From NCBI GenBank assembly GCA_964106915.2, contig OZ066928.1: a stretch of DNA of 64,000 nt. One strand, 5' to 3'. The translations under genes and the position numbers were made by a program. The notes under the pieces were generated by a model that worked only from the letters and a program-made list of their open reading frames with translations, did not search any database and was not told the DNA's origin. Source of the stretch: Podarcis gaigeae (lineage: Eukaryota). Of the stretch, positions 1 through 64,000 are shown one piece after another (positions within the stretch are counted from its first letter, which is position 1; each line of letters starts with the position of its first letter).

Positions 1-290
1 ACGGGGGAGGAGGGGACTACTACTAATACCCACTTCCTCCAAAAAAATAAAAGAAGAAGAAAACCCGGGGGGGGGGATTGTTACGCCTTTTATATTAATC
101 AGTAATGGGACCACGGGGTTGGACCTTTCCATTCTAATTTTCCATCAGTGTTATCTTTCATGTGGGCATCTGGGGGTGGGGGGAAATGAGCAACAGGGAC
201 CTTTCAAAAATATGTGGTTCCACACTCAGGGGCTTTTGAACACACTTCAGTGTCTTTCTGCCAAAAGATGTTAAGCCCTCACTTTTGTTT

Positions 291-635
291 AGGTTAAAGG
301 TAAAGGTAAGGGGACCCCTGACCATTAGGTCCAGTCATGACCAACTCTGGGGTTGCAGCGCTCATCTCGCTTTACTGGCTGACGGAGCCGGCGTACAGCT
401 TCCGGGTCATGTGGCCAGCATGACTAAGCCACTTCTGGCGAACCAGAGCAGCGCACGGAAACGCCGGTTACCTTCCCCCCGGAGCAGTACCTATTTATCT
501 ACTTGCATTTTGACGTGCTTTCAAACTGCTAGGTTGGCAGGAGCAGGGACCGAGCAACGGGAGCTCATATTCGAACCGCCGACCTTCTGATCGGCAAGTC
601 CTAGGCTCTGTGGTTTAACCCACAGCACCACCCAC
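291..635 (-). mobile_element. Sauria SINE (Squam1-like)
   Basis: (ACCTTT)n tail and a body matching five other copies in the window. Confidence 0.88.
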
Positions 636-1213
636 ATAGCTGCTTTTCTACCACCCTAATCAAAATGGCAAGGTGTCTGTGAGTCTTTATCAAAAGCAGC
701 AAAAACTGTACACAAAAGTTTAAGCAGATTCTGCAGGAGAGACTGCTCTGCTGCCTTTATAAAACATACCCTAGCATATGGAAATGATCTAGCAAGATGC
801 AGATTAACGCCCTCTTCCATTAACTATGGCTTCAGTGATGGGGGAGGCCCTTTACAGAGTATTTTGTCAAATAACTATTGAAGTGCTTCTACTGACCCTC
901 TTTTAAAAGGGGTTGGGGCAAGCAGTGGGGGGCGGGGATTTGCAAAGGGGAATTTTGGCCAAGCTGTGAGGGGATAGATGAGGAGGTGGGAGAGTTGTAA
1001 AGGAAGGGAGGGCAAAGACTGAGGATCCATTAGCAGGGTCAAAACACTAGACATCACTTCTACAGGGTCAAGGACATGCAGGTCCCTGAACCCGCTGCAG
1101 TTTGCACTAGGCACATGGTGCTTCTTGCAGCTTACTTCAAAGATCGCTCCTCATTCTCCACCCCCCACCCTGCACATGAAATATTAATGATGTCATCTGC
1201 TTCCAAATTTCAG

Positions 1214-12679
<11,466 letters not shown>

Positions 12680-13372
12680 ACTGCCACCATCCAATCGCTC
12701 TTTTACTATGTACTGCTTATTTTTGTATGTTCGCTCCAGAATTTCTAGATGGACAATGAATGGCTGGATCTACATCATGACAAAAGTAACTGGATCTATC
12801 AGACAATACCAGATTCTTTTCGTCTGCCTCACGTGTAATAACTGGCTTGTATCTGAATTCACTGAAGTGCTAAAGAAGATCTAACTTATGGCAGCAAGTG
12901 CTGGCTGGGTACTATTTTCCTCTTCAGCAGAGTAAATCCCTTTTGATGTAGTATCATAGCTCTCTACCTGTAACTTGAAATGGCATTATGGGATTCAAAT
13001 AATTTTTCAAGGATGATGTCATTGTTTGGAAACTTGTTTTGCTATGATGAAATAACAATTACAAGAAATAATATGAAAATGAAATATATAAAAGGGAAAT
13101 ATACCCAATTGCTTATCATATTTCCTAGATACTTCTACCACCACATCTTCCTACCCTTTCCAGTCACCCAGTCCTCTGCCATGTGCTTTCAATGGCCCAA
13201 GATGCAAATTTATTTATTTAGGTTAACATTTTGTTTAAAAGGTTGAATTTACAGTTACACTCATGCACTCACACATTCCCCATCCCATAAATTAGATTTG
13301 GTATGCTGATAAATATTCCACCGTGGCCCTTCTGCTGCAAAAGGAAGGGGGAAATCTCAACAAGGGGATGTG

Positions 13373-13378
13373 AATAAA
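13373..13378 (+). terminator. Candidate BTK polyadenylation signal
   Basis: AATAAA about 700 nt after the stop, with further AATAAA copies within 50 nt. Confidence 0.5.
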
Positions 13379-13430
13379 CTGAGGCTCCACTCCAGGATAA
13401 TAAAGGGTTTTTAGAAACAAAATAAAAAAA

Positions 13431-13645
13431 ATCCTTCCAGTAGCACCTTAGAAACCAACTAAGTTTGTTATTGGTATGAGCTTTCGTGTGCATGCACACT
13501 TCTTCAGATACTTCAGGTATCTGATGAAATGTGAATGCACACCAAAGCTTACACCCAGAGCAAACTTAGTTGGTCTCTAAGATGCTACTGGACAATTTTA
13601 AAATTTATTTCGACTGCATCAGACCAACACGGCTACTTACCTGAA
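13431..13645. mobile_element. Penelope-like inverted-repeat (palindromic) fragment
   Basis: Arms CCAGTAGCACCTTAG...CAGATAC and GTATCTG...CTAAGATGCTACTGG form a hairpin of about 160 nt that contains hammerhead cores. Confidence 0.7.
13473..13511 (-). ncRNA. Minimal type-I hammerhead ribozyme motif (Penelope-associated)
   Basis: Minus strand reads GUAU-CUGAAGA-A-GUGUG(CAUG)CACAC-GAAA-GC-UC-AUAC: stem I, catalytic core, stem II and a palindromic AGCU helix III. Confidence 0.6.
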
Positions 13646-14332
13646 TTTAGGACATTAGTGAGGGGAGGTGTGTGGCCCTCCAGATGTTCTAATTAAATTA
13701 TTAATACTAATTGTCAATCAGAATTTGGTATCAAATTGATATGTGGGAGGGACAAAGCAATGTGTAAGACTTCTGGTAAGATCAGTCACAGCAAAATCAG
13801 CGTAATGTTAATGATTTTTATGCAAGAAAACACTACACGGCGAAGCTCTACACAGGAAGGAAAAGGATGTCATAGAATGTGTTGTGGACTGAGCCTCTTT
13901 TTCCTCATGGGACAGATACTATGCCCACAATGTGTGTGTTGCAGGATGTGTGAGGGGGAAGGCTGAGTGGTTTACAACAACCCTGCAACATATTTGAGAG
14001 TGATGACAGAGAAGGCTGGGGAAGGGTTGGAGGCAGTAGCTTAAAACATCAATGTAATGTAGCTCACTTCTCCCTGCATTGCACGGAGCAGAGATGAGGT
14101 TGAGAGAGAGAGAGGCTTACATCTCCCACATTGCAGGATGCTAGGTGTGTGTTGAGGGTCACAGCCAGAATTAATGGGTGCCCTGAGGGCCGTTATCTCT
14201 GCATTGCAGTGCAGTGAAGTGGGGGCAGAGGGTGTTTTGTGACATCTCTGCTGCAAACAGCTGCAGACAAGACATCTTGGGTTATGAATTCACTCCATTC
14301 GCAGAGATCTCCAATAATGCTCTTTAGGACAT

Positions 14333-14910
14333 AAATTAAAAAATTGTCCAATAGCACCTTTGTTGTTTAGTCGTTTAGTCGTGTCCGACTCTTTGTGTCC
14401 CCATGGACCAGAGCACTCCAGGCACTCCTGTCTTCCACTGCCTCCTGCAGTTTGGTCAGACTCATGCTGGTAGCTTTGAGAACACTATCCAACCATCTCG
14501 TCCTCTGTCGTCCCCTTCTCCTTGTGCCCTCCATCTTTCCTAACATCAGGGTCTTTTCCAGGGAGTCTTCTCTTCTCATGAGGTGGCCAGAGTATTGGAG
14601 TCTCAGCTTCAGGATCTGTCCTTCCAGTGAGCAATCAGGGCTGATTTCCTTCAGAATGGAGAGGTTTGATCTTTTTGCCATCCATGGGACTCTCAAGAGT
14701 CTCCTCCAGCACCATAACCCGAAAGCATCCTTTATGGTCCAGCTCTCACTTGTTCTGGGTATAAGCTTTTGTGTGCATGCACACTTCATCATGCACACGA
14801 AAGCTTACACTCAGAACAAACTTTGTTGGTCTCTAAGGTGCTACTGGATAATTTTTTAATTTTTAAAATTTATTTCGACTGCGTCAGACCAACACGGCTA
14901 CCTACCTGAA
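14333..14910. mobile_element. Second Penelope-like palindrome, interrupted by BovB
   Basis: Same arms as the 13431 copy; flanked by TTTAGGACAT at 14323-14332 and 14911-14920 (probable TSD). Confidence 0.65.
14361..14750 (-). mobile_element. BovB/RTE LINE 3' fragment
   Basis: Encodes WCWRRLLRVPW...RRRGRQRTRWLD and ends in GACTAAACAACA. Confidence 0.9.
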
Positions 14911-15029
14911 TTTAGGACATTAGTGAGGGGAGGTGCGTGACCTTTCAGATGTTCTAATTAAATTATTAATGCTAATTGTAGTAACTCTATACGCTTTTTC
15001 CTGGGAGCTGCATCATGTCTCTTCCTTCT

Positions 15030-15352
15030 GAGTAGGCGCGCGTGAAGCCGAGCTGCAGAACCCACCGGGTTCTTCTTGCCCGATGGCAACTCTACACGCC
15101 CCCCCCCATGCCGTAGCTCTATGGCCTCTCGCGCGCGTACAGCTCCGCCCACCGCCGGAAAGAGGAAGCGCTCTCGGGGATGAAGCCTTACTCGCGCGGT
15201 GCACTCTGGAAGCGGAAGCTTAGCGCGCGCGTGGAGGGGACGGCTGGGGGCGGGGGCTAGCTGCACGTGAAGGTCGCCTGCCAGATCGCCGTCCTCTCTC
15301 CCTTCCTCGCTTCCTCCGATCGGTCGCTGTCGGCTCACAGGTCGGGCCCGGC
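15030..15352 (+). promoter_or_regulatory. CpG-island promoter and 5'UTR of TIMM8A
   Basis: High CpG density, CCGGAA/GCGGAAG ETS motifs, a GGGGCGGGG GC box and a CACGTG E-box upstream of the ATG. Confidence 0.75.
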
Positions 15353-18262
<2,910 letters not shown>

Positions 18263-19029
18263 TTTGGCTGCTGCAATGCCTCAGTTTCCTTCCTTAATGA
18301 GAAACCAACTTACTGAATTGAGAGAAGAGGAGGAGGTGGAGAACAAGGAGAACAAGCAGAAGAAAGGATCAAGGTTGTGAAGGACGTTGGCCTCCACATT
18401 CAGGACAGACTTCTGGGTTTCCTGGCCAATGTGAGCAGTTCTGGTTTTAAATTCCCATCTTGTGAACATTTAGCAGTCAGACAAGTGAAGCCTTGCTGAT
18501 TTGCATGGGCTTGTGCTGCTCAGGTTTTTTTAATTTTTCTGTTGGATAACAAGAGCTTCACAGCAGAACTGTAGCATCAAACAACTTGCTTTCCCAGTGG
18601 TGTGGCCAGGAAAGCACACCTATCAATATTCAATAATTTCTTCTGTTTTGAAATGAAGGGAACTGGGAGGTTTCAGACATGAATGTTGATCCTGGGAAAA
18701 GCAAAGGTGCCTTTTTAAAATGGTACTGTGTTTTAGCACGACTCTTTTAAGTGATATAAATTGCTCACCTGCAGCTTGAACATGTGGCTGAGTTGACCCT
18801 TTTGTAAACCGCAACTAGTGTTGCGGTTGAACAGAGGGAGGCTGACTTTGCTTGCTGTCATGTGCCATTTAAGGTGCATATTCAAGCCCTCCTTTACATA
18901 GCTAGGAAAAGTAACCCCAGAGGACATGGGAACTGAATACCACTCATCTGGTCATGTAAATGTTTCACTTACCAAGTACAAAAGTCAATTTTAACTTTCT
19001 CCATTAATTCCTTTCCTGCTGATCAGTGG

Positions 19030-19035
19030 AATAAA
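19030..19035 (+). terminator. Candidate TIMM8A polyadenylation signal
   Basis: AATAAA about 770 nt after the stop, followed by GT-rich sequence. Confidence 0.6.
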
Positions 19036-19132
19036 CATCAATTACATTCATTTTAAACTGCCTGTTGAGTCGGTGGTGATTCCTTCTGCTTTGATTGCTA
19101 GGGATTTAGAAATAGGAATAGAAATAGGAATA

Positions 19133-19484
19133 AGGGGAGCGCCGGAAAATTTTCTCTTTGCCATTTTTGTCGTTGGGATTTAAGCAGTTTTAAAGACTAA
19201 GGAAGCTGCTCCTGATCTGGCTGCAGTGGGTTTGGTGGAGGGAAACTGTTTTTCTCCATTGTTGTGCTAGACTGTGTGACTGACCTTGGCATTCTTTAGC
19301 TATAAGTTCAGAAAGAGAAAAGCTCAGACGTGGCTCTAAAGCAGCAACACAATTTGAGGAGTCGGTAATGTCAGCGTTAAATGATATTAAAGAAGGATTA
19401 GATCGTAACACAGCATCCGTTAATAAGTTGGAAAAAAGGATTGAACATTTAAGTACCGACTTGAAAGATGTGAAAGATAAGATA
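19133..19484 (+). mobile_element. Probable L1 5'UTR plus ORF1 coiled-coil N-terminal fragment
   Basis: Frame from 19302 reads ...FEESVMSALNDIKEGLDRNTASVNKLEKRIEHLSTDLKDVKDKI (heptad pattern); no splice context. Confidence 0.45.
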
Positions 19485-19495
19485 CCCACACATAC

Positions 19496-20331
19496 GCAGG
19501 TTAAGTACTTAATTGGTCCCGGAAGTCCGTTCTTAACCTGAAGCGGACTTTCCCATTGAAAGTAATGGAAAGTGGATTGATCCATTCCAGACGATGAAAA
19601 ATACCCCTAAGACAGCAATTTAACACGCATTTTACTGTCTAACGAGACCATTGATCCATAAAATGAAGGCAGTAATCAATGTACTGTACTATAAAATAAA
19701 TAAGACAGTATTTTAGATGAAAAAAAATTAACTTTTTTTTTAACCTTACGTGCACTGATGATAAATCAGTTTGGATGGGGGGCTTTTATCCATTTCTGAA
19801 GTCACACAATCAACCAGTAGCTGAACTGGGTTCTACACAGTCACAAAAACAAGTCACAAAAGTGAAGTCACAAATCAGTCCCATAAAATGAAGAACAAGT
19901 CACAGTCAAAAAACCGAAAAAGCCACACAAACCAAAACGCGAAAAGGAAACAGACGATGAAAAGTGACCCCTAAAACAGCAATTTTACATGAATTTTACT
20001 ATCTAATGAGGCCATTGATCCATAAAATGAAGTACAAAATGAAAATGTGATTTTTTTTTCTTACCTGCGCTGATGATAGTCATTGTTTGGATGGGGGCTC
20101 AGGGTCCTCTTCCACAATCACAATTGGCTTGGCTCCCGGGATTTGTGGAGGCCTCAGAGAGCTCCCGTGGCTGGAGTCCAGTCGCGGAGCCGCTGCAGAC
20201 CCCATGGATATCAAGGCTTGGCTCCAGGCAGTGGCGAGGCCTCCAAGAGCTCGGACAACTTACTTCTGGGTTACAATAGTCGTAACCCAAAAAAACGTAA
20301 GTTGAAGCGTTTGTAACCCGAGGCACCACTG
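19496..20331. mobile_element. Non-autonomous Tc1/mariner (Tigger-like) element with an internal direct repeat
   Basis: Right end TAACCCGAGGCACCACTG|TA resembles the other MITEs; about 19587-19780 is repeated at about 19951-20100. Confidence 0.6.
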
Positions 20332-20375
20332 TACTAAGAGATACATCAATTGCTGGTAAGTACACAAGTTATTAG

Positions 20376-20513
20376 CAGTGGTGTAGCGTGGGTTGTCAGC
20401 ACCCGGGGCAAGGCAAGTAATTTGCGCCCCCTAACCCGTGGATTTGCGCCCCCTAACCCTAACCCCCAGATGTTGCGGCCGGCCCCCCCTGCACTCCCCA
20501 CGCTACGCCACTG
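20376..20513. mobile_element. hAT-type MITE
   Basis: TIRs CAGTGGTGTAGCGTGGG / CCCACGCTACGCCACTG; 8-bp TSD GTTATTAG at 20368-20375 and 20514-20521. Confidence 0.85.
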
Positions 20514-22522
20514 GTTATTAGTCCTCACCTCAAACAGTTTTTATAACTAGCTATCCACTCATATGCATATTACAAATGCGTGTTCCTCCTCACAAAAAAC
20601 CCCATGTTTGGATAGCTTCCCTTCTGTCTGGTCTAAATAGATCTTTACTTGCCACAAGTGACCAATTCAGTAGTTGCATAGATGCTGGCTAAGCCATTAA
20701 TCAATGCATAGGAGAGTATTGACCACACTGACTGGCAGCAGGGTTTCCAACAGGGGTGTCTCCCAGCCTTACCCGGAGATGCTGGGGATTGAGCTTGAGG
20801 CCTTCTGCGGGCAGCACAGAGGCTGTTCCAATGAGCTACAGTCCTTTATGTTGCATATGTATGCTGGCAAGAGGAGGGACAGCCTACTTAGTTTCTATGT
20901 TAAGCACATGCCTCCTCACTCAGCTTAATGACTAGAATGTACCTTGAATTCCTTGTTGCTTAAGGTTACTGGGCTGCAGCTTAAATATGAGGCTGCTGTA
21001 AATGCATCAGGAAACAGGTGGCCTGTCTTTGAAAGATTGCTTAATATGGAAAGGCAAAGGCAGCATACTAACAAAGTTTGCTGGTTTAAAAGTTCCTTAT
21101 GAGCGCAACACCATGATAGATGAAGCCAAACTCAGCGACTTTCTCAGAGGTATCTGCCGTGTAATGTTTCAGATCAGGAGGATAGCACTACACATACCAG
21201 ACCTGTTTTATTAGCCTACCACATATTGCAGAAATTGCGCAAATGCAGAAACTTCTGAGTCTTCCAAACGCTGGTTTGCTGTCCTGCCCAGAAGTGTGAG
21301 AGAGAAATCAAAGCTTCAGTTCCTGCATTGGGTGAAGTTTTACTTTTAAGGGTTTGGCGGATGCCTGAGCTGCAAGTAATATTGCATGGGTGGGAAAACT
21401 GCGAATCTCCAGGTATTGTTAGACTACAACTTCTACAATTGTTCTTGATCACTGGGCAATGCTTTATGTATGGTGTGTGGATGTGCAGCAGATGTTGGTT
21501 CTTGGCTGTATTCCCCCCCCCAAAAAAAAATTACTGTCCTAATATATTTGAGCTGGTCTGATTTCTTGTCCAGGCAACATCTTGTTCATACCAATAATAT
21601 TCCTGTAAGATGGATTGCTTTACTCATATTTGGATGGGAGAATCAAGGCCAAGAAGGCAGCTTGTCTAAGGTTGATCCTTCCCTATCTACAGAGTCATAA
21701 GGATCAGTAGAAGGAAATTAATTCCTTAGTGATTTTTCAAAGAACTATAGCTTTTTATAGGACTTAAACCTTCAGTTACAAGGGTTACAGTATATTTGTT
21801 CTTCAAAAAACAGGACACCTTCAGATCAATTCCTGGTTCTTCACCATTGTATTTGACAATGGAGGGGTCTGTTATTATTTTTACATTTTTAGCCTGCCTG
21901 CCTTCTAATGTAGAACTGAAGACTACATACATGGGGTTCCCAGATAGTCATCCATCCAGGCCCTGGTCAGACCCAGACCTGCTAACTTTTGCAATGCGGT
22001 AGCCTCACATGCTGCAGACCATGTCCTGGGACCCATAGTAGTTTACTTAAAGGTCACCGCCAGAGTTCTTGTGAATTCTCAGCCCCAAACTCTTAGAATT
22101 CTGCAGTATTGTAGGTATACAGAAATTATGAGCCCAGGCAAGATTCTGAGTGAAAGGGCTGTAAATTTTGCCAGGGTGATAGGGAGGACACACAGTGGAA
22201 CTACAGGGCTCACCTAACAGTTAAGGATAAAGGGGGCATGCCATTATTTTTAAAAGAAAATGGAAAGTAGGCAATGCATAAACTGCTGCTTTCAGCTGTT
22301 AGAAACCAAGGGGATATCCAGTGTTAAGACATGCTCCAAGTAAACCTACTGAAATAAACCGGCTTAAACTACAGGTGGGGACCATTTTGCATAGGGGTTC
22401 CATCCCTGGTTCCCTTGAGCATTGGTGCCTACCCCCCCCCCCCCGGTTCTGACCTCTGGGTCCCAAAGGACCTGTGTGTCAGTGATTGCACTTTAATTGG
22501 GCGCACCTAAAATGATCGCTGC

Positions 22523-22850
22523 GTTAAACCACAGAGCCTAGGACTTGCCGCTCAGAAGGTCGGCGGTTTGAATCCCCGCGACGGGATGAGCTCCCGTTGC
22601 TCGGTCCCTGCTCCTGCCAACCTAGCAGTTCGAAAGCACGTCAAAGTGCAAGTAGATAAATAGGTACCGCTCCGGTGGGAAGGTAAACGGCGTTTCCGTG
22701 CGCTGCTCTGGTTTGCCAGAAGCGGCTTAGTCATGCTGGCCACATGACCCGGAAGCTGTACGCTGGCTCCCTCAGCCAATAAAGCGAGATGAGCGCTGCA
22801 ACTCCAGAGTCGGTCACGACTAGACCTAATTGTCAGGGGTCCCTTTACTT
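22523..22850 (+). mobile_element. Sauria SINE
   Basis: Near full-length match to the other copies. Confidence 0.9.
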
Positions 22851-23385
22851 TTTAAAACGATTGCTGCTTTTACTTAAATCTACTGTTTTGATGGATTTAT
22901 TTTGTGAGTATGACTATGTTGGATATCACCTCGAGGCTTGTAGGCAGCCTGTTTGTGTGACTGCCTTTATGGGTCCTGTGATCCTCCTCACAGTGTGAAG
23001 GAATTAAAACATATCTGAGCCAATTCTGTTGTGCAGCAGCAACATCAAAGATTGTAGTGAGCCACCAGAAACAATGTACTGGGTAGGAAAACTGATTTAA
23101 AAACAAATGGCTCCAAATGATTCAGGTTTACAAGCATAGATGAAGGGCCAGAGTGTGATTTGGAAATTCACTCAGTTTTTCACCAAGAGAACGGCTTGCT
23201 TGAAAAGCCACCATGGGTGAAGGCTGAAAATGGCTAAAAGGTTGAATTGAACTGAATTGGTAACATTCAGCTAGCAAGAAGTCAAAATAAGTTTTGTTTT
23301 TTTAAAAGAAAAAGTTTAGGGTTGTTGTTTTTTAAAAATGATATGAACTCTGCAACACTTAATGGCAGTACAAAGAAAAGTAACA

Positions 23386-23391
23386 TTTATT
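23386..23391 (-). terminator. Candidate polyadenylation signal of the NIPA2-like gene
   Basis: TTTATT on the plus strand about 1.25 kb past the stop, with U-rich sequence downstream on the minus strand. Confidence 0.5.
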
Positions 23392-24631
23392 TGAAATAAA
23401 TTAACTGTCAACCTTAATACATCATCAACATTAAGTGATCATCAACACAGCCCCTGTGGCACTGGGCTTCCCTGACAACCAGTGCCCTCTTGTTCTCCTC
23501 TCCCCCCACTGAAATGAGAAATAAGCATTCTATCGTAGCCAACAGAATATGTACTTGTGTGTGTCTTATTCTCTGGTTTGCAAATGTACCCAAGAGACGT
23601 AGAAGGTTGGCAACCCCTGATAATACTTTAAAGAGAAGTTAATTTTTAAGTCACTTAAAATGCACTGTCCTTACATTCTGAAAGTGGTAGAGCACTGTTA
23701 TTAAGATCAGGCATGTAAACAGAGTAGCAGCTGCATTCTCATAAGAGACTTGCATACTGAGTTAAAACAGTTACGTTTGACAGTACTTCTGTGCATTCTG
23801 ATTCTGAAGTACACCAATGTAGAGCTCATTCAAGAGCTGAACTCATTGCTTATATCCTTGGTTTATCAGTGGGGCACTTTACATGATAGAGCCAAGCTTC
23901 TCCATAACCCAAGTGGTCTGCTGTCCATGCCAGCTTTCCTTGTGTTCTCATGTGTCTTCCCTTAATCTGTGTTCTTTAAAATGACCCAGAGGAAGAAAAC
24001 ACAGGGAGAAACCCTCCTCTCTCTTGCACACTCTTGTTTGTCCACATACTAGTCCTCTTGCTCATACACATATTTTTCTACTTCTCCCATTCCCCGAGAT
24101 TTGAGTTACCTTCAGCAGATTACATGAGAAAGAGGAATTCTGCTGTGTATTCCTGCCTCTGACTAGAAGGCTGAAGTATTTGCTTCTGCTTACTCTGCAA
24201 CACCCCCTGAGCAATTCACACCTCCTTACCAATTCCACATCACCCATTACTTTTGAAACTTGTTTTTTGTGTTGGGGCTGGTCCAAAACCCCTCAGGTGC
24301 ACATATTTTTGTCCCTGGTTTTCTTTCTTGTCCTCCACATCACTTCTGGATGCAGGGGAGGGAATGCAGGAGACAACAAGTTCAGCTCTAGGGCTGCCAC
24401 TTGCTGAGCTCTAGCTTGATCTGATTGGGTCTCTAATTTGGTTCAAGTATGTTACCAGTGAAAGGACTCGCACATAAACGCATTTCAAATAGTTCAGTGT
24501 TGGTCATTAGAATCTGATTCAACTTTTCTAGTGGAAAACAGCAGCAGTCTTAAGAAGCTCTTTGGAACATGGAAAATGGATTGGGATATATCTTTTTTTA
24601 AGCCGAAAGGCTATGTATAATGTTCTAGCTT

Positions 24632-25269
24632 TCATAAACCTTGGCCATATTGCTCCTCTGCTTTCTCTGTCCCTTCTTTGTGGGTGTCCTCAGAGTCCAA
24701 AAGGGGCTGGTGAAGACAGGACTGATGCTTGTCCCCCTTTCCCCAAGAAGCAGCTCGCACATTTGTTTGGTTATCCTTCAGGAAAAGAGGCAGCAGGTCT
24801 GCAGTGAAGGGGATGTCTCTGAAAGAATGCAGTAGGAAGATGCCAAGGACAATGGTGAGGAAGCCACTGATGGTGCCAATGATGTGCATCAGAACCAGAT
24901 GCTGCCACTCCTTGAACAGAATGGCAGAGCAAGTCATAACTGATGTGGTGAAGAGGACGTAATAGATGGGGGTCACTACAGATGTGTTGAAGATATCCAA
25001 GGCCTTGTTTAGGTAGTTGATCTGGATGGTGATGGAGATCACAAGGCAAATAAAAAGCAAATAGCTCAACGGTTCCTTCCAGACAGGCTTCCCAGCAAAC
25101 AGTTCTTTCAGGGCAATACCCAAGCCTTTTGCAGATGAGACAGAGAGTGAACCAATGGCAGAGCAGATCAAAACATACACTAAGACGTTGCTATGTCCAT
25201 AGCGAGGCCCAGCCACAAAGATGAGAAGAGCTGAACTCACCAGCATGCACACAGCAAACACTATAAATC
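24632..25269 (-). CDS. NIPA2-like last exon
   Basis: Encodes FIVFAVCM...[10 protein letters not shown]...QYGQGL*. Confidence 0.94.
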
Positions 25270-26930
25270 CTGTGGAGGAGGAGAGAGGAGAAATTGTTAA
25301 GGACAATATGAATCTTTTAGGTGTAGCTTACTTCTGCAGGATGTAGACAGTTTTGTTCAGATCAATGAGTGCACAAGCTAGATTCAATTAGTAGAATCTG
25401 GTGAGTAAAATACATAGAGGAAAAAGTATAAGCAGCAGAGCTTAGACAGTGGCTCAAAGGATAAGACACATAGCCCCCAGCTTATAATTTTTTTTGCACT
25501 GGGTTTGACTAGAACTAAGACCTTCCTCCTTCAGTTGTTTGTAAAGTTTTTCAGTGCACAGTGTGCTTTAGAATTCTTATGTCACTGTTATGGTTCAAAG
25601 CCAACTAAATGCCATTGGTGGGGGAATAAAGAATAAAATAGGTCCTATAAAAATTATTGACTCACAGGTTACTGATTATCAACATGAGTTTTCATTCAAT
25701 GAAATTAAGGAAAGCACTCAATTTCTGTCAAGTCCCCCTCACCCAAAATGGTATTCTGTTGGCGTACATACAATAGGTAAATGAAGAGGGGCAGTTAATA
25801 CCTGGATCCTTTAGTTTCTCCGCCATTGAATCCAGGCTGGAGACCTCTTCCTCCTGTGGGGCATGGATGACCATCACAGTGGAGCCTAAAATGCTAAGGA
25901 TACAGCCGATCTTCCCATGGATGTTCAGGTGCTCATTCAGGAAGTAGGAGGCTAAAACTGCACTATAGGAAGATACAACTGTGTTGAGAAAGGACCTGAG
26001 ACTGGTATCTTTATTTCCAGAAAAGGGCTTAGGGATTGGGAAATATCTGATCATGTTGTACTTACCTGACTAAAACACTTAGCGCTCCTAGAGGAGTGAC
26101 CAGTGTTGCAGGGGCAAAAGCATATGCAGCAAAGTTGGCAAGTTCTCCAATTCCCACTGCAAAAGAAGCAGTTTGCCATTGGCAAAAAAAAAAAAAAAAG
26201 GTTAACAAAGAGCAAATTCCATCTTCCTTTCTTGAGAAAATCAGGTGGCCAGCAAGAGAAGTCTTCTTAATTAAACATTATCCCCTCCACTTCCTATCAG
26301 TAATCTACAAATGACTAGGTTATTAGGCAGGCTAGTAATGATTTTAAATCATAGTAATAATGATGATGATGATGATGATGTACCCCATCGATCTGTAGAT
26401 GCCCCAGCCACTCTGGTGGTTTAATTTGCAAGGCTGCTTTATTATAAAGCTCCTTATACCAAGGAACTCATTGGGAGCTATTGGAGGTCATGTAAGAAGG
26501 CAAAGGGGATAATTCAAATTGTTGAAATGTAGGTGAAGATGATAAAATTTGGCATGGAAGTACTTACTAGTTAGCAGCCCTGCCCACCACATCCATTCCT
26601 TCAGATATGCATGACCCCCTAGACCTGTGAAGAGAGAAAAGAAACGAAAGGTGAAGTTTAAATGAAAACAGAAGCTAGCCTGGAAAACCTTTTCAAACTC
26701 TTAAGAAGCATGGACAGCCTGGTTTCTGGGATTTTTCCCATCCACAACAGATGTCATGGTAACTCTGTGAGCTCCTATTCAATAGCATTACCTGCTCTGA
26801 CAGCACCTCTGCTACTTAGCTTGAGAAGTCCCTTCTTCTTTAGGATAAAACTTCCTCCAATGAACAGGCTAGAGCTGAGAGCCAGGCCCAGTCCGATGTA
26901 GAAGTCGTAACGTCCCATTGAGTCCTCCAT
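24632..26930 (-). CDS. Magnesium transporter NIPA2-like, 361 aa; complement(join(24632-25269,25802-25962,26066-26156,26568-26624,26792-26930))
   Basis: [36 protein letters not shown]...[45 protein letters not shown]...[23 protein letters not shown]. Coding exons of 139/57/91/161/638 nt join in frame with GT-AG sites. Confidence 0.93.
25802..25962 (-). CDS. NIPA2-like exon
   Basis: Encodes [40 protein letters not shown]...LKDPG. Confidence 0.94.
26066..26156 (-). CDS. NIPA2-like exon
   Basis: Encodes [30 protein letters not shown]. Confidence 0.94.
26568..26624 (-). CDS. NIPA2-like exon
   Basis: Encodes [19 protein letters not shown]. Confidence 0.93.
26792..26930 (-). CDS. NIPA2-like first coding exon (acceptor at 27021)
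   Basis: gaaATGG start; encodes ...[17 protein letters not shown]; donor gtaatg. Confidence 0.85.
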
Positions 26931-27414
26931 TTCAATCACCTCAAGTTTTGAGAGAGAAAGATCAGAGTGTAAATGTCTGTTCCAGAAGAACAGCCATGTT
27001 GAATCTGCAATAGCAGGAAGCCTAAAATACAGTAATGCAACACTGGCAGGTTATGTCCTATGAAAAGTTCACTAAATAAGTATTCTGTCATACAAGCAAC
27101 TCATGTTCTACCTACATGCTTCCAATGGACACAATGTCCTTTAAGTAGAAGTGATTTTTCTGTGAAGTGGCCCAATGTTCACTAATAGGGTAAGCATAAC
27201 TAGCCTCCCTTTGCTACTTTTGACAGAAGGAAAAAGGGATTTTTTTCTCTCCAGGCCTCAAATACTCTTGGGGTACGCTGGTATAATCATAACCTTATGG
27301 GGTGGGGGGAGAAAGAAGATGGTGCCTGAAGCAAGTCTCCTATGAGCACCAGCAGAGTGAGTAGGAGCTTTTAAAAACACGGGGGGAAAGACACACTCCC
27401 AGAAAACAAGCTTA

Positions 27415-27640
27415 CAGTGGTACCTCGGGTTAAGTACTTAATTCGTTCTGGAGGTCTGTACTTAATCTGAAACTGTTCTTAACCTGAAGCACCACTTTAG
27501 CTAATGGGGCATCCTGCTGCCGCCGCGCCGCCAGAGCACGATTTCTGTTCTCATCCTGAAGCAAAGTTCTTAACCTGAAGCACTATTTCTGTGTTAGCGG
27601 AGTCTGTAACCTGAAGCATATGTAACCCGAGGTACCACTG
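27415..27640. mobile_element. Tc1/mariner (Tigger-like) MITE
   Basis: TA|CAGTGGTACCTCGGGTTA...TAACCCGAGGTACCACTG|TA. Confidence 0.88.
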
Positions 27641-28153
27641 TATATCCCAGCCAGCTAAGGACTCCAGGAGTCACCAGACAGCATTTTAAACATCCTCCCT
27701 TCCTTTGAGGCTCTTCTAAAGCCCCTCTGAAATCCTGCTGAAGCTATCCAAAACTCCTTGAGGTTATCTAAAACTATTTTGAGGCTAATTACCACGTTCC
27801 GAGTTTCTTTCAAACAAAGCCCTCAAATATACGGACGGGACAATGTAACCCAAATCTAGTCCAGGGGTGGTACTCACAAGACAGAGTTATAAGGAACTGG
27901 GAATTTCTCTTACACAAGCTGCAGAAATGCCCCCCAAGGAAAAAACAGGCCAAAATCTTATAGTATTTCAAACCAAAAGCAGACGATACAAGAAACATGG
28001 AGAGCTTGCACTCTCACAAATTGTCTGTCGACCGTATCTGGCATGGGAAGGATATGGAACCTTATAGGGACTATTTACCTCTTTTGTACTACAGGTGATG
28101 TGGGAACTACTTGCTATTGATCTTCCATAAGTCTTTTGAATGGCAAGTGAATA

Positions 28154-28398
28154 CAGTCATAACTCAGGTTGAAGTAGCTTCAGGTTAAGTATTTTCGGGT
28201 TGCACTCCGCAGCGACCCAGAAGTAACGGAGCACGTTACTTCCGGGTTCGGCCACTCGCAAATGTGCAGATGCTCAAAATGACGTCATGCGCATGCGCGG
28301 AAGCGGCAAAACGCGACCCCGCAGTTGCGTGTTATGTTCTACTCAGGATGCGAACGGGGCTCCGGAATGGATCCCACTGGCATCCAGAGGTACCACTG
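28154..28398. mobile_element. Tc1/mariner-like MITE
   Basis: TA|CAGT...GAGGTACCACTG|TA; related inverted copy at about 34448-34686. Confidence 0.7.
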
Positions 28399-28689
28399 TA
28401 CCTGAAAAAGGGCCTATATTTATCCCCCTCTCCCTTCGAGGTGATGTTGCAATACTTAGGTGTCTGTGCTTGAGACCAAGACTCAGCTGACTTTTGGGCG
28501 TATGTAAGCTAGCAGAATTCTGGGTGTTGGCTGTGACTCTCTGGAGATCTGGAGTTGCGTCAAACGCATATTAAAAAATTTGAGTTGCACAATTAAAAGT
28601 TGGTTTGGCACCCACTTAAAACAAAAAACCCCAAGCCTGGGACTTTTGGGATATAAATTCACTGGAAACATAGGAGGGGTGCGGCGGAA

Positions 28690-28760
28690 ATAACTAGACA
28701 TTAAACAACATCTCCACAAACCAACCAGGATGAATGTTCAATAAACAGGTTGCCTGCGTA
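28690..28760. repeat. Unclassified dispersed repeat (related copies near 10505, 48220 and 63835)
   Basis: Shared core CAGGATGAATGTTCAATAAACAGGTTGCCTG. Confidence 0.55.
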
Positions 28761-29201
28761 TTTGCAATTAAACACAAATAATACGAAATGCCAGTAAGTC
28801 TCCATATACACGTATACTCTTAGCTGTTTCGTAGGCTGCCTTGAAAGCTCCGGAGTAAATAGGCGGCAAATTTTACTTTAGATACACGCGCGCCCCTGCC
28901 AACCACAAACCACCAAGGTAACATAAAACATTAAAGGGGCTTACTTTGGGCGGAAAAGCAGACACCCCCTTCTGTCTCCCCAGCCAAGTAACACCCGTCC
29001 CTAATATATTTTAGGGGGGCGGAAATTACAGGTAAAGTAAGATTAAAAGGGACCAAGGCCACTCTGGATTTATTAATCCGGATTTTTGAAAGGAAGCTTT
29101 CCGCGGTTCCCCTGAGAGCGAGGGGCCCCCCCTGGGCCTGAGGCGAGCGGGGAGGTCGAGGCCTGTCTAAGGGCGGCGGGTGGGGTGGGGCGCGCCGGTA
29201 C

Positions 29202-29373
29202 CTGTCGCTGCCGTCGCTCTCTTCCCTGTCAGGAGCAGCTGCCGGCAGGCCTCCCGCGGCGTCCCTTCCTCTCTCCGCCTCCTCCTCCGCCCCGTAGCCG
29301 CCTGTTCCGCTTCCGTAGCTTCCGGGGCGGAGCAGGGCTGGCCACCTTTGGCACACTGGGCTGCCGGCTGCCG
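29202..29373. promoter_or_regulatory. Bidirectional CpG-island promoter with the non-coding first exons of NIPA2-like (-) and TAF7 (+)
   Basis: Minus-strand donor CAG|GTACCG at 29202 and plus-strand donor CCG|GTAAGT at 29373; three tandem TTCCG ETS cores (29304-29327) and GC boxes lie between them. Confidence 0.75.
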
Positions 29374-30270
29374 GTAAGTGACTGGGGAGGTGGGGGTGGG
29401 CGAGGCGGCCCCCGGGGGGACAGGCCTCATCTGAGCACTGCTGCTCCCAAGCCCAGCTCACCGAGGCCTCCGCCGGCCCCAGATCCCTCCCTAGACCCTT
29501 CCTTTCATTTTTCGGGACTTTCCCACTTTCTCTCCGCGCTATCTCATCCCACCCCCAAAGGGGGGGAAAAACCACCTTCAGGGCTCCCCATACCCTCGCA
29601 ACATCACCTCCGATGAAATAGGAGCGGCCCCCTATCCCATAATGATGATATGGGATATTCTGGGCTCAGATCCAGAAACCAGGATGGGGGTGGGGTGGGC
29701 GAGGCGCCCCCCGGGAGGATAGTCAGAGGGCTGCCCTTTGAAAATAGGGACACACTGAGAGTCTGGGAGCCTGCACCCTAAACAGCACCCCAAGACTCGT
29801 TCCTTACTCTTCTCCAGGCCCACTGCTATCCCCTGTCTGCTTCAACGCCCCCCATAACCCTAATGAGCACCTTCAAGAGCATATGATGGAAAGAGATATC
29901 CCAGCACTAAAGCAGCCCCCACAACCCAGGGCCCCCCCTTTCCTTTCTTGCAGCTCGGAATTCTTCCTTCCCCCACTTTGCAGTGGCCCCGAGCCCCAGG
30001 CAGCCTCCTGCCAAGGAGGTGTAGGAAAGAACCACCCCCCCAAGAGTTGCTCTTTTTCTTCAAACCCACAGTTATTCTCTGCCGCACCACCTTAGTTTCA
30101 TCGATGCCCCCAACCCTAAATGGCACCCCCAAGAAAGCATTGGAAAGAGATTCCCCAACCCTGCAACAGTTCTCCTTCCTTTCTATCTCTTCCCCAACTC
30201 AGAACTCTTCCTTGATTATCCACACCTGTTGCTTCCACATTTGAGAGCTCACCCCCCCCCCCAGCAGAAC

Positions 30271-30515
30271 CAGTGTGCTGTAGTGGTTAGGAGCGGTAGT
30301 CTTGTAATCTGGGGAACCGGGTTCGCATCTCCACTCCTCCACATGCAGCTGCTGGGTGATCTTGGGCCAGTCACACTTCTCTGAAGTCTCTCAGCCCCAC
30401 TCACCTCACATAGTGTTTGTTGTGGCGGAGGAAGGGAAAGGAGAATGTTAGACGCTTTGAGACTCCTTAAAGGGAGTGAAAGGCGGGATATCAAATCCAA
30501 ACTATTCTTCTTCTT
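30271..30515 (+). mobile_element. tRNA-derived SINE (Squam3-like)
   Basis: A-box/B-box-like head, (CTT)n tail and flanking CAGAAC repeat; second copy at 32029. Confidence 0.78.
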
Positions 30516-31290
30516 CAGAACGTGGGGTGCATGGTTAAGCCATGGTACTCACTTCTACAGGAGGCTGAAATGGCAACCAAACTGGATGGCTTTAAAAGAG
30601 GATTAGACAAACTCATGGAGGACATGACTATTCATGGATGCTAGCCATGATGGCAATGCTTGATAATCTCCAAAACCAGAGGCGGTATTGCTTCAGAATG
30701 GCAATTGCTGGAAACTGCAGGAGGGGAGATGTGCTCTCATGCTTGGGTCCTGCTTGCGGTTTTCACACAATATAAATTGAAGCAGAGTTTGTGTACTAAT
30801 TAAAAAAAATAAAACGAAGAACTTAAAAGAGACTTTCTGCAACAGACCAAAAGCCCATCTAATCCTCCATCCTGTTCTCAGTATTAGATGCCTGTGGGGA
30901 AATCTGCAAGCAGGGTCTGAATGCAACAGCACTCCCCTCACTTGTGATTTCATGCAGTTGGTATTTAGAGGCCTATTGACTCTGACAGTGGAGGAAGAAT
31001 GTAAACATTGTGACTAGCTGCCACTGATAAGATAAATTCATGCAAAATGGGACCAATTCTTTCTTAAAGCCATCCCAAGTTGGTAGCTTTTAGTATCATT
31101 TAAATGCCCTGTTGCATGTGTAAGTAAGTTGGTTAAATGATACATTTTAATACACTTAAACTGGGCGCAATTTTAAATCAGCTTTGATGGGGAAAGCTCC
31201 ATGCTTTGTATGGAGAAGGTCCCCAGTCCAGCCTCTGGCACTTCCTGTATCAGCATGGAAAACTAACAGGGTAGCAGCTTTGGTTTAGAT

Positions 31291-31466
31291 CAGGCATCTT
31301 CAGCCTTTTCAGGCCCAGGGCCCACCTTCAATCCAAATTTGCATCTGGGGACCCATTTATTATTTTTTACCATATATTTGCATGGTGGTAATGCTCCTGT
31401 TGTGACCCACCTTGGAAAACGCAGCAATTCACTAGTGGGTCCCAGCCCACCAGTTGAAGACTAATG
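31291..31466. mobile_element. Degenerate hAT-like MITE
   Basis: CAGGCATCTTCAGC...GTTGAAGACTAATG termini with TAGAT-ending flanks. Confidence 0.5.
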
Positions 31467-32028
31467 ATCTAGATGGTTTGATCATCTGACTTTGTATAAG
31501 ACATTATTCAACCAGATCCATGCACAATGCAAGGATTTGGTCTTGTACCTGTAGTACTCAATGATGTCTTCATTCAAGTAAAGTCTGTTTCCCCTCCCCA
31601 GTTTAAAATAATATGGTTTCCAGCTATCCTGATTTAATTCATCTCTGATATAGCCATTGGATAGTCTTGCAAAGCATTCTTTCCACACAAAAAACCAGTT
31701 ATTGTGTAATGGCTCAGAGACTGAACCACAATCCAGATGCTTAATCAGCCTCAGCCCCTTCGCTCACCTGATGTGTAAGGAGAATGACTGACTTTGCAGA
31801 GTTGTTGGAGTAAGATACTGCATACTAAGTGCTTTGAATGTTCCAATTATTTTTCAAAATACTAATACTAACTATTATTCAACATACATGACATTACTTC
31901 TTTGGTTGTGTCCTATCTATGGTCCTTAAAAAATGCTTCATTTTGGAGTCAACGTATGTAAGTTTCATACTGGTAACCACTAAAAAAGCTGAGGATAATC
32001 TGATTTCTGAACTTTTTTGCCTTTTTTG

Positions 32029-32370
32029 CCAGTATGGTGTAGTGGTTAAGAGCGGTAGTCTCGTTATCTGGGGAACCGGGTCTCTGCTCCTCCACATGCA
32101 GCTGCTGGGTGACCTTGGGACAGTCAGTCAGTCAGTTTTATTGCACATAGCCAAAGGCTGCCGCAATGTACACAGAATTATTTGACAATTAAAAGAAAAT
32201 ATACTACCTTGGGCCAGTCACACTTCTTTGAAGTCTCTCAGCCCCACTCACCTCACAGAGTGTTTGTTGTCGGGGAGGAAGGGAAAGGAGAATGTTAGCC
32301 GCTTTGAGACTCCTTAGGGTAGTGATAAAGCGGGATATCAAATCCAAACTCTTCTTCTCCAAACTCTTCT
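32029..32370 (+). mobile_element. tRNA-derived SINE (Squam3-like) with a nested 79-bp LINE tail
   Basis: Matches the 30271 copy except for an insert at 32127-32205. Confidence 0.78.
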
Positions 32371-33846
32371 ATGGTAAGTATGGCAACCATAGTGCCATCC
32401 AGATATTTTAAGATAACAACTTCCATCACTCTTGCCCATTATCATGCTGTCTGGGAATTTGAAGTCCATAACATCTGGATTCATAACATTCAATTCTAAT
32501 CCAACCTAGACAGATGCCAATGGTCAGGTATGCTGGGAGTTGTAGTCTTCAATACCTGGAAAGAACCATGTTGGGCTACCCTTGCTACAGGTAAACAAAT
32601 TATTGCCTGCAGATTAGCTGATCCTCAGCTATAGAGAGAGAGGTTATGTGGGATGGGGAAGAGTTCAGGGGAAGAGTTCAAGGGAATTATTATTATTACT
32701 AAGGGAATTATTGTTATTGTTATTGTTGTTTTTGTTATAGAATCTCATTCATGGGGACAGAGAAACAGCAATTTGATGTATTTAATCTCACTTTAGTAGC
32801 AGGCATTGTTTGATCTACAGACATTTTTCTTTTCTTTTTTTTAACTGTTGTTTTCTGCATTTATGTTTAGTTTTTTTGAATGGTACAAGTTTTTATAAAC
32901 GTTTGCGTGAAGCAAGAAGAGGAGAGATGGCATCTACAAGTAATGCATTTGTTTCTTTTATGATACTCTGGTGTTGGCTCTGTAGTTCTTTCTAGAAGAA
33001 GGATCTAAATGCAAATATTACTCCTGCCTTTCTGAAATTATCCAAAAGAGGACTGCAAGCCTTTGGAGTGTGATTAGGGGAATGGAGGGGGCGGACCGGA
33101 GCAAAAATGTTGATGAGCTGCTGTGTTTTGAGACAGTGAAATCTGTAGCCTTTTACACATGTGGCATCCATTGCCAACTTTATATAAGGTTTTACTGTCA
33201 CTAGTTCAGTGGCAGGGAATCTCCACTTTTACTTGCCACCCAGTCAGCACCCAGTGCTTCATAAATGGCAGGATCTTTACTCCCAACGGCTGCATTCTCC
33301 TTATGCTTCAAACAGTAATCTTATACTGTACTGTATGATTCCTGCATTCCTTTGATCTTGTGTGTATTGTCAAATCTGATTTTCTACACTGCTGATCACA
33401 CCTTATTTGAAAGAGCTAAGAATGACTTTTTCAGAGTATGGGGTGGGGAAGAAGAGAGAAGCTTTGCTAGCTTGATTCTGCTCTTTATCTTAAAGCTGTT
33501 GAGTTTTGCCCTGTCGTATGACTGAAACTGCGACTCAGAGTAAATTATGGAGACCGTAGTGGCTATGTGGGCAAACCCTTTTGCTTTTACCATCTTGCCT
33601 TTTATTTCTTAAGCTGCCAGTTGCATCTGTGGCTTTATTGTCCAGAATATGCTTTTCATGTGTGGTGCAAGTTCTCTAGTTCCTTCAAATAAGGTGCTTC
33701 TGAGCAGAATGCATTTGGGTGTACTGCTACTTTGAGGCTATTAGCAACACAGCAGGTTGGATAACAAAGCTTGAGAGAAGCTACTTTTAAGCCAACAGGT
33801 AACCATGCTTTCTCTTTTCTTGTTCCCTGAAACACAAGAACAAAAG

Positions 33847-33912
33847 ATGAGCAAGAACAAAGATGATGCTCCCCATGAATTGGAGAGCCAGTTTATACTG
33901 AGACTGCCTCCG
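33847..33912 (+). CDS. TAF7: TAF7 coding exon 1
   Basis: Encodes [22 protein letters not shown]. Confidence 0.94.
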
Positions 33913-36900
33913 GTAAGAGACCCTTTGCAATAAATAGCCTCAAAGTGCTCTGTGCTTGCTTCCTGATTCTATTGCTGGAGGCATGAATATGGGTTGGTAC
34001 AGTGGGACCTTTCTGTACACCCATGTTCAGCCCACGTCTTCGGCGCCTGCATGGGCTGGGTGTCGGGAGCACCTTCTCTGACTTTCCGATCACAGGAACG
34101 TAGGAACATCCAACACAGCATTCCTGAGGAATAGGTCCTGGTGCAGTGGACTCACATTTGCTCACATGAGCACCTGAAACGCAGCAGAGTAACAGAAGCA
34201 AAGCTGTGGAGGTTTTGTTGCATACCTAATTTATTTCTTCTAATTAAACAAACAAAAGAACATAACAAACATGTACGAGAGAAACAGCTCTCTCATACTG
34301 CCATCTTGTTTCTAGACAGGTCAAAGAAAAAGACACATAGTGCTAGGGATGGAAGTCTAGAAGAGTAGCTTCCTCCCCCTCCTTTAGACAGAAAGTAAAA
34401 CAAACATGATCTGGTGATCCTTGCAAAGGGAAGGATGAAAATGCTGACAGTACTTACGGACCCGATCCATTCCAGGGTGCCGTTCGCACCCTGAAAAGTC
34501 CGCTAGAGTGCCGCTTCTGTGCCTGCATGTGACACAATAGAGCGCTCCTGCGCATGCGTGAAGTGCACAGATTGCTCCTGCACATGCGTGAAGCGGCGAA
34601 CCCGGAAGTAAACACGTCCTGGTTTGCCGCATTCGTAACCTGAAAAAACGCAACGTGAAGCAAAAGCAAATTGAGGTATGACTCTATTGTAAACTCTGCC
34701 TTTTCAGGAACATGCTTCTACTGTGCGGAGGGCAGTTCAGTCTGGAAGTGTCAACTTGAAGGACAGGCTTACCATAGAATTGCATGGTAAGAGGACCAGG
34801 TCAATGAGTTCTTACTTCTTGGGAGGTGTATCCAGTGCTAGTCCTTCTCAGAGTAGACCCACTGAAATGAATGGACATGGCTAACTTTGGCCTATTAATT
34901 TCAGTGAGTCTAGTCTGAGTAAAACTTAATCAGCTAGAACACTTGACTTTTGTTGTTACACATTTATTACCTTAAGCTATTCATCAGGTCCTGCAGTTTG
35001 GAACGCCCAGTCATTAGGAAGCTATTGGGTGGGGCTACATGAAATTGCTGGGGAGGGAGAGGGATTGTTCTGCCACTGATGCCTCTAAAAACAGTGGAAA
35101 AGTTGGATTAGTTTTTTGTAAATGGGAGTAGTACAACTGGTATTTTCTCCTATCTATACTTCAGGAAGATAATATATCTAATCCACGTTCCCACCTGTAA
35201 TGTTGGTTTCCACATGCATGAATATCACTTGATTTGATTGGCTGTTCAGTAGGTGACTTATGTGTTTGAGGTTACATGAGCATTATTTTAATGATAACCC
35301 ATTCACATTTGCAAGTTATCACTGAATGTTGCAGTAATCAAAGTTCTGCACAGTATGCCAGTATTATTTTTTTTGTTGTAAAGGAAAACATGATTGAGAT
35401 GTATAGGTGTCTTCCAACTTATGTGTGATCAACTCATGCGTGACTGGGAAATAATTAAATAATTCAATTCAAACCCAGAAATGGCAGGAGGGAGCTGGCT
35501 CACGAGGAGACCCTCTATGGAGCCTGAAGACGGTGCCAGTAAGGGCAGAGGAAGCCCCGAAGAGACCGGAAGCACAGTGGGGCTTTGTTCTGGCTGCTTA
35601 GCCTCCTTGTCTAACATCCGACATGTGGGGTAGCTCAGGAGCAGCAGCCTCTTTCCCATGCAGCCTCCAGCTGACCCCAGAATGTCAATTCTAGTTGTGC
35701 ATATTTTTTGATACAGTATTTTTGGTATGAGAGGGAGTTTAGAGGGTGCGCCACGCTTTATACGATTTCATTTATGTGTGCAGGGGGCTGGAAGCAACCC
35801 CCTTGTTAGTGTGGGGATGCCTGTATAAAATGATGCGGACACAGAGAAGTTTTTCTCACTCTCTCATAGAATTTGGCATCCCATGGAGCCAAATGTTGAG
35901 AGGACAGACAAAAGGAACAACTTCTTCACATAATTTGTAGTTAATAGTTTATAGTTACTGTGTAATTTGCTACCCCAAGATGTAGTGATGGCCAGCAGCT
36001 AGGATGATTTTAAAAGAGAATTGGACAAATTCATGGCTACTGGTGGCTGCTAGTTCTGATGGCTACATTGCCTCCAATATCAGAAGCAGTATGCTTCTGA
36101 ATACCAGTTGAGGAGGAACACAAGCAGGAGATTATTGCTCTTATGCCCTCAGGGTGACCATTGAGGCAAATAGGAAACTGAGCTAGATATGCCTTTGGTC
36201 TGATCCAGCAGGGTTCTTATAAAGTAGCACACATGCATACATGTTAAACATGCCAGAACTGTGTTTTGAATTGCTAATAAGATACCACGAATCTTCAAGT
36301 GCAAGCCTACTTTCCTCTCTGCAGCAGATGGCCGCCATGGGATTGTGCGAGTAGACCGGGCCCCATTAGCCGCCAAGCTGGTGGACTTGCCTTGTATCAC
36401 AGAGAGTTTAAAAACAATCGATAAGAAGACTTTCTATAAGACAGCAGATATTTGCCAAGTAAGTATTGTCTCATGGTCTGGATATCAGACTTTCTCTGTC
36501 CTCCCTGTGTCTTGTACACAGTCTCAATTTTGCCCCACTCTCATTTCCATGCTAGAAGCTCTTTATGGATGTTCCACGATGTAAAACATCTACACCCAAT
36601 TTTGAGTGTGAGAAATTCCTTACAGTTGGCTGTTCCCCCAAAGCAAGAAAATTGAACGGTCTTAGAGAGGCTTGTGCCTCATACTGTTGGTGACAAAATG
36701 GTTGGTTGTCTCCTCTTCTCCCCAGTGCTTTCATATCCAACCAGTGCTGGCTTCAGATTTTGGCCAGCCTTCAGGCACAATGATCTCGATGGGGCCCTTA
36801 CCTCCATGAGTTCAAGAATTCAAATACCAAAATAATAGGAAGGTACAAATATTAAACAAAACCTATACCATACTGAAACTTCAGATGGTTACATCCATAG

Positions 36901-39900
36901 CCATAAATAAGAATAATGTGCACAAATGTGTGATAATAAAGTTTAATATTACCAGCATAATAGTAATATGAATGTTACTAGAGCCTTCAGGTACCCAGCA
37001 GTGTGAATCCCTGACACTGACCTTGCATATAATGGTTGCCTCTCTTTGTGGGGATTTAGATGCTTGTGTGCACTGTGGATGGTGAACTATACCCTACTCA
37101 GGAAGAGCCAGCGCCAGCGACTACTGATGCTAAAACTCCTTCAAGTACCGATGTCAAAGCCAATAAGAAGAAAGACAAAGACAGAGAGAAGAAGTTCCTC
37201 TGGAATCATGGCAGTGAGTAGAATATTTCATTTCACCTTCCTTACTCGACTTTGTGCCCGCTTCTCACTCTACCTCCAGAAAAGTCCCTTCCATTGATCC
37301 TCAAGGAGTTGGAGTATTGTTTGCCAATACAATACGACTAAGATTCACCCTCACCCTCTTGGTTTCTTCGAAATCGGGGAGCTGCCATTGGCTGTTCTCG
37401 TCTTTGCTGCCTAGCTCACTGCTCAAGGAGAGATCCATTTTCCCTTAGTAAGTCACAATGCCCTTCAGCTCTCCCTTTTGCCCCATGTAATTAATTTGCT
37501 GTGATGTTCCAGTTACTCTCCCACTGAAGAATGTGAGGAAGAGGCGGTTCAGGAAGACAGCCAAGAAGAAGGTGAGTTGCATCTCCTTGTTTGGTGTTAG
37601 CTTTGAATCGTTGCTCACACATGCTGTGGCAGAAAGCCAACCACAGTGCAAACTGAAGCAGGCTAAAAGTTCCACCAGATCAGATAAATGTTCACCAGTC
37701 TGGCATGATTTCATTGCTACATTGACAAGAAAGACAACAACAGAGGGTCACCAGCACAGTTGTGTCTCCATCTAGAACTTTCAATGAATGTATATTTGAT
37801 AGCTTGCTATAGTTGATTAAACCCATAAGAAGGACCTGAGCTCAATAGCCTGTTTTCATTTATGATTCCTAGCACCTGGTATTCAGAATCAGGTATGTGT
37901 CTGATACTGGAGGTAATATATAGCCTTCATGAGTAGTAGCCACAGTTTCAAAAGATGCACATTGCTTCAAACATTCTTTCTTATAGGAAAAATCCCACTA
38001 TAGATCATTCTGGTTTCTTAAAAAAACAAACAAAGAGAAATCACATGTCCTTGACTGACAAAATATAGTAATCCAGTCAGCAGGAACAGATTGACCAGTC
38101 TTGTGTGGTCTGTTTTGTTGTTGCTGTTTTTCAAGTGGAATTCCCATGATTCACTGATTTATATTTTTCAGTGTTTAAAATAAGAGAGCATAGAATATTT
38201 TAAGGCAGCTTCCCCCAACCCAGTGCCCTCCAGATGTTTTGAACTTGTACTCCCATCCTTGCCAGCCCAGGTTACCAATGGTCAGGGATGATGGGAGTTG
38301 CAAGAGAGAGTGGGGGCCCTCACTGTGATGGGGAAGGCTATGTGCTAAAGTGTGCCAAATGATCCTGAATATGCAGATCTAAAAACCGTAAGAAGTTCCT
38401 TGCTGGAACAGACCAAGGTCTGACTTATCCAGCATTCTTTGTGAGAATCTGAGCGATCAGGAAGCACTAAGTGATGTGCCATAAATTGTCCTCCCTGGTC
38501 TGCTGGTAGACCACAGTCTCCTTTCCGCCCATCTCCATTTGAAGGCCTTTGGAGAAGAAGTTGTGCCTTGCTTGGAATAATTGCAGGAATCTTGCAGGAT
38601 GGCTCAGGAATGCCTTTGAAAATGTAGGTAGAAAGGTTGCAGGTGTGTCTGTGGCATCCAGTAGGAATGACACTTTGGGCTGAGGCACAACCAACTTGTG
38701 GGTGCATAATATTGTTTCTCTTTCTTTCTTCCTCTCTGGCCCAGTACATTGAGTCTCCAGATGTGGAAAAGGAAGTGAAGCGCCTTCTGAGCACAGATGC
38801 TGAAGCTGTTGGAGTCCGTATCCTTTCTTTCTAGTGGTTGCTTTTTATGTAGACCAGTTTGCCATCTTAGCCTGAATACACAAGTGCTGAATGTGTGTTT
38901 GGGGGCAGAGGTATCCCACAATCTTGACCCCAGCAAGCATTGCATGCTTGTCCTCGCATGCATTGTGTGTCTCCTCTCATCCCCCACACTTGTGACTTTC
39001 TGCATGTTGCTCTGGTTAGGCCAGCTGGTGGTGGCTGTTGTTCTTTTTTTGCATTTGTATGGATGCAAGTAGAATTCTGTGTATGGCAAAGACCCAGAGT
39101 GGAAGAGTCTGCTTGCATCTGACTGAATGTGAGCAGACATATCCTGGCGGCATCTTTCTTGGGATTTATGGCACTTACAGAGGCTAGTCCATTAGGGCAC
39201 CTTGGGCACTGCCTTGCTAACTGTCCTCAGTCTGCCCTCAGCTGGTCACATCTGCTTGCCTTGCTATTTTCCTCCAGTCTGAAAAGTGGAATTGCTTGTC
39301 AGCTTCCTCTTTCTCAGTCTCAGTATTGCCCTTGTAAAACTCAGCAAGGAGGAGGGTGGGAACAGAACCAGAGTTACTGGCTCCACCTATCCTTGTCTCT
39401 GGTTGTACCTACTGTTCGTCTTCCTACCTTCTGCCCCACTAGTTCCAGTGGGTACCAGCCACCACTGCATTGTACCATACCTGTTCAGGAAAGCAGTGTG
39501 TGCAAAAACGAACAGGTGTAGACATCAATTAATGTGCTTCAGTGGAAAGCTGGAGAGTGTTTTCTAATCATCTGAAGAATATTGCTGTAGCATCAATTTT
39601 CCAGCGCAGATTCCATTTTTCTAGAGGATGCCTCCCTATTGAGCTGGTTTTTCCTTGACTCTTCTGTATCTGTTCTGAGGCTGGGAGGTCATTGCCGAAG
39701 ATGAAACAAAAGACCCTGACAACCATGGTTCACTCACAAGCTTGGATATTTCTTCTCCTGGACTGTCTGGACACAAACCAAGCCATGGTACTGCAGGTAT
39801 TGTCAAACTTCAGTAGCTCCCTAACTTGAAGAGCTGTAGATCATCTTATCTTGTATGCCAGAGTTTGAAGGTTCAGTCCCTGATACCTTAATAGGTATTT

Positions 39901-42611
39901 TGTGGTTTTATATCTTGGTTTTATTCTGTGAACTGCCCTGAGACCCCTGGGTGTAGGTAAAGGTAAAGGACCCCTGACAGTTAAATCCAGTTGTGAACGA
40001 CTCTGGGGTTGCGGCGCTCATCTCGCTTTACTGGCCGAGGGATCCAGCGTTTGTCCACAGACAGTTTTTCTGGGTCATGTGGCCAGCATGACTAAGCTAG
40101 GTTAGCAGGAGCTGGGACTGAGAAACGAGAGCTCACCCCATTGCGGGGATTCAAACCGCTGACCGTCCGATCGGCAAGCCCTAGGCTCAGTGGTTTAGAC
40201 CACAGCACCACCCGTGTCAGTATATAAATTCAATAAATAATAATAACAACCTCCAGTTAAAATTATTGGGAACCAAGTGATGAGAAAGACCCCTTTCTGC
40301 TTTAGTCCTAGAGAGACATTGCCTTTCAAAGTGGACAATCCTGAGCTAAATGAGCAAAGAATCTGACCTAGTATAAGGTAGTTGCCTGTATTCATATTCC
40401 AACTTGCTGATGCTTATATTTCTAGATGCTGTCATGCAGATGGCTAAGTACAAAATATATAGATAGTAGCTTTTGGGTACAGTTTTCTGACCCAGTGGGC
40501 TAGAGAAGAATTTAACCTGGCCTGGCAAGGAAGCTGGAGGTCTTTAAATTAAAACAGCGTCAAGAAGGCTATTTGTTACCATGCTAACCAAAAGGTTAGC
40601 AACACTTTTCTAGGATAATTTTTACTGTGCATATTGTAAACTATACTCTTCGCTTTTTCCTTGTTGCTTCAAAGCGATAGAACATGCTGAGCTCCGGGAG
40701 ATGTTTAAGGATGTCAGCAGTACCAGCAGTGATGAGGAGGAGAGGGATGACCTGAACATCATGGACACAGAAGAAGACTTAGCGAGGAGACTGCAGTGCA
40801 AGCTGAATGAATCAGATGGGCAACAGCAAGAAAATGAAGGGTCCAACCAGATAGGTATGATGCCTGAGGCCCCCAGGGAGGGAGGCTGTACAGTAGATGG
40901 GGTGGTCAGCTTGAATCAGGACCTTACTCGGCTTGTGCCAGAATGTGCTGAGGATTGTTTGACTTGTTTCTGGAAGTGCTAAGTTTTCTGCTCTGTCTTC
41001 CAGCCATGGGAATCCAGAAGCAGATTGACAACCTGAAAGACAAGTTGCAGGAGACCCAGGACCGCAGAAAGCGCCAAGAGGATCTCATCATGAAAGTAGA
41101 GAACCTAGCCCTCAAGGTGAATTCAGCATCACCACCCCTTCTCTAGAGAAGGTCTAATAGAAGCCTGCTCAGCTCAGCTGAGTTTGGCAGGTGTTTATAG
41201 CTAATAGGCATCTCGTTCAGCAGAGACAATAGTCCCTACGGTGGTAGAGTATATGATTTGCAGAAAGTCCCAGGCTCGTTCCCTGAATATCCAGTTAAAA
41301 AATAAATTAGGTTGCAGTTGGTGAGTCTCTGCCTGAGACTCTGGAGAACCACTGCCAGTTGGGGTAGACCAGAGATGGGCAATCTTTTCAGACCACGTGT
41401 CACATTCCCAGATGGGCAGCCTTCTGGGGGGTGAGTAGCACAATAAATGTCAGATTTACTTTTGTGCAGTATTCGTCCATCACTGTCTTCCATGCAAGCA
41501 ACTAGGAGGCAGTAGCAGAGTTCAAGGACGCATTCCAGCCAGACAGTAGCATGCAAGGGAGGTTGTAAAGTAGGGCTTCTTAGGGGTGTGGCTTGGGGAG
41601 ATTCCCGTGGGCCAAATAGAGCAGCCTGGAGGGTGACATTTGACCCCCTGGCATGATATTTACGCACCCCTGCAGTAGACAGTACTGAACTAGAATGTCA
41701 GCATTCTTCAGCCTTGAGTCTCCAGGTATTGTCTGACTACAGTTCCCATAATCTTAACTTAAGTAATTGTCGGGGATGATAGACGTTGTAGTCCATCAAC
41801 ATGGAGATCCATGGCTAAAGGAACACAAGATGGTCAACAAACTGACCTCATAGAAAGCAGATTCGTCTTGGGGAGCAGGTAGGTAACCCTAGTATATCAG
41901 GGCTCACTTCCTAGACAATAATTTGAGAAAGAACCTGAATAGGTAACCAAGTTTTAAGGAGAGTAATACAGCCCTGTGCTGTTTTCATCTTAACCCGTGG
42001 CTTGAGAAAATCCACACCCTTGGGTTATGCAGCAGCACAACCTGCGATTTTGCCACAGTTGCCTTTTTTGTGGTTGGTCTGTGTGGGAGGTCAGTGCAGG
42101 CTGAAGACCCAGCTGTGCGCATGAAACTGCCCTTTGCAAAAGAAAACCTATATGTGTTGTGTTCTTTTGTTAGAAAAGTACAGGAGCAACAGCCACATTT
42201 CCTGCCCATCTTGTTTTCCAGACCCGCCTCCAAGCTGTGCTGGATGAATTCAAACAGCAGGAAGAGCTAGAGAAGCAGCAGGTAAGGTGGTCTGTAAGGC
42301 TGACAAATGGGGCAGTACAGTTAATCAAGCTGCATTGTGAATCCACAAGCAATGCTAAAGTCTTTCCCCCATGTGATAATGAACCATATTTTCCCAACTG
42401 TGAACTTGAAAAGCTTTTTGTCATTTGAAAAAAAATTATGCTGCTGCTCTCTGGTAAGATACAGTGTGAAATGCTTGCCAGTAGCTGAACTGTCCACAAG
42501 TGCTTTGCAGTGTGGCTTAAGAGCTCTTAACCATATTTTGTCTCTCTACATTCTGTTTCTCTTCAGCTGGCCTCTCTTCAAGAGCAGCTAGAAGCCCTTA
42601 TGGAAAAGTGA
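33847..42611 (+). CDS. TAF7: TFIID subunit 7, intron-containing TAF7 (positional ortholog of mammalian TAF7L), 357 aa; join(33847-33912,34708-34786,36325-36458,37060-37213,37513-37571,38745-38817,39680-39796,40681-40854,41004-41116,42222-42281,42567-42611)
   Basis: [22 protein letters not shown]...LVDLPC...[13 protein letters not shown]...[19 protein letters not shown]...[15 protein letters not shown]...KVENLALK...LEALMEK*; 1074 nt in frame. Confidence 0.95.
34448..34686. mobile_element. Tc1/mariner-like MITE related to 28154-28398
   Basis: Reverse-complement similarity to that copy, including GCGCATGCG motifs. Confidence 0.6.
34708..34786 (+). CDS. TAF7: TAF7 coding exon 2
   Basis: Encodes [26 protein letters not shown]. 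Confidence 0.94.
36325..36458 (+). CDS. TAF7: TAF7 coding exon 3
   Basis: Encodes [44 protein letters not shown]. Confidence 0.94.
37060..37213 (+). CDS. TAF7: TAF7 coding exon 4
   Basis: Encodes [12 protein letters not shown]...EKKFLWNHG. Confidence 0.93.
37513..37571 (+). CDS. TAF7: TAF7 coding exon 5
   Basis: Encodes [20 protein letters not shown]. Confidence 0.94.
38745..38817 (+). CDS. TAF7: TAF7 coding exon 6
   Basis: Encodes [24 protein letters not shown]; followed by a U12-type donor. Confidence 0.92.
38818..39679 (+). other. U12-type (minor spliceosome) GT-AG intron
   Basis: 5' splice site GTATCCTTT; branch site TTCCTTGAC at 39651-39659; AG at 39678-39679; reading frame preserved (V-R|W-E). 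Confidence 0.9.
39680..39796 (+). CDS. TAF7: TAF7 coding exon 7
   Basis: Encodes [39 protein letters not shown]. Confidence 0.92.
39955..40218 (-). mobile_element. Sauria SINE, internally deleted
   Basis: Tail AGGTAAAGGTAAAGG and body similarity to the other copies. Confidence 0.85.
40681..40854 (+). CDS. TAF7: TAF7 coding exon 8 (alternative acceptor at 40675)
   Basis: Encodes [21 protein letters not shown]...DTEEDL...NEGSNQI. Confidence 0.9.
41004..41116 (+). CDS. TAF7: TAF7 coding exon 9
   Basis: Encodes [37 protein letters not shown]. Confidence 0.94.
41370..41672. mobile_element. hAT-like MITE
   Basis: CAGAGATGGGCAA...GCACCCCTG termini with a degenerate 8-bp TSD ending GTAGAC. Confidence 0.55.
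42222..42281 (+). CDS. TAF7: TAF7 coding exon 10
   Basis: Encodes [20 protein letters not shown]. Confidence 0.92.
42567..42611 (+). CDS. TAF7: TAF7 last coding exon
   Basis: Encodes [14 protein letters not shown]. Confidence 0.92.
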   Translation: MASLQEQLEALMEK

Positions 42612-43256
42612 GTCCGGCTTTGACACACCAAGCCAGTACAGCTGTGATGCCAACCGAAAAGCTGCAGAGACTGCTTGCCTTTTTTGGGGGGGGACCCTTT
42701 TTAATTCACCAGTGATAGACGGATTTGGTTCTATGACTGGGAAGCAGATCCCTGTCAGTTTTTGATGTTTTATTTGCCCAACGGACTGGTGTTTTGCAGC
42801 TAATGGACCAGACATGTGGACAGAAAATACCATCACTTGAGGGGAAGACACTGGTTCCCTCGAGCACACACACATGGTCCGTCTCCTGATGAAGATAGAA
42901 AAGTCTTAATTACAGTCTTGGTCCTTAATATTTATTACAATTTTCTAGAAGGCACCCAGAGTGGCTGGGGCAACTCAGCCAGATGAGCTGCATAGAAATA
43001 ATGATTTTTTAATATAATTAAAAAAAATAAAAATAATTTAATTATTTTACTTTATGCTGAGCCAGCATGCAACCTTCTCATTTTTATTTTTTATTTTAAA
43101 AAAGTAGCTTTTGCTCCTAAGAGTAGTGTGAAATGATTTCTTTCCTGGAAGAGAGTTATTAGGGCACAGTGCAGAAGCGACTTGTGAGAAGGAAAACACC
43201 ACTGTTCCCATCCTTCATGTGTTGTCTGTAAGAGGTTTACCTACAAAATAACAGCA

Positions 43257-43262
43257 AATAAA
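43257..43262 (+). terminator. Candidate TAF7 polyadenylation signal
   Basis: AATAAA followed by GT/T-rich sequence. Confidence 0.55.
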
Positions 43263-44023
43263 AATGTATGTTTATTGATCTCATATTTTTTGTAATGTGG
43301 ACAGTTTCCCCAAGATGGTTGGATACACACAAACTAATCCCAGCTTTCTCCCTCCAGAGGAATAGCTTTTTAATTCTTATGGCTAAACAATTTCAACACA
43401 CAATAGGTTCAGAAGGTAAGGGGTATCCTCATCATCAAGTATTCTGCCCATTCCTGCTCATGCTCTGTCCCTACACAACTTCGCACTGCATCATTCCATT
43501 TGTAGTCACAATCTAATAATCACTGTCTGTTATTTTAAAGAGAGTGAGTGAGTGAGTGTAATATTATGCCTCTTGACCTCAGTGTGGGTTGTGTCTTTTA
43601 AAAACAAAATGAACATGTGACTCTCCAGATGTTCAGCTCAGCTCCCCTCAGCCAGTATGGTCAGTGGTCAGAGATAATGGAAATTGTAGTCCAGTAACAT
43701 CTGGAGGTCCACAGGTCATTCCACCTCTGTTGTATAGATGCCATATAAAACAAATGAGAAAACTACTGCTAAACTTGAAAGCTAGCTATCTCAATCTGTT
43801 AATTTTATATAATTCCATTTGGATCAACCTGACTTCCTCCCACTGGAAGTTTGAACTCTGGTTTTGAAGTAAATTAATGTCCTTGAGTTAGGATGTCCTC
43901 TGGGTGGTACAACTTAGAGGATCAACTGAACAACCTGTCTCATCCCTGCCACTTGCTGCATGGTGAACATAATGTATGTTTTATGTACTTTTTATGGGGT
44001 GTACTTATAAGTATGTGTTGTAC

Positions 44024-44129
44024 TTTGACCAAACTGCGGGAGGCAGTGGAAGACCGAAGTGCCTGGCGTGCTCTGGTCCATGGGGTCACAAAGAGTCAGA
44101 CACGATTAAACGACTAAACAACAACAACA
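44024..44129 (+). mobile_element. BovB 3' terminal fragment
   Basis: ...GGTCCATGGGGTCAC...GACTAAACAACAACAAC. Confidence 0.85.
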
Positions 44130-44199
44130 TGGGTTTTACTTAGATTGCATTGAAATCAGATAAGTTGTGACTTTCAAGTTTCATTGATTTCAGTGGTAG

Positions 44200-44570
44200 C
44201 TAAGTGGGATTAACATGGAAACAACCCTGGGTATTGATGCAAAATATGCATTAAATCATGAAATGGGCTGCAACAAAAAGGCATCTAACAAGTGTAAAAA
44301 GAAGGTTTTCCAAATGTACCAAAAACATTCCTTACCTGGGGCACCATTTGATCTCTGGTTAACCCTGGGAGGGAGGTTTATGGCCCAGAATTCTTTTGTA
44401 GAGGAAGCATTTTCTACGGTGGGGCATTCACACTGTCTCAGCTAGCCCTAGGAAATTGCTAGCATCTTCTAGAAGGATGCTGGGGGATTTCTCTGTTTAC
44501 TAGACTAGCCTAATCTAATTTCATACCTACTAAGAAGGCAAATCCTGGATTAACCTGGCCTGGCAAGGAG
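44200..44570 (+). promoter_or_regulatory. Candidate photoreceptor-type promoter with CRX/OTX (K50 homeodomain) sites
   Basis: GGATTAA at 44207 and 44547 and CTAATCT at about 44510, all 265-610 nt upstream of the AIPL-like ATG. Confidence 0.5.
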
Positions 44571-44816
44571 GGGATCAGGAAGGCAGCTTTAGTGTGTTGC
44601 TTTCACAGCACATTGGAGAAGGTGACAAGGACCGGGACAATATCTCTGCCTCCAAAAGGGGTCTGCGCAGAGAAGAATTTCTGCTCAATTCTCTAGAGTC
44701 AGTTGGACATCAGTACCATCAAAATAGATTGGGAGTAGAAGTGGGTCTGTTGCAGCAAGGCATTGTAAAACAATCTAAAAAGTTCTCTGGAAAAGAAAGC
44801 CACTAGCAGCTCTGCC

Positions 44817-44912
44817 ATGGAAGAAACGTATCTACTTAACGTGGAAGGAGTCAAGAAAAAGATTTTACATGGCGGTTACGGTCCGTTGCCAGATTTCAAA
44901 GATGGGAGCAAG
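44817..44912 (+). CDS. AIPL-like exon 1
   Basis: gccATGG; encodes [32 protein letters not shown]. Confidence 0.92.
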
Positions 44913-47900
44913 GTAAATGGCTGCAAGCATAGAAACCATTAAAAATGTGTAAATAGGATCATAGGAAGATGTCTTACACCATGCCAACCTGTCTCATCTA
45001 GCTCATGGTTGTTATATACTGAGTTGCAATGGCTCTCCCAAGGTTTTGGACAGGAGACTTTCAATCCCAGCTGGAGGTGCTGGGTACTTAAATAGGGACC
45101 TTTTGCATGCTAAGCATGCGCTCTGCCACTGAGCAAGAGCTCTTCAGCAGTTATTAGCAATTATGGCTAAATTGAACCTCCATGTTTGGAGGCAGTATAC
45201 CCCGAATTTGAGTGGCTGGGGTCGGCAGCATGGAAGTGCAATTGCTTTCATGTTCTGCTTATGGGTTTCCTGGATGCATGTTGCTGGCCACTGTTGGAAA
45301 TGGGTGCTGGACTAGGTAGGCCTTTGATCTGATTCAGCAGGTAGTTGATTCTTAGGTAATTAGGTAAAAAGATGGGCAGCAGAAAGGTTGACCTGGAACA
45401 CTCCTCTTTATTCCTCTGCCTTCTGTCTCTTCTGACTACTGGCTTTAGAAAGCTGTTTTTTGGTTACAGAAGTAAAGCACACAGTAATAAGGCAGTGAAT
45501 CCTTTTCAGTTGTATAATATGCCTAACGTCTATAGAGCTGTGGAGGCTAAGCGCTGTGTCAGGTGCTAGCCCTATTCAGAGTAGACCCATTGTAATTAAA
45601 TGACCTACTCTCAGTAGGACTAGCAGCCCTACATATTTAAGTTCCTGTCCTACTTTTCAGTTATGTGCTTTCGGAATTATGACGCTCATTTGCTATTGGT
45701 TAGCAGTTCAAAAGCACGTCAAAGTGCAAGTAGATAAATAGGTACCGCTCTGGTGGGAAGATAAACGGCGTTTCTGTGTGCTGCTCTGGTTTCACCAGTA
45801 GTGGCTTAGTCTATAATGATTTTATTGCATTAGCCATGTGGCCATAGCATAATATACATAGAAATAACAACATAAAATGGGGGTGGGGAGATAAAAGTGT
45901 ATGCCGTTCTGGGCGAATACTTTGAGAGAATGGGGATAACAAAGGTAACGGGAGATTTAAAACATCGAGTGACAGAGAATACAAAAAACAGGTTCGATTG
46001 TGCGGCATATCGACTACATCTGTGGTATTGAGGAAGGAGTTGGTGCCGCTTTCCTCTTCATCACACTAAGCAGGAAATTAGCTGTCATCTCGGTAATCCA
46101 ACAGTAAGAATCCTGCAGAAGAAGGGACACTATCCAAGGCTGGATTGGGAGATGAAGCTTGTTCATGAGAGGAGTTAGAAACCGAGATCTTTCATCTGTC
46201 CAGTTGGGGCAGAAGAGCATTACATGTTCCATAGTCTCCAGAGCCGTGTCATTGCAGGTGCATGTTCTATTTGCGATGGGAACTCTGGAGTAACGACCCG
46301 ACAGAACTGCTGTAGGAAAACAGTTGAGACGGGCACAGGTAAAGGCCCTTCGTTTAGCCTCCGAAGGAATTGTAAAGCAGTATAGAGGGATCCCTTCAGG
46401 GGGTGGAATAGCTAGGGCTAAGCCTGAACACGGCCCTCTTGCATGGGAAGCTGTGTTAGAGAAGTCAAGTTGCTCCAGCTTCTTTTTGATTAGAGGCTTA
46501 TACACTCTAAATTAAAAACAGTTTTGCGGTTCAAATTGAGAAGAGAGCGGAGTTTGAGATTAATTGTAGTTTTCCAAGGAGAATTATGAATATCTCTTAG
46601 GATCAGATTGGAGAAACTACCTCTAATTCGAGCATCCGATGGTAGTAGGTGGGAGCTGTAGGAAATGGCTCGACTCCATGCTCGTTTTACAATTGAGGGC
46701 TGGGCGAACTCAAGTCGTAAGGCTGCACCTGAGACACATCTTGGGACGCCGGAAAGAGACCTCAAAAACATATGAAGTGGGCGATCCAAGTTACCTGATA
46801 TTGCTGTAGTCCATACTTCGCAGCCATATAATAGTTTAGGGACAACTTTGGCATTAAACATTTGAATTGCTGCTGGAAGGTGTTTGCCGCCCTTCTGGTG
46901 ATAAAATCGTACAATGGCATTAGAGGTCGTGGTTGCAGCAAGAGAGGCAGATTGTAGATGGGTGGTCCAGGAGAGATTATAAGTAAATATTAAGCCTAGA
47001 TATTTAAAGGCTTTTACCTTTTCTAAGTAGTGGCTTAGTCATGCTGGCCACATGACCGAGAAGCTGTATGCCAGCTCCCTCAGCGAATAAAGCGAGATGA
47101 GCGCCGCAACCCCAGAGTCGTTTGCAACTGGACTTAACTGTCAGGGGTCCTTTACCTTTACCTTTAAAGGACAATAATTCCCACATAGGGAGAGGAAACA
47201 GAGCAGACTCCCATTCAGTGGAGGAAGGCAATAAATAATTGCTCCAGAACACTGTGGAAGGCAAAGCAAAGGTGGTTCTGAACTTCCAGGGGTTTAGATT
47301 TGAGCTGACTAGAGCCCTAACCATATTAACTTTAGTTTGCCTTTGATCCAGATCACATTCCACTTCCAGACGCTAAAAGACAACTTTGAGAGAACGGTGA
47401 TAGATGACAGCCGGGGCCCTGGCATCCCCATGGAGATTATTGTGGGGAAGATGTTCAAAATCGAGGTGTGGGAGACCCTTCTAACTTCCATGCGGATCGG
47501 CGAGGTGGCAGAGTTCTGGTGTGATGCTATTGTGAGTGTGTAATTGTGCCAGCATACCCTGAACACATGAAATTGTCAAGTTCATGCCTACCCTAATTAG
47601 CAGAAAGTTATTTGCAATTGACTATCAAGCACCTGGTACCCTTCAGATGCTGTTGAACTCCAACTCCCATCTTCCCATCTAGCATGGCCAGTGGCCAAGG
47701 AAAATGGGAGTTGTAGTCCGTCAACATCTGGAGAACACCACAGTAGCTATCCTAAAATATGCTCACAACTTCCCATCATTTGACCTAGCTATCCAGATTC
47801 ACTAAAATAGTTCCCCAGACTCCACCTTTTCAAAGTTTCTGGAACGTAGGAAGCTCCCTTATACCGTGCCAAATTATTGGTCCATCTGACCCAATACAGT

Positions 47901-50900
47901 CTACATTTAACTGGCTACGTATCTCCAGGGTCTTGGGAACAAAATGGTCTTTCCCATCACCAGCTACTTTATTATCTAACCCTACCCTCAGGATGTAATG
48001 CAGGAACTCTACCACTGAACTACATGCCTCATCAATCAATTTCCTTTTATCAAGTTCCTCTTGCGATAGATTCTGGAGTAAAGCAGGGATAGAAAATTGC
48101 AAAGGGTTTTGGACTTGAGGGGGCGGGGTGGGCTGTGGGTTCAAATACCTATTAACTTGCCTCTCGCCTTCAGGCCTTGGGCAAATTTCCGTTTCTTATT
48201 GTGAGTTGACTATGGGCTATTTCCAGGGCACCTGTATACTGAACATCCATCCTGATTTGTTTCCAGGGAGATTAAATAGCCAACATTGTCTAATGAACCT
48301 TTGTTCTGACTTCTTTGTGGGGAGGTTAGATGCTGCTGCATCAAAGCGAGTGTTATCCAGCACTTCCCAGTGCATCTTTCTCTCACTTTCCTGATCACAA
48401 AAAGTCTGTTCTTTTTTGGGGGGCGGGGAGTGGCCTTATTGTGCAAGACCTCTCTCCCCCACTCCACAATCCATTATAGTTGCACAACCTGAATTTGCCA
48501 GTGACTTGATCCTGTCCCAAAATATCGATAGTCTGGAAGTGTCCTAAGAGAATGCCAATGAGTAGGATGGGCTACGTTGTGCCTTTTTATGCTAAGATAA
48601 TGCAGATCCTAAGGGACGTGGGTGGCGCTATGGGTTAAACCACTGAGCCTAGGACTTGCCGATCAGAAGGTTGGCGCTTCGAATCCCCGCGATGGGGTGA
48701 GCTCCTATTGCTTGGTCCCAGCTCCTGCCCACCTAGCAGTTCGAAAGCACGTCAAAGTGCAAGTAGATAAATAGGTACCACTCTGGTGGGAAGGTAAACG
48801 GCGTTTCCGCGCACTGCTCTGGTTCACCAGAAGCAGCTTAGTCATGCTGGCCACATGACCTTGAAGCTGTATGCCAGCTCCCTCGGCCAATAAAGCGAGA
48901 TGAGCGCTGCAATCCCACAGTCGGTCATGACTGGACCTAACAGTCAGGGGTCCCATTACCTTTACCTTAATGCAGATCCTACATTAAGGAAAAAATACTA
49001 TCTTCCCTCTTGGACATCTGATTGTAGCACATCACATTTCCCATGCAAGGCCCTGTATGCTCTCTGCCCCAGTTTTATGGTTACCTCCTTCGCAATTTCA
49101 GCACACGGGAATGTACGCCTTGGTCTCCAAGGGCATGAGGAAAATTGCCGAGGGCAAGGACCCTCTGGAGGGCCAGAAGCATCGCTGTGGGATGGGCAAC
49201 ATGTTCGATTACTACACCACAGGCCACGCCGACCTGGATGAACTGCAGCAGACGCCACAGCCCCTTATTTTCATTATGGAGCTGTTCAAAGTGAGTGGGA
49301 GAATTAGAAGGAAACTACAGTTCCGTTGTGTAACGTGCAGTTGCCACCATCTATCTCATCAATGGATTATTTATGACCCTTATATTCCCCTTTCCTCCAA
49401 AGGAGGTCGATTGCTTTATCACACCCTCCCCCCTTTTTACCCTCACAACACCCCTGCGAAGTAGCCTGGGAGACAGCAACTGGCCATGGACACTCTTTGA
49501 ACACCACGGCTGCGTGGGGATTTGAGCCTCCTAGCCCAGTGTTCCCCAGGCCTAATTCAGCATCATTCTGGCTACTACATGCCACTGACATGGCAGTCAG
49601 TGCCAGTGAGTGCCAGTTAGTGCCCAGCTGTGTCAGATGCAAAAGCTTTTTGTAGATTCTACCACCACAGTTGGAGGGTAGAAGCATTTCTGCCCAAATA
49701 ACCCTCTTGCCCACCCCAAGGTCCTGGCACTTTGAAAACTGGCTTGTCAGAGAAAAGGGTTCAACGTATCTCATCCCTGATGTGCTGTTTTCCTATTGTC
49801 AGCCTGCCTATGCACAGCATACGTTTTCAGAAACCCTTGTCCAGGTTCTTCCACCATCTGCTGTGAACTGGGTGGTGACTTAGTAAGCGGACCTTCTCTG
49901 CTGCAGCTCCCACAGAAATCTTTGTACTGGGAGGTCCAGGTGCAGATATTAGAGCTGTCCACATGCACTGGGTGCTGAGCCAATTGGGGTGCCATCTCAA
50001 AGCTAGCCCTGGTGATCATCCAATGTTTATTGGATGGATTTTCCTCCTAAATTGATTTTTGATTTTTGAATTCTGAATTTATTGTTATTCATTTTTTATA
50101 CTGTATTTTATGCTGTTTTTTGTTGCATCAATTAAGTGTTTTAAATCTGTTGTTAACCGCCCTGAGCCCGGATTTTTGAACCGGGAAGGACGGAGTATAA
50201 ATAAAAATGTATTATTATTATTGTTATTGTTATTATTAAAGCTGGGTAAGCAAGGCACTGGGCTTTTGGGGAGGAGGTGTGAAGCTCTGGCAGGATCTAG
50301 AGTCCTCTCACCTCCAAAGCCTAGCTAGCACTTTCCCAGTTTTCAGCACCGAAAAGAAGATGGCGCAGAATGTGGGAATCCCCCTCTTGCAGGTGTCCTA
50401 GTACGGAGCCCCTGTGTAAGTGGGGGTTCCCCTGTAATAACTGTGGTTTTCCATCCTATCTAGGTAGAGGATCCCACTTCCTACAAGCGGGATACGTGGG
50501 CCATGAACAACGAGGAGAAGCTGCTGGCTGTGCCAAAGCTCCACACGGAGGGCAACCGACTGGTCCTTTCCAGGAAATTCAAGGAAGCGGCAGAGAAATA
50601 CCAGGAAGCTATCATCTGCTTGCGCAATATCCAGGCCAAGGTAAGAGTTGGGTGGAGATAAAATAAAAAAGTAATTGATTTAAAATATGTTGGCTCTAAA
50701 CAGGCTGTCTATCTCCATATTTGACTGCCCGTAGAGTAGGACTTTCTGTTGTTACAATCTAAGGCAAGCGGGGTAGCTGCCCAGGACAGGGTCTTCTCAG
50801 TGGTGTCCCCTTCAATTATGAAATGCTCTCTCCAGAGAGGTCTGCTTGGTGTGTTTTTTGTCGTCTTCTTGGCATCATGTAAAGACCTTTGCAGCAGCAG

Positions 50901-53900
50901 CAACAACAAAATATCCCAGGCCTCTTAGACAAAATTTTAGTTCTGTTGATTGTTTCACATGGCTTTCAAGATCTTGCTGCCATTCCAATGTTTGGGTTTA
51001 TTTAGATTTTTTTTTTCACTGTTCTTTTCTAAAAACTGTTTTGCATTTCCTTCTCATATGAATTGTTCCTATTATTTTTTATTTAAAAATCAAAAGGTGG
51101 TATTAATATGCATAATCCGAGCCATGAAGCAAGGAGAAGAATATGCTTCAGGCAGCGGAAGTGCAGGAGACAGTGCTCTACCTGATCTACTACTTCTCCT
51201 GCTGCCAGAGAGAGGGAAGCTTTGTAGCATATGGTGCTGCTCACCTTCCCTGCCCCTGGATAGAGGAGCTGAGTGTTGACACTTTGAGGAGCAACCCAGC
51301 TCCCGCCTAATTTGGTGAGGGCTGGGGCACGAAGGCGGCAGAAGTTGTTGGACTCAAACTCCCATCAGCCCGTGTCAGAATAGCCCTTCGGTGCAAGATG
51401 GTGGTGGAATTTGTAGTGCAACAGCCCCTGGAGGGCCAAAGGTTCTTCCATCCCTACAATATGGACCATAATGAAGGTTTTGAACATGGGTAGTCAAACT
51501 AAGGCCCAGGGGCCGGATCTGGCCCAATCGCCTTCTAAATCTGGACCATGGACGGTCCAGGAATCAGTGTGTTTTTACACGAGTAGAATGTGTGCTTTTA
51601 TTTAATATGTATCTCTGGGTTATTTGTGGGGCCTGCCTGGTGTTTTTACATGAGTAGAATGTGTGCTTTTATTTAATATGCATCTCTGGGTTATCTGTGG
51701 GGCCTAGGAATTCGTGGTCCCCCCCTTCAAAATATAGTCTGGCCTCCCACAAAGTCTGAGGGACAGTGGACCAGCCCCCTGCTGAAAAAGTTTGTTTTGA
51801 ATGTCCAGTGTTGGAGTATATTCTTGGACCACTCATTCCCCATGAAGAACTTAGCATGTCTGCTGTCTTGCCACCCCTAAAGTTAAACTGTATTTCACCT
51901 GGCCACTGTCTAGATCACCTGGGGATCCATATTTAAGCTATTCTGAGCTCTCTGTGAGAAAGAGGTGGATGCAAATAAATCATTTTGTTAATTAGCTAGG
52001 TGCTCTCTTTTGCCATGAACGAGCTTGTTGGCCTCCATGTCTCTGGTGTATGCTGCTGTGCCCCACCCTGAACACTGGCTGCAATGCAGGGAGTTTCTGT
52101 CTATTCTAAACCTTACCTGGAGATGCTGGTGATGGAACCTGGGACCAGCATGCAAAACCTGCAAAGCGGGTGCCTTTACCACTAAGCTACAACTCTTCTC
52201 CAAACCCACCTTCTTGTTCTTTGCTGGGTTTCTTCACAGGAGAAGCCGTGGGATGAAGACTGGATGAAGCTGGAGAATCTCATTACACCTCTTGTGCTGA
52301 ACTACTGTCAGTGCCAGCTGGAGTTGGGGGAGTATTATGAGGTGCTGGAGCACACAACTGACCTCCTGCAGAAGAACAATGGTGAGTGGTTCCTTCAGCT
52401 CACTACTTGCAGAACCCTCCTCTATCCTTTTCTGCATGTGCCAGGGCCCTACATTGCATGATCATAGAGATGTGCTCCAGCATTCCTCCTGTTGCCCTGA
52501 GACTACACATCTCACATCACATACAATTTTATTGGCCACCCCTGAAAACATCAATGACCAATGCAATTACTTGGGCAGTGTGTTAAGACTGGGTGAGCTC
52601 ACACGCTTTGTTCCTTTAAGTTATTTATGCTTCGAAAAAGAGCAAAGCAAACATTCGATACTAGTTTAGATGCATCCAACTGACATGCAATCACTGATGC
52701 ACAGGTCCTTTTGGACCTGGAAGAAGGCAGAAGAGGGTGGTATGAGGGTGGAGTGGGGTGCACTTATGTACACCCTGCCAATGTGTGCAGGGGCCGGGAA
52801 AAGAACCCCTGTGCAAAATAGTCACTGTCTGTATCAACAGCCTGCTTTTGCAGTCTTGAGGTCTAGATTTATCATTGTTATTATTATTAATTAAAGTTGG
52901 GGTTTTGAGAACACAGTGTTCTACGCTACTTACCAAATTATTCATGCATCATGATTGTGAAGCCGCAAGGTTCAGAACTGGTTCCAGGTTTTGGGGTGCT
53001 GTTGGGCAAGATGCTTTGGCGGGGTCTCCTCCCTCCATGAGTCCATCTCTTCCTTCCCACGATCACAAGTGTCACATGATCAGCACAGCAACAAGGCTCC
53101 CTATCAGGAGTGGAGGAAGTGCAGGCCTAGGGGCCAAATACAGCTGGATTCTTTGAAACTGAATGTAAACTCAGTTTACATTCTCCCAATGTGCAGGAGG
53201 AGGAGAGTGGGAGCATGTGAGCCCAGTTCTGGATTCCAACTGTATCAGCACGTTCAATGGCCAGGAAAGATGGGAGTACTGGGCAGCAGCATTTGGGGCA
53301 CCACAAGTTCTTTAGCTTTAGCTTCAGCATTATGTGTGATCCTACCCCATTGTGACTCAGTGAATAACTGAGGAGGGAACGCCAACAGTTGTGTTTGGTT
53401 TTATTGACCCATTGTCATCTGGCAATTTTACACAAAGCTACTGGTACCTCTGAGAGAGAGAGATTTAGGCTGTGTACACACCATACATTTAAAGCACACA
53501 CCCCTGCAAATAATTATTGTTAAGGGTGCTGTTAATTTTAGCTCTGTGTTATAATAATTTTAAGGTCCCAAATATGGAATATTCATAAATGTACACATAT
53601 CTAAATATATGAACCGTGTGTCTGAAATAGTATGGGAGAGCAATCCTGAAGCCATTTTGACTCTCCCAAAGTACTTCAAATATTCCTCTGCAGTAAGGGA
53701 GGCAAAGAGAGAAAGCCTTCCCATTGTCTTTTTGCTTGCAAATCCTATCTTAAGGGCACGTTTGTGTATGAATAGGGTGAGCCTGTGGCCTAAAGTATTA
53801 ACCATCACAAAAGAAAGGCCAGGCTGCCCACAATCAGTGACCATTATCAGGTAGGCAGGATTTCTGCTGTAGACCGCTTCTTTCTGTGATGTATGTATGG

Positions 53901-56134
53901 TGTTTAGGGGTGGTGGTCTTGGGGTACAGGGTGGGCAGTTTCAAAAGGCCTTGTGAACTATTGTTCAGGGTTGTCCTCCCTCCTGCGCGTGGTGGGTTGC
54001 AACAGTTCCGTGAATAAAGATCAGGCTTATTAGCCGCTTTACTTCTCAATATACTCTGCTATTTTCTCCTACCGATAGGGCTCTGTACCCATAATGCCCC
54101 ATAAGGGAAAGGGAGCAGTTTTTCTTATAACATCTGTAAGGGGTGAGCAACAATTCCCAGTATTCTTTGGTGGGAGGAACTGCACTTTAAATGTATGTTG
54201 TGTACACAGTCATTGTGTTACCCAAGTGGCCTGACTTCAGTCTCATGTGGTCCACTCAGATGATAACATAAGAAACACCCTATCCTTACATGGCCCAGGA
54301 AAGCAGAATACTGAGAGTGAAGGCTTTTAACAGATAACTCTGTAATTTATTAGATTTGTTTATGAGAGCTAGCAAACCAACTGACGTTGTTCTTTTGCTA
54401 GAAAATGTCAAGGCGTATTTCAAACGGGCTAAAGCCCACGCTGCTGTCTGGAATGAAAAGGAGGCCCGAACAGACTTTTTGAGGGTGGCCCACCTGGATC
54501 CATCGCTGACTGCCGCTGTGAGGAAAGAATTGAAGCTCTTGGGGGAGAGGATGAGGAAGAAGCACGTGGAAGACCGCAAGAAATACAAAGATCTCTTCCA
54601 GCAGCCTTCTCCTAAAGGAGAAACTGAGGGGAGAGCAATGGAGGAGACAGAAAAGCTGTCAGATTCTAGCCTCGGCCCACAAACAGAGGAAAATAATCAA
54701 GAAACCCTGAGGCCTGAGAGAGGAAGAGAAGAAGGGAGATGGATGGGTGCAACAGAAGCAACAGAAGAAACAGAGCAAGGGAACTTAGCAGAGAAAGAGG
54801 ATGGATTCCTAATGAAGACAGGCGAAATGGACAAAGAGGACATCACCCCTCAGAAAGCGAGGGAAGAGGAAATAGGAAATAAAGATAAAGGAATGATGGA
54901 GAGTCATTCTGGAGATGACCTGACAGGCTGTGAAACCTCTGGAAGCAAGGAACAGTTAGAGTTTGGGCAGTGGAAGCTTGAAGAACAGAGGGGGAAAGTG
55001 GAAGAGATTAATTCTGGGGCTGAGGATTTTCCAGTGCTGGAGGAAAAGGACGCAGAAAGAAGAGCCGTCCCTGGGAGCCCTGGGAAGAAATTAGGGGGAG
55101 TTGCAGGAAACCATGTGAGCAGCAGCGTAGGGGAAGGGTTCATTAAAGGACCTTGTGAGATTGGAGTGGGCATTGAAACAGAGAACTTCCCAAGAGAGAC
55201 GGAAGGATATGAAGAAAGTTGTGGGAAACGAGAATCCCAAACTGTTGAATTGTCAATGGTACAGGGTGATAAGGGCTTTGGAGCAGAGGATCCCAAGGAT
55301 GGGGTTATAGTGGAGAGCCCTCAGGAAAGTAGTGAAAAAGATGACTTCCAAATCCTTCAGGAAAGATCAAAGACAGAAGCAAGTGTGGCAACAGAACTGA
55401 GGAAAAAGGTCAGTTCTGACTGGGAAAACTGTGGTGGGCCAAGAAAGGAGAATTATACTGGAGAGGAGGAGGAACCTAAAGAAGAAACAAAATTGGGAGA
55501 GAAAAGAAGAGAAGATAATGATCATTCCATTCCAGAAGAGGAGACACGTTGCTGTGAAGCAGGCCCAGAGCATTGTGAGGGAGAGGCAGACCCAGAAGAC
55601 TTTAAAAGTGTGGCAACTGGTGATTATGTGAAAATAACAGATGTTAGGGCCAAGGAAGTGATAAGCCTCGAATCACAGCATGCCAGAGAAGAGGGGGGTG
55701 GCCACAGAGATGTGGCTGGGTGTAGGGAGGAAGGAACTGAAGTTGGTGACAGATCTAGGCTGTGCAAAGATGCACAAGGAGATGAGGTAGACCAAGATTG
55801 GTTCAAGGCAGAAATAAGCTTTAAAGCTGATGATCTGGAGATGGGAAAGAGAGGGGAGGATTCCGAGACAGAGCAAGCAGGTCTGCAAGTTAGGGGGGAA
55901 GAGCCAGAAGCGAAAACAGGCAGGGAAGCAGAACGGATTGTGGGGCAAGACTCTCTATGGGGCAATGGTGAGGTGTCAAGAAAGGAGGATGGAGATACAG
56001 AAGATATTTCATTGGCCACCCACTGCAGAGGAGACAAAAGTGAAGTGCTGGAGTTGCCTGGATCTGGAGCAATGGGTGAGCCGAACATTTCTACCCTGAG
56101 ACAACGCAACCTGATGAAAGAGGAAACCCAGTGA
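44817..56134 (+). CDS. AIPL1-like (aipl2-type) FKBP-TPR co-chaperone with a long acidic C-terminal tail, 838 aa; join(44817-44912,47352-47531,49102-49290,50464-50640,52240-52381,54402-56134)
   Basis: [20 protein letters not shown]...FHFQT...RTVIDDSR...[18 protein letters not shown]...LNYCQC...YYEVLEHT...[17 protein letters not shown]; six-exon layout (96/180/189/177/142 nt plus last exon) like AIPL1. Confidence 0.93.
45700..47166 (+). mobile_element. Sauria SINE split by a LINE insertion
   Basis: 5' part at 45700-45811 and 3' part at 47026-47166 with the ACCTTT tail. Confidence 0.85.
45812..47025 (-). mobile_element. 5'-truncated non-LTR retrotransposon (RTE-X-like; clade uncertain)
   Basis: Encodes ...LLYGCEVW...CTC...[11 protein letters not shown] (zinc knuckle) with one frameshift; 15-bp TSD AGTAGTGGCTTAGTC. 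Confidence 0.85.
47352..47531 (+). CDS. AIPL-like exon 2
   Basis: Encodes [22 protein letters not shown]...[10 protein letters not shown]. Confidence 0.94.
48612..48967 (+). mobile_element. Full-length Sauria SINE
   Basis: GGGACG head, ACCTTT tail and 14-bp TSD TAATGCAGATCCTA. Confidence 0.92.
49102..49290 (+). CDS. AIPL-like exon 3
   Basis: Encodes [21 protein letters not shown]...[12 protein letters not shown]. Confidence 0.94.
50464..50640 (+). CDS. AIPL-like exon 4
   Basis: Encodes [20 protein letters not shown]...[15 protein letters not shown]. Confidence 0.94.
51485..51797. mobile_element. hAT (Charlie-like) MITE with an internal tandem duplication
   Basis: CATGGGTAGTCAAACT...GGCCC subterminal motifs; an internal unit of about 70 bp is repeated. 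Confidence 0.6.
52240..52381 (+). CDS. AIPL-like exon 5
   Basis: Encodes [47 protein letters not shown]. Confidence 0.94.
53547..54132 (+). mobile_element. Solo LTR nested in a palindromic MITE
   Basis: TGTTATAA...TTATAACA termini, 4-bp TSD TCTG and AATAAA at 54013. Confidence 0.82.
54402..56134 (+). CDS. AIPL-like exon 6 (TPR3, capping helix and Glu-rich extension)
   Basis: [13 protein letters not shown]... stays open for 1733 nt to TGA. Confidence 0.88.
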
Positions 56135-56195
56135 GGAGGAAGAGAGTCAGGTATGAAAAATAGTGGGTTGTAGAATCAGTTGCTAAGGTCTAGGG

Positions 56196-56374
56196 CAGAG
56201 CTTTCCAAACTGTGTCTCACGACATGTTAGTGTGTTGGCTGCAGTGTGCTCCTCCCAGGGCTGGAAAGGGGGTAATTTAACCTCCAGTTTGCTAATAAAA
56301 CTGAATTACTGTCGCAAAATGATGCGTTTCTTTTTTAAAGTGTGTCACCAACATAAAAAGTTTGGAAAGCTCTG
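56196..56374. mobile_element. hAT-like MITE in the AIPL-like 3'UTR
   Basis: Perfect 16-bp TIR CAGAGCTTTCCAAACT. Confidence 0.8.
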
Positions 56375-57072
56375 GCCTGTGGTGATATTGGGGAGCAGGG
56401 TCAGAGTGAAAGTGTGCTAGCTAATGATCGTTGATGTGGCCAGCTCATCTTGTTGAGAACAGGCAACTCAGGGTCTGGTGCAGTAATCAAAGGCTCAAGG
56501 AGGGAGCTGCCATTGCATCTACACCTAAGAAAACAAGCATGCTTGCCCCTTCTTGGGTCTGCTGGTATTCTCTTCAGTTTCCTTCCTCAATTGAAGAACT
56601 GTCTGCAAAAAAGTGCTATACAGGGTCATCTTGCCATCCTCATTCAGCCACTGCACGTGTACTCGGAAAATAAACCTCCTCTTTGCCACCACAGGCAAAG
56701 TCTAAAATTTCAGATGCAAGCCAGAGATGGGTTATGATTTCCATTCCCCTGCCCCAAAGATTCTTTGCAGATTTAAAAAAAAAATGTATTGTGCTATAGC
56801 TGTACAGTGCCTAGAGAACTCATTTATGAGGCATCCAATGAATAGAAATAAAGTTGAAGGTGTTTTGAGAAAGGGATTGGTGCTTTTGGTGGTGTTGATT
56901 ATTTTTGCTGTTGCCCTGGAAAACAGGTTTTGCATTTGGTCAGAGAAGACAGGGAGGGTATTTAAAAATGCACGAATGCAAGGTTAACAGGATCCTCAGC
57001 ATCTGCAGGGCACTGCTCCTCAGTGTCATCTGCTTATCCTCATCCCATAAGTACAGTATATGGCATCTCCTA

Positions 57073-57454
57073 AAAGGTAAAGGGGTAAAGGGACCCTGAC
57101 TGTTAGGTCCAGTCGCAGATGACTCTGGGGTTGCGGCACTCATCTCGCTTTACAGGCCGAGGGAGTTGGTGTTTGTCCGCTCCACAGACAGTTTTTCCGG
57201 GTCATGTGGCCAGCATGACTAAGCCGCTTCTGGCGCAACGGAACAGTGACACCAGAGCAGCGCACGGAAATGCCGTTTACCTTCCCACCTATTTATCTAC
57301 TTGCACTTTTTGGCATGCTTTTGATCTGCTAGGTTGGCAGGAGCTAGACCAAGCAACAGGAGCTCACCCCGTTGCAGGGATTTGAACCGCCAACCTTTTG
57401 ATCGGCAAGGCCAAGGCTCAGAGGTTTATACCACAGCGCAATCTGCGTCCCTGA
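57073..57454 (-). mobile_element. Full-length Sauria SINE
   Basis: 13-bp TSD ATGGCATCTCCTA. Confidence 0.9.
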
Positions 57455-57779
57455 ATGGCATCTCCTAGATATAGCTTAAAATCTGCCATTTTAACTTTTC
57501 CACGGTGCCTTCTAGTGTAGCTAAGGCATTGAGGGAAATATTGAAATGTTGATATCCCAGACAAAACTTTTGGTGGTATTAATCTGCAGTGCAACAAGTG
57601 GAAGAAAACAAGGACAAATGGAAGTGTGGATATAGGCCCTATTTTTTTGGGGGGGGGGGAAATCATTTTAAAGCATTTTTTTTTTCAGGCCACATGCAAA
57701 GAAGGAACATAAAAAAGAACCTTGTGCTTTTCTCAAGAAAGGGGAAATTCCTCCAAAACAAAAAAATGAAGCAACACAG

Positions 57780-60700
57780 CACTTCAGATACAAATTTATT
57801 CTTTTTTCCCAAAGCAGAAATGGAAAAGACTTGAGTGAAGACAGCACATTTTAACCAGTCATTATTAGTTCTGCTCCCTTTATAAAAAAAAAACCCTCAT
57901 TACTCATTGTGTCCCTTTCAATTGCTTTGACAGAGATGAACACCCACCCACACCCCAGTGACCAAGCTGCAGTTCTTCTATGTGAAGTGCTAGGAAAGCG
58001 ATGAGCAAAATTCCTGGGAGTAGGCAGCGGAGAGGAAATCTCTTGTTATTTGCAGTGGGAAGTTGCAACGCTAATGAACAGGGTTCTGGGTTCCCAATGT
58101 TATTCAGAAAGTGGTATGGGGTGGCGGGGAGAACTAATAATGAAAGTATAAGATTGAGGGATCCACCATATGCTACAGAGCAATTGTCCATTTCAGGACA
58201 ATTTTCAGGCCTCTCACCATATTAGTTTCTGTCTCTTATTGGCACACTGAAAAATAAATTATATATACTTCAAATGCAACACAAATTCTGCCAAGTGCAA
58301 TGGGCAATTGCAAGTCCTCTAATGCTAGGGGCAGACGAGGCACAAGACTTAAGGTTTTACTTTTGATAAGTAAATTGGTTGGCTTAACGTGTAAATTAGC
58401 TTGGGTGATGGTTCATAAAATTTTAGAATAATGCTGCAATACTATCAATACAAACAAAAGAATCGAGAACCTACACATCTTAGCACTGTAGAAAGCGATC
58501 AGATTAAACAATGTAAGTTTCTTAATATGGCCTACTAACAATATTGTCCGCATTCTGTCTTCGGCCACTGCAGACGAGATGAAGGAAGAGCACCGAGGGG
58601 TAGATAAGACCAGTTGGATGAATGAGTGGGCTTCTCTGCCTTGTAAGAATTGGGTGGAAGATGGGATTTGGGTATGTGCTGCTCTCTCCACGCTTCTGAC
58701 TGAAAAACTGCCCCACCACAAATTACCTGTTCTATACAAGAGTTAAAGGTTAAAAGTAGGGAAGGGAAAGAAAGTACAATGCAGTCACATCTTGCATGGG
58801 GGTACATTCCAGGGATGGCACGTATATGCAAAAATGCTTATACATAAACCACCCCCTTGGAACCGCCCACACACAATTTTATGTTCCAGAGCCTGCATGC
58901 TAAATGGACCAACACCCCCCCCCCCCGCCGCAGCTTGGTAAGCAAGTCTGAGAGCTTAAAAGCCCTTTCCACATCAGGAAAACCCTGTGCAAAAAGAACA
59001 TTTAAGCTCTCTGCCTCCCATGCATTTAATTTGTTTGATTTCAACCAGCTGGCCTTCAACCGTGTAAAGTTGAAATCACACATGTTAAACACACATAAGC
59101 TGTGAGTTACCTGTACTTATTTTACATAACAAGGCGATTCTACCTAATTCACACTTTCCAAAGCCACATGAGAACCGAAACACAGCTGTCCTTCAGAAGT
59201 TGCACTTCCGCAAATGCATTCCTCAAGCCATGTAACGTGTACCAAAAAAAATGCACTATATCACGGTAAAATGTCCATTAATATGCATATATAAAAATTC
59301 AAGAAAATAACATATCCCAAAATGCATTATATTAGGGCAAATTGCTTTGCAAAAATGTGCATATTACACAAAATGTACTCAAATATATTAGAGAACCTTT
59401 GGACATCATATGCTGATGAGTTTTCACATGGAGTTATTTAAAAAAGAAATTACAAGCTGATGTGGGAAAATGAGAAACTGAAACAGATTCGTTGATTTCC
59501 TAATTGAAAGCCCCTATTCTTCCTTTGCATCTAACTACCCATGAGTGTGGATCTGCTATTTGTCAATATCCTGGTTTTGTGGGCTAATGTGGGTACCAAG
59601 CTCCTGATCATATACAATATCAGCACTTAACTCACATACAGTAGTTCCATAATGACAGGACTTTGGGACCAAAGTCCAGGGTTTCATTCAGCAGAAAGAA
59701 ACAGGAGGGCTGGGTTAACCATATTTTAAAGTAAAACAATATACATTCCCTAAGCCCACCCTGTTCTCTTTGAATGCCAGGATCATTACGTCCAGACTTA
59801 AAATTGCTTAGCTTGCACTGCAGCTCATGTGCCACTTTAGGAAACAGAAACATGCTTCTCACCTCAAGAAAGGAACACTATGTGTTCCTTCAGAAACATG
59901 AAAAGAGGAAACACAGGACACAGATTTCCTCCTCTCAGCAGATCATGTAAGCCAAGGCAGGGACAGGGAATCTGTGGGTCTCCAAATATTGGATTCCAGC
60001 TCTCATCAGTCTCGGCCAGCTTGGCCAGTGATCAAGGGTGATGAGAGCAAATCACTGACGGTGCACAGGTTCTCAATCTCTGTCTTAACCTCTCCTTCTT
60101 GCTAGTTTGAGTAACTACATGACCCCTGGGGATCTCCACCTGAGGCCCAATCCCAAAGTGGAGTTTCAGTTTCTTTCAAAACTAAGATGGCATGTGGTGT
60201 TTGTTTTATTTTAAAATACAATTCAGAAACAACTACAGTGGTACCTCGGGTTACAGATGCTTCAGGTTACAGACGCTTCAAGTTACAGACTCCACTAACC
60301 CAGAAATAGTACCTCGGGTTAAGAACTTTGCTTCAGGATGAGAACAGAAATCGTGCAGCGGCGGTGCAGCGGGAGGCCCCATTAGCTAAAGTGGTACCTC
60401 AGGTTAAGAACAGTTTCGGGTTAAGAACGGACCTCCAGAATGAATTAAGTTCTTAACCCGAGGTACCACTGTACAATGGTGATTTCTGCCAGGCTTTTCA
60501 GAGGTTCAACCATCAAACCAGATTATTTCCTTGGGAGGAATAATTGGCATATGCCCATTAAGAACATTCTTGGCCCAGACTTAAAGGTCCACCATTACAG
60601 AATATTTAACAGAATGCTCTTTGTCATGCTTTAAATCATGCTCACACAGTATAACTGGCAGTGCCTACAATGCCGATGGCCTAAAAAACCCACTTCCTTC

Positions 60701-63499
60701 TACAGCTACTGTGTGACACAAATCAGCCCACTTCGTTTAGTGTTTTCCTCATCTTCTTGGGAGCCTACAAGATTCTCAACAGCCAACATGCTGTAGCAGT
60801 CCACTAACATAAACCCCACACAAATTTATGACAACGTGCTACAACAACCCTCACAACCTACAATGCTTTCAGCACATGTGACATTCCTTACAATCCATAA
60901 ATGCTGGTAAATTACATTGTGACCCATAGCACCACCAGCCTTGGACTTCGCAAAACCCATTCTATAACTTGCATTTTTAAGGGATTGCGTTCAGCCATTT
61001 AGCAATACTGCTACTTGAAAGTTGAGGCAGACCTCAAACGTATAACTATCTTTTTTATTTTTTGAGGTAGCAGATTTGACTGTGTATATACTCTGAAAGC
61101 AACACCCACAAAGAACCAGCCACGGACATGATATACAACACTGAATGCAGCAAAAGGCAAAGGCTTAAATCTAAACTAGATTCCACACACTGTCTTTGCT
61201 TACAATTTACTGCCCACTATTAATCACCTTTTACCATGGACTAGCACCTTTAACCAACAAACATAGGTATTTGCTTTAGGGCATAGTTCCCTACACTAGA
61301 ACACTTCCATTAGTTGTCATGAGCTGCCTTTTCCCTTGTAAATTTGTCACCTGCATCCCCAAAATACAGCCTATCATGGACACCAGCTTCAGGGGATCCT
61401 GCAATGCCAGTCGGTTCTACTGGATCCCCAGTGCCCAACTAGGGGATAAGTCCTGAGTGAATAGGCCATGACTGTGGTGTTTATCTGCCCCTCCTTAAAG
61501 AGGAGAGGTGAGAAATTTTCAAGTTTAAATGGGAAACTTGTGGTGTACAATAACCTTGAGCCAAGACTGCTCTTGGAATAGCCAGGGTCTGTCAACACAG
61601 CACCCAAGTGGTTTCTGGAGCATCAGAAGATTTGGGCTACATGAAAGGCATAGTATGCTTTGTGCTAATCCGGTGTGTTTGGGATTAGAATGGGAACTGC
61701 ACAAATCAAGGCCATAATACCACTGAGAGCTGATCTTAATGGCAGTGGTTTCCAATGCTTTTTTTTTTTTTTGGCCATGCCTCTCTGTTTCTTTTCTTTT
61801 GTCTTGTAGCCTATGGGAAATGCAGAACATCTGGTGCCGTTGCTATCTCAGTCCAGGAAATGAGCCACATTCCATAACTTTCTCTCAGTTGGAGATATGG
61901 AGGCAGCAGTTCCACCGTAGCGATTGCTAACCAAGAAAAGAGCCTTGAGCTGCCTGATCAACAACAGCCCAGATTTAAAAATACACCCATGTTTAAAATG
62001 ATTATGGGATCACACTAGCTTAAATCTAAGCGACCCAGCCTAACTATTCAGATGCCAGTCCTTCTGAATAGTTGCAGTCTACCTGAAAGGAAATGGGGAC
62101 ACGTGTTTATTTTCCAACATAACTAGCTGTGCTGCTGAGCGCAGTTCAAAAGAAGTCCTTTTTGGTCACTCAGAAGCGCAGATATACTATGCTTTCAAGT
62201 GCTCCTTGCAACTGAATATTTTGTACTGCATTTGACCTGTGTGACTTGGTTAAGACCACTACGCATAGGAAGCTCAAGATAGCAGCTATCCATACGCTTC
62301 TTAAGTTTGCCACACACAAATTGATCCAAAGAGGGAGGGACTGGACCCCAAAGCACAAGGCGTAAATAAACTCTATAGATGCCAGCAGATTCTGATTCCC
62401 AACCACCTTTGTTTGCAGGAGGTCACTCAGGTGGAGATTATTCCAACTCCAAAAGGAAGCAGGCAGGCCTAGGCTCTTTGGAAGAAGCTGCTGTGCAGAC
62501 AAAGAGAAGAGAGGGAGCTGCCTCCCATCACATAAAAAAGCAGATTTCGGAACAGAGCAGAACTGCAAATCCAAAGTAAACACATAACAAGGAATTAGAA
62601 TTTAATGCATGAGGAAGTCCATTACAGTGCTTAAATACAATATATATAATATGTATTTATATATTATGTATATATATAAATATGTAAATTAAAACAATAA
62701 GGCTCTCTGTTATAAAGCTTCTCTCACATAAGGCTGCTGTTACTGCCATTGGAACAATATGTTTTAAAGCCTGCTCCTCTCCCCTGTTTTCCCATGAGAT
62801 TTAATCTGGGCCTTGTCTCTTCCTCCCACTGACCTTGGAAGATATGGAGGTACCCGGGCGCTTGCAAGTTCCTTTTGCAACATACCAACTCTTCTGGTTT
62901 TTTTTTTTATTATTATAAAGGTTTTGGATTTCTTCCCAGCTTAAAGGTTCTTCATGGTTTAACGGTCACTGTGAGACAATTCCAGACCCCATAAAACCAC
63001 CATCCTGTGAAGGCCACAGATCATTTCACTTGGCCAAAATCCACCATAGGCCACTTCCTGACTCAACCCCAAAATTGGCCCAGAAAAAGCGACAGTCCAC
63101 AACACAAACTGTAGAGGGGGGGGGGGGGAAAGCTATTCATGTCAGTTTGTAGTTTGCACAGAAAGGCACCACCATGTGCCCTTGTTTCCTTCCTTTCAGA
63201 GTTCCTTGAATCTAGACATGTCACAACATCCAGTTTTGACCTCATCTGGATTTTGGGTACGTAACCCTGGATTGCCCTTCCAAAGGAAATGCTCTGTAGA
63301 TACACCAAGGAGTGCTCTCCTGGAAGCCAAACCTCCTGCAAGGATTCTGGTGAGCTTCTGGTGAGGATGTCCCCTTAAGGATCCGAGTGAAGTCTGTCAC
63401 ACAGAGGGGAGGAGAGAGGAATGGAGAGTAGCAGCTGCTGAGGAACTGGTTAGACAAAGCCTCTCGCTTGCAGGAGGTGTTAGATAAGGGAAGTCGGAC
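57780..63499 (-). other. Probable terminal exon and long 3'UTR of DRP2 (possible short coding end at 63480-63499)
   Basis: Strong minus-strand acceptor TTTTGTTTTCTCTTTCAG at 63499 and minus-strand AATAAA at 57795-57800. The DRP2 identity is inferred only from synteny. Confidence 0.4.
60236..60471. mobile_element. Tc1/mariner (Tigger-like) MITE, inverted relative to the 27415 copy
   Basis: TA|CAGTGGTACCTCGGGTTA...TAACCCGAGGTACCACTG|TA. Confidence 0.88.
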
Positions 63500-64000
63500 C
63501 TGAAAGAGAAAACAAAACAGGGTCGCATCCAGTGGAATATGTGCCTGCTGGATTCATGTTATAAAGGTTGTCTCCAGAGTGTCTTTTTTTTTTTTTTTTT
63601 TTAAACGAGAGGGATTCATTGGCATACCAGAAATCTGGGTTTGTGCAATTCATGAATTAAAGCCCTCTGGCGTAACAAAACTGTTATCACACACACAAAC
63701 ACCCTCAAAACTGGACTGCTTGCAGCTAGGAAAGAGATGGGGAAATGCTTTTAAAAATATGGGACAACGATCAATTGGCAGGAAGATGTATAACCTCCAT
63801 GCAAACAAATAAAGATGAATGCACATTGTTGTATAACCTCCCCACAAACAGATCAGGATGAATGTTCAATAAACAGGTTGCCTGGAGAAGCCCAAGGATA
63901 TTCAGAGTTATACCCGGAGGCAGTTTGGAGAGTGGAGGTGTTAAGGGCTTGTCTATATGTGTATACATGTACAGACAATTTGGGTTTGATAATAGGGCTA

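What the first reader, a model, noticed from the sequence alone, without database searches (positions are those of the whole stretch)
24632..29202. NIPA2-like gene beside BTK may be a fourth ohnolog of the Tec-kinase/NIPA paralogon
Seen: an intact 361-aa NIPA2-like gene about 12 kb from BTK. Known (from memory): NIPAL1 neighbours TXK and TEC at 4p12, NIPAL4 lies near ITK and CYFIP2 at 5q33, and NIPA2 lies near CYFIP1 at 15q11; no NIPA gene lies between human TIMM8A and TAF7L. Inference: this is not NIPA2 itself but a whole-genome-duplication paralog lost in mammals, i.e. an uncharacterised Mg2+ transporter.
Basis: partly seen in the sequence, partly recalled or inferred. Interest (0 to 1): 0.72.

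Follow-up and report, generated by a model that had tools for sequence, protein, structure and literature searches.

The report
Fourth NIPA ohnologue, lost in placentals
This lizard gene next to BTK is an intact, spliced sister gene of the human transporter NIPA2, kept from sharks to marsupials, absent from human and mouse, likely born in the early vertebrate genome doublings and predicted to carry magnesium and nucleotides; it is unnamed but already appears in published supplementary trees.

Summary
The gene has five coding exons (361 aa), ends 11,953 bases from the BTK stop, and all five introns are spliced in RNA of related lizards. The genome holds a separate NIPA2 beside NIPA1-CYFIP1 (6 Mb from BMX), NIPAL4 beside ITK-CYFIP2 and NIPAL1 beside TEC. 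The protein falls in its own clade (100/99) running from sharks through fish (zgc:101583), amphibians and birds to platypus and marsupials; a squamate duplicate is rejected (AU p 6e-110). It pairs with NIPA2 as BTK pairs with BMX. Lagman et al. 2022 already show this unnamed BTK-linked clade in a supplementary tree with an opossum X copy and none in human or mouse, and call the NIPA expansion 2R-consistent. All ten substrate-cavity residues of human NIPA2, now reported to carry nucleotides as well as Mg2+, are kept; dimer-interface D278 is never Asp in the clade. New here: broken copies on contig C32, likely the W chromosome.

The parts
29202..29380 (-). Non-coding first exon (5' UTR) in CpG-rich promoter; upstream limit approximate
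   Evidence: Donor GT after 29202; joint to 26939 in runs X1, X23, X24; CpG o/e 0.67
26792..26939 (-). Exon 2: 9 nt UTR plus first 139 coding nt (ATG at 26930)
26568..26624 (-). Coding exon, 57 nt
   Evidence: same size in NIPA2, NIPAL1, NIPAL4 of this genome
26066..26156 (-). Coding exon, 91 nt (E70, N73, G89, S92)
25802..25962 (-). Coding exon, 161 nt (acidic patch E133-E135)
24632..25269 (-). Last coding exon, 638 nt with stop (S192, K197, Q232, Y252, Y253, F256)
23370..24631 (-). 3' UTR, AATAAA at 23391-23386
   Evidence: transcript contigs end at 23368 and 23372
1..12679 (+). BTK, 3' part (kinase exons, stop at 12679); paralogon marker
   Evidence: Best PDB hits BTK, E 2e-31; Pfam kinase exons; BTK motif 10 kb upstream of the window
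15356..18262 (+). TIMM8A (two exons), flanking gene
   Evidence: PF02953 on both exons; name from position and motif, recalled
33847..41000 (+). TAF7L, flanking gene (3' limit approximate)
   Evidence: PF04658, exons; name from position, recalled

Best explanation
The gene is the lizard orthologue of zebrafish zgc:101583 and chicken MGTNIPA2L, a seventh SLC57 (NIPA) gene that likely arose in the early vertebrate genome doublings as the sister of NIPA2, stayed beside BTK from fish to marsupials, was likely deleted on the placental-mammal stem, and is predicted to work like human NIPA2 as a dimeric passive carrier of nucleotides and Mg2+. Shown here: intact spliced gene; own clade spanning jawed vertebrates; four NIPA genes each on the contig of one Tec kinase; every cavity, hinge and gate residue kept. 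[quoted passage not shown] In lacertids it is Z-linked and its likely W copy is broken, so females would have one working copy.
For: Gene model and splicing. Four linked pairs in G000: BTK-this gene 12 kb (C33), TEC-NIPAL1 about 10 kb and in the same tail-to-tail orientation (C19), ITK-CYFIP-NIPAL4 about 100 kb (C2), BMX-CYFIP-NIPA2 about 6 Mb (C8). Trees: 36 of 36 chosen rows one clade, 99; 16 of 16, 100/99 with lamprey and invertebrate outgroups; NIPAL1+NIPAL4 99. Kinase exon identities pair BTK-BMX and TEC-ITK (sum 400 against 357 and 350 over three exons). AU rejects squamate duplicate (6e-110), X+NIPAL4 (0.0014) and mouse NIPA2 inside the clade (0.026). 28 of 30 functional sites named in PMC13500462 are identical. 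Published tables put the orthologue 1.7-11 kb from btk in zebrafish, chicken, stickleback, medaka, gar, Xenopus, reedfish and coelacanth, on opossum X, and list none for human or mouse.
Against: The sister relation to NIPA2 is only 82/82 in the rooted careful tree and NIPAL1+NIPAL4 only 62/47 there; in the 28-row tree the root falls between this clade and the rest (34) and X+NIPAL1 is not rejected (p 0.081). One lamprey row only, placed at 81/66. The BMX-NIPA2 link is loose (6 Mb). The eutherian blank is weak: one search showed 120 of 813 hits, lengths 116-370 only, and also showed no frog although Xenopus has the gene. No placental genome could be searched. No transport, location or tissue data; D277/D278 of the dimer interface differ.
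Confidence: 0.85

Rival explanations
1. Same origin, but the protein is a dedicated Mg2+ importer, as the family name and the first reader say, with no meaningful nucleotide transport.
For: NIPA2 is listed as very specific to Mg2+ among cations (PMC9333335 table); both Mg2+ sites are intact; nucleotide uptake rests on one paper using fluorescent analogues.
Against: The same residues bind ATP in structure 9Z7T and E70A, Q232A, F256A impair both cargos; 3 mM ATP cut Mg2+ uptake by about 70%; none of these residues differs here.
Confidence: 0.2
2. A single-gene or segmental duplicate of NIPA2 on the jawed-vertebrate stem that moved next to BTK, independent of whole-genome duplication.
For: Closest to NIPA2 (72% against 67% and 65% over 298 columns); no CYFIP gene on C33; rooted support moderate.
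Against: Landing 12 kb from one of only four Tec kinases found in the same orientation as TEC-NIPAL1 is very unlikely by chance in 1.5 Gb; kinase pairing matches NIPA pairing; PMC9803222 finds five neighbouring families, BMX and NIPA among them, consistent with 2R.
Confidence: 0.07
3. The gene is NIPA2 itself, relocated, or a recent squamate copy of it.
For: Many database rows are simply named NIPA2.
Against: Canonical NIPA2 sits between NIPA1 and CYFIP on C8; AU p 6e-110; coelacanth, gar, lungfish, axolotl, koala and echidna each have both genes.
Confidence: 0.01
4. The C32 copies are not W gametologues but a Z-to-W transposition, or a segmental duplicate on an autosome.
For: dS of 0.10 is low for sex chromosomes dated to 85 My or older (PMC6534595); pieces are scattered over 0.55 Mb and TIMM8A/TAF7L copies were not seen in the 210 kb of C32 fetched.
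Against: C32 also holds a decayed BTK fragment at 89-94% identity; the P. lilfordi counterpart lies on a 12,316,893-base contig, the size given for its W; single-copy parts have about half the depth of the doubled part in one DNA run.
Confidence: 0.25

Closest known systems
Unnamed 'LG7' NIPA clade of Lagman et al. 2022 (PMC9803222, Fig S7 and NIPA sheet): zgc:101583, ENSGALG00000004975, ENSACAG00000008274, ENSMODG00000011663, XB-GENE-5783434
   Same: Same gene: beside BTK, same clade (gar and coelacanth rows named Zgc:101583 fall in it), 361 aa in Anolis, absent from their human and mouse rows, read as 2R-consistent.
   Different: Used there only as a synteny marker for CNGA genes, not named or discussed; no lacertid, monotreme or W copy, no residue analysis.
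MGTNIPA2L (chicken E1BSZ9) and zebrafish Q5PRD2 in the SLC57 tree of PMC9333335
   Same: Listed next to NIPA2 with a 'LOST' leaf; I read that node as human plus rodents from the text layout, and I take these rows as this clade from name and place, without aligning them.
   Different: Seven species only, no marsupial, so the loss looks mammal-wide.
Human NIPA2 (SLC57A2), PDB 9Z6N/9Z7R/9Z7T
   Same: Aligns over residues 3-316 with one gap, E 7e-151 (with the 98.6% identical P0002); all ten cavity residues, hinges, acidic patch, K197 kept.
   Different: Paralogue, about 71% identical in the core; D277/D278 replaced by M/H; unrelated C-terminal tail; eight clade-diagnostic positions such as S161, S190, M261, D307.
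NIPAL1 (SLC57A3) and NIPAL4 (SLC57A6)
   Same: Same 57/91/161 exon pattern; each beside a Tec kinase.
   Different: 67% and 65% identical; longer N-termini; form the other pair of the quartet.

Membership tests
SLC57 / NIPA family | PF05653 domain | tested here: met
   E 1e-53, 183 bits against cut-off 26
SLC57 / NIPA family | Cavity residues F28, E70, N73, G89, S92, S192, Q232, Y252, Y253, F256 | tested here: met
   10 of 10 identical (numbering by mouse NIPA2, in register with the human chain)
SLC57 / NIPA family | Nine transmembrane helices | tested here: inconclusive
   Seven hydropathy peaks at the threshold used; gap-free alignment to the 9-helix structure up to residue 311; no fold was predicted
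SLC57 / NIPA family | Passive Mg2+ and nucleotide transport as a dimer | not testable with these tools
   Shown for human NIPA2 only (PMC13500462)
NIPA2 orthologues | Location beside NIPA1 and CYFIP1 | tested here: not met
   That locus is C8:35.6 Mb and holds another gene
NIPA2 orthologues | Falls within the NIPA2 clade | tested here: not met
   Separate clade 100/99; AU tests
2R ohnologue quartet | Four paralogues on four regions sharing other families | tested here: met
   Tec kinase on each of C33, C19, C2, C8; CYFIP on C2 and C8
2R ohnologue quartet | Duplication after invertebrates, before the shark/bony fish split | tested here: met
   Shark rows in both this clade and NIPA2; 4 invertebrate rows outside, 100/97
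2R ohnologue quartet | Two-by-two topology congruent with neighbours | tested here: inconclusive
   Unrooted split (X,NIPA2 | NIPAL1,NIPAL4) 99 and kinase pairing agrees; rooted support 82/82 and 62/47
BTK-linked LG7 clade (zgc:101583) | Adjacent to BTK and grouped with zgc:101583 rows | tested here: met
W gametologue (C32 copies) | Intron-bearing diverged copy on a contig with other decayed Z genes | tested here: met
   91-95% identity with introns; BTK fragment
W gametologue (C32 copies) | Female-specific | not testable with these tools
   Sex of runs not given; one of three DNA runs laid nothing, which proves no absence

The most novel reading that the evidence does not exclude
A seventh vertebrate SLC57 carrier with its own job: a nucleotide carrier whose extracellular dimer contact has changed (D278 is Asp in 47 of 47 NIPA2, NIPAL1 and NIPAL4 rows and in 0 of 36 rows of this clade), giving it other partners, location or cargo preference. 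Placentals alone dropped it, and it sits on sex chromosomes twice over (marsupial X, lacertid Z with a recently decaying W copy), so it would be a natural test of what this transport does and of its dosage needs.
Probability: 0.15. Interest if true: 0.5.

Novelty: already known. Interest (0 to 1): 0.2.

Why it matters
Modest. It completes the Tec-kinase/NIPA quartet, and it warns that many bird, fish, reptile and marsupial records labelled 'NIPA2' are this paralogue, which matters for zebrafish and chicken models of NIPA2 (15q11.2) disease, where a sister gene that human and mouse lack may buffer knockouts. The broken C32 copies are a dated marker of W decay in lacertids. The ohnologue reading itself is already implicit in a 2022 supplement.

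Tried and rejected
Loss in frogs: suggested by no frog row among 120 hits, rejected because the Xenopus gene is listed beside btk; crocodilians also unseen, left open. Cervus P0172, top hit, is NIPAL4 with a doubled last exon, not a placental orthologue; it was left out of the trees. NIPA1 as outgroup gave a long-branch root inside NIPAL4 and was replaced. The 34 unnamed rows were placed: 33 fall with fish or sauropsids of this clade, 1 with NIPA2, none with mammals. No listed holder was on record as RNA; the evidence is the raw-read lay. No structure or complex prediction was obtained, so the effect of the D278 change is open. Literature searches listed no paper about this gene; search 82 led to the two supplements that hold it. 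The supplement of the ohnologue database paper PMC13450315 has no NIPA entry; its online database was not seen and may list the quartet. Two look-ups of earlier scan findings returned nothing.
Full report
Observation. The region holds a minus-strand gene with coding exons of 139, 57, 91, 161 and 638 nt, all introns GT-AG, giving 361 aa without a stop. A non-coding first exon ends at 29202. Reads of two raw RNA runs of a related lizard skip all five introns and come from one strand; transcript contigs end near 23370, beside an AATAAA at 23391. These runs are from relatives, not from G000, and tissue is not given. The order is BTK(+), TIMM8A(+), this gene(-), TAF7L(+), then an AIP/AIPL-type gene; the BTK stop is 11,953 bases away. 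The protein is 356 of 361 identical to a Podarcis lilfordi 'NIPA2-like' record, so the window is from a lacertid lizard; gene content matches the lacertid Z, homologous to chicken 4p and human X (PMC6534595, passages).

Family in this genome. The window is G000:C33. PF05653 and protein searches find NIPA1 and NIPA2 on C8 (35.58-35.61 Mb), NIPAL4 on C2, NIPAL1 on C19, two distant members on C16 and C17 (taken as NIPAL2/3, not tested), this gene, and broken pieces on C32: seven genes against six in human (PMC13500462). CYFIP exons lie beside the C8 and C2 genes. A BTK kinase exon finds four loci: BTK here, BMX on C8 at 41.78 Mb, ITK on C2 and a fourth on C19 whose best solved relative is BTK at lower score and which carries a BTK motif, TEC by elimination. 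TEC and NIPAL1 face each other tail to tail as BTK and this gene do. NIPA2, NIPAL1 and NIPAL4 share the 57/91/161 exon sizes.

Phylogeny. Of the best 120 of 813 hits of the last exon, 118 score best with this clade's profile (the profile was built from some of them). Named rows include squamates, tuatara, turtle, birds, platypus, seven marsupial species, caecilians, salamanders, lungfish, coelacanth, gar, bowfin, teleosts and sharks; echidna and devil appear as cluster members. None is placental. In an 84-row tree the 36 chosen rows form one clade (99) joined to NIPA2 (99). In a 47-row careful tree with a lamprey and four invertebrates the clade has 100/99, NIPA2 82/82, both together 82/82, NIPAL1+NIPAL4 62/47. 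On 28 rows AU tests reject a squamate duplicate (p 6e-110), union with NIPAL4 (0.0014) and mouse NIPA2 inside the clade (0.026), but not union with NIPAL1 (0.081) or NIPA2 (0.43); NIPAL1+NIPAL4 has 99. Rows were picked by hand for taxon spread; NIPAL4 rows are sauropsid only, NIPAL1 rows tetrapod only, and a deer NIPAL4 with a doubled exon was dropped. Three kinase exons pair BTK with BMX and TEC with ITK, matching the NIPA pairs.

What is known. PMC9803222 (passages, section 9, text of supplementary Fig S7 and the NIPA and BTK rows of its table; the drawn tree was not seen) treats BMX and NIPA as neighbouring families of the CNGA paralogon, finds both consistent with 2R, and lists an unnamed LG7 group: zebrafish zgc:101583, medaka, stickleback, gar, reedfish, coelacanth, Xenopus, chicken 4, Anolis (361 aa) and opossum X, each beside btk where coordinates are given, with no such row for human or mouse. 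PMC9333335 (passages and the text of its supplementary SLC57 tree) lists chicken MGTNIPA2L and zebrafish Q5PRD2 next to NIPA2 with a LOST leaf. So the ohnologue is in print as a by-product, unnamed. The Xenopus row also shows that my search blank is weak evidence: it missed frogs. Eutherian-wide loss rests on human, mouse, rat and that blank.

Mechanism. PMC13500462 (abstract, sections 7, 8, 9, 11; supplements not seen) reports human NIPA2 as a nine-helix dimer that passively carries Mg2+ and nucleotides by alternating access. Of 30 residues named there for cavity, hinges, gate and dimer contact, 28 are identical in the window protein; cavity sites in the last exon are invariant in 36 of 36 clade rows. 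The two that differ are D277 and D278, which brace the extracellular dimer contact; D278 is Asp in all 47 NIPA2/NIPAL1/NIPAL4 rows and the lamprey, and N, S, G or H in all 36 clade rows. Transport like NIPA2 is therefore predicted, not shown; a changed dimer contact is a lead.

Broken copies on C32. Exon 1 lies at 2.676 Mb (95%), exons 2-5 with introns at 3.14 Mb (91-95%), and a second last exon at 2.594 Mb, 99.6% identical to the first and inverted. The last exon has two 1-nt deletions and a stop; dS 0.10, dN/dS 0.32 against the intact gene. A decayed BTK fragment lies at 2.30 Mb. P. lilfordi has a second record with the same diagnostic residues and an open last exon on a 12.3-Mb contig, the size reported for its W. 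One DNA run, possibly the assembly's own source and so not independent, matches the C32 letters across the breaks, with depth about 17 on the single part and 34 on the doubled part; a run of another organism lacks one of the deletions and has a different one; a third laid nothing; the RNA run shows the intact-type letters at most differing sites. C32 is likely the W.

Verdict. A real, intact, ancient NIPA2 sister gene, very likely the BTK-linked 2R ohnologue, lost in placentals rather than in mammals, already visible in published supplements, never characterised as far as ten searches showed. Interest low; the W decay and the D278 change are the small new points.

Noticed in passing
window 47313-56134 (+): AIP/AIPL1-type gene (PF23322 FKBP-type exon, TPR-like exons) with a long acidic last exon of about 590 aa; likely the AIPL1 paralogue recalled as aipl2 in fish, possibly another gene of this block that human lacks. 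PF23322 found only this locus and one on C1.
   Followed up: partly
G000:C32:2300135-2303338 (L028): Decayed BTK fragment, 89-94% identical to the BTK 5' region on C33; supports C32 as W.
   Followed up: partly
G000:C19:20.61-20.63 Mb (L018, L019): Only one Tec-family kinase exon was found beside NIPAL1; no TXK hit among the four loci, so TXK may be lost or diverged in this lizard.
   Followed up: no
window 6712-9108 (-): 798-aa LINE reverse-transcriptase frame inside a BTK intron (PF00078); further LINE remnants near 46000-47000.
   Followed up: no
window 19284-19538 (+): Coiled-coil open frame between TIMM8A and the NIPA gene with only a sub-threshold Pfam hit; perhaps a LINE ORF1 remnant.
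   Followed up: no
G000:C32:2586782-2594837 and 3140791-3152319: Two segments 98.6-99.6% identical in inverted orientation about 550 kb apart, an amplicon-like or palindromic arrangement on the likely W.
   Followed up: no
database records: Many records of this clade (duck, zebra finch, Pogona, coelacanth, gar, teleosts) are named plainly 'NIPA2', a mislabelling that can confuse orthology.
   Followed up: yes

What the first reader, a model, noticed from the sequence alone, without database searches (positions are those of the whole stretch)
54601..56134. AIPL-like photoreceptor chaperone with a ~510-aa Glu-rich tail encoded by one purine-rich terminal exon
Seen: after the TPR capping helix the frame stays open for about 510 more codons. 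By hand count about 95 are Glu, with many Gly, Lys and Asp and few hydrophobic runs, giving an 838-aa protein. Known: AIP and AIPL1 are about 330 aa, and primate AIPL1 adds only a short Pro-rich tail. Photoreceptors use acidic disordered regions elsewhere (RPGR-ORF15, CNGB1 GARP), and RPGR-ORF15 is glutamylated by TTLL5. Inference: this may be an undescribed chaperone architecture in which a disordered acidic arm binds Ca2+, is glutamylated, or tunes PDE6 maturation in the cone-rich lizard retina.
Basis: partly seen in the sequence, partly recalled or inferred. Interest (0 to 1): 0.8.

Follow-up and report, generated by a model that had tools for sequence, protein, structure and literature searches.

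The report
Lizard AIPL2 chaperone's long acidic tail
A lizard eye chaperone gene (AIPL2, lost in placental mammals) really does encode a 510-residue floppy acidic tail; reptiles and birds keep the tail open and glutamate-rich while its exact sequence drifts, and I found no paper that describes or tests it.

Summary
Observation confirmed. Six exons encode 838 aa; 54602-56131 adds 510 aa (95 Glu, net charge -62) after the last TPR helix. Spliced contigs from four studies of two related species join exon 5 to 6 and run through the tail. The gene is AIPL-2 (zebrafish aipl1b type), beside BTK, NIPA and TAF7. The tail is not lizard- or cone-retina-specific: 83 of 111 tetrapod/coelacanth database models carry 140-590-aa tails, 82 acidic. 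Selection keeps frame and Glu, not sequence: 26/26 tail indels are in frame versus 23/119 in flanks; codon positions change almost equally; Glu is the most retained residue. It lacks an ORF15-type basic C-terminus. Best reading: a bulk-charge disordered arm that aids or tunes the HSP90/PDE6 co-chaperone (inferred, 0.45). Side finding: ray-finned fish AIPL-2 carries a duplicated second TPR domain there, so zebrafish gosh Q413* probably does not test the acidic tail. Present in RefSeq models, undescribed in papers searched. The scan had only a first-reader note on this same window.

The parts
44817..44912 (+). AIPL-2 coding exon 1 (ATG)
   Evidence: matches paddlefish exon 1 (36)
47352..47531 (+). 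Exon 2, FKBP-like domain (PF23322)
49102..49290 (+). Exon 3, FKBP-like domain with AIP/AIPL insert
50464..50640 (+). Exon 4, first TPR motif
   Evidence: (weak PF07719)
52240..52381 (+). Exon 5, second TPR motif; spliced to exon 6 in transcript contigs
54402..54601 (+). Conserved 5' part of exon 6: third TPR motif with clamp Lys265 and capping helix 7 (residues 262-328)
54602..56134 (+). Acidic Glu/Gly-rich tail, residues 329-838 plus stop; same terminal exon
56031..56099 (+). 69-nt (23-codon) in-frame deletion in one transcript contig of a related species; 7-nt microhomology at its ends, not GT-AG
   Evidence: (table 8, X2 record 20)
56135..56852 (+). 3' UTR; contigs reach 56713-56814, interrupted by a repeat near 56190-56374; AATAAA at 56294, 56669 and 56847 (site in use not determined)
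5713..5943 (+). BTK kinase-domain exon (synteny marker)
24632..25306 (-). NIPA Mg2+ transporter last exon (synteny marker)
33793..41119 (+). TAF7/TAF7L exons (synteny marker, immediately upstream)

Best explanation
The gene is the lizard AIPL-2, an HSP90 co-chaperone of the AIP/AIPL family. Shown here: gene structure, transcription of the tail, orthology, and selection on frame and Glu content. Taken from orthologue and paralogue data: the FKBP-TPR core binds HSP90 through the TPR groove and helix 7, and matures photoreceptor PDE6 (zebrafish aipl1b, PMC5381001; mouse AIPL1, PMC8857470). Inferred: the tail is a disordered polyanionic arm that works through length and charge, not through a motif. 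It would keep the co-chaperone and its nascent PDE6 client soluble (an ATP-independent holding role). By sweeping over the basic TPR groove it would also weaken or time the competing binding of HSP90 and Pgamma. It would be a much larger, independently evolved counterpart of the acidic Pro-rich tail of primate AIPL1.
For: Frame held: 26/26 in-frame indels versus 23/119 in flanks, P=1.6e-15. Past a relative's stop, 4 of 5 indels shift frame. Neutral simulation leaves 300 codons open in at most 5% of runs, even at 0.1 substitutions per site. Sequence nearly free: substitution rates 0.145/0.143/0.165 by codon position, NG86 dN/dS 0.5-0.8 versus 0.04-0.2 in the core. Glu retained 78% versus 64% for other two-codon residues, P=1.5e-5. 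Tails of birds, turtles, a crocodilian, newts and squamates do not align with each other, yet stay about 15-32% Glu. Low predicted fold propensity. Lys265 and helix 7, needed for PDE6 maturation, are intact. The primate tail is reported to add holding activity and to lower HSP90 affinity slightly. Acidic disordered tracts act as ATP-independent chaperones in DAXX and YTHDC1.
Against: No functional data exist for the tail. Lizard tails are far less dense (15-23 D+E per 50 aa) than bird tails (up to 33). Mammalian AIPL1 matures PDE6C without such a tail, and one study finds the primate tail dispensable. The single-sequence AlphaFold run is weak evidence of disorder, because it also scored a folded FKBP domain low. 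The tissue of the transcripts is unknown.
Confidence: 0.45

Rival explanations
1. Localisation bristle: the large charged coil keeps AIPL-2 in the inner segment or at the cilium base by size and charge exclusion, so the chaperone releases PDE6 before outer-segment entry.
For: Fits selection on length and charge without motifs. AIPL1 is found from synapse to inner segment with enrichment at the cilium. The steric exclusion principle is from my own knowledge.
Against: Mammalian AIPL1 without a long tail is already inner-segment localised. There is no localisation evidence for AIPL-2.
Confidence: 0.18
2. Tolerated passenger: the tail does little as protein. Early stops are purged only because they would leave a 3' UTR of over 2 kb and destabilise the mRNA, and an acidic composition is the least harmful one.
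For: Near-neutral substitution pattern; 31 of 35 listed differences to close relatives change the residue; distal 105-130 aa lost in Rhineura and Crotalus; tail length varies about fourfold.
Against: Preferential Glu retention. Similar composition persists in non-alignable tails over more than 300 My. Clean deletions would remove a useless tail without lengthening the UTR, yet no well-assembled sauropsid locus checked here lacks it.
Confidence: 0.15
3. RPGR-ORF15-like: the Glu/Gly-rich tail is glutamylated by TTLL5 and the modification controls its function.
For: Purine-rich terminal exon, Glu/Gly bias, photoreceptor gene family; bird tails have Glu runs up to 8.
Against: TTLL5 is recruited by a C-terminal RPGR helix. 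Here the last 60 residues are net acidic in every tetrapod tail, unconserved, and truncated in two lineages. The longest Glu run in this lizard is 4.
Confidence: 0.1
4. GARP-like: the tail is a low-affinity Ca2+ buffer or sensor, or binds mature PDE6, as the disordered Glu-rich GARP2 does in rods.
For: GARP2 is disordered, Glu-rich and binds PDE6; the tail carries 130 carboxylates.
Against: No sequence similarity found. GARP2 is an abundant outer-segment protein, whereas AIPL1-type chaperones sit mainly in the inner segment. The tail has 68 basic residues mixed in and no EF-hand.
Confidence: 0.1

Closest known systems
Zebrafish Aipl1b / aipl2 (gosh; PMC5381001) and the AIPL-2 clade (bioRxiv 10.1101/2022.07.13.499904)
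   Same: Orthologue: same locus near BTK and TAF7, FKBP+TPR core 65-71% identical to fish and 84% to chicken XP_001233085, long C-terminal region noted as not homologous to the primate PRD.
   Different: Ray-finned fish have TPR - acidic linker - second TPR - tail over 8 coding exons (paddlefish). The lizard has one TPR domain and a single 510-aa acidic tail with no TPR remnant.
Mammalian AIPL1 (with primate Pro-rich domain)
   Same: Same domain order; best PDB match of the core; Lys265 and helix 7 kept; the primate tail is also disordered, acidic, length-variable and placed after helix 7.
   Different: Paralogue at another locus; its tail is 56 aa, Pro-rich and primate-only, versus 150-590 aa, Glu/Gly-rich and 3.9% Pro here.
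AIP (AhR-interacting protein)
   Same: Helix 7 end aligns best with AIP.
   Different: AIP ends at about residue 330 and is ubiquitous.
RPGR ORF15
   Same: Long purine-rich terminal exon, Glu/Gly-rich, tolerant of in-frame indels.
   Different: No repetitive Glu tract and no conserved basic C-terminal docking helix; no sequence similarity found.
PolyD/E chaperones (DAXX, YTHDC1) and GARP2
   Same: Acidic disordered region on a proteostasis or PDE6-linked protein.
   Different: Lower acidic density (at most 20 D+E per 50 aa here); no homology; activity untested.

Membership tests
AIP/AIPL co-chaperones | N-terminal FKBP-like domain PF23322 | tested here: met
   exons 2 and 3
AIP/AIPL co-chaperones | Three-motif TPR domain plus helix 7 with clamp Lys265 | tested here: met
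AIP/AIPL co-chaperones | Binds HSP90 and matures its client | not testable with these tools
   inferred from PMC8857470 and PMC5381001
AIPL-2 clade (aipl1b/aipl2) | Locus between BTK and DRP2 | tested here: inconclusive
   BTK, NIPA and TAF7 upstream in the same order as paddlefish, which has the DRP2-like gene downstream; DRP2 itself was not detected within the window
AIPL-2 clade (aipl1b/aipl2) | Groups with chicken XP_001233085 and fish/coelacanth aipl2 | tested here: met
   All listed hits are of this group; core nests in squamates 95/96. The tree had no AIP or AIPL1 outgroup.
AIPL-2 clade (aipl1b/aipl2) | Photoreceptor (cone) expression | tested here: inconclusive
   Transcribed and spliced, but tissue not on record
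RPGR-ORF15-type TTLL5 substrate | Conserved basic C-terminal helix that docks TTLL5 | tested here: not met
   C-terminal 60 aa net -2 to -15 in all tetrapod tails, unconserved, truncated in two lineages
RPGR-ORF15-type TTLL5 substrate | Glutamylation in retina | not testable with these tools
   needs GT335 blot or mass spectrometry
PolyD/E chaperones | Dense D/E tract (35 or more in 50 aa, threshold from my own memory of the DAXX paper) | tested here: not met
   maximum 20/50 in this lizard, 33/50 in some birds
Actinopterygian double-TPR AIPL-2 | Second TPR domain after helix 7 | tested here: not met
   TPR profile scores fish tails about 245-265 bits and all tetrapod tails under 2 bits; no remnant downstream in six frames

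The most novel reading that the evidence does not exclude
AIPL-2, reported to be the only AIPL of reptiles and birds, needs a second arm after its TPR domain to mature cone PDE6. Ray-finned fish supply it as a duplicated TPR domain, which could hold HSP90 and Pgamma at once although they compete for one groove in mammalian AIPL1. Tetrapods supply it as a long polyanionic disordered arm under selection for charge and length. This would be an undescribed cone-chaperone mechanism that placental mammals lost with the gene.
Probability: 0.15. Interest if true: 0.72.

Novelty: new variant of a known kind. Interest (0 to 1): 0.45.

Why it matters
AIPL1 loss causes Leber congenital amaurosis, and how this co-chaperone hands PDE6 between HSP90 and Pgamma, and what the primate tail does, are open questions (PMC12733016). 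The AIPL-2 paralogue offers two natural add-ons at the same position, an acidic arm and a second TPR domain. Both can be tested at once in the existing HEK293 PDE6C maturation assay. It is also a clean example of a coding region selected for frame and charge while its sequence drifts. It would change how the zebrafish gosh model is described: the protein probably has two TPR domains, unlike human AIPL1. Interest is limited because the tail already sits in many automatic RefSeq models and may prove a modest modulator.

Tried and rejected
(1) Unused read-through or 3' UTR: rejected by spliced contigs and frame conservation. (2) Lizard-specific novelty: rejected. (3) Tail as a decayed second TPR domain: no signal. 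(4) Hidden domain: Pfam none (9); word search of the tail finds only Rhineura (25); ESM Atlas has no usable hit (68). (5) Tandem-repeat origin in this lizard: only a 30-nt repeat at 54749-54778. (6) HSP90-like EEVD or CaaX ends: absent in the lizard and not conserved. (7) gosh Q413* as genetic proof that the acidic tail is needed: rejected. In cypriniform relatives residue 413 falls in the start of the second TPR domain, upstream of further introns by the paddlefish gene structure, and the mRNA is lost in the mutant. The zebrafish sequence itself was not retrieved. (8) Short bird models as real tail loss: the cassowary model stops at a 1573-nt assembly gap, which I left unfilled. (9) DRP2 not found in 56200-64000. 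(10) AlphaFold of bichir AIPL-2 from a single sequence was uninformative.

Full report
Observation. The window holds a six-exon gene on the + strand: 44817-44912, 47352-47531, 49102-49290, 50464-50640, 52240-52381 and 54402-56134. All introns are GT-AG and the product is 838 aa. Residues 1-328 are an FKBP-like plus TPR core. The last conserved helix aligns to the very end of human AIP. The frame then stays open for 510 codons: 95 Glu, 60 Gly, 37 Lys, 35 Asp, net charge -62, 68.8% purine. The two other + frames have 22 and 43 stops; shuffles give 30 stops on average and never more than 196 open codons. There are no N in the window.

Expression. Contigs from four independent studies of two related species (about 95-97% identical) splice exon 5 to exon 6 at exactly this GT..AG intron. 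In three runs one contig continues through the whole tail past the stop, to 56219-56286; in the fourth, two contigs cover nearly all of it. No intron-like joint inside the tail is listed, and the contigs read through the internal AATAAA/ATTAAA at 54878 and 55142. Further contigs reach 56713-56814. One contig lacks 56031-56099, a 69-nt in-frame deletion with microhomology ends. None of the 35 listed tail differences creates a stop. Limits: the runs are guessed to be RNA, tissue is not recorded, the difference tables are truncated, and contigs drop rare isoforms.

Identity. Searching the conserved start of exon 6 returns 210 proteins. Those listed are AIPL-like proteins of ray-finned fish, coelacanth, newts, turtles, a crocodilian, birds and squamates, including chicken XP_001233085 and entries named 'interacting protein like 2'. 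The core is 93% identical to Sceloporus, 90% to Rhineura, 84% to chicken and 65-71% to fish, and nests in squamates (no AIP/AIPL1 outgroup). The only hit of the tail alone is the amphisbaenian Rhineura at 55%, which suggests a lacertid source (inference). BTK, NIPA and TAF7 lie upstream in the order seen in paddlefish, where a DRP2-like gene follows. This is the locus described for the AIPL-2 ohnologue, lost in placental mammals and frogs and reported as the only AIPL of reptiles and birds (bioRxiv 10.1101/2022.07.13.499904). Its zebrafish orthologue aipl1b is cone-specific and required for Pde6c stability (PMC5381001).

Distribution of the tail. Of 111 non-actinopterygian models, 83 have tails of 140 aa or more and 55 of 300 or more; 82 of the 83 are net acidic, median 21% Glu. 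In all nine other sauropsid loci fetched with a long model, the tail lies in the single terminal exon. The one short model checked (cassowary) ends at an assembly gap. Tails align within squamates (26-55% to this one), within birds and within turtles, but not between these groups. So the tail is a feature of the AIPL-2 clade rather than of diurnal lizards, and many RefSeq models contain it under names such as 'uncharacterized', 'golgin-like' or 'neurofilament-like'.

What selection keeps. In five squamate pairs aligned as DNA, all 26 indels in the shared ORF are multiples of three, against 23 of 119 in the flanking intron and UTR (Fisher P=1.6e-15). Beyond the earlier stop of Rhineura or Crotalus, 4 of 5 indels shift the frame, an internal control. 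The test is partly conditioned on both ORFs being open, but the flank rate predicts about 75 frameshifts in the aligned length, and neutral simulation closes the frame at a median of 20-60 codons. Amino-acid sequence is close to free: substitution rates by codon position are 0.145, 0.143 and 0.165, and NG86 dN/dS is 0.5-0.8 (probably an underestimate) against 0.04-0.2 in the core. Glu is the most retained residue, 78% against 64% for other two-codon residues, P=1.5e-5. No convincing motif is conserved, and the distal 105-130 residues were lost twice. FoldIndex is negative nearly throughout. AlphaFold pLDDT falls below 50 after the TPR helices, weak evidence on its own because single-sequence runs also fail on folded domains. 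Together this is the signature of a disordered chain valued for length and negative charge.

Fish differ. All ray-finned fish full-length models examined carry a second complete TPR domain, 40-61% identical to the first in the eight compared. It follows an acidic linker of mostly 45-115 aa and is usually followed by another charged tail. In paddlefish this is a tandem duplication of exons 4-6 with the same intron positions, and the clamp lysine is kept in most second copies. Tetrapod tails show no TPR remnant. Both fish copies are followed by a charged extension, so a short acidic extension of exon 6 probably predates the duplication (inference). The gosh allele Q413* falls, by position in cypriniform relatives, at the start of the second TPR, and the mRNA is absent in mutants. 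It shows that the long fish ORF is real, but it does not test an acidic tail.

Mechanism. Shown: structure, transcription, orthology and the selection pattern. From literature: the core needs Lys265 and helix 7 to bind HSP90 and mature PDE6; Pgamma and HSP90 compete for the basic TPR groove; the primate acidic Pro-rich tail, at the same position, is reported to add holding activity and weaken HSP90 binding, though one study finds it dispensable; acidic disordered tracts can be ATP-independent chaperones. Inferred: the tail is a bulk-charge arm that solubilises the complex and tunes access to the TPR groove (0.45). Rivals are a localisation bristle (0.18), a tolerated passenger (0.15), ORF15-like glutamylation (0.10; no docking helix) and GARP-like Ca2+/PDE6 binding (0.10).

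Novelty. Gene, clade and core function are known. Ten literature searches found no description of the sauropsid acidic tail or of the fish second TPR; one figure legend notes only that the zebrafish C-terminus is not homologous to the primate domain. The library lacks most subscription papers. Verdict: new variant of a known kind, interest 0.45. Following operator instructions, the spliced model was searched exon by exon by reference and the joined search was left out. No contig was taken for human, and no gap was filled.

Noticed in passing
L004:14496-16425 (paddlefish); proteins P0001-P0004, P0121-P0149: Ray-finned fish AIPL-2 has a second full TPR domain from a tandem duplication of exons 4-6. 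I found no description in the papers searched, and it changes the reading of the zebrafish gosh allele.
   Followed up: yes
P0115 and P0120 (Pleurodeles, Lissotriton): Newts have AIPL-2-like proteins (73-74% to the exon-6 core) with 150-aa acidic tails, although the clade is reported lost in amphibians; synteny not checked.
   Followed up: partly
P0033 (UniRef100_A0A7N5JWL6): An entry labelled giant panda nests with Python and Crotalus (100/98) in the core tree: probably snake contamination or a mislabel.
   Followed up: partly
L011:5606-7178 (cassowary): A 'partial' 336-aa bird model ends at an assembly gap; Glu/Gly-rich open frame resumes after it. Many short bird AIPL models may be artefacts. 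Gap left unfilled.
   Followed up: partly
L001:10942-12288 (Rhineura): The burrowing, reduced-eye worm lizard keeps an intact AIPL-2 with core dN/dS 0.09 and a 382-aa tail.
   Followed up: partly
window 55355-55460: Cluster of at least 17 differences in about 105 nt against close relatives, mostly residue-changing; either a fast patch or misalignment near an indel.
   Followed up: no
window 6712-9039 (-): 775-aa reverse-transcriptase ORF of a LINE element, downstream of the BTK exon at 5713-5943, possibly intronic; named from its motifs only.
   Followed up: no
window 14367-17073, 44020-44130, 45700-47170, 48610-48960, 57080-57450: Several dispersed repeat copies (RTE/Bov-B-like LINE fragments and Sauria-SINE-like elements by appearance), some in AIPL-2 introns.
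   Followed up: no
window 56190-56374: Short high-copy repeat inside the 3' UTR; it carries the AATAAA at 56294 and breaks transcript contigs.
   Followed up: partly
window 24632-29202 (-): NIPA-family Mg2+ transporter between BTK and TAF7, at the same place in paddlefish.
   Followed up: partly
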